A DNA stretch of 63,302 bases, filler included, from Asterionella formosa (lineage: Eukaryota), in NCBI GenBank assembly GCA_002256025.1. It is 21 parts of 21 records of this genome, joined end to end, with 100 filler letters (N's around TTAATTAATTAA, not from the genome) between each part and the next. Parts side by side here need not be neighbours in the genome. Positions count along the whole stretch, not along the records: positions 1,297 to 20,608 come from NKIB01003744.1; 20 more parts are not named here. One strand, given 5' to 3'. The notes under the pieces are model-generated. The model ran no database searches and was not told the DNA's origin. It saw nothing but the letters and a program-made list of their open reading frames with translations. Position 1 is the first letter of the stretch, and every line of letters starts with the position of its first letter. Below are positions 1 to 63,302 of this stretch, piece after piece. The position numbers were made by a program, and so were the translations under genes.

Positions 1-1
1 G

Positions 2-664
2 ATGGTTCCTCCACCTGAAATGAAAATACCTCCAACTGCTGACACACTCGACATTGACGAGATGGATCCATCCGAAAATGTCGTACCTGCAACTACTACT
101 GGTACACTTCTTGACATTAACGAGATTCTTGGTCCCCCTGAAAAGAGGAAACCCTTTCCCGGTTGGCTAGCCAATATTGATGAGTTCGTCAACTCGCTCA
201 TAGTACCAGATGACTTTATTCTGGATGAAAGTGGGCTGGGATTGATTCATATAAAAGGAATCGACATAAAACATATATCTGTCAAGGTACTTCGAAAAAT
301 TTGCGTGAGATTTAAAGTGTCAGGGTACAGGAATGGCAAGAAGGACTCCACTATTTCCTTAATTGTCCGTTTACTGAAAAGAGACTGGCTGGTTGGTCAA
401 CTATACCCCCCCACTCCTATGATCACTTATAATGAAGTGATTGGCATCCACAACAACAACAGGAACAATGATGAATCTATTATTGAAGATGAAGAAAAGA
501 GTTGTGGCAATGTTGATATGGACTCTGATTGTTCACAGAAAGGGAAGCCAGATGAAGCAGAAAAAGACCCTGACTATGTTCTTAATTCGCAAAATAGCAG
601 TGATGACGATGACAAATCATTGACTCTTCGCTGTTCCATTGCTTCCAAAATCATCATTCCGTGA
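2..664 (+). CDS. Partial hypothetical protein with a SAP/Rho-N-like helix (LRKICVRFKVSGYRNGKKDSTISLI); possibly a decaying transposon accessory gene
   Basis: 220-aa ORF open at the contig start. Downstream, short broken frames and an ~85-bp direct repeat follow. Confidence 0.35.
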   Translation: MVPPPEMKIPPTADTLDIDEMDPSENVVPATTTGTLLDINEILGPPEKRKPFPGWLANIDEFVNSLIVPDDFILDESGLGLIHIKGIDIKHISVKVLRKICVRFKVSGYRNGKKDSTISLIVRLLKRDWLVGQLYPPTPMITYNEVIGIHNNNRNNDESIIEDEEKSCGNVDMDSDCSQKGKPDEAEKDPDYVLNSQNSSDDDDKSLTLRCSIASKIIIP

Positions 665-915
665 AAGTACTGATAGTGCCAAATCTTCATCCTTATCATC
701 AAAGACTGTTGGCAGGAACATCAAAAAGTCAGGAAGTCATGATGACTTTGTTAATTTTGTCGGAAGCCAACCTTATATTTATCACTAACATTTATGGTTG
801 TGCCAAGTTCCTCACCTTCTCAATTTTGCTGTTCCATGCATTGCTTCCAAAATCATCATTCCGTGAAAGTATTGATAGTGCCAAATCTTCATCCTGATCA
901 TTGAAGACTGTTGGC
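630..915 (+). repeat. Imperfect ~85-bp direct repeat (630-713 and 828-915)
   Basis: gctgttccat..ttgcttccaaaatcatcattccgtgaaagta(c/t)tgatagtgccaaatcttcatcct..aagactgttggc occurs twice. Confidence 0.9.
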
Positions 916-1196
916 TCAAAGAAAGGAAAATGTTCATCTACTTCATCCAATCATTACCATCATTCCTCTTCTATGGTACAAATGGCAAATGCATTGCTTA
1001 GAGTGTTTTGTAAGAGTAAATGCAGTGTAACTTCAAGTGCTTCAATCTTCAGCAGCACCAAGACGCGACAAAGAGATCCTAGATGTTCTGGATCTCTATA
1101 AAAGTCGTCTCAAGAATGCTCGGAAGGATTTGGAAGAGTTGGAGAATCATGGGTATGACTCCAATAATTCTGATGTAGTTCAGGCTCGACTAGAAA

Positions 1197-1296
1197 NNNN
1201 NNNNNNNNNNNNNNNNNNNNNNNNNNNNNNNNNNNNNNNNTTAATTAATTAANNNNNNNNNNNNNNNNNNNNNNNNNNNNNNNNNNNNNNNNNNNN
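1197..1296. other. Artificial contig linker (44 N + TTAATTAATTAA + 44 N), first of 20
   Basis: Identical 100-nt blocks start at 1197, 20609, 21904, 23199, 24494, 25789, 27084, 28379, 47773, 49068, 50363, 51657, 52951, 54245, 55539, 56833, 58127, 59421, 60715 and 62009. The 12-mer has stops in all six frames. The small contigs between linkers are 1194-1196 bp. Confidence 0.98.
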
Positions 1297-1321
1297 CCTT
1301 GTTTCCGCAAAACACAATTCA

Positions 1322-2278
1322 TTAGAATAGGCAACGGATAGCTTTCAACTTTATGACTCTATCATCATTCAACAACACTTCCAAGCCCTCTTGTTTCAGC
1401 CTGTATTGTTTCCATTGACGTTGGAGCCAACAATGGAGGCGTGAATTGGTTTTCGGTGTTGGTCGATAGCCATGGTTGTCCACAAAAGCTTTGAGTTCTT
1501 CATACCTCTTATTCCACTGAGCTTCTCGAAAACTAAAAATAAAGCCATAATTTTCCAGCAGCTTGATTCGGTGTTCGGTCAAGAAAGACTTTTGTCCCGC
1601 TTTGAGCTTCTTGAACTCGTGCCGCTGCACATCGACCCAGTTCGCAAGCAATGGGTATTGCAAGCATTTCAAGGGGATGTCACAATGGCCGTGATCCACA
1701 ATATATTTCCCAAATTCTCGGTATCGTTGCATCCAAATTTCTTCCCTCAAGCTCCACGAAAAGGCAATCGCTTCCAGTTTCGTTTTCCGCTCCGTTGACA
1801 GTGACTTTGCTTTCCACATGGCACGTTGAGTCTTTGTCCATCGGTGCAACACAGGATCTTCTTCCAGCGTGATGGATGTATGCCCATTTGTTTCATAATG
1901 GATTTTCAGTTTGCCGTAGTTATCTTCCCATTGCTGCTCGTAAACCTCCCAAATCATGTCAACCGATTCAAGTGCTTTAACACGTTCTGGCTGTAGGGCC
2001 CCCAGTAGATGCAAGTGTCGGTTTCGTTGCACCCAATAGTGTAAGTTCTTATCATCTTTCAAAGTGACTTGAGAGTGGCCATTCTTTGCGTGAAACGCCT
2101 TCAATGCTGCCAGGTGTTCGCTCCACTGTGCTTGCTTCTGTTTATATGCCTGTTGTTCAGCTGGTGACAATACCTCCACTGGTCCATGACTTCGTCCTTC
2201 GAGAGCAGCACTCTGGAATCGTATATTCGGTATCTTCAGCTCATGCCTTCTGCACAATCCCAGGGTGAAACGAAGCAT
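1322..2278 (-). CDS. Helicase-associated (HA) domain repeat protein, about 4 repeats, with a probable mitochondrial presequence
   Basis: Repeated W..+Y..L..F...GH......L..WV..QR.......L...R...L..+GF.W pattern. The first ATG is at 2278 (MLRFTLGLCRRHELKIPNIRFQSAA); the longer ORF call starts at a GTG. Confidence 0.85.
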   Translation of the reverse strand: MLRFTLGLCRRHELKIPNIRFQSAALEGRSHGPVEVLSPAEQQAYKQKQAQWSEHLAALKAFHAKNGHSQVTLKDDKNLHYWVQRNRHLHLLGALQPERVKALESVDMIWEVYEQQWEDNYGKLKIHYETNGHTSITLEEDPVLHRWTKTQRAMWKAKSLSTERKTKLEAIAFSWSLREEIWMQRYREFGKYIVDHGHCDIPLKCLQYPLLANWVDVQRHEFKKLKAGQKSFLTEHRIKLLENYGFIFSFREAQWNKRYEELKAFVDNHGYRPTPKTNSRLHCWLQRQWKQYRLKQEGLEVLLNDDRVIKLKAIRCLF

Positions 2279-2863
2279 CGTTCTGAACAGCACCTTTAGT
2301 GTGATGGCAAGCGTACTTTGTGTGTCTAGATGAGTATATCTGTTATTACCCTCTGCTTTGCTTGGTACAAGGTAACAGGTACCAGGTAGACTACCTGGTA
2401 CTACAAACCGGTATGTGGATTTTTTAGGGCATAGAAGTACCGGCTTAGAAAAGAAACGTGTGTTTCTTTCTTGTCGTTGCTCCCGCACGCACCAGCCATT
2501 TACTGATATACCGGTATACCGGTACTTTATTTATTTTTACTTCCTCCTGCATGAAGATCATTTATCATCACAACTTTATTACATCACCAATACAATGTAT
2601 TGCATTGATTGCTATATAATGTATTCACATTTCTTTCGATGTCGTCTAGACTAAAAAATAGTTTGAAAGGTACCGGTAAACTGCAGTTACCGTACTATTT
2701 GCTCGTACCAGGGAATAACACGCCTCAATCAAGATGTTCGAAGGTAAGGAGTTAGTACCATACCGATTGAACATACACGCAAGGTAAGAAATGATTCTCA
2801 CATGATCATCGACGTAAATCACCACAGCAAAAATGCCTGACATTGTCAACATTATCTCCCACC

Positions 2864-3751
2864 ATGGGCGCAACCCCAGATGAAGAGAAGGAGCTGTTAA
2901 AGGATCTAGGAATTGATGAATCCGAAATCTACGCACAAGAACTAGACAGAAAAAATCTGCATCCTGCTATCGCCGTTGCTTTGGGTATTTTTGGAATTCT
3001 AAATATCGGCCTGTTGCTGAGCCTTCCACCCGTCCTACTAGGGAGAGGCGCACCTTACCTGCCAACGTCTAGAAAAAGAATGGATGTCATGTTCAAACCA
3101 CTTCATTTGTATTTTTCCCAGCATCCGACCAACTCTTTGAGATTCGCAGATCTCGGCAGCNNNNNNNNNNNNNNNNNNNNNNNNNNNNNNNNNNNNNNNN
3201 NNNNNNNNNNNNNNNNNNNNNNNNNNNNNNNNNNNNNNNNNNNNNNNNNNNNNNNNNNNNNNNNNNNNNNNNNNNNNNNNNNNNNNNNNNNNNNNNNNNN
3301 NNNNNNNNNNNNNNNNNNNNNNNNNNNNNNNNNNNNNNNNNNNNNNNNNNNNNNNNNNNNNNNNNNNNNNNNNNNNNNNNNNNNNNNNNNNNNNNNNNNN
3401 NNNNNNNNNNNNNNNNNNNNNNNNNNNNNNNNNNNNNNNNNNNNNNNNNNNNNNNNNNNNNNNNNNNNNNNNNNNNNNNNNNNNNNNNNNNNNNNNNNNN
3501 NNNNNNNNNNNNNNNNNNNNNNNNNNNNNNNNNNNNNNNNNNNNNNNNNNNNNNNNNNNNNNNNNNNNNNNNNNNNNNNNNNNNNNNNNNTAGGTGTGAA
3601 ACTCAAGTCGGAACTGAAGCCAGGGAGTGTCGTGATCTCAAACGTATTCGACATTCCCAGTTGGAAGCCATCGAACATGAGTCGAGAAGGTGTGCATATT
3701 TATATAACGCCGGATTGCTGGGAGAGTGACGTGGATCCTAATGAAATGTGA
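2864..3751 (+). CDS. FAM173 (ATPSCKMT/ANTKMT)-family lysine methyltransferase; middle hidden by a gap
   Basis: An N-terminal TM helix is followed by GAPYLPT and motif I (FADLGS). The C-terminus reads KLKSELKPGSVVISNVFDIPSWKP. There is an N gap at 3161-3590. Confidence 0.8.
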   Translation: MGATPDEEKELLKDLGIDESEIYAQELDRKNLHPAIAVALGIFGILNIGLLLSLPPVLLGRGAPYLPTSRKRMDVMFKPLHLYFSQHPTNSLRFADLGSXXXXXXXXXXXXXXXXXXXXXXXXXXXXXXXXXXXXXXXXXXXXXXXXXXXXXXXXXXXXXXXXXXXXXXXXXXXXXXXXXXXXXXXXXXXXXXXXXXXXXXXXXXXXXXXXXXXXXXXXXXXXXXXXXXXXXXXXXXXXXXXXGVKLKSELKPGSVVISNVFDIPSWKPSNMSREGVHIYITPDCWESDVDPNEM

Positions 3752-3846
3752 TCGCGGTTCTTTTACAGTAATACTCAGAAAATGTAGAAATTTTTGCTAG
3801 TGCGCATTGTCGGTTGTCATGACAATAATTAAGTCCCCACTATATC

Positions 3847-5746
3847 CTAAATGACATCAATGTTAACTAGCTCCGTATCTTCATCGTATCCCGGATTGTA
3901 TTCTTCATTCAATTTATCGTCAGGTGGAAGAGGAGCGCTATAAGATTTGGTCTTTGGGTTTCTCCTCTTACGAGTGAAATAAAGCCCTGCCAATAACAAT
4001 GCCGTAAATCCAGCAAGAACACCACCAACAATGGCACCAACATTCTTGGTGTTCCCTGATCCGGCACAAGATTCTGCCCCTTTGTAGTATGACTGGGTTC
4101 CATCATCATAATAACCTCCAATATCAGCACAAGTGAGTCCAAGGCAGCGGTAGCTGTACTCAAAAGCAGCCTTGACTGCGGGAAAATTAGGAACGTCAGA
4201 CCCAATGGCCATAGCATTGTATATGGTTTCAGATTTGGTCGGGTTACAATCATGAATCAAAGGCAGCACAGCAGCAGCAAATGCTGCACCTTCGGCTTGG
4301 GCAGTGTTGCTGTGCATAATTTCCCCTCGATAGTACGCAAAGCGTAGAGTTCCTTGAATCATTGGGACAGCCATCAAAGCTTCAATGCGTTCCTTCACAA
4401 CGCGGGCTTCAGAGCATTTACCTTCCCCTAACAGCGATTGTCCCTGCTTGAATGCGCGGAAAATGTCAATGTTAACCTTTGCCTGTCCTTGGTTCATATC
4501 TCCAGATTCCCCGCATGTCTTGAAGCTCTTACAATTGTTATCCGCCACGGCGCTTAGAAGGTGACCAACACCCGATCCATCGTCTCCCTCGGACGACCCA
4601 GTGTAATAAGCAACAGCTTCGTCCCATGGATGAACAGCTACAATGAGCTTGGCATCGCACTGATCAAGTGCCTGCTCCAACTTGTAAATCACATAATGAT
4701 ATACGTTAAGGAGAACAGTCCCTAATTCAATGACCTCTGTATGAATGAAAAAAGGAAAAACAATGGTCAGCAGTAGAAGTCATGTCACGTTCTGAAATCA
4801 GACATTTTCACTTACGTTGAAGCGCAGTTATATCTACAGTTGAGAAATCCGCATTTCCGAACCTAAAATTGGTAGCATTTTTGTTGAAAGCAGATGTGAC
4901 CCATTCGTCACCAAAAGATGCATTTCCATAATATTTGTAGAACTTGTTAAAGGTCACGTAAGGACAAGTTTTACAGCTCAACATGTCTGCCGACGCCTCC
5001 GTACTTAACTTCTGAAGGGTACGTCCATTCTTGTTGTTTTCACGCATATTGTATTTGTAATCGAGTAGTTTACCATCAACCGTGACGTTTCCTATTTCAA
5101 TAAAGCCTAAGGTGCAGGTGTTAGCACTGAAAGCGATGGATGGAAAAGAAAGAAAAAAGTGCACAACTTACATCCTTCAAGGAATGCTCGGCGAATTGCA
5201 GTGAGTCCTCCAACACGACAACCAACCCATTCGTCCTGGACTTCACTAACCTCGTATAGAACGCTGAGCTTAATAGATCCGCTAGGTTGATCGCCCAAGG
5301 TGAATCCTGAGACGGCATTTATGCCGTCGGGGGCATATCCAGTCACATACGTGTTGGCAGGAACTTTTCTTGTCAAAGCCTTTGTGAGTGTTAGCTCTGC
5401 ATAGGAATTTGAGTTGCCTCCTTCAGTGTACAAGCGCTTGGCATTGAGGAAAGATTCGGTTTTCTTGTGGGCGAGCTGAGACTGCATTGTTTTTTGATCC
5501 AGGTCAAGGGCATTCTAATGTACGGAATGCAAAGTGTAACAATGACTGAGAATGGATTTGATCAACAAAAAAGTAATGGGAAAGATCACAAGTTATACTT
5601 ACTTGATCAGTTACAATGCTCTGGGGCTCGTATCCTGCAATAAGCTGGAGCGAGAGTTGTCTGGGCGTATCAGGCTTGTCAACGGGAGCAACAGCATTGC
5701 TTTGGTGAATGAGCAATGCCACAACGAGTTTCTTGAACGTCAACAT
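3847..5746 (-). CDS. Fea1-domain (low-iron-inducible; ISIP2/phytotransferrin-like) type-I membrane protein, 4 exons: 5746-5603, 5514-5172, 5106-4816, 4736-3847 (555 aa)
   Basis: Three GT-AG introns (88, 65, 79 nt) join four ORFs in frame (1668 nt). It has a signal peptide, motifs IAGYEP..VTDQNALDLDQ, GRTLQKLST, WDEAVAYYTGS, VPMIQGTLRFAY and EGAAFAAAVLP, a C-terminal TM helix and a cytosolic tail. Confidence 0.8.
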
Positions 5747-8248
5747 TTAATGATTGCGTCTCGCGAAATACCGAATTACTTTATGGAGGCAAAGACGTTC
5801 GACAGCAAGTGAATATGAAACGAGAGTCTTCTCAGGATATCCCGCAAATCTACCAATGTCAGCAAACCCGCAAAAGGATTAAGAAGAAATGGCTAGGATG
5901 TGGATGAAAAAAAGTTACTTGACATACCGGTACCAGGTACCGTAGCGTTGGTATGTTTTGCTGTGGTTGTGTATACCGGTTTGAATGAAGGAGTTACCTG
6001 TTATACCACAAGGAGGGAACAGAGGTGATTCAAATCGTTGTTGGTAGGAGTAACCTGGTAAGAGTACAAGGTACCAGGCACCTGGTAGAGGACGGTGATA
6101 TGCTTGTACGTGTGTGCACCAGCTATGGTGTGCAGGTGTGCATGCTACATAGCACGGCAATATGAATTATGTTCGAAATATCCTGATGGAACGAATCCTG
6201 TAACTCTCTAAAATAAGATTGGTACATTGCAAGTGAGTGGATGCTCGCTCGCTTCTGGGGAATTTTTTGGCGCGCAGAAATCATTGAGATTGCCGGTTCA
6301 GGTTGCGGCCCCGGCTTAACCCTAGTTTGCAGAAAACGTCGCTAGGGTTGTTAAAACGGCGTGGAACTGCTCAAAGCAATTCCCGCTCGAGCTATCGTCT
6401 TGCCATTCGGGTACTTCTAAGTAATTTTTAGGCTCTAAGTAATTTCTTAAGTACTTTTATTTAGGGGCAATATGGGGCACATCGAATTTTTCGACAATAA
6501 AATTGCCGATTTTAGCATGACAACCAGAATAACGGTAATATCCATAGAGATGGTGCAACAAGCGTAAAACACACGAGAATGATTGTAACATGCAACATCA
6601 ATGAAAATTGAACATGATGTTTGGAGCAACCAAAGTATGAAATGCGATGTAATAAGTAGCATCAAATGAGAAATAGAAAAAATTGTTTTGGGTTAGAAAT
6701 GAAATAAAAAATAAGAGTTCCAATGGAGACGTATGCATTGTGAATCATTGTAGTACTTGCTTACACATGCAACATTGACTTTCCATCACCATACAATGAT
6801 GATCGAAGACCAAAAGAAGAAGAAAAAAGCTCAACCCAATGTAAACCTGCATCGTTATTTAGCGTCAATGGTCTGGTTGCTGCAACCATGCGCATCGTTG
6901 TAGTAGCCTGACACCAGTAGCAGCATTTCCGCCAAAGTCATTCCTCTCCGCGCACCAAATAAGCAACCCTGATCATTCCATTCTGAGCAAGCGTGATCGT
7001 CACGCAACTACGGCACTATTGACTCTCTGTAGCTGAGTATTCATGTAGCTTCTGATACGAACTCGTAGTAGAAATGTAGCAAAGCGCGTTAGTACAAGAA
7101 AAGCATTGCTTGGCGGCAGTATTGACATCATTGCCAACGACTATACAAATCAACAAATACAATCAATAACAATACATCATCAAAGAGTAGTCAACAATAA
7201 ATGCATTGGTTCTTATTTAGATATGTACAATCGAAACAAAACGACAGTGTGTAACGACAAACAACGATGGAAACGATCAAAACAAACCACAGAAGCAATC
7301 AAATCGGAAAGTCGATAAATACGATCCAAAATCCACATTCAGTGTTTCACTGTTGTACTCACCGATCCGCTTCAACTAGCAAAACAAGCAGTTGAGGGCT
7401 TTGCTGCTGTTAACAAATCAATTGGAATAGGATAGGATCATTTGATGATCTATTTTAACATTTAATTTTAGTGAAACAATCATCATCAATTGATTCATCA
7501 TGATGGCAATCCCTAGTCAAATAAATTAAGCTACGACGAAGTGATTCTAATGTTGAAAATGCTAATTTGCTAATATGATTATTAATGTTCTAATGTAGAT
7601 TTATTGAAGGACTTGAAGGCTTGTCCACTTTTCATAACATCTATTCCTGAATCTGGATGTCCTCGAGAGGGCGGCCGTATCTACAATGATGCCGACTACT
7701 GGTACAGCCACCTCAAAACGACAGTCAAATATGATCACCCAAATTGATTATTTGGGCTGGGTGGCCAAATATTTCAAATGTGTCTACATGAAGTTAAGGG
7801 TATGACATGACCACAAAAAAAATATGATGTATCACAATATATATATATATGATAGGAGCAAACTAAATTACTAGTTTCGACAACTTCCATAACTATTTTA
7901 GAAACCCACATAATTTTTGGGGCCAACTAACAATATTTTCTGGCGATGCGAAGAAAAAATAGTTCAGTTGTAATTTCTATAATACACTACCTTTCTCTAT
8001 ATTTGTGTTCACAAATATTCTTAACTCTGACTAGCATAAATTCTGTTTGTTCGCTCCCATTTTATCGTTACTTGGATCACATTAATACTTCAAGGGTAAA
8101 CAAATATATATTTTATTCTTGTGTAATCAATCGCATTTTAGTTTGTTCAGAATCAATATCATGATCGACATATAACAAGCACACAAGTGAGCCCTTCTTC
8201 GACTTCGTGACAAATAAACAATTCATGCTCAGACAATTCCAAAGAATG

Positions 8249-8282
<34 letters not shown>
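8249..8282 (+). repeat. (AAC)n microsatellite
   Basis: About 11 perfect AAC units. Confidence 0.95.
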
Positions 8283-8469
8283 TTCGCGCAGTTACTAATG
8301 ATGACTGAGGCGGGACCAGAGAATCTTGATTCCATATAATTCAGTATCCTGTGTGTGTCTGAATTTGACTGATTCTGAAATTGTATAAGTTCTACAGGAT
8401 GGCGTGAAATGTCATATATATACATTTTTCTAATATATATTAGCATGATCATTATTTCCGTAAAGTCAA

Positions 8470-9600
8470 AAATGAGAAAGTTCTTGATTTTGCAAGAAGA
8501 ACTCTGGATCACGGATGAAGCATGGGAACTCCCTGGCAACATCAAGGCTGTCTCACGTAAATATGTCATTCACGCCAGCCAAATTCGTCGCTGGATAGCA
8601 AGCTTTCATGCTTTCAATACTCGTTATTGAGATGTAGAAGGTTTATTTTCAGATGAGGGGTGTATGTTATTGAAAAAGCAGGCTTTCCATTTAGGGAAGC
8701 CATGGATCAATAGTGCAGCTGAATTTGCTGCGATTGGTCTTGTGTATGATCAGCTTTGTGCTGACGATCGCGCTTGTTTGTTCATGCTGGCTGCTTACTG
8801 CCAAGCTGAAGTGCTTGTTGGGACATGACGTTCGCTTGAACGTCATGCAACAGCGTGTAGCTTGTTGTTACACGGCCTCACAAAACATTGTGTATTGTTG
8901 TATTACGCCTCACAAGGCGCAAAGCACTTGCTATGATGTAATAAGTGTCATGCAGGAGTATCTCCAGTACATAAATGTGTAGTTTCTTGAAGGATTGTAT
9001 CGTTGTCCTAGTAGTATCATAAATATAGATGAGACAAACATTTATTTTGATATTACAGGTGGGCTCACGCTAGCTGATAGTGGTTTCAAGCAAGACAATC
9101 AGCTTATGCACCAATGGCAGCAGCATGCGTTGCACAGCATTGTTGGGTGTATCAAGCAATGTCTGGAGAGAAGCTTCTTGCTCCTCTTGTTGTTTTCAAA
9201 GGAGTACCAGATGACAGGATCCAGAGATAATATAACAATGAACAGTTTGCTTATCCCCCACAGGTGGTTTATTGTTGTCAGGCTAGGAGTGGGTTGATGA
9301 GTCGGGTTTTTAATGCGTATTCGTGACATTTGAAAGCCATGGACAATCAGTCATGGCACCCAACCATCCCACATTCTAATAGATAAGTTTCAGGTGCATC
9401 TGATGGCGATGAGCCTCAATGCAGTAAAGAAAAATTGTGGCACTGCTGTGGACATCATTTGTGAAAATTACACCTCCAAAATATACGTGTTGGATTTTGG
9501 TGTAAATAAGCCCTTTAGGGAATATATTAGGGATGCCTATGAGAAGTGGATGGTCGCAAATCCTCATGGCACAAAGGTGAAACGTCAGAATGGCTTCCCC
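8470..9600 (+). pseudogene. Degenerate pogo/Tigger-type (DDE_1) transposase
   Basis: Fragments in different frames: HTH-like NIKAVSRKYVIHASQIRRW, IINIDETNIYFD (first catalytic D) and VLDFGVNKPFREYIRDAYEKWM. Many stops and frameshifts. Confidence 0.8.
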
Positions 9601-10080
9601 GAATCATCCTAAACAACAGCCAGCTTGAACCTGATAAAATCATCCTGCTTGACCACCTTCCCACAGCATTTGTGTTGCTCACATGAGCGCCGATTATTGG
9701 ATGCATTCAGTCCAAGCAACTCCCAATTGCGGCGACTATTGATTGCTGCTGATTTTGTTGTTGACTGTGATGCCAGCTCAATGAAGTAAAAAATTTATTT
9801 AGCTTGATCAATCACTACATTAACCATTGATAGAACCTTTGGGCCTATTTATGTAAGTAATGTAAGATAGATGATGAGTTTGAAAAACAAACATTAATAG
9901 TACAAATTACCCTAACATTGCTTGGTAATAATGTTTTTGTCTAGCATATTTAGTCCAAAGCATGAATTTTTGTTGGCTCTTGGTTAAAGATCTTCAAACC
10001 TTTGGCTCTCAGTAGTAAGGTGGTACCAAATAGTTGTATGTGATAATTTAACTACTAATGACATCAGTTCATGCCAGCAT

Positions 10081-11278
10081 TTATGTGCCAGGAACAGCAT
10101 CCTGAAGAAGCATTGATACATTGTCAAGAAAGATTTTGATATCTCTATCATGCTCCCCAGATAGGTTATGATTTGCCATTGGAAGATACAAGCAGTTTGC
10201 CACATCACCATGAATGTTCATAGCCACAACCAATCTGTGCATCAAGGCCTTTGTGTTTACAGTCTTTGGAACATACTCATCTGATCCTGAATATGCAACC
10301 AGCAATTTCAAGTTTCTCAGCTTTCCAACATGACTCAATCTCTTTTCCAACTCTTCATCACTTAAGTCTGAACTGAAGAAATCATCTGCACCACCCCATT
10401 CCTGAAGATCCAATAGTCGTTTCGCTGTGATGGGGGCCCAAAATGCATCTCTGGGCATATACTCTGCTTCTTTACCCGAACTCCTAAGATTTAGTGCGTA
10501 CTCAATATTTCGATCATAGTTTGGCTGGAGCATTGCACATTCTCGATCACTAACTGGAGCTTGAAGCACAACAGCCTAAATGTGAAGGCATTTGGTGATT
10601 AGCAACATAGTCCTAAACGGTCGAACGGAGAAGTCCAATCTATTTTCCCATATCGATTAACAAACATACCTTGGTCATCTCAACTAACTCTAATGGGCCG
10701 TGCTGAGTATAATAATGTTAGTCAACGCAATCGCAGGATTATTTCAATCAGTTAGAAGCCGTCGAAAAGCTGAATAAATTATGCAATGGATGCTCCTACC
10801 TTCAGGAAATGAATAGAGTTCTGACAACCAGTTGAGTGCCCGATCAAAGCAAAATTATCAGCACTTCTATGATGCTTCAGATACAGCATGAGGACGCTGT
10901 GTTCATAGGGTAGTGCATCGTAAGAAACATATTTGTGAATCAAGCAAAGACCAGCGGGAAAATAGATATCTTTATGTACCTTAGTTCGCTAGTGTCTCTT
11001 TCAAGGTCACCATTTCCAAAACCCAAGTAGCTCGAACTTAGTATTGGTTGGACGAGCGACCAGCCCAAGGCATGACATGCCTTTTCTAGGGGTTCTGTAT
11101 ACGGTGTGGGGAGCAATCCATCGGAGAGTCCGCCGATCAAGATACACGCCTTTCTCGGCGGAGCAGCGGGGTCCGCGGACGTCTCAAATGCCACCAAATT
11201 ACGACTGTATTGAAATATCGTCCCGTGAAGAGTACCGTAGGAAGACAAGGGAGGGATTGGTGGACATGGCTTCACCAT
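10081..11278 (-). CDS. DUF1749 (UPF0613 / fusarinine C esterase SidJ-like) alpha/beta hydrolase, 4 exons: 11278-10980, 10896-10800, 10702-10670, 10575-10081 (307 aa)
   Basis: GT-AG introns give a 924-nt frame. Motifs are IGGLSDGL, LVQPILSSSYLGFG, nucleophile GHSTGCQ, LQAPVSDRE, DDFFSSDL, SGSDEYVP and ANHNL. Confidence 0.88.
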
Positions 11279-11592
11279 CTTGGTTCGGTTTCGTGGTTGC
11301 ACTTTGTACTGAATATGATATCCAAGATATCAACATGAATTAATAAATGGGATTATAGTTGAGCAAATTAAAATACGGTATAATAATTTACATCAATTTA
11401 TGTTAGCAATATTAAAATGTATACCGTATGTGTTCACTGTCGCGCTACTGTACGTAGTCAACCGTAGTACTGTCCAAATTTGTTTGTATAAAATGAGCGA
11501 GGAGATGATGAATATTCAATCGATCAACCAAGGTCCCAGGGTATCAACTGAAACTTTACGAATGGAAAGCTCTGTTTGTTGCTAACCTAGGA

Positions 11593-12456
11593 TTATCGCG
11601 CTGAACGATCATTTATCCAATCCAGTAAATCCTGTTGAATCTTATCCACCAACGGTGATGGCTCACACAACAAACCGTGTAAAGCGTCATATTGGAGCAA
11701 AGTCTTGTCTGTAGACATTGACTTCTCCATCAATTGAATTGCTCCCTGATTTTTGACAACGACATCTTGCGTTCCAATCATACACAGAAAAGGGAAAGTG
11801 ACTCTATCCATTTTCTTTTGTATTTCACAAGCCAAATCGACACAGGTACAGGCCGACGCAATACGCAATGACTTGCCTGGAATGGATAGCTCGTCATGTT
11901 CACATTCTTGTCGTTTTTCTTCATCTCTGTATTGTTTTTCTGTAGAAGTGGATGAACTAGGGATTACTTGAAGCGTTGGAACAATCCACGACAAGCATTG
12001 GAGGGCAGTATGTTCCAATGGCGAAACCGACAAGGCCAACATGGGTGCCAACAACACTACACCGGCAACAGTATCGGCTAGCTCCAAGGCTGTATGCAGA
12101 GCAATACATCCACCCATACTGGATCCCACCAAAAACAATGGAATATTAGGATAAATTTCTCCTGCATGCTTGGCTACAGTCACGGCGTCGGCAATCATTG
12201 TGGAGTAGGACGGCAGATACCCTCGCATGCCTGGGGACTTGCCGTGGCCCGGAAAATCTGGTGCTATAACGGCGTAGTTATCCTTATTTAGTAACTTCGA
12301 GGCATAGCGAACAGTCGGATACAAGCCATGAGCGAGGAAGCCATGAAAGACTACAACCACCGCTTTGGGTTCCTGTTCTGTCGACCAGGAGTACAAATGA
12401 CATTCCATGCCTCGAATCCAAACTGTTTCGGACTTTGGCATTGTTGTTGCCGTCAT
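11593..12456 (-). CDS. Monoacylglycerol lipase / lysophospholipase-like alpha/beta hydrolase (Hydrolase_4)
   Basis: Intronless 287-aa ORF with VVVFHG, DFPGHGKSPG, nucleophile elbow GSSMGG, D-V-V and HGLLCEP. Confidence 0.9.
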   Translation of the reverse strand: MTATTMPKSETVWIRGMECHLYSWSTEQEPKAVVVVFHGFLAHGLYPTVRYASKLLNKDNYAVIAPDFPGHGKSPGMRGYLPSYSTMIADAVTVAKHAGEIYPNIPLFLVGSSMGGCIALHTALELADTVAGVVLLAPMLALSVSPLEHTALQCLSWIVPTLQVIPSSSTSTEKQYRDEEKRQECEHDELSIPGKSLRIASACTCVDLACEIQKKMDRVTFPFLCMIGTQDVVVKNQGAIQLMEKSMSTDKTLLQYDALHGLLCEPSPLVDKIQQDLLDWINDRSAR

Positions 12457-12843
12457 TGCACTGGTTGATGTGATTGGTGTTACTGGTAGTTGCTGATCGA
12501 TCCACTGGAATGGCTTATGGCGGATGCAGGATGGCTGGTGGAAGGAAGGGAGGTGTCGGGACCATCATCTAGGTACGGAGTCGTACATACATACTGAAGA
12601 AGGTAAGACACGACCGAGGGTGGAACCTGCCTGCGAGTGTGCTTGTTTTCGAGGCATGGGAGGCGCGAGTTGGTTGACCGAACGAGTGGCGCAGGGGCCG
12701 AGTACCGGCAAATTGCGGTTGTTTTGCTTAAACTAACAATTTTATATCGGATAAACAAAGCTAAACTTTTAGTTTCAGCAAAATTACCGCAACTTGCAAG
12801 GTACAAAAGATTACGAGTAGGCAGACTCGATTTTCGCCACTAC

Positions 12844-13085
12844 ATTGCCCTTTCAGTTAACATTGAAAAGCTATTTTAAATAGTTTGTATGTTGGATGCC
12901 AACTAGCCTATTGCCCTTCTTAAAAACATGTGTTGTATATTTCATATCTACAGTTTTTGGATTTCTCACTCCTGCAATTGCCCATCATTTAAAACATATT
13001 TTGTTTTTTCATATCTAAAGTTTTTGGATTACTCAATCCTGCATATGCCCATCATACAACATACTTTGTATAATTCATATGCTCC
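12844..13085 (+). repeat. ~67-bp tandem array (ATTGCCC-headed units); same family as 20462-20608
   Basis: Unit heads at 12844, 12910, 12977 and 13044 match units at 20462, 20531 and 20599. Confidence 0.75.
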
Positions 13086-16038
13086 TTTTTTGATAGCCAA
13101 ACTACCTTCAATATTTTCAATAGCCCCTAGATTTAATTGCCGAAATCGATTGCCATTTATTTACGGGAATTTGATTAATGATAACTATAGCCCATCAATT
13201 GACTGTTGTTTTGCTTAAGGAAAATCGACTGTCGAAATTGGAAGACATTAGGAGGAGCTACATGAAGACAAAAAATGATGGTTTTCTGTAATGTGTCCAT
13301 GGCAATTCCACTATTTACATCCCTGCTATCTTCCAGCATACTCAAATGTATACAAAATCTGTTCAATGATGTCGTCTCAAACATTGAATCTCTATCAAAC
13401 GGATCTGGCTGGTGGCTGTTGGATAATTCGACTTCTTATGGGATTCATATCATCACATCCTGCTTGCTTCGCTCATCACTGTGGATTTTGGCTCCCCTTT
13501 CTGTTGATTTCCGATAGCCTTTCCGGTCAACTCCTTCGCTAGATTTGATATGTATTGATAAATAAATTAATGATTGTTCAAAGGCAAAGCGACCTCAATC
13601 AGTCCTAACTTCTCAAAAACTAAATTTTAAATGAATTTTTTGTTTACTTAAGAAATCGAAACAGTTAAACAGTTCTCTTGTGCTGTTGTTGAAATCGTCA
13701 TTATACCTACTAGGGTCGCTTTCATGACATATTCACGGTGTGAGGATGTCATACCTACATGCTGTTACTTTGCTAAGACACTGCTCAACGCATGCATGTC
13801 ATCCCTAAAGTAATCTGGAGTACCAGGTACCCTGGTACCTGGCTTGTTGTACAGGTGCTATCTGATGCTGGTGATGGGGCAGCACAGCTCTATGTAGTGA
13901 CAGTAAGTTAGTCAGATCCTAATGCCTGTACATACTGGTACCAGCTAGTTAATCTCAATGCAGCAACTCCGTTTTGACCATGACAAATTTATTGGGCTGA
14001 ATTTCTCATCGAAAATTGACTTTGAAGAATTGCTATTTCGTAAGTATATCTAGTAGCCTATCATAGATAAGATAATCGTTCAATAAGAAAAATTTGCAAC
14101 CCATGAATCTTGCTCCTCAAAAGTCCGATAAACGATATAATCGATGAGCAATCATCCGATTCCTCAGTATCCAACAGATCGGATGATGAATTATGAGACT
14201 TTCTGAGATCAATTGAATTGGGAACAGCGATTTTGGCACCACTGCGACGAAGTAGGTATGATGTCACAACATGAATCCCACAAGAAGACAAGTCGTCCAA
14301 CAACCAACCACATCCGTTTGAAGACGAGTCGCTACTGGAGTCATCAAGGAACACATTTTGCTTCAAATGAGGCATGATGGTAAATGATAGTAAATGACAA
14401 TGCATAGCTGGAGCGCGAATTGCCTCAACAATACCCTTCTTGGTGGCTACATGCCTTCTTGTATACATGTGTTCTTGGCTGGTATGGCACTCGTACGGTC
14501 AACCTACTCGCTCCACCTAGCCTCAAACACATTTATACTCGCAGGCATGAGACCACCTCGGGCTTGTTTTGCCTTCATCAACTCTGGGCCTCAAGTCCAA
14601 CAACAATTGCCAGTCTTGCAACATCATTCACCATGTCTGTGGCCGTAATGTAATCAACGATGAGCGCATTTTCGCTGTTCTGGTGTTAAATCCTTCTTTT
14701 TATGTCTATTGACTAACAAAGGGTCAACGAAAAAGGGGCTCCAGAGCAAGCATTCCAATAGGGGCACAATTTTATGAAAAATGCAACAAAAAAGTCAGGT
14801 TCACCTGATTCTAGACTACATAGAAAATATATCATAAACGCCATCATGTTCGGAATAATTTTTAATTAGGAGGGGCTACTAGATGGAGAATTATTGGAGG
14901 TCGTTGCGCTTCATGAGAGGCAGTGACCTGAAAGTGGGTTGCAACTGCTGTGCATACCGGAACAGAGGAGTACATACCAGTGCTACTGTACCCCAGAGCG
15001 TCAAAAAGTGGTACTATGTAAGTACAGGTACTGGGTACCAGCAAGTTGTGGTAATTTTGCTCTCAGCAGATTTAGCGCTCCGAATGTCGTTGTGCCGGCA
15101 ATAGCTTGAAGTGCAGGCCATTCATGAAGTGATTCCAATTCCAAATTGATATGTCTTTATCATATCCGTTTAATACACCATCTCAGCCAACTTGTTGGTT
15201 TGAACTTTATTTTTGCTTTTATCTGATTTAGCAAATTGTAGGAGAAAAAATGACCCCAGAGAAATTTAAGAGTTGACACTAATATTGACAACGAAAATTG
15301 AAGTCACCGATCACTCATTTTTCATTCAATTCAACAAGAAGAGATGCACAATTTTTAAAATGATGATTATGTTACAAGCAAGCAGATTCGACAGTTTCAC
15401 AGTAGCCACACCACAACTAAGACTACGCCTCAAAAAATATCATGAATAACAATCAGAGCAATAAATGTGAAAAAAGTTATTGATATGCTGAGAATAGATT
15501 GATTACCAATTGACAATTTGTACATACAAGTAGTCGTAGAAGCTGACCTCCAGGTACAATGATGTACCATACGGTACTTGATACCAGAAAGTTTCGGTAA
15601 TTTTGCTGAAACTGATTGTTTAGCTATCTTTAGGCCGTTGCTAACCGTTGACCCAAACCAAAACCCAAAAACTTATTTTTGTATTGGTTTTGATTAACTG
15701 ACGCAAAAACGATGCTTTCGGTTTTTGGGAAATCCTAAATGCTGTCAACCACTCATCTACTGTGACGTAGGATGACAAAACCATTTTTAAAAAAGTAAAA
15801 TATTTCTATTAGACTAATTTTATAAATGAAATATTCTGATTCCTATTTGGGAATTAGTTAGTTTTTCCCGCAATTTGAGCGATGCTGCTGTCTTGTTGTC
15901 ATCCAACTACACAACAGTATGTACCATATCTATGATATGATAGAGTCGTAAGTATATACTCCAAGTACATATTACCAGGCACACAACAACCAAAAAAACA
16001 TAACAACATCTGTCGATTGCCAATCAGCATCCTCGATC

Positions 16039-17446
16039 ATGGTGCCAGCACCCCTTCCAGCCAAGAGAGCTCTTTCTCCCTCTGCATGGCAAAAGGAGTT
16101 GCAACGAACTGTTGCTGTTTCTGTTGCTGTTCTGGACAAGGTATCAGGAGGGCCAACCATGACGATCAAAAATCTTCAGAATAAAAAATATCTACTTTAT
16201 CATGGCAATCCATCCGTGAAAGGAAGCATTGGATATTTGGAGTCTTTGCTGAGAAGAAGGGGTCAGTTCGAAGACCTTTGGAGTAGAGAGGAGCTGAATA
16301 CCAACCTCCCAGAAAGAAATGCAGATCGTGTTTCTGCCTTTGATTTGGTCTTAAAAGATTGCTATTCCTGTGATTATCAAAACAGATATGTTGTTGGCTC
16401 TCAATTCACTACAAGATCTCTTGCAGGCACTGGAATGAAAAATATGTCCACTTTAATTACTGGTCGAACTCTATTGAAGATGGCTCAGCATGCCCTGCTG
16501 AATTGGAAGAAGGCCTTAGCATTTGGGTCGCAATTTTTACTCCCTGATGGGACTTTGCCTTCCGGGAAAAATGTTGAAGACTATGACAACCATGTATTAA
16601 ACCATATGTTTCGATATCTGAAGGGTCGAACCAGCTACAGCGACCCAGCAAATGATGAGGATGATGAGGATGAGGAGGAGAAAATCTTGGGTGCTGCTGT
16701 CGTGGCATTGAATGATGATGTTGGGATGCCTGTGGATTATTATTTTTATGGCTGGATTGGATTCAAATTGTTTGGACCATTTGCTAGAGATGAGTTCAAG
16801 TCTATTCTCTTGCTAACAAAGGATTGTGTCTTTGATAATGGCAAAAACGAATCAGCAGGCTGTGCATCAGCTAGAAAATTGGTTGCAGAAGAACGAAGTT
16901 TCAGTCGTTCTTCTGATATGTCAATTGATTGCTCCATTGGAAGTAGAGGCCAGCTGAAAGTCGAGGACGCATCAGTAGAAGCAGCAAAACTGGCTTTATC
17001 AGAAGATTTGATTAACAATTCAATTTTGGGAAATGAATTGTTTGGTCTGAGTCAATCTGCTGCATGCACTCGTGATCGGATGAAAGGTCTTCTGCAACAA
17101 CAGGCTAGATACCCATTGGAACTTAGGATGTTTTGCAAACATCCAAACGAAGCTTGATATTTTAGATGGAAAACTGGAATCTATTACAAATCAGATTGAC
17201 AGTCTCTGTTCTCAGAGAACCAAAAAACGTGAAAACATTGTTGATGAGTATTACTCAAAGAAGAGTAGATTCATGTCATCATCAAGTCCATTGTCAGATG
17301 ATATTCCCCGCTCCAGCCCCTTCTCACCTGTGAATGACTTGGGTATATTAAGTATGACTACTAAAAATCAGCAACTAGGTGACATTATCTCGCCTGTTGC
17401 AAGGCGAGATCCAATTGGCAATTTGGATGACTTTGTCTATGAATGA
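16039..17446 (+). pseudogene. Harbinger accessory ORF (ORF2-like), frameshifted near 17130
   Basis: The 372-aa ORF continues in another frame as a coiled-coil-like tail (NIQTKLDILDGKLESITNQIDSL...DDFVYE, stop 17444-17446). It lies inside the TIR and converges on the transposase. Confidence 0.55.
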
Positions 17447-17584
17447 AAAATGCGTTAGGCCTTCTAACACTTTTGCTTAATTGTCGACTACCCCACTAAA
17501 TAAATACATATGGAATACAACATTATAAAAAATTCAATTACATAAATTTTGAAATTAGATTATAAATTAGACCACCCTGTTCCG

Positions 17585-18872
17585 TCATGTTGCAATAAGA
17601 ATGACGAAAATTTTCTGGTTACAACCACATATTGATCCATCAGTGTGTATGTTGTTATCTTGTCGTTTCAGTTTGGCGACAGTGTGTCCATTTCTTTGTT
17701 TTATAGCTGGCGATAAAAAGAAATGAATCCGTAGAACACCATTTTTTTACTATTATCCAAAGCTCCTCCAGGGACTATATGATCTCCACGCATGAGAAAG
17801 ATGAATTTGAATGGTATGGACAAATGTATTGCATGTTTCCCATCTGAAAAGTTATCCCATACATTTAAGCAGTTCCCTCCTAAAGACAACGACATTATCA
17901 TTCCCCATAGCATAGGTGTTTCCCTTTTGCATTCTGTTGCTGTATAATCTTGGTGTGGCTTCTGAGGTTTTGGGTAGCCATTCTTTCCAGAATTGGTGAA
18001 CAACATAGTGGCAGTGTGTGGTATAACTCTATCGCTATTTCTGGAGACATCATTGGAACCTGGTAGTAACAAGGACTTTATCATGTGCCAAAATGGTTTT
18101 ACATTTGGCAGATCCAGCTTTGAATATTTTTGAAGCTGTCAGTATAATTCTTGAAAGGAAACACTTGCATGGCTTTTCCTTCCATAGTATTTGCAAGTTC
18201 TTTGTATTCTGCAGTTGTTTTGAATGTTTGTTTCAACAAACGAATAGGAGGGTTATAGATTTTCTCAGAAGTACAAAAAGATTTTGCCACATGTAAAAAT
18301 GGATCGTCTTTTTCTTCTTTTCCAAAACACTCATCTGGAAGGAAAGATAAATTGAGGGAAAACACGCATTCTTGTTCAATTCCATCGATAACATACAGGA
18401 AGTTATCTGTTCTCAGAACTGTTTTGATTAACCGTAATGAATCAGTGATGAAACATAGGAAGTCTTCTATCTCTGCTGCATTTGGCGGCATATTGTTGTG
18501 TATCTGATGTAGTCTAAAATCTCGAGGAAAGTGAGTCTTCCATAAAATCATTGCTGGTCCTATATGATTCCGAAATTTCCTTGAAGTTCCAAATGATGTT
18601 TTGTTGTTAAACAAGCCAGACTCTAGGACCACATAGAATTTGTTGAGAACAAAATCCAGGACACTGTCATCTAGCCTCGTCTCCTTGCCTTTGTCATCAT
18701 GATCAAAGTATCTAACCAGTAAGAGTCGTTCCTCAATCTTCTGTTGTCTCTTGAACAGACATGAAATACGCCATAGAAACAAGTTTTTCCTGATTGAACA
18801 ATCTGCAATGATTGGTACCCCCTTCACAACCAATATCGTTCCATTCCTTGTAGCACTCGGAACATTTGCCAT
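17585..18872 (-). pseudogene. Transposon-borne putative 2OG-Fe(II) dioxygenase (DSBH fold), two frameshifts in A-runs
   Basis: ORFs 18099-18872 and 17701-18084 plus a third frame join at A-runs near 18127-18131 and 17742-17748. Motifs are PQKPHQDY (HxD), WGMIMSLSLGGNCLNVW, FLMRGDHIVPGG and NGVLRIHFFL. Confidence 0.6.
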
Positions 18873-19038
18873 TCTTCCCAGTGCTCAATTGATATATTGC
18901 ACTATCGATAGCGTGCGAATGTGAAGAGAAACAAGGAAGCAGAAAGGAATAATGGTCTGTCATCAAAGGATTAAAGAGTGGGTGAGTGCTGGATCGGAAG
19001 CAATGCAGCACCAACATAATCAGTAATATACATTAGAT

Positions 19039-19258
19039 TGGTAGCGCAAAGCTACAGTCTCACAGAACTAACATAGTAATAGGTATAGTTTCTTAGTACC
19101 TGCGTCATGTTCCGACCGGGTATTGAAACAAGGGGCAGAAGGGAATGCTGGTAGGGCAAACCTACAGTCTCACAGTACTAACGTAGTAATAGGTATAGTT
19201 TCACAGTAGCCACATCATGTTCCGACAGGGTATTGAAACAAGGGGATGATGGGAATGC
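19039..19258 (+). repeat. 110-bp tandem duplication
   Basis: 19039-19148 and 19149-19258 both read tggtag.gcaaa.ctacagtctcacag...gggtattgaaacaagggg...gggaatgc. Confidence 0.9.
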
Positions 19259-19353
19259 GGAAATTTTATTCACAGATGTTGGTGCCCAGTAATCTAATTT
19301 AGTTCATGCTCATACTAATTTTCTTTTAGATTCTAAATAGATAATTGTATGGT

Positions 19354-20430
19354 TTAGGGATGATCATTTACATTACGACATGATGGCCAAACAATCTTGT
19401 TTTGTTTCCATAAAATATCAAAATGTTCAATGAGTTTACTCTTGAAGAACTGTAAACTTAAATGCCGGACCACTCGAACTGTATCAACATTCTTTGTTAG
19501 CACTTCAATATTGAAGTTGTCATTTGGATCCGGCACTAAATTGCGAATTGCATCAGGAATTTGTCCATCACCATCATTACCAGGACCCATTCCAGAGGTA
19601 TCAATTGTTCGCAAACTGGCTAATCCAAGTACTGCCGGTCTTGCAAATTCATTTAGTCTTTGAATAGCAAAAGGTGCTTCAGCTCCATTTAATTGGCATA
19701 ATGGTCCTTCCCAGTCACTTAAAACACCATTTTGCCATTGCAGGTCTAAGCCATCAATATCAAGTAACATGTTATGAAATGCGCACCATGTTAGCCAGAC
19801 CTTGTTAGGTTCTGTTACTCCATGTATTCAGATGCCTGATTTTAAAATCCACCAGCGTCCCTTGAGTACTATTCCAAAGGTACATTCCACATCTTTTCTA
19901 AGTGACTCCAGCCATTCAGACCATCTAGTAAGTTCTTGTTCAGGTTCTGGGTTTTTGGTTGGAGGCACTGTTGTAGACCATTTTAGATATCCATTGTCAA
20001 CTATCAAAAAGCATCCACTATACTTTATGGATACAACTGCTCCATTCCGATCTTTTTCTTTAAGCTCAAACTCCACATCTTTTAAGGCATTTGCACCATT
20101 CTGGATGCCTCGAGCAAAAGTATCAAAGTTGATTAATGTTTTATCATTCCATCGACAAGGATGCCCCGTGGTACTAGACAGGATCCTCCGGCGATGAGTC
20201 ACAGTAGAATTATAAGTCCTGGCTGTACAAGGAAGTTTTGAAGATATATGCTGGTTCCGAAGCCGATTGAAGCATCGCTCTATTGACACATGTGTAGCAT
20301 CTGTGGACCCAAGACATCCAGGGAAACCTGCCTGTGTTATTTCAAACATGTGATGATCTGCTTCCAATGGGTTTGTTGGAGTTCTAACCTATTTTTTGTA
20401 AACGATGGTACTTCCAACTTCAATTAAGGC
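19354..20430 (-). pseudogene. PIF/Harbinger DDE transposase (Plant_tran/DDE_Tnp_4 type), C-terminal part, frameshifted
   Basis: GFPGCLGSTDATHV, LIVDNGY, WSEWLESLRKDVECTFGI and the C-terminal FFKSKLIEHFDILW. There is an in-frame stop near 20390 and a frameshift near 19860. Confidence 0.9.
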
Positions 20431-21174
20431 GTGGAAGAATTGCTGAAGGCAATACACGCCCATTGCCCATCATATAAAATGTATTTTGTATATTTCCTAT
20501 CTTCACCTCGAAAATTGCCAAAGGTCCAATATTGCCCATCATTAAAATATATTTTGAAGATTTCCTATCTTCGCATTTTGGCAAGACAACAGACGCCAAT
20601 TGCCCCTCNNNNNNNNNNNNNNNNNNNNNNNNNNNNNNNNNNNNNNNNNNNNTTAATTAATTAANNNNNNNNNNNNNNNNNNNNNNNNNNNNNNNNNNNN
20701 NNNNNNNNTAAATACCAGAAGTTATAGGTAAGCGACTCCGTATCTACGGTGGTCATAGCAACCAGGTAGGTACTGGTATCCTACATAGTTAGTATCTGAC
20801 AGCAACAAAACACCAAGCAAGTTGGTACCAGGTACTATAAAACTATACTACGTGGCACCAGGTGCCTGGTGGTCTATGATTTCCTTTTTTTTTGTATCTT
20901 GAGCAGATACCGAAGCGGCAATTACCGTGTTGCTTTTACCGGTTAATGCTAAACAATACTAGCAGAGAAATATTACAACGTGCCCCAGGTAAGCAAAGTC
21001 ATTCAATAGTGAACAGGCACAGTATGGTGGAAATATGAGTGACCAATACATGTGTACCTGGTACTATGTTGAACAACCCATGCATGGATTTATACCAGGC
21101 ACCCAACCTGGCTGATACCTGGTACCTGGTACCAGGTACCAAACAGCAATACCGGTAGGTAAATCAAGAGGGTA

Positions 21175-21801
21175 CCGTATACTTCATTGTCCTGGACCCC
21201 CCCTGTACATTTTTCTCGAGGTGGAACCAAACACCCAATAAGTTTCTTGTCATAGACAAAGTAACGTGCCATAATTCTTTTTGTCCTCGTAGGCACTATT
21301 ATGTAATAATTTAGCTACCATTTTGCGATTCTTTTGTACATACAAAACACAAGAGACGACAGGTAGTGGCTGTGAGCAGCTGGAGAATCTTTCATGATGT
21401 TGTCGCAACCTTGACCATGACGAAAATACGAATTATCTCCACGAAAATAGAGAACGACGCTTTGCTACTTGCTACCTGTATTAAGAACGACATGGAAAAT
21501 ACAATCGTAAAAGAAGTAAAGTAATAACACTAATAATGACAACGAAAATTGAGATCGCCGATAACAACATGAAGTCGCGTTTTTCTTGCGAGGTGAAGAA
21601 CTCTCTCATTTTTCACAAGACGAAAATAATTGTCATATTAATACATGTTAGAAAAATGTGGGCTATCCTGTAGAACTAAAGAAATTTACTTAGGTCCATT
21701 ATAAGGGAAATCTCTTCATTGTCCTGGGCCCCCCCTTAAGTAAAATCAGTCAAATTCAGTCACGGCAGTGTACATTGGGGGTCCAGGACAATGAAATGTG
21801 G
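21175..21801 (+). mobile_element. Non-autonomous TIR element (TA|CCGTA terminus, pogo/mariner-like)
   Basis: The left end is ccgtatacttcattgtcctggacccc and a degenerate right end reads gggggtccaggacaatgaa. The left end recurs at 41022 and the right end at 47071-47172. Confidence 0.7.
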
Positions 21802-22049
21802 TTGATGAGAGCTTGGTATATCAAAGTTGACTCATTCGAATCGTTTGACTCGGAGTCCAAAGTACCGACCGGTACGTAGATGAGCTCACTTTAACAATAC
21901 AATNNNNNNNNNNNNNNNNNNNNNNNNNNNNNNNNNNNNNNNNNNNNTTAATTAATTAANNNNNNNNNNNNNNNNNNNNNNNNNNNNNNNNNNNNNNNNN
22001 NNNACCAGGTACCAGGTAAGCAAAAACTTCGCTCATGATCAGAATGGGC

Positions 22050-23130
22050 TCACGCACAACAAAGGAGCATCACATCGTATGTAGGACGCACCAGGTCCTG
22101 GTTGTAAATGGTACCAGGTACCAGCACAACATCAAGAGGCCGAATTGGATATGGAGAATCCTTTTCTCCACGGCAACAAGTCTCCAAATATCTTGCCAAC
22201 AAGTTCTGTCTGGTTATTGGAAGCTGCGCATCGCCGTTGCGCTTGTACCATGTCACCACTGTTTTCAGTTCAGCTACGTTGTAGCTTCCAGCTTCCTTTC
22301 CAGTCTATCTGATGGCCTGTACCTTCTGTGACAATTCAAAAAACCGTTGATTAAATTTCTGCTTCTTGTTTTGTTCCTGGATTTCATGCCGGTGTTTGAT
22401 TTCCAGCATATGCTCAAAAAGCGGTGGTCCTAGACAAGTGTTTCCAACAGCAAAGTGCAGTCCTGTGGTCATTCATTTGCATGTGTCGATTTCTGCTTGT
22501 GCTGTTTCCTTTCTTTTCCTTGCATGTTCTGCTGCATCATTACCATTTCGCACATCTTCTCTGTTTATGTATTCAACAATTTGATTTGTAAGAGTTCCTG
22601 AAAGTCCTTCTTGCAGGTTGAGCTGGTCAGGTGTAATAGAGGTTCTGTTGCTGTGTGAGATTCAATTCAATGGGACAACACCAAATTTCGTCAGCTGTAT
22701 TTCAGGATTCAACAAGCAATTATAGTTCAAAGGTCCCCAGCCTCGCTCTGCTACCGCTTTTTTGTTTGTGCGTAATCTCGCAAAACTTTTTTCCCAAGAA
22801 GTGAATTTGCAAGTTGCAGTCCCTCTCGGCATGTGATGGGCGAACGCATTTTACTCAACTGATCAATGAGCTCCACAATGTAAAGTTCCACTTCAAGCAT
22901 AGGTGAGAGGCATTCTGTGTTTGTTCCTTGATGTTTTTTTCTTTTTGCACATGTTCTAACTGTTTCGAAATTAATATTGACAGCAGGAAGAATACCAATT
23001 GCCTCCTTTTCTCTCAGTATTCCACAGGTAAGTGTATTTGGCTTCACTCGTGATTCTCCTCCTTTTTCTTTTTCCTCTTCTCTCACCATATATTCTGCTG
23101 CCGAATTGGAAATACATTCTTTCACTTTTT
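22050..23130 (-). pseudogene. Internally deleted pogo-like transposase remnant
   Basis: N-terminal SPMLEVELYIVELIDQLSKMRSPITCREGLQLANSL abuts (near 22795) C-terminal WEKSFARLRTNKKAVAERGWGPLNYNCLLNPEI. No DDE core lies between them. Confidence 0.55.
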
Positions 23131-23298
23131 CTTTGGATGACCACCATAGGGCAGGGTTGCAGTGACAGAAATGGTGCTGCTGCTGCTTTCAGTTGATGNN
23201 NNNNNNNNNNNNNNNNNNNNNNNNNNNNNNNNNNNNNNNNNNTTAATTAATTAANNNNNNNNNNNNNNNNNNNNNNNNNNNNNNNNNNNNNNNNNNNN

Positions 23299-23398
23299 TA
23301 TCAAAATTATTAGATGATAGAACAAAAAATTATAATTATGATCAGATGATCACAATCCTATGATGCATCATGGAAATATGATAGTTTTTATTTGCAGA
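23299..23398 (+). repeat. ~100-bp dispersed repeat shared, inverted, with 25645-25740
   Basis: atgatcagatgatcacaatcctatgatgcatcatggaaatatgat..tttttatttgcaga matches the reverse complement in the next contig. Confidence 0.8.
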
Positions 23399-24930
23399 CA
23401 ATGATGCCCCCCTCCCCCTCCCCCCAAGCACCCCACATCGATGGGGCAGGCGGGCAATGTGGCCAGATAGGTTTTCTCCTGGCACCACTTGAAAGAGAAG
23501 ATGTAGTTTAACCTGAAAGGAGTTCAACTTCTAGAAGAATAGTATATGTATCTTGATGTATATACTCAGCAATGTGGGTGCTAGGCAGTGGATCGAATGA
23601 TCATGGTGATTTTAGGAGAATGTTGCAGGATAGATCTGACTCTATTGGTATTTCCAAATAAAGTGAGCTTATAGAATTAACTTTTAGCAAACCAGACAAA
23701 CAAAACTAAGTCAAAATATGAGTAAATCGACTCATGTTCATGACAAGATTCAAAGATTGATTCATGTATGAGTAAAGATTGACTCATGTTCATGACTAGA
23801 CCCAAAAAGGTCATGACTGGACTAATTTGGAGACAGAAACAAGATTCATTTGACTTGTCTGTTTCAACTGCACCTTGGAACAGCCAAATAAAATTTATGA
23901 TTATGATAAAGTGTACATGCTCTATTCTGTTTCTTCCAAATATTTGAGTGGCCGGCCAATGCAAACGGTATTTGGCATTTTGTACTGGTATATTCACACA
24001 ATGAATGTAAAAATACGCTTAACTGGTTCCGATCTATTTATTTAGATACGAATAATTTAATCATAGAAACAGAGTGCATTTGTCTTTGTTAACGTCGGGT
24101 ATTTAAAAACGCATTTTTTAGGTAGTCGACATTTCTGCTAAACAATCCTTCCTAAATATACCCTGTTCGGCACTTGAGTCGCAGGAAATCGATGCGTGTG
24201 TTATCATTCTTGGACAGGGGAAATACGAGGTACCCTAGTAACAGGTACCAGGCAACCAGACCTGATAACCTGTTAACTAGGCACCTGGTACACACCTAAC
24301 TTCAACTACCTGGTACCGTATGCATCACGCGTACATACACACAAAATAAACTTGTACTGTAGAGAGTACCGGTAGGTGTCACTATTAATTGGTCAACCGG
24401 TATGACCCATCTCGCATGAGCGATGAATCAATTTTGACACCTCTGCCTGCTGGCTGAGGCTCCTGATCAGCCAGCGCTCATACTGTACCCTGGNNNNNNN
24501 NNNNNNNNNNNNNNNNNNNNNNNNNNNNNNNNNNNNNTTAATTAATTAANNNNNNNNNNNNNNNNNNNNNNNNNNNNNNNNNNNNNNNNNNNNCATCTCC
24601 AAATGCTTCTGACGCATAGTTTATTTGAAAGCAGTACAGAAGTATTTACTCGCTATATAAATCTGAGCAACTCCTTCTTGACAATAATTAACGTATCTTG
24701 CAAACTTAGTTCAAACCGTGCGTTTACTCCATTTAGCGGTGGCTTACAGTTCAAAAGTCGTCATAGCGGTGGCCTACAGTTTTTAACTGGTACTGGTAAA
24801 TTTACAAAGACTACCTGTCCAATGATGAAGTTTCGGCGCTAAGTGGTTCTGATTCCAATTTTTCGGAGACCGTAGAAAAGGCCGATTTTGTCGAATTTAG
24901 GTAACCTTCAAATAGCATCAGTATTTAACT

Positions 24931-25036
24931 TCTGGCGAGAAACTGCAGAAAGGAACTTCGGTTTTTCCCCCCGAAATTTCTAGTCTTTATAGCATAGTTT
25001 AAAAACCGAAGTTACTTTCTGAAGTTTCTCGCCAGA
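24931..25036. repeat. 36-bp inverted repeat with a 34-bp spacer
   Basis: 24931-24966 pairs with 25001-25036 with two mismatches. Confidence 0.9.
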
Positions 25037-26481
25037 TCCTATATCCGTCTGCAAATAAAAGTATCATGCATATAGGATCAAGGGTATTGTACGCTAAGTG
25101 GCACAGGATTTTCGTATATATGATAATATTTGGATCAAAATTATGATCAAGGTACCCTATAACTATTACAATTTATTAATATTGTATCTACCTTGAAGTA
25201 TAATGATAATAAGAACATTATCATCACACAATGTATATCAACTGATCAACAACATTACTCATCATCATCAAAAACCTTCTCATATTATTTTCAATTTTTG
25301 TAATTGCCCGATGTAAATTATTACTACAAGGCATCCTAAAATCAGCTCAACTCTATGCTGTCATTTTAATTGTTTTATCGTAAATCATCCGTAAACATAA
25401 TCATAATTCTAATCACAAGCATTGTTCAAAATAGATTGAAACGGATCGTAATTTAACTATCAAATTTAGCAATGCTATCTATTAATCTACATGCCAGTGA
25501 CCCAACGTTTCTCTCTCTACTCGGCTCAATGTATATTGTTCCTGTCTTGCCCTTTTCTTCTTCTTTTCTGAATCTTGTGCCAAGCAATGCCTTACTAATG
25601 TTGCGTCTCTCTCCCTGCTGTTAGTGTCATTCTGAACTCGCCGCATCTGCAAATAAAAACCATCATATTTCCATGATGCATCATAGGATTATGATCATCT
25701 GATCATAATTTTTCGTTATATCATCTAATAATTGTGATAAATGCCCTCGTAATTTAAATAGTAACCCTTTTGACTACATATATTTAATNNNNNNNNNNNN
25801 NNNNNNNNNNNNNNNNNNNNNNNNNNNNNNNNTTAATTAATTAANNNNNNNNNNNNNNNNNNNNNNNNNNNNNNNNNNNNNNNNNNNNCCAGATGAGGAA
25901 GTACGCTTATGAAGAAAACAGTGATGATGAGCTATCGGTTGCTAGTGATGGATCATTTGAGGTCTTAATGACCTATCTGAAGAGCACAATCAAGAAACCG
26001 AGGACGTTACCGGTAGTTGATTGGGAGGACGGAAACCCCTCATACATGAGAGAAACAGCGAATGAGGAAAATCAATTTAATTTCCTAGACTTGATGATGT
26101 GCGGATGCTGCTGCTAGAGACAGCATGATGCGAGTGAATGTTGCAAACGTGGTACACTTCCAATGACTGGGATTACGTAATCTTAATTTTCTGATGTGCA
26201 GAAACGATAATCGTTCGATCTTCTAAAAAATGTTACATGTGTTCATTCTGTGCAAGTAGTTTTTCATGGACACAAAAAAATAGAAGTTAGCAGCAATTGG
26301 TACCTGAGTGTCTCTCTCCTATGTGAGGAGTCATCAATCGCAACTATGTACCTTATAATGCAATCATGTGAATGGGCTCAGAAACATAGATAATGCAGTC
26401 CTCCTCTATATGATTGATTTGAACATTAGACAACGTTGCTCCATATTATTCATGAAACATAACTGCACGCCGAGTTGAATC

Positions 26482-27083
26482 CTAAAGCTGATATACGCCT
26501 CCCGTCGATGCAATGCCATTGTAAATATACGTATTGTTGAATGGCACGTATTGCCCAGTGATGATCTTGACTGCTTCTTGCGAAGAGACACCTCCCACAA
26601 TAGACGCAATATTGTGAATTTCTGCATTGGCATAGCGGGCCAGCTCCTTCGCATACTTGCAGTCGGGGGAAAGTAGAGTCTGTTGGACCAAGGAATTCTC
26701 ATCCAGTCCCATAATTGTTACTGTTTCTTGAATACAAACCTGGAGGTCGTCGACGTCTTCTTCCCAAGAATCATGCGAAGCACCAGGGTAGCGGGTATGA
26801 GTTTCGAAAAATAAATGACAGGCTCGAACACCAATATACCATAGAAAGGGTGTATGTTCCGGAACTTCGTGTGGATCCATGGTGACCATTTCCCAATCGT
26901 CACGAAGTTCATTCCCTGATGTACCTGTGTATTCATCAAGGATGGTTCGTGTCTGCAAAAGATCTAAGTGGTGCACATTTTTACAAAATACATCTAATTC
27001 GTCGTCGTCAACCAACGTAAGTGGCACTATTGATCGCATAGCCTCAATGTCAGCGACAGCCTTGCCATGGTATATTTGTTGGA
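26482..27083 (-). CDS. NAE1: NEDD8-activating enzyme E1 regulatory subunit (APPBP1/AXR1), 3' part
   Basis: C-terminus ELARYANAEIHNIASIVGGVSSQEAVKIITGQYVPFNNTYIYNGI. The 5' end is cut by the contig boundary. Confidence 0.9.
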
Positions 27084-27183
27084 NNNNNNNNNNNNNNNNN
27101 NNNNNNNNNNNNNNNNNNNNNNNNNNNTTAATTAATTAANNNNNNNNNNNNNNNNNNNNNNNNNNNNNNNNNNNNNNNNNNNN

Positions 27184-28378
27184 ACAAAGAAGCCTCCCTT
27201 AATTTATGTGTCACAGACGAAACAAACCAAAACCTTACTGAGGCTCAAAAGGAATATCTTCACTGGCACTTCCGTCTTGGCCACCTCTGCTCAGACACCA
27301 TTCAATTTCTTCTACGTCAGCCATCATTTGGTACATCCCAGAAAATTCGAGCGGCTTCGCGCTGCACTCCTCCAAAATGCGCTGCCTGTGAATACGGGAA
27401 GGCGCACCGTAAACCCTTACAGGCATCCACATCCACCCCGACACCGGAAAAAGAAGGGGGAGTGAAAGCAAATGACCTTTATCCCGGCTCCGGTGTTTCT
27501 GTTGACCATTTTGTTTCTAAGGTCCCTGGTCGTCTTTACACTTCTAGAGGAAAGACTTCACCAACCGATATGTACAAAGGGGGATGCATATTTACTGATC
27601 ACTCATCTGGCCTACTTTTCATTCAGCATCAAGTTGGATTCACTGTCCTAGAAACTCTGCAAGCTAAAATGGCTTTTGAAAATTGGAGCTATAATTCTGG
27701 AGTTTTGATTGGCAAATATACTACTGACAATGGCAGCTTTGGAGCCAGTGAATTTGTCGATGTCATTCAAACTAAAGGGCAAATTGTAAAATTTTGTGGT
27801 GTTGGAGCTCACCATCAAAATGGTGTTGCAGAACGCAGTATTCGCACTGTTTCCAACATGGCCCGTGTCATGATGCTACATGCTTCCATTCGTTGGCCTT
27901 CTACAGCTGACCCTGCTCTCTGGCCTATGGTGGTGGACTATGCAGTACATTTGTACAACCATGTGCCCAGTTCCAAGACTGGACAATCTCCCATGGACTT
28001 ATTTACGAAATCCATCCTTCCACGTCATGGATTGAAGGACTTACACGTTTGGGGTTGTCCTTGTTATGTCCTTGACCCAAAATTACAAAATGGACAAAAG
28101 CTTCCACGCTGGCAACCTCGCTCCCGCCGCGCCATCTTTGTTGGCATCTCCCATGTTCATAGTACCAATGTTCCCTTGGTACTTAATCTGACAACAGGAC
28201 ATATTTCTCCGCAATTTCATGTCGTCTTTGATGATCTTTTCTCGACCGTTTCCTCGCTAAATATATCCGACGACCCTCCGGAAAATTGGGAAACTATCTT
28301 TCACGAGTCCCGGTTTGAGACCAAATTTGACGAACACACAAACTTCACACTTGCTGATGAGTGGCTAGAACCAGATGA
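27184..28378 (+). mobile_element. Ty1/copia (CoDi-like) integrase region, intact frame
   Basis: PKCAACEYGK, VSVDHFVS.VPGRL, TDNG, AHHQNGVAERSI, HVWGCPCYVLDP.LQ and HISPQFHVVFDD. Confidence 0.93.
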
Positions 28379-29296
28379 NNNNNNNNNNNNNNNNNNNNNN
28401 NNNNNNNNNNNNNNNNNNNNNNTTAATTAATTAANNNNNNNNNNNNNNNNNNNNNNNNNNNNNNNNNNNNNNNNNNNNCTGACAACGACCAGAATTTGCT
28501 GACTATGACTAGCAATTGCTGACTGCGACGACTAGTAGAAGTTGCTGATTGGTGAACTGCACAAGCAAACGTATAGGCAGTAGACTAGTATAAGTGAAAA
28601 TTTGGTAAGGCTATTTCGCTGTGAATGTCGGCATATGTATGGTTCCAGGTACTCTTGGTATACCAGTGGTATGTAGGCTTTTCAAAATGAATAATGATGT
28701 CAGAATGACTGTGGACTCGACTTTAAGTCCGATGAGTCAAATGGTGCGTTCCCGTGTGGTTGAAGAAGCTTGCTAACGAGACTGGAAAGATCATGATTAA
28801 TGTCAGCAAAAGAGAACACAGAGAATAGGTTCTCAAATTGTGTTATGTAATGCCAAGAATGGGATTGAAATTGGATTTTAGATTAAGAAGCTCATAAGAT
28901 GAATTAGTTAACAAAGAGTGAGAATTGAAAGAGGAAGATCAACAGGGTGAGTGAGGCTAGCAGCAAAGCATACCGGTAGCTAAGATTACAATGTATAGTA
29001 CCAGGTACAAGAGGTAAGACCTACCAGTGCGTAAGGAGTGTCAATAGAAAAGAGTCCACGGGAAAAGGAGCATTAAGTGAGACCTTCTAACAATAGAGGA
29101 ATAGTCAGTACATTCCTATTCAGCGCTTGTTGATGATATTGATAAGATACTATCTAAAGACAAATTGGCCTGTTAGTGCCCTGTTGTAATGGTAGGTCCA
29201 ACAAATTATGACTTGAGGCCATTCCAGCAGTACTTTTTACTAGGTTAGTATGTATCTACGTAGATCGTACAGCCACGTTGTATCAGTACCCATCAA

Positions 29297-29389
29297 ATAC
29301 TATGGATATCTGATTCATCAGTTGGTGCGGTAAGCGGTAAGTCACCAAGTACCCGGAGAACCCGAGCAATCTCGTTCCCATCTTTATCA
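29297..29389 (-). repeat. 3' LTR remnant of the copia element
   Basis: atactatggatatctga.tcatcagttggtgcggt...agaacccgagcaatctcgttccc..ttatca is shared with 34022-34121. Confidence 0.85.
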
Positions 29390-32300
29390 CTCCCCTTGAA
29401 TCAATGATCCAATAGTTTGTTTGACCATAATAGAATATTACTTGCATAGAATATGAAAATCCCTATTCCCTATCCATGCATCAACTCCCCAACTAACATG
29501 GCAAACACCTTGTTAGTAGTCTGGGCCTTGGTGAGCACATCTGCAAAATTATACCTGCCATCAGCAATCTTGACTGGATGGACAATTCCGCATGCCGCCG
29601 CCTCCCTCACCTTGTGAAATGAAATGGCAACATGTTTTTTCTTCAACAAACTATCCTTGATAGTTACATTCTGAACTACTCCATGGTTGTCACCGAACAG
29701 GGGGTATTTNNNNNNNNNNNNNNNNNNNNNNNNNNNNNNNNNNNNNNNNNNNNNNNNNNNNNNNNNNNNNNNNNNNNNNNNNNNNNNNNNNNNNNNNNNN
29801 NNNNNNNNNNNNNNNNNNNNNNNNNNNNNNNNNNNNNNNNNNNNNNNNNNNNNNNNNNNNNNNNNNNNNNNNNNNNNNNNNNNNNNNNNNNNNNNNNNNN
29901 NNNNNNNNNNNNNNNNNNNNNNNNNNNNNNNNNNNNNNNNNNNNNNNNNNNNNNNNNNNNNNNNNNNNNNNNNNNNNNNNNNNNNNNNNNNNNNNNNNNN
30001 NNNNNNNNNNNNNNNNNNNNNNNNNNNNNNNNNATTTGTCATGGGCATGATCTGAGTCAACAAACACAGTTATGTCTAGTAACTCATTGACCAATGGCTT
30101 TGGTAGGTTGCAGTCAACCTCCTCAGATGCTTTGTCAGGGTAGCCTTCACCAAGAATACTTGCGTAGTCTTTAGAAAAATCTTCCTCGAATCCTGAGAAG
30201 TCAGGCGACCCAGAATCCACAACAATTCGCCTATTTGGCCTCCTCTTAAGGTAGCCAAACACTTTCAATACCCGCTCAAGGTGTCCTTTTCATGTACATG
30301 CAGAGAATCTTGACAATGACATTGTGGCGTGTGCGACATCAAATCTCCCAATTGTTACTACCCCAATTCAACATTCCAATTAACATCTGAAACTTTCGAT
30401 GTTCGTCATCACTAAGTAGTGTGGTGTCATCGAGTTATGGATGATCATTTGCACTCATTGGAATTGTACTTTTGGGTCGCACACCAAACATCACCTCAAT
30501 TCTTGCAATCGACTCTTGTATGTATTTCTTGCATCCTAAACACCGCCTGCCCTTCTTGAAGTCGTTCCCAAGCAAGGTAATATTCTGGAGGACCTTCAGA
30601 CTTGATTGTATAGACCTGCTTGAGTCCTTCCATAATTACTTCAGGAGTTTTCGACACTATCATGAAGTCATCTGAGTGGGTGCAGATACATTCATAGTGT
30701 GAAGTATCATTGCTCATCTTGTACCACACATCTTTGTTGTACCTAGTTGGCTGGAATCCCATTCCCCAGATCATGTCCGCAAAATGCGCCCACCAATGCT
30801 CAGAGCTTGATCTCAAACCATATAGTGCTTTTCGGATGAGAATGATTGATCCCCTCAACTCCTCTCCAAATTCTGGTCCAGCATGGCAGCATACTAGCTC
30901 ATTAGTGTATGCATTGACGTAAGCATTTCCAACATCTCCACAAAGCAGCTTCAAGTTCTGCTTGTGTGCAATCACATGTACTAGCATTCTAACACTTATG
31001 CCTTTCACAGTTGAAGAGTAAATATTTTTGTCAAGAGCGTCAACTAAATGTCCACCAGCTACAAGTCTTGCCTTGCGCCGTAGATCTTGTTTGACGTCAA
31101 AGATGACTGTCAGTTTTGTCCATTGATATCCGACTCCAGGGTTAAAATCTGGCTTCTTAAATTCAAAACATTCCATTTCGACAAGTGAGGAGATTTCACG
31201 TTTGATTGCCTCTTGCCAGAATGTGTTTCCACTTTGCTTGTCCAATTCCATTGCATGGGTGACATTTCGTGGGACCTCGATGCCATATTTGAGAATTTGC
31301 TTCCTAATCTTAGGATGCTTATTCTTCCTTATGTCGCCACGACTCACTATGTGCATCTGATCAGATCCATCAAAATGATGCTCATATAACCTTGCAATTC
31401 TTCGGACAGCTCGTTTGATGTCTCGAACTGTTTTCTTTGCCCATTGCATGACTCTATCCAGGCGTTTGGAACGACTGACATTATTGTCTACAATAAATTG
31501 TGCTGTCATGTTTGGATGGTCAAGCTTCAAGTACTGAATGATTCCCAGGAGACATTTTCAGTATCCCTGTGCACCTCCTCTAACTCAAGCTGCCCGGCTT
31601 TCCAGCGATGAGCTTGAATATCAGTTTCCTTCAGCTAGCTCATTTTTGATCTCATCACAGATTTCAATGTCGTGTGTTGCGTCAAATGGATCAAAGTCGA
31701 ACTAAACATCATCGTTGGATGGTGGATTTTTTAATTTGTTGTTGTCTACTTCTGTTGTAGTGCATTGCTCCCCCTCTTTCCCCTCCTGCTCCTCTAGACC
31801 CTTTGATGTTTAAATGATCTGAGGAGTAGGAGCAAAATGAACTAGACGAATAGAATCGTGATCCTCTGGTTCATCTAGAGGTTCAGGAATAGGACTGGTG
31901 GGAGCGTTCCTTTTGCGTTTACGATCCTTGATTTTTGTTATTCTGGACTTGAGCGTAAGGTCACAATAAGGTACCTCATCACTGTAAGGCTCAGCTGAAG
32001 TTTCCTTTTGTGTTTGAACAATATTACGAATGAGTTCAACCCCTTTTTCCCAATTACCATCAAAACATGTTCAAATGCGAGAAGTGAATGCATCTCCATG
32101 GTTCCATGCGATACCAACAAACCTTCCTAGAAGAAAGTTTGAGTTTGGGTACTTCTTGGCTGTTGGCTCATAGTAATAGATTGCTTGCCAGAAGGAAAAT
32201 CGAAACACAGAAATGTCTGGAGTTCTTTCGTAAAGTTTTTCAATGGGAGTCCTCCAATCCAGTCCCTTTTGTGCTGAATGATTTAGGCAATCAATAGCCC

Positions 32301-33990
32301 ACATCATGCAATAGCACCAGAACATCAGTGGAGCTTTTGCCAAGCGTAGAAATAAAATAGTTCGAGATTTAATGTCCCAGATCTTGAGAGCTCTGCCTGG
32401 TTCTGGTTTTGGTTGCTTGTATGGGACAGAATGGATTTGTTTTGTGATGTTTTCCTGGCTTGTTTTAGTCCACAATGTGCCAGACTGAGTTTGAGAGTTA
32501 TCAGTCAACAAAATGTTGGGAGCTCCAACCTCACGTACAAAATCCTGGTATGCTCCATGTGAATGTGCCTCTCTAAACATGCAACGTGCAAACAGAATTG
32601 CGATGGAATATGAATGAAGAGTTGCACACATGAGTAGTTCCAGATAGACTTGATAGATGAGAAAAATGTATCCAAATCTGTCCTGCCATTGAGTCGATTA
32701 GGATGAAGAGGAATTAGAAGCCTCTTTCAATGCTGTCTGGGTGCTTCTCTATTCTCCATTTCAACTATTTGGGTGCAGAGCTGTGTTGTTGCTTCGAGTG
32801 TCTTCTTGGTTACAATCTCAGTTGAATTTCCATGATGTTTCTCCCATAGAGTTGGCTCCTCTTCAACAATGCTTCTGCATCCTCTCCTAGAGGACTGCTG
32901 CTTCAACAACTCAGATGAGTTGCTGGAAATTGGTGGTGTCAACCAATGAATTGTATGGGAGTTTGCTTTTTCGTTTGTAGGTAGGCGAACATTGAATGTA
33001 AGAAGTTTTTCGTCATCAGTGAACAATAGTTTAATCTGAATGTCATCAACCTCAATGCATTGCAATCCACCATCCCGTTCAGAAATGTCATGAACAATAA
33101 CATTATTACACCACATCACATGAGTGTTGATCAGCGCTTATGTTTGCTCTGGTCTTTCATCAAAGGCTGCTCCCCCAACCCAAGTAAATAGGTTTCTTTT
33201 GTTTCTGGATGTTCATAAGCAGTGACTGCATTGACAATTGGAAGAATAGGTCCATCCATATTGGCCCCCAACCATGCAGTTTTGCGCTCTTGCTCACTTT
33301 TTCCAGAACTCTCCATCCGACTTCACCAATGACCTCAAATTCAGTTCCTCCATCAAGCACAACCCTTGCTGCCGCTGCTTCCCCCGGAATGCTTCCACGT
33401 TGGAGTACTGGGTTGCGACACCCCTTTTTCGTTTTCCTGGGAGTCTCCTTCTTAGATTTCTTCTTTTGGGTACTTGTTGTAGGATTTATTTCCTGGTCAC
33501 TATCATCTCCATCATCACTGTCTTTGTCATCAGAGTCCTTGATTTTCACATGAGGTGTAGCTGTATCGCATAATCCAGAAGCTGAGGTCTTTGTCGTTCT
33601 ATCCTTCTTCTTGTGCTTTCTTGTCTTTGGCTTGTTCTTGGAGTGGCATCCCTCGTTGGATTTGAGCTGATGACTGAAAACAGAGCATACATGTTAATAA
33701 TCACATAATTACATGCACCATATCAAAGCATACTAATCATGCTTGTTGTTTTGCATGCTTTGACTCAAATGACTCAATTATATTCCCGTTGTTATGGAAA
33801 TGGCAGATTCCTCAACCCATGAGGCCTCGTTTTGCAATCTCTCCATCAGAAGTACTCCACAACGAGCCCTGCTATCCATGGTGAGAAGCGCGCCAATTGG
33901 AACTGGTCAGGATGACCAACAATTGAATTTCGTGTGCGGCTTTTTTAACAACAAGCGATTTTCCGTGTTGACTTTTTTAGTCGCGGAAAA

Positions 33991-34121
33991 TGTCGAAAAA
34001 TTCCTTCGGCAATCTACCGGTATACTATGGATATCTGATGCATCAGTTGGTGCGGTTAGCGGTACCAGGTACCAATTAATTACCTGAAGAACCCGAGCAA
34101 TCTCGTTCCCGTAAATTATCA
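33991..34121 (-). repeat. 5' LTR of the copia element (TG...CA, ~131 bp)
   Basis: Homologous to the 3' LTR remnant. The inner boundary at 33991 is inferred from the TG/CA dinucleotide only. Confidence 0.7.
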
Positions 34122-34253
34122 ATATCATCCGCAGGCCGCCATCAATAGTGCACACGCACGGAAGGAGTACCCGAGTATCACACTGCCATTATTTCTTGTT
34201 GTTTCTTTCTACGATCCTCATACCGAAAACCCAATGAGAACTATACCGTCATC

Positions 34254-35493
34254 ATGCATTTGGTGAATTGGATGCAACGTGTTCTCATTCTAGTTATTCT
34301 CATCACATCGCTCGCTGTTGCAGAGGCATTCGCTGGCGCCCCAACGATGTCCGTGTCTCCTTCATCTGTCGTAGCTACTAAGCACCGTCTCTTTGATATG
34401 CCGGTGAGCAACAATGGTGCCCGCTGTCGACTAATTGTTTACAAGAAGCGACTCCCAGAGTCAGAGGTTGCCATTCTCTCCCCTATGGATATTGGTGGCA
34501 TGAAATCCAAGGAATACCTTGCTCTCAACCCCCAAGGCAAGATACCATTGATGATTGCTGACGAAATCGGTATGCCTATCCCGGAAAGTGACACTATTTG
34601 TCGATATCTAATATCCAAATACTCTGAAAATGGACCATCATTCCAGCCCGAAAACACGAAATCAAACCTCATCGCTCGCCTTCATGACATGTATCTGTAA
34701 GTCTTGTGTCTTGTTCTGGCTTCAATGATGCTCTTTCTCACAATGCTCGTGTAGTACTACTATCCAGGGATGCCTGTACAAGGCGACTCCCCCATTTGGC
34801 ATGCATGGAACTAGAAAAGATGCCATTGCAGAGTTTCGAAGGCAACTTCAAGTGATCGATGATCTACTTGATGGCAAGGGGCAGTATCTTTGCGGTGACG
34901 AAGTCTCTCTTGGGGATGCAACTCTTTTTCCCACAATGATTTTCGCAAAATACATGCTCCCCAAATTTGGAATCCCCGTTGAGGAAGCCTTGCCTGGAAA
35001 GATTGACAAGTGGTATGAAGGCATCATCCAGTCGGACGAAGATTTCCAGAAAGTATATGGCGAAGTCATGGGAGGTCTCTTGAAATGGGACAAGAATACT
35101 CGATGGGACAATATTTGGTTGGCAGGTGTTCGTGACGAAGAACCTGGAACCATTTTCGACAGCATCATAGCCGGGGACATTCCTGCCGCGATTGTCAAGG
35201 AGACGGCAAAAGTACTCGCGTTCAAGGATATCAACCCTGTCGCCCCTGCTCATATTCTTGTCATCCCAAAGGATCGATCTGGACTGTCAGGAATTAGAAA
35301 GGCCACTCCTGATCATGCTGAGATACTCGGACTTCTCCTCGTAGCTGCTGGGGAGATTGCAAACGACGAATCGCTTGGCTTTGGCGATGGTGCTCGGATT
35401 GTCATCAATGACGGGACGGATGGTGGTCAAGAAGTCCCTCATCTGCATGTGCATGTCCTTGGAGGACGTAAACTCACGTGGCCTCCGGGATAA
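34254..35493 (+). CDS. Glutathione S-transferase-HIT (HINT/PKCI) fusion protein with a plastid-type presequence; exons 34254-34696 and 34755-35493 (393 aa)
   Basis: Signal peptide followed by AEA-FA. GST-N: SNNGARCR, LNPQGKIP, ESDTICRY. GST-C: YLCGDEVSLGDATLFP. HIT: TIFDSII, AFKDINPVAPAHILVIPK, HLHVHVLGG. One 58-nt GT-AG intron. Confidence 0.92.
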
Positions 35494-35740
35494 GGAACAC
35501 GAGCTAGAATAGACTTACACACAATAACTAGGACTTTACTGTTATAAAGATTGATATTCGTGTCGTCAAAGTCATCATGCGCTAGAAAAAGAAAAAAGAG
35601 AGGGGAGTTCTTGGTGTGAGGGTCTCTCGGGACGCGAAAGAACAAACCACATCTGGCAAAACGAAAGCAAGAATAACAGCGTTGATACTGCTAATCTAAA
35701 CCACCCACCAATAAGTCTCCACCTCTCAATTCGTGTAAGT

Positions 35741-37181
35741 TTAGCCAACATAAAGGCTGCGATCTATATTCGGCGGAATTGCTCGGATTTCAGTTCCAAG
35801 CTCTTGCTCCACACGGCGCAGTGCATGTCGGTCGTCGTAAGTAATCAAGTTAACAGCCAAACCCAAATGTCCAAACCGGCCCGATCGACCAATACGATGA
35901 AGGTATGTTTCACTGTTCTTCGGAAAGTCAAAATTAATGACTACATTCACTGACTGAATATCGATACCACGGGTAAAAAGGTCTTTTGAGAACAAGAGTA
36001 AGGGTATCAGTGTAGGATATCAACAAAATATATTTGGAAATCCGTTGGCGAATTCTCACCTGATGTTACAAGATGCCTTGTGGCACCATTTCGAAATTCA
36101 TGAAAGACACGATTTCTGTTGGCTTGCTGCATCTTGGCATGAATGTAGTAGCAAGAATATCCGAGTTCGGTAATCTTTTTGGCAAGCAACTCGACACGAT
36201 TGACGGAGTTGCAAAATATAATGGACTGGTTTATTTCAAGCTTCGAAAAGAGAGTATTAAGGCAGTGCACCTTTTGTCTCTCTTCGACGTAGGCGTAAAA
36301 CTGAGTGATACCACGAAGGGTGAGCTCGTCCATAAGGTTGATGCTGTAAGGGTTAGGTACAAATTTCTGGCAGAAACTTTTAACAGTAACTGGGAAAGTG
36401 GCACTAAAGAGGCAGATCTGATGGTCGGGGTCGCAAAGTCCTATGATTTGCTCGAGGACAGGTTGGAATTCAGGAGAGAGCAGCTTGTCTGCTTCATCCA
36501 TGATAACTGTTCGGCATTTACTGAGATCGGCAACTTTTTTGGAAGCCAAGTCGAGAATGCGACCTGGCGTGGCAACGATGATGTGAATGGTATTGTAAAG
36601 ACGCATGATATCGTCCTTTAGTGATGTTCCACCAGTGGTGACCATACACTGAATTCCCATGTGCTTTCCCATTTCCTTGACAATGGCAGAAGTTTGCAGA
36701 GCAAGCTCACGAGTTGGAATAAGGATCAAAACTGGTCACGGAAGAAAAAAGATAGAAATTAGCATCATCTGTTCGAAGGTAGGAATCAAAATTAAATACG
36801 ATGACATGAAATCTCACCTTGAATGTGTTTCTTTTCCGTGTCCGTCTTCTCTAAGCAAGGAATAATGTAGGCTGCTGTTTTCCCGGTTCCGTTCTTTGCA
36901 CGAGCAAGGACGTTACGGTTCTGAAGAATAATTGGAATGGCTTCTTCTTGAATTGGACTTGGCTTTTCGAAGCCCTTCTCAAAGATACCCATTAGAAGTT
37001 CACGCTTGAGGAAAAAATCCTCAAATTCTCGCCCCTTAGTATCCGTCACATCTTCCGTCTTGTATCGGTCATCTTTCGTTGGAGCTTTGAGGCCGTCCTT
37101 GTAAGTTCCAGTCCCTTGTACTATCGTAGCCCCATTGCTATTATTGCCTCTACTTGGAGGTGGGTTCTGCACGGAAGCCAT
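35741..37181 (-). CDS. DDX6: DEAD-box RNA helicase DDX6/Dhh1/Me31B; exons 37181-36818, 36731-36060, 35982-35741 (425 aa)
   Basis: [42 protein letters not shown] and [11 protein letters not shown]. Two GT-AG introns give a 1278-nt frame. Confidence 0.97.
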
Positions 37182-39576
37182 GTCCTTTAATTGATGAGGA
37201 GCCGATGGAGCTTCTAATAGCAATCAACTCCTTATAATGTCGAGGGAATAACTTGTTTTNNNNNNNNNNNNNNNNNNNNNNNNNNNNNNNNNNNNNNNNN
37301 NNNNNNNNNNNNNNNNNNNNNNNNNNNNNNNNNNNNNNNNNNNNNNNNNNNNNNNNNNNNNNNNNNNNNNNNNNNNNNNNNNNNNNNNNNNNNNNNNNNN
37401 NNNNNNNNNNNNNNNNNNNNNNNNNNNNNNNNNNNNNNNNNNNNNNNNNNNNNNNNNNNNNNNNNNNNNNNNNNNNNNNNNNNNNNNNNNNNNNNNNNNN
37501 NNNNNNNNNNNNNNNNNNNNNNNNNNNNNNNNNNNNNNNNNNNNNNNNNNNNNNNNNNNNNNNNNNNNNNNNNNNNNNNNNNNNNNNNNNNNNNNNNNNN
37601 NNNNNNNNNNNNNNNNNNNNNNNNNNNNNNNNNNNNNNNNNNNNNNNNNNNNNNNNNNNNNNNNNNNNNNNNNNNNNNNNNNNNNNNNNNNNNNNNNNNN
37701 NNNNNNNNNNNNNNNNNNNNNNNNNNNNNNNNNNNNNNNNNNNNNNNNNNNNNNNNNNNNNNNNNNNNNNNNNNNNNNNNNNNNNNNNNNNNNNNNNNNN
37801 NNNNNNNNNNNNNNNNNNNNNNNNNNNNNNNNNNNNNNNNNNNNNNNNNNNNNNNNNNNNNNNNNNNNNNNNNNNNNNNNNNNNNNNNNNNNNNNNNNNN
37901 NNNNNNNNNNNNNNNNNNNNNNNNNNNNNNNNNNNNNNNNNNNNNNNNNNNNNNNNNNNNNNNNNNNNNNNNNNNNNNNNNNNNNNNNNNNNNNNNNNNN
38001 NNNNNNNNNNNNNNNNNNNNNNNNNNNNNNNNNNNNNNNNNNNNNNNNNNNNNNNNNNNNNNNNNNNNNNNNNNNNNNNNNNNNNNNNNNNNNNNNNNNN
38101 NNNNNNNAAGTTTTTTTTTGAATCTCACATGCAACGTGCTTTCTAAGAACACAGAGTTACATGTGGAATTTCAAAGCATGGCCTGCCAACAAGTCCAGGT
38201 GCTTCCCAAGTTTTGTTAGCACGGGTGAGTTGCTCCCCAACCATCTTTCGCAAAAGGTAATCGTATTAGCCGCAGCATGAGGGGAAACTCCGACCACCTA
38301 GGAAGGTGGCACAATGCTTGTAGGAGTGCAAGCCAATTTTCCTTGCACACCAGGCAAGACCGTGCAGCAGGGCAGTGAGGAGTGTGGGAGTCAAACCCGA
38401 AAATTGCGGGAATCGAACCACACAACCTCAAATCAAAGGCAACATACCCAGCCAACTAAGCCAATCCCCTTATGCTTAAGAGTTAATTTCCTCTTTACAG
38501 AAAAGTGTTGCAATATGCACAATGAGTTAGTCGGGGGAATTCGTGATTATTTCCACGATGCGATATTTCTAGTTGCATATAAAACAAGTAGTATATTGCT
38601 GCTGGATGTCTGCAATGTATGTCTATATTAAGCAAACTGTAAAATGACCCACAACACAATTCCATTGAAAAATGAACCACAACAATTTGTACATACATGA
38701 AAGTCAGTGCAAAATTATATGTTAAGGGATTTTCTTGCATTTTGACCTGTTGCACCCTCTTTGAGACATCAGTTTGGACTATGCTTATTGTACAATGAAA
38801 TGTACACTATTCATTTTTGTTCCTGTAGTTCTTCGTGTGTAGGAATATGATGTACCAGCGAAAGTATTATATGTCAACATTGCTCTCCCGACAGCATCTC
38901 AAACACAGCTGTCTGTCAGAGACTCAAGGAGGAAGAGGAGGAGGGTTCGTTGGTGTTGCTGGCGACAAGAAATCAGTAATCAGCCGATTCGCTTTCAACT
39001 GCAATGCTGACAGTAATTCTATACTTTCAATCAAGTAAAATGATAAAGGTTCCTGAACAAGACCACCTAATTTCTCCATGTCCTAAAATTGGGAGAGCAT
39101 TGAGGGGATTAGCATATAAATCTCAATTCTGAAGGCCGAAACATGATTAAAGTGCCCTGGCATGAAAATCCTATTTGCACACTACATATGCTTTATGTGC
39201 TTCTCAATTCCCCGTACATGGTACCAGTAAAAAACTGCATTGACCCACTGTTTTATCTCATTTGTTTGATTATTTCGACTAACAATTAGCTTTCCTTTCT
39301 CTGAAATTTGTTCGGAAGTATTGATGTCATAAGGCGTCGGTACGCACATTAGCATCCTGTTCCTACCGATAGTTAAATTGAACCTCTGGTTCAGAAGATT
39401 TTTACATTTATCTAGACGTAAAATTCAGTCTCACTCGGTCAATGCAGTATATGAAATTTTTACCATACCTGAAAGTAATTTTCTATTCGTTGGTGAACAC
39501 GGATTATCCTGTTTGGTTCAAAGCGAAAAGGCATAAAATGCATGATACTCCATACATTAAACCGGTAATGATGGTA

Positions 39577-40362
39577 CCAGTAAAAATCTGCCATGACCCA
39601 TTGAGCTAGGGTGTTTGTTTGACTCCTCCGACTAATGGTAAATTCTACCGAATTGCGGATCCGTTTGATCGATAGTGTCAGAGCAGCATCGATCAATCAA
39701 GCTGTCGTGTTAGAATTCTGATTGAACGATTTCATCAGAAGATACGATGATAATAAAACAGCTAAAAAGTGATTTCAATGGGTCATGGCAGTATATACTT
39801 TTTCTCGATAAACGTATATACATTTATATACATTTTCGAGGACGGATTAGGTCATGTGTTAAAGCACTTGTCAGGCGTGTTATCAGAAAGGTGCGATGAA
39901 AACCTGGTATGTACTCCCTACCTGGTATACCCATAATCATACATAATGCATTTGCATGATGACGCCGTGCGCCTAAATAATTTGCCATCTCCGTAGAAGT
40001 CAATACCAAGACAAGATATACTATATTGTCGAAAATGAGGTGAAGGTTCAAATCAATATCGAAACTTTAATATTGATCGTTGTATTATCATATGATGCGG
40101 TGACTCCTAAACTTACCCTAATCCGTGTTCTTCATGGTTTTTCGGTCGATTGACCATTTCAGGCAATCTATCAACACGAACAACTTGCTCCAAATCTCAA
40201 ACTAATTACATAGCTGACTAGCCTGCCTATATGCTCGGGAAGGAGCCAGAGCTCTCAAAATTACATTTATTAAAGTTTTGATTGCAAAACGTGTTATTCT
40301 GCGTTCAATGGGTCACGGCAGTTCAAAAATATTCTCAATGGGTCATGGCAGTTTTTTACTGG
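39577..40362. mobile_element. ~790-bp MITE with ~29-bp TIRs (CCAGTAAAAA..TGCCATGACCCATTGAG) and a TA duplication; mariner-like
   Basis: ggTA|ccagtaaaaatctgccatgacccattgag ... ctcaatgggtcatggcagttttttactgg|TAcc. A second left end is at 39224, and internal TIR-like copies lie near 39776 and 40306. Confidence 0.82.
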
Positions 40363-40705
40363 TACCACTCCTGGTACTATAGATGTACCATTTTTGTGCG
40401 CGTGGGTAGGTACCAGGAAGATCCGGTAGTGCACATACTATGCGCACATTTCAGTTTTGTCGCACTCCCAATGGATCGTCTCATGCCTGCCGGATGAGAT
40501 AGGCCAGCTTTTGATGAAAATAATATTCCTTAAGTAATATCTTAGGAAAATGTTAGTCTTATTGACAGATGACGATTTGTAGAATCAGTCTCTGAACACG
40601 ACTCAGATTTCCTGACTGATGAACGGTCTCAGCAAACCGTCTTCTAGCTTCGGAATCAGCATAGTGATCTTAGCTTTCTGCTTTAGAACTTTCTGACAAT
40701 GACTT

Positions 40706-40890
40706 AAACTGCTGACTACGACTAGAAACTGCTGACTACAACTAGAATCAGCTGACTACGACTAGAAACTGCTGACTACGAATAGAAACTGCTGACTACA
40801 ACTAGAAACCGCTGACTACGAATAGAAACTGCTGACCACGAATGGAATTTGCTGACTAGGAATAGAACTTGCTGACAGCGACTAGACTTT
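40706..40890 (+). repeat. 20-bp minisatellite (aaactgctgactacgactag), about 9 units
   Basis: Clear 20-nt periodicity. Related degenerate units occur at 28479-28550. Confidence 0.92.
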
Positions 40891-41866
40891 GGCTGCCTAC
40901 AACGACTACCGATAGAACTTGCGAAAAAGAACAGATTTTGTGAATGACCCTTATGCCTTTGAAGTATAGTATACATGGACAAACACAACCAATACCCCTG
41001 ATAGCCTTGCCAATACTACTACCGTATACTTCATTGTCCTGGACCCCCCTGTGCATTTTTCTCGAGGTGGAACCAAACACCCAATAATCTTCTTGTCATA
41101 GACAAAGTAACGTGCTATAATTCTTTTTGTCCTCGTAGGCACATTCGACTGCCTTTTCTGCAAAATGTTCCGTTGTTTCTATTTTGATTCTTTGTTGAGG
41201 TTGACTTGTTCACGCCAACTAGTGTCTAGANNNNNNNNNNNNNNNNNNNNNNNNNNNNNNNNNNNNNNNNNNNNNNNNNNNNNNNNNNNNNNNNNNNNNN
41301 NNNNNNNNNNNNNNNNNNNNNNNNNNNNNNNNNNNNNNNNNNNNNNNNNNNNNNNNNNNNNNNNNNNNNNNNNNNNNNNNNNNNNNNNNNNNNNNNNNNN
41401 NNNNNNNNNNNNNNNNNNNNNNNNNNNNNNNNNNNNNNNNNNNNNNNNNNNNNNNNNNNNNNNNNNNNNNNNNNNNNNNNNNNNNNNNNNNNNNNNNNNN
41501 NNNNNNNNNNNNNNNNNNNNNNNNNNNNNNNNNNNNNNNNNNNNNNNNNNNNNNNNNNNNNNNNNNNNNNNNNNNNNNNNNNNNNNNNNNNNNNNNNNNN
41601 NNNNNNNNNNNNNNNNNNNNNNNNNNNNNNNNNNNNNNNNNNNNNNNNNNNNNNNNNNNNNNNNNNNNNNNNNNNNNNAATGAGCTGTTTTTCTGCCGTT
41701 TCGATGTGCGCTTTATGCGCATCCACTGTTTCCCTCGTCTATAATACTAAATATACTATTACTGCAGGTATGAATGTAAAATTGAAGAAATTTTGCATCT
41801 AAAACAAGCAAATATTTAAAAATGAAACAACCACAATTTCTACATACCAGTTAGTACCGTAAACCT

Positions 41867-42453
41867 CTAAAGGTTCCTGCAGCTCGAGATAGGATTAAAC
41901 CATAATATGAAATCAGAATACTCAAACACACACTTCCTTCGAGTAAAATGAAAATGTATATCGATAGGCAGAGCTTTCATCAATATATACCCTTTCCATA
42001 TGCTTAGATACCTGGTACAGTCATTGATCAAAAAAGGTTCCTGGTAACCTTTTTTCTTCTTTCTTTCTTGCGCGTCTGGATCACATTCAGAACAATTCTT
42101 CATGATTTTTCTTTCCCCATTAGTTTTAAAACAATGACATTTCACAATTGGATTAAATGGAATTATTTTATTAAACTTCCCAAGAGCGTTTTGATCCACC
42201 ATGTTTTGTACGCTTTCAACTGTTTAGTATCATGAACATTGTCTTCTTTAATCAATACCATTTTCCAATGATCAACTCCATATCTTTCAAATTGTTGAAA
42301 ACAAGAGCAAAATAAATCATCACTTCCTTTCCATAATTGAGCAAAATTCTGGTTATGGTACTTAAATCTGTCTCTTGTTGTGTTCGAAGTAGATCCTACA
42401 TAGAATTCAGGACCTCCGGTGGAAATAATTTTGTAAATCTTTCCCTTCATCAT
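41867..42453 (-). pseudogene. GIY-YIG endonuclease-like gene, frameshifted, with a Cys-rich C-terminal part
   Basis: KGKIYKIIS...FYVGSTSNTTRDRFKYH fits GIY-x9-11-YVG...R..H. The overlapping ORF continues with KCHC..CSEC. Confidence 0.75.
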
Positions 42454-42512
42454 CTTATATCTACAATATGAAGATTAGTTTAAAGGGTAATTCATTTTTT
42501 CATTCTGAAGGC

Positions 42513-42710
42513 TTATTGAACTTCCTCCTTTACATCATCAAAGCACAAGGTTTGCTGTACTAACCAATTCAAATATTTTTGATCAAACTGAGCAACTTCA
42601 GAAACTGTTTTCCCCTGGTATTTGCCAAAATTTAACTTAATTGATCGTTTGTTATTGAAATCATTATTGTGTTCGAGTAAACCAGTTTTAAGCGAATCTG
42701 TTAGGAGTTC
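42513..42710 (-). CDS. Small ExoX-C/DUF3820-like domain (LNFGKYQGKTVSEVAQFDQKYLNWL); start uncertain
   Basis: FGKY.GK...E+...D..YL.W motif. Confidence 0.6.
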   Translation of the reverse strand, partial: ELLTDSLKTGLLEHNNDFNNKRSIKLNFGKYQGKTVSEVAQFDQKYLNWLVQQTLCFDDVKEEVQ

Positions 42711-42714
42711 ATTG

Positions 42715-43307
42715 TCATGGAGGTAAGAGGTAAGAGATTGGTAGTAGTTGCTTATGGTCTGTATACTTGAGAGAAGAAACTTTGGATTTTCGAGTATCAG
42801 ATTTTCTAGTATATGGACGAAGAGCTGTGATGAATTTTCCAAATGATTCAGGAAGTGCATCTTCATAGAACTTATCCAAAGAAGTCTTCACAGTGCCTTC
42901 AATTTGAAATGAGACTTTCCATAGGTTTCCACAAAACTTGGATCCATCAAGCTCAACCTCTCTATCGGATTTCGAAGGAAGAACACTCTTATCCAGAAAC
43001 ATAACCTTCTCTCCCATGGCTTGAAGTAGCTTGAAGACGAAGAAAAGAAACTGGGTTTTTCCTTGTGCTTTGTGACCGTAAACTGCACACGAACCCTGAT
43101 CCTTGAGGAACTCGAAAAGGCGAGAAGCTGACTGCATTTGATGCGCGGAGTTGAAGACAGAGTAGAGCTGTTCTTGGTTGAGCTTCTTCAGCAGGGCCTC
43201 CACACGTTCTGAACGATAGATCCTTTCCTTTGATCAAGGAGTAGTTGCACTGCTCCGTCGAGCACATGGATGGCGTAAGCGCTCAATGCAGCCTCTAGCT
43301 GACTCAT
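42715..43307 (-). pseudogene. Truncated P-loop NTPase gene (Walker A GHKAQGKT)
   Basis: ATG at 43307 (MSQLEAALSAYAIHVLDG), frameshifts near 43205-43230, then CAVYGHKAQGKTQFLFFVFKLLQAMGEKVMFLD. It ends before a clear Walker B. Confidence 0.6.
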
Positions 43308-43352
43308 TTATTTTTTTGCTGCGTTTCAACATTGAAAAAAGACCATGGCTTA

Positions 43353-44331
43353 GGCCGTTGCTAACGGTGGACCAAAACGCAAACCAAACAGTGTTTTGGT
43401 TTCGGTAACCCTAAAAACGATGCTAACGGGAGTGAAAAACCCAACGCAAACGCATTACGTTTAGGGGATTCCGTGCCCATATCCCAATAAGTTACCCAAA
43501 TGCCGCATTACGTTTAGGTTTTTTTTCCCAAAGTTACCTAAAAAAACAAAAAAAACGTAGGATTCCATATTGACTACTTTTAATGTAGTCACTAGAAACC
43601 CAATAAATATCGTTGCAGAATCACTACACATAGGACGCATCATATGCCGGTACCGGTATTTCATATCTATATACAACAATAGCTATACGGTACCGGTACC
43701 AGGGTACCAGGTACCATGATACCACACTGGCGAGAACAGCAACAACAACAAATCGACTTCGATTTATTATGCGGAACACATAAATCAATCTTCTGTCACC
43801 ACGACTTCATCTTCGTCGTCCTCTTCAACTGAGGCTGCTGGTGGCGGTATCGCTCCGGCAACTGGGACTGGTGCATCGCCACGTCCCATTGTATCAATAT
43901 ATCTGTTAAGTAAGCAGTAGATGTTTTGTTGCAGGTAATGGCGCATGGCCAATTCGTTTGTACCAAGACACCATTGTTTTTGTTTGCGGCATTCAATTCT
44001 GTCTGGCTTGCTGAAACTGCTGTCAGTTGTATTTCATCATGAAGAAGTGTGGTCGGAGTATATATATATACGGCACTACCGGTAAATTGCGGGGAAAACT
44101 AACTAATTCCCAAATAGGAATCATAATATTTCATTTATAAAAGTAGTCTAATAGAAATATTTTCCTTTTTTTATAATGGTTTTGTCATCCTACGTCACAG
44201 TAGATGGGTGGTTGACAGCATTTAGGATTTCCCAAAAACCGATAGCATCGTTTTTCGTCAGTTGACCAAAACCAAAACCAATCCAAAAAAAGTTTTTGGG
44301 TTTTGGGTTGGGTCAACGGTTAGCAACGGCC
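43353..44331. mobile_element. 979-bp Tourist-like (PIF/Harbinger) MITE with a TTA target-site duplication
   Basis: TTA|ggccgttgctaacggtggacc ... ggtcaacggttagcaacggcc|TTA. The right ~245 bp match the Harbinger end at 15633. Confidence 0.92.
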
Positions 44332-47300
44332 TTATTTCTCAAAGATAGTACTCCGAGGTATCTTGTTTGAATGAGTTGTGCCAGGAACGGCATGTAGCGG
44401 CCTAATGTTTCAGGATGCACCCAGCCTTCTTATATGCATACAGTAGCATTTTACACTGGTACAGGTACTGGTACCGGAGTACCATGATACCAGGTACCAT
44501 GGTCATACAAAGTGTAGACGAGTTTGCCTGTAAAATATACGACCAGCAATTTTTTGAAACCCTGATACAGTACAGAGTAGTGCACATTCATTGTCACATT
44601 TATTGCTCATTTGCACATTCTTGGTTGCATCCTCTTCCCTTCGTGCTCACTATCATGATGCCATACATCCCTCTTCATCCTCATGGCATTCCTTTTCAGG
44701 AATTCAATGAGCAGATGATGATGGACAAGGGTACATGCTGGGCATACATTTCTGAAAGTTTGGTCTCTTTTTGTTGGTGTGTTGAACACAAACCAGGATG
44801 GCTTATAGCATATGCCCAGAACAAGGTGATTCTCCTGAGACGGAGGCAGCAGGCATATGTACAAGGGAAGGAAAAATCGTGTTAGAAATGGATTTGTTGA
44901 ATTGATTCAGCATGCTGCAGAGGAAGCCATCATGATGCAGGGTATATGATATATCTCCAGAGCCTTCTCCATTCTTGGACACAAGATTGGCTGTCCAAGA
45001 GCTGCTATGGGAATAAGCAATCATATCTATTCAACTTATTCAGGCTACATCATGGCACAGGCTTCACAGTTAATTTTGAGCAGGAGGAACTTAGCAACCT
45101 TTCGCATGGTTTTTATCGGATTATTGCAGTGGAGAATCATTATGGGTTAGAAGAGATTTTTGAGGTTAAAAGAACCCATGAACAATCAACTATATCACAT
45201 CCTTTGTACTTGGTTCATTGAGTTCAAAATTAATTAAATTTTCATACTAGTATGTTAAAGCTATCCAATAATTGCACTTGTGCCCACTTGAATGCAAACA
45301 ATTAGTACCAGTTTTATTCATCCGTATGGTACAACAACTCCCTCTGTCCAATAACAGTTGCGTTGATTATCGGAGCCCTCAGTGCCAAGCAGCTTTTTTA
45401 GGATGGATTACGTAGACTATATACCATCTTTCTACATAAGGGTTGGCTTTTTGGTCGAAAAAGTGCGTTTTTTAGTTCTTAAGATGTGAGTATAAACTTG
45501 CAATCACTAATTAATTTATTAGCATCTAAATAAATTAATCGAACCCAATTTAGCATACATATATTTTCATTGATCACATACACATGTTTCCAAATGCTGT
45601 TTTACATCGGCCAACCAGTTAAATATTTGTGGGAAATGGAATAATAAAATTCACTATCAATATCATAAAGTATAAAGTGAAGAGAATAAATGTCTTTCCA
45701 TATACTTTCTACAGTTGTAACATTTGCATTGACCATCGGCGTACAGCTGGATATTTAGTTGTTCCAATAGTCAAATGAGGATTCCATCATTTTCTTCCTT
45801 CACATCATCGCCACTTTTCTGGTTGCTCCATCCACAATCAAAGTCAAGTTGCCATTGTTCTACTATTATATCCTACTTCGTATTAGTTCTACTTCCGAAA
45901 TATGCATTGTTAGCTGCGCTGAAGTTGTTCATTGATAATGACGCTTGACAAGATAAACGCTTTTTACATTTGACATGTAAATTGCGCATTTTAATGCTGC
46001 TGCCGTACAACACAGAATCATGTTCGACTGTTGGGAGCAACTAAATAATGTCCAATTAAAATGCAGAAAATTGGCACAAAACCATGCTTACTTAACATTC
46101 ACGGCTTATCAATAAATTCATGATAAAAACAGATAGTGATAAAATGTCGTACGTCATAACATGTTTTATCAGAAACTATTTATTTTTATCAGCCCTTAGG
46201 AAATGACAAGCTTCATTGAAAATATACGAAAATGATGATGACTCGGTCATGGAATCAAGGATCTGCCATGCAACATGGAAGTTGTCGATGATGTGGTTGC
46301 TGATAGAGAGCCGCCTGATGGAGAGACTCTTGGAAACAACAAGAGGACGTCGTGCAAGTTCCACTATCCATCTGGAAGTGCACTACCTGCTAGAAGTAAG
46401 GCCCTGTTTGTGTCCGCCTGCATTTGAAGACAAGATCACTGGTGAAAACGAATGGGCTAGTATGCAAGTCAAGATGGAGAGCATGACTGCCCCAGGAATA
46501 ATGTTTGTGTTCTGGGATAACTATCCAGGTACAGCTCAGAAAATTCGGGTAAGGATCTCAATCATGTTGACAGTGCTACGGTTTTGGAGCTGCTACACAA
46601 TTCCAGTGATGCAGCCGCAAAACGGTGCATGAATATTACAGGATATGAAGCGGCAATTTCAAGGGAATATCTGAGAAATTTACTGTTTCCGGTGCTGCGA
46701 CTCTTGCGATATTTTCTCTACCTGGTGCTCTTCAATTGTTTGCTTTGGAAACATGTTCTCTTCTTCTCCAGCTCTTTTTCCTTTTGTTTCATTTGTTCAA
46801 CATTGCTGATTCTTTCGCTGGGCGCCGTGTTCGTGACCATTCGCTGAGCCCTTTTCGTCATGGTGAACCGGTTGTTTTTGCCAAAATTTAACTGTCAGTA
46901 CCCGGAAGTAGCCGTAGCTATACTACTAAATCTTATTTTGATTCTTTGCTGTAGTACTTTACTATTCTTTATTCTGCTCGCCTTTTTACTTGGCTTATAA
47001 GTATCATTTATCACTTTTTGAAATTGTTGTCTTATAAATATATTACAAATATGCCTTACTTAAGTCTAGTAAAAGGGAAATCTCACCATATTCCTGGACC
47101 CTTTATGTGAAATCAGTCAAATTTAGTCATGGCAGTGATCATTGGCTGGGGGGGTCCAGGAAGCTGAAGTAGACACTAGGCAAAGTAAGCAAAACCTTTC
47201 TCACTTTGCTTACTTTTGCTTACCGATCATTTTCATTTGCTTTTTTTAAAATTTCCCCACGTTTTGACATTTTCACTTTTGGAATAAAATTAGCATAAAG

Positions 47301-47479
47301 CCTACGTCACGAAGTCGTGATACAGACAATTTAATTAGTAAAAAGGAAATTAATTTTGTGTTGAAAAGAATTCTAATTCTTCTCGTTGTTCAGAGCTGAA
47401 TTAATTTTGTTTCGTCGCTGCAATCAAGAGAAACAAGGAAATGAGGGGTGGATCGAAAACAATTTCTTTCATTTGTTTG

Positions 47480-47562
47480 TCAGTCAAACTCGGCCACATT
47501 TTAGACTTGAGCTAATGCATATATGGCGAGCTTAAGTCTGAAATGTGGCCAAGATTGGCTGA
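47480..47562 (+). repeat. Long hairpin (22-bp core stem, ~34 bp extended, 15-nt loop)
   Basis: 47492-47513 pairs fully with 47529-47550 if two G-U pairs are allowed. Confidence 0.85.
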
Positions 47563-47872
47563 AAGATGAAGAAGTTGAAAATCGCGACGAAGTAACAATA
47601 ATAATTTTTACGGATTTTTAGATCTGGTATGTTTCGACGTAGAAACAGCATGTAGAAGTAGTTTCATCACGATGAAGCTTGACAAAACTTTTCATATATA
47701 CAAAGGATTGTCACAACGATCAGCTTGATTCAAGCGACAATTACTCTACTGCTAACTGGGATGTTTTGCTCCNNNNNNNNNNNNNNNNNNNNNNNNNNNN
47801 NNNNNNNNNNNNNNNNTTAATTAATTAANNNNNNNNNNNNNNNNNNNNNNNNNNNNNNNNNNNNNNNNNNNN

Positions 47873-49067
47873 GATATTGAATATTGTCTGTCAAGATGGG
47901 ATGATTAAGGAAACATGTAAGCAGAGGTTCATCATCTAATTCAATTGAAAAAGTAGAAGTGGAAGTTGATGTTGGAGATTTCGGTCCAATATCAATATCA
48001 TCCTCCACCAAAGACTCAAGCCTCGGGAGGCGAGAGATGGAATCTGCAATAGCATTGTCAGTCCCTTTCACATAATGAAAAGTAGGATGGTATTCTTCAA
48101 TGTAAAGTCGCCATCGTAGAACACGTTGTGTATGTAATGTATTATAAATAAGATTTCGATGATCAGTGTGAACATGTAGAACTGCACCCAATAACATAGA
48201 GCGAAATTCTTTGAAAGTTTCTACCACAGAAAGTAATTCTTTTTCAATAGTAGTATAATTCTTTTGAGCAGCAGATAATTTGCGAGAATAATAAGCAACT
48301 GGGAGATCATTTTGCATAATGACCGACCCTAATTGATAATCAGAGGCATCAGTAAAGATATGAAAAGGAAGATTATGGTCAGGATAACGCATGAGTGTAT
48401 CTGCAACTAACAATGCTTTCATTTCTTCAAAAGCTTGTTGATGGATAGGTAACCAGACAAAGGGACTAGTTCCAATTAAATCCGTAAGTGGTCCAAGAAC
48501 ATGCGATCGTCTAGGAAACATGTCTCGATAGTAAGTAACAGCACCGAGAAATGATCGAACTTGTTTAAGATTGGTAGGTGAAGACATATTAATCAATGCT
48601 CGGACTTTTTTAGACCAAGGTTTCAGTCCATTAGGAGTTAACCAATAGCCTAACCAATCTGTCTCTTGGACGGCCCATTCACACTTAGATGGATTAATTG
48701 TAAAACCATTTATCTGTAAACGATGTAAAATAGTGTCCAATAAATGAAGGTGATCTGAAAAATTCATTGAAAAACAACCCACATCATCAATATAAATTTC
48801 CACATCATCTAAATCACTAAGGATCTGTTCCATAGTTTCTTGTGCAATGTCAGATGATTGTTTCACCCCCATAGGCAGGCGAAAATATTTATATAAACCA
48901 AATGGAGTTGAAATAACACACAAGTTTTGACTCTCCACATCCAATGCAAAAGTATAGTATTGCATGGAAACATCCAATTTGGTGAAAAATACATATCCAG
49001 CACGTTTAGTGAGAATAGTTTGTATTCGAGGCAAAGGATATATATTGCGATTGATGACTTTATTAAG
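47873..49067 (-). mobile_element. Ty3/gypsy pol fragment (RT-RNase H), intact frame
   Basis: RLPMG, YIDD, FLGAVTYYR, TDASDYQLG, EKELLSVV, TDHRNL and ADSISRL. Confidence 0.95.
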
Positions 49068-49167
49068 NNNNNNNNNNNNNNNNNNNNNNNNNNNNNNNNN
49101 NNNNNNNNNNNTTAATTAATTAANNNNNNNNNNNNNNNNNNNNNNNNNNNNNNNNNNNNNNNNNNNN

Positions 49168-50362
49168 CTTAATAAAGTCATCAATCGCAATATATATCCT
49201 TTGCCTCGAATACAAACTATTCTCACTAAACGTGCTGGATATGTATTTTTCACCAAATTGGATGTTTCCATGCAATACTATACTTTTGCATTGGATGTGG
49301 AGAGTCAAAACTTGTGTGTTATTTCAACTCCATTTGGTTTATATAAATATTTACGCCTGCCTATGGGGGTGAAACAATCATCTGACATTGCACAAGAAAC
49401 TATGGAACAGATCCTTAGTGATTTAGATGATGTGGAAATTTATATTGATGATGTGGGTTGTTTTTCAATGAATTTTTCAGATCACCTTCATTTATTGGAC
49501 ACTATTTTACATCGTTTACAGATAAATGGTTTTACAATTAATCCATCTAAGTGTGAATGGGCCGTCCAAGAGACAGATTGGTTAGGCTATTGGTTAACTC
49601 CTAATGGACTGAAACCTTGGTCTAAAAAAGTCCGAGCATTGATTAATATGTCTTCACCTACCAATCTTAAACAAGTTCGATCATTTCTCGGTGCTGTTAC
49701 TTACTATCGAGACATGTTTCCTAGACGATCGCATGTTCTTGGACCACTTACGGATTTAATTGGAACTAGTCCCTTTGTCTGGTTACCTATCCATCAACAA
49801 GCTTTTGAAGAAATGAAAGCATTGTTAGTTGCAGATACACTCATGCGTTATCCTGACCATAATCTTCCTTTTCATATCTTTACTGATGCCTCTGATTATC
49901 AATTAGGGTCGGTCATTATGCAAAATGATCTCCCAGTTGCTTATTATTCTCGCAAATTATCTGCTGCTCAAAAGAATTATACTACTATTGAAAAAGAATT
50001 ACTTTCTGTGGTCGAAACTTTCAAAGAATTTCGCTCTATGTTATTGGGCGCAGTTCTACATGTTCACACTGATCATCGAAATCTTATTTATAATACATTA
50101 CATACACAACGTGTTCTACGATGGCGACTTTACATTGAAGAATACCATCCTACTTTTCATTATGTGAAAGGGACTGACAATGCTATTGCAGATTCCATCT
50201 CTCGCCTCCCGAGGCTTGAGTCTTTGGTGGAGGATGATATTGATATTGGACCGAAATCTCCAACATCAACTTCCACTTCTACTTTTTCAATTGAATTAGA
50301 TGATGAACCTCTGCTTACATGTTTCCTTAATCATCCCATCTTGACAGACAATATTCAATATC
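49168..50362 (+). mobile_element. Ty3/gypsy pol fragment, near-identical variant of 47873-49067
   Basis: Same 1195 bp in reverse orientation with a few substitutions (YKYLR versus YKYFR). Confidence 0.95.
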
Positions 50363-52156
50363 NNNNNNNNNNNNNNNNNNNNNNNNNNNNNNNNNNNNNN
50401 NNNNNNTTAATTAATTAANNNNNNNNNNNNNNNNNNNNNNNNNNNNNNNNNNNNNNNNNNNNAAAGAAGCACAGGACTTGCAGATTTCTTGTGTACCTGG
50501 TAGACTCCCGGTGTGTAATACTGCAATTCTCAAGTCGGTGTTGTGTGTCTGCCTTGCCTCGTCGTCGGCAGGAAGTTTGAGCAACCTCAAAAAAGTTTCG
50601 CTTTTCTTTTATTGGGCGCGCTCTGAAATTAAAAAATTATCATATCATGTCAGTATTATAAAACAAATAATTTTGGCGATTTGATACATGATAACGTCGT
50701 CGAGCTCTGATAATCAAGATATTTTAGATTAGGTAGTCATCTGACACTTTACATAAATTTAACTTTAATTTATAACAGTTATAGTTTCATAGCAATGCAT
50801 CCTCTTGCGTGTTATGCAGCCTCTAGTTTCATTGTCCACATGAGTTCCATAATTTCACGAATGACAGTTGCTGACCCGCATGTCGGCTTACCTCTCATCT
50901 TCTGATGACAAGGATGATGCCATGAGTGAACTTAAAACATGAGACAGAGACATAGAAATTTCAGCTTTTCTCAAGAAACAAGCCTTTGATCATCAAGTCA
51001 GGCCAACAGAACTTTCTCAACGAGGTATTGCTCTCCAAGAGCGACTTTTCACTCCAAAATGAAGACAGTCAGAGGGACTTGCATCATTTGTTTGCCCATG
51101 CTATGGACTGAGCCTAACCTCTTACCGCTTTTCAACGACAAGTTCTTATCAAAGCTTGTCCTGTGCAGCAGAAATTCAAACATGATCAGAATTTTTGCTT
51201 TGGTATGTCCCTACTTGGAATGTTTAGAAGAAGCCCTTTACTCAATGGATGCAAATTAATTTAGCTAGTCCATTGGTTTCTATGGTAAGATATGTTTTGT
51301 TATTATTATTAACAGCTGAAATACTGAGACCCCTTTGCATTGTCATTGTTTACGTAGTGCAAAGTAATGGCAACCAATCCATCACTTCCACCATGTTGGC
51401 TGCACTGAATGATAGACTATAACAGCTAAAATGTAAAGAGTTGCAATAACTGCAAGTGATAGTCAATAAGAGGCAGATGCCTTAGTTATTGGAATGCTTC
51501 TAGTACATTGATAGCGCATCTTTGCACCACTCTTCATTCCACAGAGTTTGTGTGATTGATTGTTGAATCTGATGGCATTCTTTCTCGTCCCCATTGATTG
51601 TCCATGTGAAAATTCCACCAAAACATTCAGTTGCACTTCTACAATGAAGGTTAGTANNNNNNNNNNNNNNNNNNNNNNNNNNNNNNNNNNNNNNNNNNNN
51701 TTAATTAATTAANNNNNNNNNNNNNNNNNNNNNNNNNNNNNNNNNNNNNNNNNNNNTTGAAATGAGAGGCAGATTCATACTGTTCTCAGTGGCGGGAAGT
51801 TCGCAGATTCGAGTACGTTTGTGTTCTATATCCGGGGTGAAACCGGGTACTGGTATACTATTATGCTATTATGCATGTACAATACCAGTCACCTGGTACT
51901 CCTGGTGTACCAGGTACCGGATATACCGGTACATCGGTTCAAGTACATCGTCCAATTGTTGACGGTTCTTTCAAGTGCTGACATATCATTGGATTTAGTG
52001 CTGTCAGTCAGTATTTGTATCTACTGGTACCAGGGTGGTACATGCAAAAAATTCAACCCCCAGTGCAACCTTTTAAGACCGTAGTGAAAGCTAGTGTACT
52101 AGCAGTCAACTAGCACTGTGTACAAAGGTAAACTACAAAAAACCCTGGTACCGGTA

Positions 52157-52950
52157 TCAAAAGGCATGACCAAATTCATGAAACAACGTTTCGACTTCAA
52201 TATGGCTCAACAGTGCAGCATAACCAGTTTGAGGCGCTTGCAAGTTGCAAACAAGTGCCACAACTGGAAGTTGATATTCTTTGGAATTCAAGCCTAATGA
52301 ACAACCACATCGAATCGCAAAATGTGCTGCGTGACTATACTTTCCAGGCCTTGGATGAAGATCCAAATACACGGAACCCAAGGGTTTCTCAGTCTCATCA
52401 CAAAAGACAAACTTCCTGGCCTTGGCTTCAGCGGAAACCAAATGATCCCATCGTTCCATCTCGTTCATTTCTTCTTCTCTCATATTAATACCAAAGAGTT
52501 TCAGAACCAAAATCTTCATCCCATCAATACATTGAGGTAAAGTCAGGTGCTCAGCAACAAAACTAGGATCCAGTCCACGGCTTGCCTTGATCATAGTGGT
52601 ATAAAACGAAATATCCCATGGTTCCAAGGGATCATTTGTGTTCTCTATCTTACGCTTGGCATCGGCCAAAAGAGCCATATCCTGCTGGTACAATCCCGAG
52701 ATTCGATGTTCTAAGTGAGTGAGAAAGGTTTCGACGTTCTTCGGTGTTTGCGCCATCCTATCACGCAAAGATCGATCAGCGTAGGATTCAAATACTTGTT
52801 TCACAGATACCTCATGTCGTACCTTCCGCAACGACTCCAAAACCTGCAAATTCTCTGGACAAGAGGTGGACGTTTCCATATAAATGTGTTTTCTTAGTGT
52901 TTGATTGGGAGAATAGCGCAAAAGGGCATTGGAAATGGACGCATCTGTAC
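52157..52950 (-). pseudogene. MIPEP: Mitochondrial intermediate peptidase (M3A) fragment that stops right after HEXXH
   Basis: LEPWDISFY, YLDLHPRPGKYSHAAHFAIRCG, YQLPVVALVCN and ETLFHEFGHAF followed by a stop. Confidence 0.75.
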
Positions 52951-53659
52951 NNNNNNNNNNNNNNNNNNNNNNNNNNNNNNNNNNNNNNNNNNNNTTAATT
53001 AATTAANNNNNNNNNNNNNNNNNNNNNNNNNNNNNNNNNNNNNNNNNNNNTTCGGATTGCGGCCTCTTCGCATTATTTATTTTACAAAAGGATGCAGTGA
53101 CAGTTATGGAAATGGTATTCATCAGGTGGAGCGATGATAGGACGAGTATTATTGACATGCCACCGATCATGGTGCTATTATTTCATGCATTTACAGTAAG
53201 CAATGGTGGAAGGTGATGAACAATAGAAATAACGCCCTCGAGTAGTCACAGAGGAGGAATGATTTGTGATATGTACCGGTACCGGTTGAATCATAACAAG
53301 TAATACTTCTTACCACAAGTAACATAGATCCGCCAAGGAATATATGATATTCAAATACCTGATATCAAAAATATATTTGATATACCAACATTTTTGATTT
53401 ATTAGAAAATTATAAAAGGTCAATGCACCACTACTGGAGTACTCGGAGTAAATTCCTAGACAGTTAATAGTTATTGATGTCTATATACATATTCATCTAC
53501 CTAATATGCATGATATATGTATAGCACGTAAGCCCGGTAATGGCTAAAAAAATACAGAATTCATTTTCGAACACGATGAGATACCGCCCGGTACAAGGGG
53601 CCACCAGTACCGCTACTCTGTTCGATAACCGCTACGCACCTCACAATTCTTTCAATTTC

Positions 53660-53700
53660 AAACTGAAACTGACACTGACACGGAAACTGAAACTGAAACT
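53660..53700 (-). repeat. Hexamer tandem repeat (CAGTTT/CAGTGT), 7 units
   Basis: aaactg aaactg acactg acacgg aaactg aaactg aaact. Confidence 0.85.
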
Positions 53701-55694
53701 TTCCAGGGTTTATATGTTTCTCTAAGATTGGCAGGCCCACCCAGTAGGGGTGAGGTCGGGGGTTCGATACTGTCGAATGCCCTGAACTGTATCAGGACTC
53801 ATAGGTAGGGATTAGGGCTGCAAAGGCACGATTTCCTTCTCTGCACCAAGCACGGGAGATAGGGACATCACCTGATGACAACCAGGTAGAATAGGGACCG
53901 TCAGTAGAAACGGTGTACTCCTTTGAGCGGTACAAGAAGCAAAAGCTCCTGCTAGCAAGTGAAGATACGGGAAGCGAGCAAAACTTCCCCCCCCTACTTA
54001 GGATTGCTCATGTTAAAATTTCTTTTGTTACGTGATACTGGTACTGTATATGCTATTGTAATTCTTCTTTTGGTCATTCTACTTTTTTAAATTCTTTTTT
54101 ATTGCTTCCACGGATTTACGATCGTTCAACAACAATGGACACAACACAATCTTTGATTGCGATGGCGAAGATTGCGATGACGATTTCGTTTGCTGACATA
54201 CACAGCAAGGCAAATGGCTCAAGCACAACGATAATGATAAAGTGNNNNNNNNNNNNNNNNNNNNNNNNNNNNNNNNNNNNNNNNNNNNTTAATTAATTAA
54301 NNNNNNNNNNNNNNNNNNNNNNNNNNNNNNNNNNNNNNNNNNNNATCTTCGTTTTATTATTAAGTCTCTAATACTATGAGATCAATTTTTCTTGCTTCTT
54401 TTCCAAGATTTTGTGAATTCGAAGTTTTGCCATTATTTGAAGGGCTTCCAATATAGGTCTGCCATCACCACTAGAGTAAATACTTTCATAGCCTGCACCA
54501 CAGAGGATGCTTCGCACACTGCCTCAGCACTGTCATCATAACATAGATCGGTCATGTAAAGCTTCGCTATGGTGCAATGTGCACAGCAAAGTTGCATCGA
54601 ATTCTTTGATGGATATGTCTGTTTTATTTGCCACCTCGACTTTGGCCACAGCCATGCCCTCGCTGATTAGCATACAAGCCTCCGGAAGCTCCTAACTCCG
54701 CCGTTATTTACATGTCTGGAGAGCGTCATCATTGGATCATCGGCACCAATAACAAAATAAGTCGAATGATGAGTCCTTGCAGCCAATCAAAGTGTGCAAC
54801 AGCAGTAGGTTGTAAAAATGAAGCGCAGCAGGAGTGATTATACCACCACATCGCTATAATTTTGCTGAATCTGATGCACATGTTTGGGGAGACATGAAGA
54901 AGATGGCTAACAGTTTTGCCATTACTGACAAGTGATAATTGTGAGATGCATCTCTGTAAGGATTCGATACATTTATGTTTTTATAAGATGCAAAAAAATC
55001 AATTTGTATCTCTGTCAAGATCGCCCGGAAAGCATGTACACCATCAGTACATGTATAGTTCCAACATACTCAGTGAATAACCTGGCTTGATCCACATCCT
55101 TTCAAGAAACCCTCTGTAGAAGCAATATGTATTTTGTATGCAAGAGAATGCAGGCGATGTGTACATTGGTTAGATTAGTATAATTAGGTGAGTATAATGC
55201 TAAAAGCAATAGCACATGTGGATCAATAAGGGCTATCGATTTTTGTTGGCCAGCATACTGAGCAATCTGCATCAGTGTATGATATTCATATTGGCTATTA
55301 TTCCCAATGAGATATGGCTAAATAAATTAACTACTGGGAGCATGCGTTTCTGAACAACAAATAGTTTGTTCTACACACGTCTGATAATATAGCTTTTTAA
55401 AGTTTTGTGCACACCCGGATTTATGGCGAGCTGGCCATCCATGCCAACGGTCTCATCAGCCTCCCTTTTGAGGTCATGAAGCAAGCAATCGACAATGCAT
55501 TGTCGCTGTTCTGGCGTCAAATCCTTCGTGTTATGTCTNNNNNNNNNNNNNNNNNNNNNNNNNNNNNNNNNNNNNNNNNNNNTTAATTAATTAANNNNNN
55601 NNNNNNNNNNNNNNNNNNNNNNNNNNNNNNNNNNNNNNTCATACCCTTAAATTATGTACGTAGCTAAATTCGTCATATTGGGCCACCCAAATAA

Positions 55695-56832
55695 TTAATT
55701 TGGGTGATCATATTTGACTAGCGTTTTTTTTGTGGCGGCTGTACCAGTAATCGGCGTTGTAGATGTATTAGTTACCATGGATCCACCATTTGTGGCCAGG
55801 TGCATGCTTCCGTTGGTTGACATTCGAATGTTATTAACCAGTTTTGGATTGCAAAAGACTGTGACACTTGATTGATTATCCAATAGTATCCAGTCGCGCA
55901 TCTCAGATGCTTGGTAAAATTGTAGTTTCATATGAGCTCCCGTCCATCCAAATTGATTGGCATTTGCTTGTTGTGAAGCTTGTGATGACGGCGGGTTGTT
56001 GGAATTAACAGAGGTAACTGTACTTGTGTCGGATGTATTAGCCTGTGCCTGTGCATGGCTTTGGGCCTTGTTGATAGCCCATTCCTCTTTGGGTTTGTTC
56101 TTGTCTCGGCACGAAGGAGATTTGTGACCTGCTTTTCCGCAGCAGTAACATTTTCCTTCTAACTGTGCAAACGATAAGTTCACATCTTCGTCTTCCTTGC
56201 CTGCATCCTTCTGTTTCCTCTCTTTATCATTATCTCCTGTTTTCTTGTAGACAGATTTATTTGTTACGTCAAACCGATGGTTGCTGAGAACATTATTTGA
56301 TTCGGTGATGGTCTTTGGGTATTGATCATTGCCGAGTGATTGTTGAGTGTTCAGCCCGGTCATAATTGAACCGTATTTAGCTTTATCGGCATTATCGAGA
56401 TATAAATATGCCATAAATTGACTGAAAGCTTGTTCGCGAAATTTATCTCGTTGTTTGATGTCATTCTCATTGTATCCATCCATGGCTTCAACGAACTTGG
56501 TGAGGATAATGGGTCCTCCCATGTGTGACTTGAGCACATCTCGTGCCACACGAAATCTCTTGGTGTAGTCTTGTAGACTTTCTCCTTCCTTTTGCTTCGT
56601 GAACAAAAGCGTTCTCATCGCATCTAAAATGATCGACATTGAATATCGATTCTCTTGAAAGTTTAATGCGTGTTCTTTAATTGCCATAAGCAATGTTATT
56701 GGGTTATTTTCGATCCTATTGTAATCGGATCTCGCTTCAATCTTGTTCTTCATGGCTTTGTTGCATCTTTCCCAGAGCAACGCATATGCCTTGGTATTAT
56801 TATTTTCGTAGGCCTGTACCCTTTTACTGTAG
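55695..56832 (-). mobile_element. Ty1/copia (CoDi-like) gag-protease fragment
   Basis: QKEGESLQDYTKRF, DQYPKT, zinc knuckle CYCCGKAGHKSPSC and protease WILLDNQS. Pol homology ends near 55770. Confidence 0.9.
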
Positions 56833-56932
56833 NNNNNNNNNNNNNNNNNNNNNNNNNNNNNNNNNNNNNNNNNNNNTTAATTAATTAANNNNNNNNNNNN
56901 NNNNNNNNNNNNNNNNNNNNNNNNNNNNNNNN

Positions 56933-58126
56933 GTGAAGTTTTCACAATGAATTTTGAACGCGAGACTGAATTAGTTGATGTTTCAAATAATTCATTTGAC
57001 TTTTCGAAATTTCGTCTACGTACGAGTGTTAATTATGTGGTACTTCACATGCATTAATGGCACTCTTCACGTAAAAAAGGTTACTTTTAACGGTTTCATG
57101 TGAAGTTTTAACGGTTTCATGTGAAGTTTCAACGGTTTCATGTGAAGTTTTAACTGTTTCATGTGAAGTTTTCACAATGAATTTTGAACGCGAGACTGAT
57201 TTAGTTGATGTTTCAAATAATTCATTTGAAAGTTCAATTGATTTCGTTCAAACAGTTTGTTTTGATGCCGATGACTATGATAATGGTTTATTCCTTGATA
57301 GTTTAGTAGATCATGATGCTGCTGCTATTAATGGTCCAATCATTCAGAACGGAGAAATAAACGACATTATAAACCCTACCAACTTCCGATTTTGCGCACA
57401 AAGTATATCCGTTTCGTCCACTTCAGCATGACAATCTCGCCAATCAACCCGTAAACAAACACATTCTACTTGTTCTCGTTGACATTTTCAATTCTCACAT
57501 GATACTGTTGAAAAAATTCGAGCTGACTGCCACAGGACAGGAGTGAAGGGTATAGTGGACACGAGAGAGTACAGTACTACAGTTAAAACCGTACAGCCGC
57601 TACCAAGAGTTACCTGGGCTGACGTGGTAAAAGGCACAACGCAAGGAAAAGCAATCAGAGGTCAAGAAAAAATGTTAAAATGCAGTGTGAGTAATAAGAG
57701 TGTTTCGAGACCATTATCTCGAAACAATCCAGTTAGTAAAGTGAAAGTTTAAGTTTGACAACTTCCTCGTTGCTATCAATTTCATCAACTGTATTCGATT
57801 AACACAGTACTAGTTTCAAGGCCTACGATACGGTCGAATACGGTAGTTGTTACAACAGATACTACATCTACTATTGAGATTCAGCATAGAAGGAGATACG
57901 AAAATGTGCGTAACAGACTACTGTCCACATAGCTATAGTTATAGAATGATTCTGATTAGAACGCATTTCATTTTCATATCGCTCGCTCGTTTCTGCATTT
58001 GGCATACTGTACTTTAATTAACTATTGAACTTGTCCGCATCTTTGATACCATCAAGAGAGCGAAAGCAAGTGGCTCTTTTCACTGTTGTTTGCTCGTAGG
58101 AAGAATTTGATATCTGTATCGTCATT
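56933..58126 (+). repeat. Multi-copy 1194-bp repeat, copy 1; possibly includes an LTR starting near 57544
   Basis: Near-identical to the reverse complements of 60815-62008 and 62109-63302. It contains a ~21-bp tandem (aacggtttcatgtgaagttt) at 57089-57172 and a ~66-bp internal duplication. Confidence 0.9.
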
Positions 58127-58431
58127 NNNNNNNNNNNNNNNNNNNNNNNNNNNNNNNNNNNNNNNNNNNNTTAATTAATTAANNNNNNNNNNNNNNNNNN
58201 NNNNNNNNNNNNNNNNNNNNNNNNNNATCATAGTTTTAGGATTGTATGATCGTGAAACTGAAAAGCGGTACCGGTAGTCGGAGTAATAAGCAAGCAATAG
58301 AACACCATAGTAAGTCATCATAGTTTTAGGATTGTATAAATAGAACACCATATACATATGTCTATGACTGCTGCTACTACAGCGGGACAGTACCGGTAAA
58401 TGAATTTAAGATCATCGAACTTTAAGGAAGA

Positions 58432-58779
58432 CAACGACAACAGCTGGTCGTGTTGCTGGTCCACTTTTAATGGCCAAAGAAGGAAGCGACGAAAAGATCA
58501 CCATTACGAGCGGAACGAGAGAAATCGCTTACGACGCCAAGTCAAGACGATTCTTTGAGACTAACTTGCAGGAAGAAGAATGCATTCCTGACGAGGAATA
58601 CTGTGTCGTCGATCCGGAAAGTGGGGAACTCATTCGTCTCACAGTAGCCGAAAAGGAGCGTATCTTTCTGGACGCGCTTCAGTCCTACTATGCCACTGGA
58701 AGGCAAGCTCAAGGATGACGAGTTTGACCTATTGAAGGAAGATTTGCAATGGAACGGATCTGACATGGTTGTCATGAAT
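58432..58779 (+). pseudogene. PGRL1: PGR5-like 1 (PGRL1) gene fragment, frameshifted and truncated at both ends
   Basis: LTVAEKERIFLDALQSYY..GRQ, then a frameshift near 58706, then KDDEFDLLKEDLQWNGSDMVVMN. Homology stops there. Confidence 0.8.
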
Positions 58780-59520
58780 GTTTCTTCCTGTTTGTGATCA
58801 ATATCCCATCGATCCATTCGTTCTTGCAAATGTTTTACTCGATGCCACCAGTCGAAACGATTGAGGTAATAAGTAGATATTGGCAGGACGTGCAGACGTT
58901 GGATATATATAGAAATAACAGCCTCTGCAAATGCATTGTTTCATAGATACGAAATTAGTTATCATTTACTAACAGCTAGGTAAATGTGTTACGGTTAGAT
59001 CTCTTCCATTTCTCCTTCAAACTGCATCATATTTCTCCGAACACTACTACCCGTAGTAAGGTAATGTTCATAAGGTAGATGAACATTTTCTTCTCTTGCA
59101 GCAGCATATCTTCTGTTCAGCTCCTCAGTATGGCAAGCTCGTTCCCTTATATTGTAAGCAGAGAAATTGCCCGATGTCTCAGCATAGCACTCAATGAAAT
59201 ATTTCTTGAATCTTTTTTTATCGAGTCGCCTATACTCAGGAATGTCACTGTCATGGAGATCCTCCATAGTCATCTGGTAGAATGCTTTATAATTTGTTGT
59301 TTGCCTTTAACATCTCTTGGTGTTCTTTGGGAACTGTCAGGTAATGACGTTCCATACGTTTTGTCATGGCTTCCTTGCTTTTATGAATTTAACTGGCGTG
59401 ATAATTAGCCAGGCTGACGANNNNNNNNNNNNNNNNNNNNNNNNNNNNNNNNNNNNNNNNNNNNTTAATTAATTAANNNNNNNNNNNNNNNNNNNNNNNN
59501 NNNNNNNNNNNNNNNNNNNN

Positions 59521-59702
59521 ATTGATGTCTTTAAGTATCATAGGACGTAGGTCTTTTGTGGTAATAGTATGATTCCCGAAGGTAACCGAAGGTAAGTATA
59601 GTTCTATTGTAAACCTATTGATGTTTTTAAGTATCATAGGACGTAGGTCCTTTGTGGTAATAGTATGATTCCCGAAGGTAAGTATAACTCTATTGTAAAC
59701 CT
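59521..59702 (+). repeat. ~90-bp tandem duplication
   Basis: 59521-59616 and 59617-59702: attgatgt.tttaagtatcataggacgtagg...ctattgtaaacct. Confidence 0.9.
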
Positions 59703-60219
59703 ACCTCGAGCTAGGGGTTCAAAGGCAGGAACCTTAACAGATAGAGGTAGACTATCTTGCCTACATGAAACGGTACCTGGTACCAGTACCTAGCACCGTA
59801 TTATGTCGCCATATGCATACGACCATGTTTAAGTAAGTTGTTTGGTTTGGAGGTAAGGGTGGTGATCTATGTGAAGGTTTATGATGATACCCCAGAGTAT
59901 TAAAAAAATTTAGTTAACCGGTAGTAAGTATATGATGTGATTTTACCTTGCATACTGAATACGTATGTATACTGACGACCCTGGGAGTACGATGGTATGG
60001 ACACAATTTGAACTAAAGTTACCTACCGGTAACTACGCCATACTGCCACATCAAGAACATAACGGAAGGCCATTGCTAATGATTGACTAGACAATTACAG
60101 ATACACTATTTCGTAATCAAAATATAACAGTTTCATAATTACATAATAAAAACTAATTGATCTTCCTAAATATTACCATAATGACCATCTCCCATGTTGG
60201 GTCAATATGCGAAGTGCTC

Positions 60220-60714
60220 CTATACCTGTTTCTTGCATTTCGGCAAAGCAGACTCAATTGCGACTTTTCCAACAGCATTGGCATTCATCAACTGATTGTT
60301 GTCATTATTGTAAGCCAAGTTCCGCAATGCTAATGTAACATAGTGTTCCACATTACTTATCTTTGGATGAGTCTCCTTAGCAGACTGAATTGTAGCGATA
60401 CCTCCTGCTTCAATAATCAAAACCTTGTTGTCGTCATTATACTCAGCCAAGGTCCAAAGTGCTGCACAACCATAGAGTTGCACATTAGCATTGTCTAAAT
60501 GATACTTCATTGCAGACAGAATCGTAGTGATACCTCCTTTTTCAGCAATCATCACTTTGTTGTTGCCATTAAAAGCCAAGTTCATAAGTGCTGCACAACC
60601 ATTCTCTTGCACATTAGCATTGTCTAAATGATACTTCATCGCAGACAGAATCGTAGTGATACCTCCTGCTTCAGCAATCATCACCTTGTTTTCGTCATTA
60701 TTGTCAGCCAAAGA
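60220..60714 (-). CDS. Armadillo-repeat protein, 3' part
   Basis: ~42-aa repeats NKVMIAEAGGITTILSAMKYHLDNANVQENGCAALMNLA, near-identical at DNA level. Confidence 0.85.
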   Translation of the reverse strand, partial: SLADNNDENKVMIAEAGGITTILSAMKYHLDNANVQENGCAALMNLAFNGNNKVMIAEKGGITTILSAMKYHLDNANVQLYGCAALWTLAEYNDDNKVLIIEAGGIATIQSAKETHPKISNVEHYVTLALRNLAYNNDNNQLMNANAVGKVAIESALPKCKKQV

Positions 60715-60814
60715 NNNNNNNNNNNNNNNNNNNNNNNNNNNNNNNNNNNNNNNNNNNNTTAATTAATTAANNNNNNNNNNNNNNNNNNNNNNNNNNNNNN
60801 NNNNNNNNNNNNNN

Positions 60815-62008
60815 AATGACGATACAGATATCAAATTCTTCCTACGAGCAAACAACAGTGAAAAGAGCCACTTGCTTTCGCTCTCTTGATGGTATCAAAG
60901 ATGCGGACAAGTTCAATAGTTAATTAAAGTACAGTATGCCAAATGCAGAAACGAGCGAGCGATATGAAAATGAAATGCGTTCTAATCAGAATCATTCTAT
61001 AACTATAGCTATGTGGACAGTAGTCTGTTACGCACATTTTCGTATCTCCTTCTATGCTGAATCTCAATAGTAGATGTAGTATCTGTTGTAACAACTACCG
61101 TATTCGACCGTATCGTAGGCCTTGAAACTAGTACTGTGTTAATCGAATACAGTTGATGAAATTGATAGCAACGAGGAAGTTGTCAAACTTAAACTTTCAC
61201 TTTACTAACTGGATTGTTTCGAGATAATGGTCTCGAAACACTCTTATTACTCACACTGCATTTTAACATTTTTTCTTGACCTCTGATTGCTTTTCCTTGC
61301 GTTGTGCCTTTTACCACGTCAGCCCAGGTAACTCTTGGTAGCGGCTGTACGGTTTTAACTGTAGTACTGTACTCTCTCGTGTCCACTATACCCTTCACTC
61401 CTGTCCTGTGGCAGTCAGCTCGAATTTTTTCAACAGTATCATGTGAGAATTGAAAATGTCAACGAGAACAAGTAGAATGTGTTTGTTTACGGGTTGATTG
61501 GCGAGATTGTCATGCTGAAGTGGACGAAACGGATATACTTTGTGCGCAAAATCGGAAGTTGGTAGGGTTTATAATGTCGTTTATTTCTCCGTTCTGAATG
61601 ATTGGACCATTAATAGCAGCAGCATCATGATCTACTAAACTATCAAGGAATAAACCATTATCATAGTCATCGGCATCAAAACAAACTGTTTGAACGAAAT
61701 CAATTGAACTTTCAAATTAATTATTTGAAACATCAACTAATTCAGTCTCGCGTTCAAAATTCATTGTGAAAACTTCACATGAAACAGTTAAAACTTCACA
61801 TGAAACCGTTGAAACTTCACATGAAACCGTTAAAACTTCACATGAAACCGTTAAAAGTAACCTTTTTTACGTGAAGAGTGCCATTAATGCATGTGAAGTA
61901 CCACATAATTAACACTCGTACGTAGACGAAATTTCGAAAAGTCAAATGAATTATTTGAAACATCAACTAATTCAGTCTCGCGTTCAAAATTCATTGTGAA
62001 AACTTCAC
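60815..62008 (-). repeat. Multi-copy 1194-bp repeat, copy 2
   Basis: Reverse complement of 56933-58126 with a few substitutions. Confidence 0.92.
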
Positions 62009-62108
62009 NNNNNNNNNNNNNNNNNNNNNNNNNNNNNNNNNNNNNNNNNNNNTTAATTAATTAANNNNNNNNNNNNNNNNNNNNNNNNNNNNNNNNNNNN
62101 NNNNNNNN

Positions 62109-63302
62109 AATGACGATACAGATATCAAATTCTTCCTACGAGCAAACAACAGTGAAAAGAGCCACTTGCTTTCGCTCTCTTGATGGTATCAAAGATGCGG
62201 ACAAGTTCAATAGTTAATTCAAGTACAGTATGCCAAATGCAGAAACGAGCGAGCGATATGAAAATGAAATGCGTTCTAATCAGAATCAATCTATAACTAT
62301 AGCTATGTGGACAGTAGTCTGTTAAGCACATTTTCGTATCTCCTTCTATGCTGAATCTCAATAGTAGATGTAGTATCTGTTGTAACAACTACCGTATTCG
62401 ACCGTATCGTAGGCCTTGAAACTAGTACTGTGTTAATCGAATACAGTTGATGAAATTGATAGCAACGAGGAAGTTGTCAAACTTAAACTTTCACTTTACT
62501 AACTGGATTGTTTCGAGATAATGGTCTCGAAACACTCTTATTACTCACACTGCATTTTAACATTTTTTCTTGACCTCTGATTGCTTTTCCTTGCGTTGTG
62601 CCTTTTACCACGTCAGCCCAGGTAACTCTTGGTAGCGGCTGTACGGTTTTAACTGTAGTACTGTACTCTCTCGTGTCCACTATACCCTTCACTCCTGTCC
62701 TGTGGCAGTCAGCTCGAATTTTTTCAACAGTATCATGTGAGAATTGAAAATGTCAACGAGAACAAGTAGAATGTGTTTGTTTACGGGTTGATTGGCGAGA
62801 TTGTCATGCTGAAGTGGACGAAACGGATATACTTTGTGCGCAAAATCGGAAGTTGGTAGGGTTTATAATGTCGTTTATTTCTCCGTTCTGAATGATTGGA
62901 CCATTAATAGCAGCAGCATCATGATCTACTAAACTATCAAGGAATAAACCATTATCATAGTCATCGGCATCAAAACAAACTGTTTGAACGAAATCAATTT
63001 AACTTTCAAATGAATTATTTGAAACATCAACTAATTCAGTCTCGCGTTCAAAATTCATTGTGAAAACTTCACATGAAACAGTTAAAACTTCACATGAAAC
63101 CGTTGAAACTTCACATGAAACCGTTAAAACTTCACATGAAACCGTTAAAAGTAACCTTTTTTACGTGAAGAGTGCCATTAATGCATGTGAAGTACCACAT
63201 AATTAACACTCGTACGTAGACGAAATTTCGAAAAGTCAAATGAATTATTTGAAACATCAACTAATTCAGTCTCGCGTTCAAAATTCATTGTGAAAACTTC
63301 AC
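62109..63302 (-). repeat. Multi-copy 1194-bp repeat, copy 3
   Basis: Same as 60815-62008 with several substitutions (e.g. aattcaag vs aattaaag, gttaagca vs gttacgca). Confidence 0.92.

Follow-up and report, generated by a model that had tools for sequence, protein, structure and literature searches.

Results

Three genes in a PIF/Harbinger element

The window, by which we mean the whole stretch of 63,302 nucleotides of Asterionella formosa DNA that was analysed, holds one copy of each of three genes of a DNA transposon, the third of them as a dead copy (Table 1). The element with this third gene is a PIF/Harbinger transposon, present at high copy number in a freshwater alga. Its transposase matches Plant_tran (E=2.3e-10) and DDE_Tnp_4 (E=1.3e-7) of Pfam over 19828-20388 on the minus strand, both passing the family cut-offs, and the reading frame resumes unchanged past the in-frame stop codon. 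The terminal inverted repeat (TIR) begins with GGCC and the target duplication is TTA. This combination of TIR and 3-bp TTA duplication, characteristic of PIF/Harbinger, is found at both ends of a miniature non-autonomous relative (MITE) and at the left end of the large element; the contig stops at 20608, before the right end and its TIR.

Table 1. Positions of the element, its genes, the lesions of the third gene and related features in the window
Feature	Position	Strand	Basis or remark
Left end of the element: TTA, then terminal inverted repeat GGCCGTTGCTAAC	15630..15645	+	exact TIR match at 15633, TTA directly 5'
First gene of the element (presumed accessory ORF)	16039..17446	+	two frames, 15952-17157 and 17084-17446
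Third gene, decayed 433-codon copy, putative Fe(II)/2OG dioxygenase-like	17560..18872	-	collinear with intact protein P0020
Lesion 4: one extra A, frameshift	17611..17614	-	public contigs; P0020 and L001 alignments
Lesion 3: A7 run one base short, frameshift	17742..17748	-	intact copies, L001
Lesion 2: extra in-frame His codon (17779-17781); distal His to Pro (CCT, 17770-17772)	17770..17781	-	
Lesion 1: two surplus bases, frameshift	18131..18132	-	public contigs, L001 alignment
Two tandem copies of a 110-bp unit	19039..19258	no strand	spacer between transposase gene and third gene
PIF/Harbinger DDE transposase, 3' two-thirds only	19354..20388	-	in-frame TGA at 19828-19830; 5' part not in the window
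Artificial linker: 44 N, TTAATTAATTAA, 44 N	20609..20708	no strand	not genomic
Non-autonomous relative (MITE), 979 bp	43350..44334	no strand	same TIRs, TTA on both sides

In the MITE the TIR matches lie at 43353 (plus) and 44319 (minus), with inverted arms of 46 nt. Over its first 244 nt the large element matches the right end of the MITE (43353-44331) at 92% identity, and the other MITE end has no match within 15000-20608. A search of the window sequence found no second TIR or MITE terminus between 15633 and 20608. Backward-jumping joints of the 110-bp tandem unit are also seen in contigs of sequencing run X1. Neither Myb/SANT nor any other Pfam family was detected in the two frames of the first gene at E≤10, and the DNA-binding partner expected of Harbingers is therefore unaccounted for. 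Divergent Myb-like domains can evade HMMER. No Rfam RNA family was found within the window. The observed/expected ratio of CpG is 0.49 in the element as against 0.75 and 0.69 in its flanks, with GpC at 0.97 as control, and this low value is consistent with the element being a methylated target.

Reconstruction of the third gene

Three frames on the minus strand, 18099-18884 (261 aa), 17701-18138 (145 aa) and 17585-17746 (53 aa), are present exactly as an earlier sequence-only reading of this DNA had given them, including the peptide strings it quoted. Its proposal that they are pieces of one gene of about 430 codons is borne out by intact public proteins of 433 aa, which are collinear with the window from the methionine at 18872 to the end (tblastn). 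At least three such proteins (P0018, P0020 and P0024) occur among the 15 members listed for a cluster of 82. All three read through every break of the window copy, which agrees with the intact protein at 230/248 positions across residues 1-246 (tblastn).

As had been proposed, the window copy is decaying: it contains three frameshifts (a gain of two bases at 18131, a loss of one from the A-run 17742-17748 and a gain of one at 17611), an extra histidine codon and a His to Pro replacement. The same reading had explained the frame changes by one missing A at each of two junctions. This holds for the second junction, where the A7 run lacks one A; the first junction owes its shift to two surplus bases instead, a correction of equal effect on the frame. 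The third frameshift had been overlooked. With the extra A in 17611-17614 taken into account, the real C-terminus is NQKFSSFLLQHDGTGWSNL and the stop lies at 17560-17562, not at 17585.

Public contigs from four runs bear on two of these lesions. The two bases at 18131 are absent in 503/503 of the depth in run X20, 440/440 in X19, 13.7/13.7 in X12 and 89389/210895 in X1; the base at 17611 is absent in 204/245, 157/157, 13.7/13.7 and 23312/132579, respectively. Across the first junction the intact copies read DSLKYSKLD. The broken reading at the A7 run recurs in two further proteins (P0015 and P0025). In the distal part of the protein the intact copies have MRGDIVHGGALDNSKKNGALRIHFYLSP where the window has MRGDHIVPGG, and the window's GDHIVPGG aligns with GD-IVHGG in both P0020 and L001, the latter being a separately decayed copy. 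An intact frame with DxVHGG, that is with histidine at the place of the window's proline, had been predicted, and GDIVHGG is what the intact copies contain.

Conserved residues

The intact protein has a largely helical N-terminal half, some 250 aa long, followed by a C-terminal domain of some 180 aa. A divergent subfamily (P0041 with 503 aa, P0042 with 497 aa, P0043 and P0036) shares 28-34% identity with it over the whole protein and 39-41% in the C-terminal part; its members are multi-copy and fragmented, resembling transposon genes. When five sequences from the two subfamilies are compared over residues 229-433, 64/205 columns are invariant. The invariant constellation of the C-terminal domain is PH(304)xD(306)Y ... 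GDxxH(364)GGALDN ... ALR(378)xH. The histidine, aspartate, distal histidine and arginine that had been named in advance (H304, D306, H364 and R378) are all among the columns invariant in 5/5 sequences (hypergeometric P=0.009), including those of the subfamily at about 40% identity. R378 is the sole invariant arginine of six in residues 229-433.

At the level of sequence, the HxD/E...H facial triad is present in the intact copies, the window copy having proline at 364. R378, 14 residues after H364, falls in the range (about 10-20 residues past the distal histidine) of the Arg or Lys that contacts the C5 carboxylate of 2-oxoglutarate (2OG). HxD...H...R is a short pattern, and this counts against the dioxygenase reading. 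Cysteine proteases are often captured by transposons; no cysteine is invariant in residues 229-433 of the five sequences, which argues against a protein of this kind. Among 1.84 billion representatives no relatives beyond the two subfamilies were found: the 10 matches at E≤0.001 all belong to this family, and a search with a wider alignment gave 54 matches at E≤1 and no new relatives.

Copies elsewhere, transcripts and selection

In run X1, 42,438 contig pieces align to the element with ≥85% identity, and in each of the four runs (X1, X12, X19 and X20) every one of its 30 bins has cover. The third ORF is as repeated as the neighbouring genes in X1 and X12 (thousands of pieces). It is also physically joined to its neighbour in other copies. 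Record 12 of X12 (841 nt) spans 17321-18165 and links the third ORF to the 3' end of the first gene, and L001, from a different record, extends from the ORF across the spacer into the 3' end of the neighbouring gene at about 97% identity. The view that the ORF is a conserved, multi-copy gene inside a PIF/Harbinger element is supported. A search for related loci gave one short locus on a metagenome contig (L001) and none in prokaryote genomes or viral contigs.

RNA libraries from two studies contain the third gene: contigs of X20 (polyA) and, in the other study, of X19 (a lake metatranscriptome) extend over the ORF and are unbroken at 18131 and 17611. Contig cover from the RNA libraries is little or nil over about 18953-19450, which we do not take as evidence for separate transcripts. 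Comparison of the window copy with L001 over 302 codons gives a dN/dS of 0.48 (Sd 14, Nd 26; binomial P=0.028).

Tests of the dioxygenase assignment

Searches of Pfam, NCBIfam and PHROGs with up to six family members gave no usable family at E≤10. SPACA9, Fn3 and phrog_3522 (E=0.2) appeared as matches to single members and were rejected as clearly spurious. The comparison with TET/JBP proposed earlier did not succeed: Tet_JBP (PF12851) was not detected in any of the six members (hmmscan, Pfam, E≤10), and none of the 301 genomes searched yielded TET/JBP sequences for a profile. PDB sequences gave no match at E≤10 with either a single sequence or a profile as query. AlphaFold2 gave no usable model, mean pLDDT being 30.7 with an alignment of 6 rows and 33.2 with 25 rows; the second, low-confidence model would place four short strands over ILLEI, KKFFL, VHGGA and ALRLHW.

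The C-terminal profile was compared by hhalign with eight cupin or 2OG families and two unrelated families. Target profiles were built from prokaryote loci (PF13640, PF05721, PF23169, PF13532, PF03171, PF02668, PF13621, PF07883, PF00903 and PF00583), excluding L189 (stops), L261 (partial) and the PhyH fragments L140 and L143. None of the ten comparisons was significant, those with AlkB and PhyH included. The best value was that for PhyH (P=0.031 with 12 sequences, 0.083 with a profile of 41), as against 0.097 for the reversed query and 0.21 for the N-terminal half as controls. AlkB (PF13532, 2OG-FeII_Oxy_2) gave P=0.31 with a profile of five sequences and no Pfam match. As a check of power, 3/6 pairs of true 2OG families found each other at >75% probability. 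The best local match, non-significant and confined to the motif around the distal histidine, puts H364 on that histidine of PhyH, a weak match to Cupin_8 puts H304 and D306 on the HxD of that family, and in a weak, low-threshold alignment with PhyH both motifs are collinear.

Language-model neighbours in the Atlas were sought for the whole protein and for residues 255-433. With the whole protein the top match (0.95) is named '2OG-Fe(II) oxygenase family protein', and every neighbour with a family belongs to PhyH, HalD or 2OG-FeII_Oxy_3. With residues 255-433 the top matches score 0.90 and lie in clusters of which 29% and 26-38% of members are 2OG-FeII_Oxy_3 or HalD. The recognition value is 2248, below the mark of 2300 under which, according to the tool, a high score is weak evidence. 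The neighbours by themselves point to 2OG-Fe(II) oxygenases as a lead. A dioxygenase identity of the third gene product is plausible.

Discussion

Our best explanation is that the locus holds a dead copy of the element's third gene, and that this gene encodes a very divergent Fe(II)/2-oxoglutarate dioxygenase which serves the element. We give this explanation as a whole a probability of about 0.55. Its parts differ in strength. The ORF is very probably a functional gene borne by the element. That its product would be an Fe/2OG oxygenase is somewhat favoured, and an anti-silencing role is a doubtful proposal. Read from the left TIR at 15633, the element would be ordered as an uncharacterised gene (plus), the 433-codon gene (minus) and the DDE transposase (minus). 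In the protein, the iron ligands would be H304, D306 and H364, with R378 contacting the C5 carboxylate of 2OG. The most plausible service to the element would be an escape from silencing, through oxidation of a methyl mark carried by DNA, RNA or chromatin. The double-stranded beta-helix fold, the cofactors, the substrate and the benefit to the element are what we infer from these data.

The alternative that survives best, although we consider it rather unlikely, is a real, selected third gene with another or a novel fold, such as a metal enzyme of another kind or a transposase partner that binds DNA or chromatin, in which HxD...H...R would be coincidental. It would account for the lack of a significant family, PDB or profile-profile match, for the low pLDDT of both models and for a recognition value under the tool's own mark; moreover, the first gene leaves the place of the Harbinger DNA-binding partner vacant. 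Coincidence would, however, have to cover four residues that were named beforehand and proved invariant, as well as a histidine that was predicted and then found in intact copies. It would also have to explain why each Atlas neighbour with a family is a 2OG, PhyH or HalD oxygenase, and why the weak hhalign matches coincide precisely with the motifs that bind metal in PhyH and Cupin_8. The missing invariant cysteine speaks against one such fold, the cysteine protease.

DNA transposons do capture host genes, and the ORF could accordingly be a captured passenger that is amplified with the element and plays no role in its life cycle. One X1 contig joins 17431 to 19368 and skips the whole ORF cassette, and many copies of the third gene are broken or truncated, as would suit a passenger. 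We regard this reading as improbable, since several copies, and a multi-copy subfamily at about 30-40% identity, retain full-length frames, dN/dS has the value given above, and relatives were found neither outside the two subfamilies among the representatives searched nor in prokaryote or viral contigs. It is highly improbable that the ORF is foreign to the Harbinger, being instead a host gene, or a nested insertion of other origin, that happens to sit between the two transposon genes at this one locus: the contig stops short of the element's right end and no contig outside the window was seen to span the 5' end of the third ORF and the transposase, but the ORF is repeated like its neighbours and is linked to the adjacent element gene in L001 and in the X12 record, and no TIR or MITE terminus lies inside the element.

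Under the preferred reading, that of an element-borne dioxygenase, a wider proposal may be put forward tentatively: a hitherto unrecognised clade of Fe(II)/2OG dioxygenases outside Pfam might be the standing third gene of PIF/Harbinger elements in diatom-like algae. It would have been recruited independently of the fungal TET/JBP captures and would act against silencing on a methyl mark of nucleic acids or chromatin, as a second, convergently evolved transposon 'eraser' in another eukaryotic supergroup. Transposons equipped with an enzyme that modifies DNA or chromatin illustrate how mobile elements counter silencing by their hosts. If the protein were an active Fe/2OG oxygenase, the phenomenon would extend to algae, and a new oxygenase clade would be at hand with 5mC, 6mA, T, RNA m6A and histone methyl-lysine as candidate substrates. 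Transposon silencing in diatom-like algae would then become readily accessible to study through the intact 433-aa copies, the high-copy element and its MITEs. Should the protein prove not to be an oxygenase, the Harbinger family still has a conserved third gene that calls for explanation.

Comparison with known systems

The clear cases of transposon-borne dioxygenases so far are TET/JBP genes in fungal DNA transposons. TET/JBP transposons of the Kyakuja/Dileera/Zisupton type were reportedly first described in 2014. A search of journal articles found none on Harbingers of diatoms or further algae whose extra gene is oxygenase-like but not TET.

Canonical PIF/Harbinger elements have two genes, a Myb-like ORF1 and the transposase (PMC2836001). 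The element described here shares with them a DDE_Tnp_4 transposase, TIRs starting with GG, the 3-bp TTA duplication and associated MITEs. It differs from the elements in that account by its third, 433-codon gene and by a non-transposase gene without a Myb/SANT match. The premise of the sequence-only reading, that typical Harbingers encode nothing further, is outdated, as PHISTA, a group of Harbinger-like transposons of rust fungi, encodes a TET/JBP dioxygenase plus a third protein (Kojima 2025, PMC12730594).

PHISTA is also a close parallel. Both are DDE transposons of the PIF/Harbinger superfamily with three genes, for a transposase, an Fe/2OG dioxygenase (putative in our case) and a protein without Myb/SANT, and for both an escape from methylation-based silencing is a proposal. 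The PHISTA dioxygenase is a recognisable TET/JBP protein, the target duplication is TA and the host a fungus, whereas the protein described here matches no Pfam family, Tet_JBP included, and belongs to an algal element with a TTA duplication. Among the fungal TET/JBP elements presented in PMC12730594, Kyakuja/Dileera/Zisupton, Plavaka and others resemble our element as DNA transposons with a gene of their own for a putative nucleic-acid oxygenase; they differ from it in transposase superfamily, host kingdom and dioxygenase family, the last being undetectable here. HarbingerS of Phytophthora, cited in PMC12730594, is likewise an element of the Harbinger clade in a stramenopile with an extra gene for a chromatin-type enzyme; by that citation its extra gene encodes a SET histone methyltransferase, whereas ours is oxygenase-like.

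Outside DNA transposons, orchid Ty3/Gypsy retrotransposons reportedly carry an AlkB-type m6A demethylase domain (PMC9289625). They too are mobile elements with an acquired 2OG/Fe(II) oxygenase domain, putative in our case; there, by the same account, a recognisable AlkB is fused into the retrotransposon polyprotein, whereas AlkB reaches only the hhalign value given above with the protein described here. Among enzyme families, phytanoyl-CoA dioxygenase (PhyH, PF05721) comes nearest to view: H364 of GDxxHGGxxDNS aligns with the distal histidine of HgSxxNxs, non-significantly, and one PhyH cluster is among the Atlas neighbours. HMMER gives no match to PhyH, and the distance from histidine to arginine is about 14 as against about 11-12 in the PhyH profile. 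Harbinger-like transposons bearing TET/JBP are already known in rust fungi (PMC12730594), and the algal element would be a variation on that theme.

Results

Three reading frames are the remains of one gene

Between the plus-strand gene and the transposase lie three minus-strand frames, arranged head to tail, which encode exactly the peptides quoted in the sequence-only reading and have no Pfam match at E<=1. Used as query in a word-indexed search (E<=0.001, 273 candidates), the 261-aa piece matched 12 public proteins; all are 80-92% identical and are therefore other copies of the same repeat. The best match represents a cluster of 82 sequences, and three of the 15 members listed (P0018, P0020 and P0024) are 433 aa long; tblastn aligns them collinearly with the window, starting at the ATG at 18872 and reaching the end. 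In these proteins ...NYTDSLKYSKLDLPNV... spans the first break of the window copy and ...LDNSKKNGALRIHFYLSP... the second. The three frames are pieces of one gene, and its copy in the window is dead. The earlier proposal that the frames join into a single gene thus stands, as does the decay of this copy, which differs from the intact 433-aa copies by frameshifts and His364->Pro; the list of lesions given then had missed the extra A at 17611-17614. The gene in fact encodes the C-terminus ...NQKFSSFLLQHDGTGWSNL and has its stop codon at 17560-17562. At the distal-histidine site the window has MRGDHIVPGG and P0018, P0020 and P0024 have MRGDIVHGG, so that the DxVHGG predicted for intact copies is indeed present there.

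Two further proteins, P0015 and P0025, share the broken reading of the window past the A7 run. Hence this lesion has either been passed on among dead copies or arises repeatedly at the homopolymer. Seven of the 12 first-round matches (P0003, P0005, P0006, P0008, P0009, P0010 and P0012) follow the first ~130 residues of the gene, continue with ...PMNYIQTGDH.LFQYFQLLTG and then stop; their breakpoint, at ~18478 (-) in the window, is matched by loose ends of sequencing-run contigs at 18477 (run X12) and 18510 (run X20). This recurrent type, a chimeric or deleted derivative, has lost all of the gene but its 5' third.

Features of the window. Lesions are defined by comparison with P0020, the metagenome copy L001 and contigs of four sequencing runs.
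Feature	Position	Strand	Remark
HA (helicase-associated) domain repeat protein	1322-2530	-	ordinary-looking host gene
Hydrolase_4 alpha/beta hydrolase	11593-12564	-	ordinary-looking host gene
Plus-strand element gene (earlier accessory ORF)	15952-17446 (gene from 16039)	+	two frames, ~470 codons
Frame 3 of third gene	17585-17746	-	stop-to-stop, 53 aa
Lesion: run with one extra A	17611-17614	-	
Frame 2 of third gene	17701-18138	-	stop-to-stop, 145 aa
Lesion: A7 run with one base missing	17742-17748	-	
Lesion: His364->Pro	17770-17772	-	CCT
Lesion: extra in-frame codon	17779-17781	-	
Frame 1 of third gene	18099-18884	-	stop-to-stop, 261 aa
Lesion: two surplus bases	18131-18132	-	
Tandem repeat in spacer between transposase and third gene	19039-19258		two copies of 110-bp unit, 87% alike
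GST_C+HIT protein	34729-35493	+	ordinary-looking host gene
DEAD-box helicase fragment	36007-36735	-	ordinary-looking host gene
MITE (non-autonomous, TIRs as in large element)	43353-44331		979 bp; TTA on each flank

The gene is carried by a repeated Harbinger element

The region 19828-20388 (-) matches the PIF/Harbinger transposase families Plant_tran (E=2.3e-10) and DDE_Tnp_4 (E=1.3e-7) of Pfam. This transposase copy is also dead: it lacks its 5' part and is interrupted in frame by a TGA (19828-19830). The terminal inverted repeat (TIR) GGCCGTTGCTAAC stands at 15633 (+), directly preceded by TTA, and recurs twice, in opposite orientations, at the ends of the MITE (43353 and 44319); a 3-bp TTA duplication is typical of PIF/Harbinger. 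The left end of the large element is 92% identical to the right 250 nt of the MITE. The other MITE end was found nowhere across 15000-20608, so that the interval from the left TIR to the transposase contains no element terminus. Since the contig ends at 20608, the right end of the element is missing from the window; it should be resembled by the left part of the MITE. The order is thus left TIR, plus-strand gene, 433-codon gene (-), spacer and transposase (-). Harbingers are expected to have a DNA-binding partner; the plus-strand gene has no Myb/SANT and no other Pfam match at E<=10.

Separate contigs were joined artificially to form the window, so that parts on either side of a linker are not genuine neighbours. 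The linkers (44 N, the 12-mer TTAATTAATTAA, 44 N) lie at 1197-1296 and 20609-20708; more follow at intervals of about 1295 nt up to 28478 and resume between 47773 and 62108. They delimit chunks of 1194-1196 nt as well as the long stretches 1297-20608 and 28479-47772. The second of these stretches holds a further mobile element, with an RVT_2 (Copia-type) reverse transcriptase at 30496-31557 (-; E=6e-12).

Contigs of four public sequencing runs were aligned to 15633-20608 at >=85% identity. The fitting pieces numbered 42,438 in X1, which is probably from the source sample, 161 in X12 (another study), 91 in X20 (polyA RNA, sample shared with X1) and 70 in X19 (lake metatranscriptome), and covered 30 of 30 element bins in X1, X19 and X12 and 29 of 30 in X20. 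By this cover the third gene is as repeated as its neighbours and is no single-copy host gene. Record 12 of X12 (841 nt) corresponds to 17321-18165, from the 3' end of the plus-strand gene into the third gene. L001, a differently broken copy on a 1258-nt metagenome contig with 7-nt and 1-nt insertions of its own, runs from codon 123 over the stop and a spacer into the 3' end of the plus-strand gene at ~97% identity. Among the contigs listed, none bridged the 5' end of the third gene and the transposase. In one contig of X1, 17431 is joined to 19368: the entire 1936-bp cassette is missing, and the 3' end of the plus-strand gene directly meets that of the transposase gene; as a lead, this contig may derive from the element by deletion or belong to a relative with two genes. 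The copy number of the 110-bp unit seems to vary, judging from 'goes back' joints in X1. Direct repeats of 30 nt and a palindrome lie within the segment 20447-20608, where three runs have many loose ends (at 20462-20465 and 20500-20583). The segment looks like an independent short repeat of very high abundance that interrupts or abuts the transposase 5' region just ahead of the contig end.

RNA-library contigs from two studies cover the third gene; being contigs they carry no strand or level, and DNA carry-over is possible. They have the unbroken state at 18131 (503/503 in X20, 440/440 in X19) and at 17611 (204/245 and 157/157, respectively). That the gene is transposon-borne, conserved and multi-copy is well supported, and the data show that this Harbinger family has a third gene which is conserved and looks expressed.

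The four predicted active-site residues are invariant

An exhaustive HMMER search of 1.84 billion representatives with the 145-aa piece returned only 10 proteins at E<=0.001. Two profile rounds (71 matches at E<=0.01 among 3187 candidates; 54 at E<=1 among 5560) added a second subfamily, then nothing new: P0041 (503 aa), P0042 (497 aa; cluster of 20, lengths very unequal), P0043, and P0036, with three fragments of a single 31.8-kb contig in its cluster. Identity of this subfamily to P0020 is 28-34% over the whole protein and 39-41% in the C-terminal part. No relatives were found in prokaryote genomes or viral contigs. Across all five complete sequences 64 of the 205 columns of P0020 residues 229-433 are invariant, among them H304, D306, H364 and R378 (hypergeometric P=0.009), the four residues named beforehand from the window alone. 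R378 is the sole invariant arginine of six in this region. The window copy and L001 differ by 14 synonymous and 26 non-synonymous changes in 302 codons, a dN/dS of 0.48 (binomial P=0.028), which fits a divergence partly under selection on the protein.

Searches for a dioxygenase fold

Up to six family members searched against Pfam, NCBIfam and PHROGs at E<=10 gave no family, only stray meaningless single-member matches, and PDB sequences gave no match to a single sequence or profile query. AlphaFold2 models were unusable, with a mean pLDDT of 30.7 (6 aligned rows) and 33.2 (25 aligned rows). As a stand-in for HHpred, the C-terminal profile was compared by hhalign with eight cupin or 2OG and two unrelated families, with target profiles built from prokaryote genomes; of 301 genomes searched for TET/JBP, none gave sequences for a profile. 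PhyH scored P=0.031 (0.083 with a richer 41-sequence profile), Cupin_2 0.089, Cupin_8 0.10, and AlkB, 2OG-FeII_Oxy, 2OG-FeII_Oxy_3, HalD and TauD 0.27-0.33; the unrelated glyoxalase and acetyltransferase scored 0.42 and 0.64. Controls went down to P 0.097 for the reversed query and 0.21 for the N-terminal half, and true 2OG families recognised each other at >75% probability in three of six pairs. The test is therefore non-significant, with moderate power. Within the weak matches H364, in GDxxHGGALDNS, falls on the PhyH distal His (HgSxxNxs) and PH304xD306 on the Cupin_8 HxD; a low-threshold PhyH alignment has both motifs collinear. In the protein-language-model Atlas, the first neighbour of the whole protein (0.95) is named '2OG-Fe(II) oxygenase family protein', and PhyH, HalD and 2OG-FeII_Oxy_3 are the only families among the neighbours; the recognition value of 2248 is below the tool's mark for high scores as strong evidence. 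First neighbours of residues 255-433 (0.90) belong to clusters partly with 2OG-FeII_Oxy_3 or HalD.

Discussion

Taken together, the weak profile matches, the Atlas neighbours, the distal histidine predicted and then found, and the invariance test make a dioxygenase fold plausible and tip the balance slightly towards a 2OG/Fe(II) dioxygenase (probability about 0.55-0.6). Such a C-terminal domain would bind Fe(II) via H304, D306 and H364 and 2OG via R378, and the helical N-terminal half would target or regulate it. The product might then benefit the element by oxidising a methyl mark of DNA, RNA or chromatin; an anti-silencing role is conjecture. In the element (15633-20440) CpG has an observed/expected ratio of 0.49, as compared to 0.75 in 3591-15632 and 0.69 in 28479-47772, with GpC at 0.97 in the element and ~1 in all stretches. 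The low CpG would fit a methylated target, in a small sample and with other causes possible.

The sequence-only reading had taken it that typical Harbingers encode only a DDE transposase and a Myb/SANT-like partner. In Kojima 2025 (PMC12730594), seven TET/JBP-encoding DNA-transposon lineages are described from rust fungi, among them the Harbinger-like PHISTA, whose third protein is without Myb/SANT, and HarbingerS of Phytophthora is cited as encoding a SET methyltransferase. With PHISTA and HarbingerS already described, that premise is out of date. By that paper's own account, the function of the rust-fungal dioxygenases is not validated. In the literature listings searched, no element of this kind is described from algae. 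Compared to the rust-fungal TET/JBP transposons, the third gene reported here represents an orphan family, unrecognisable as TET/JBP, AlkB or PhyH; its element, unlike PHISTA, is a canonical TTA-duplicating Harbinger, and its host is an alga. The HA-domain repeat protein at 1322-2530 and the labels of the runs (freshwater or algae) would be in keeping with a diatom. If the dioxygenase fold is true, it would be another variant of the already known carriage of dioxygenases by transposons.
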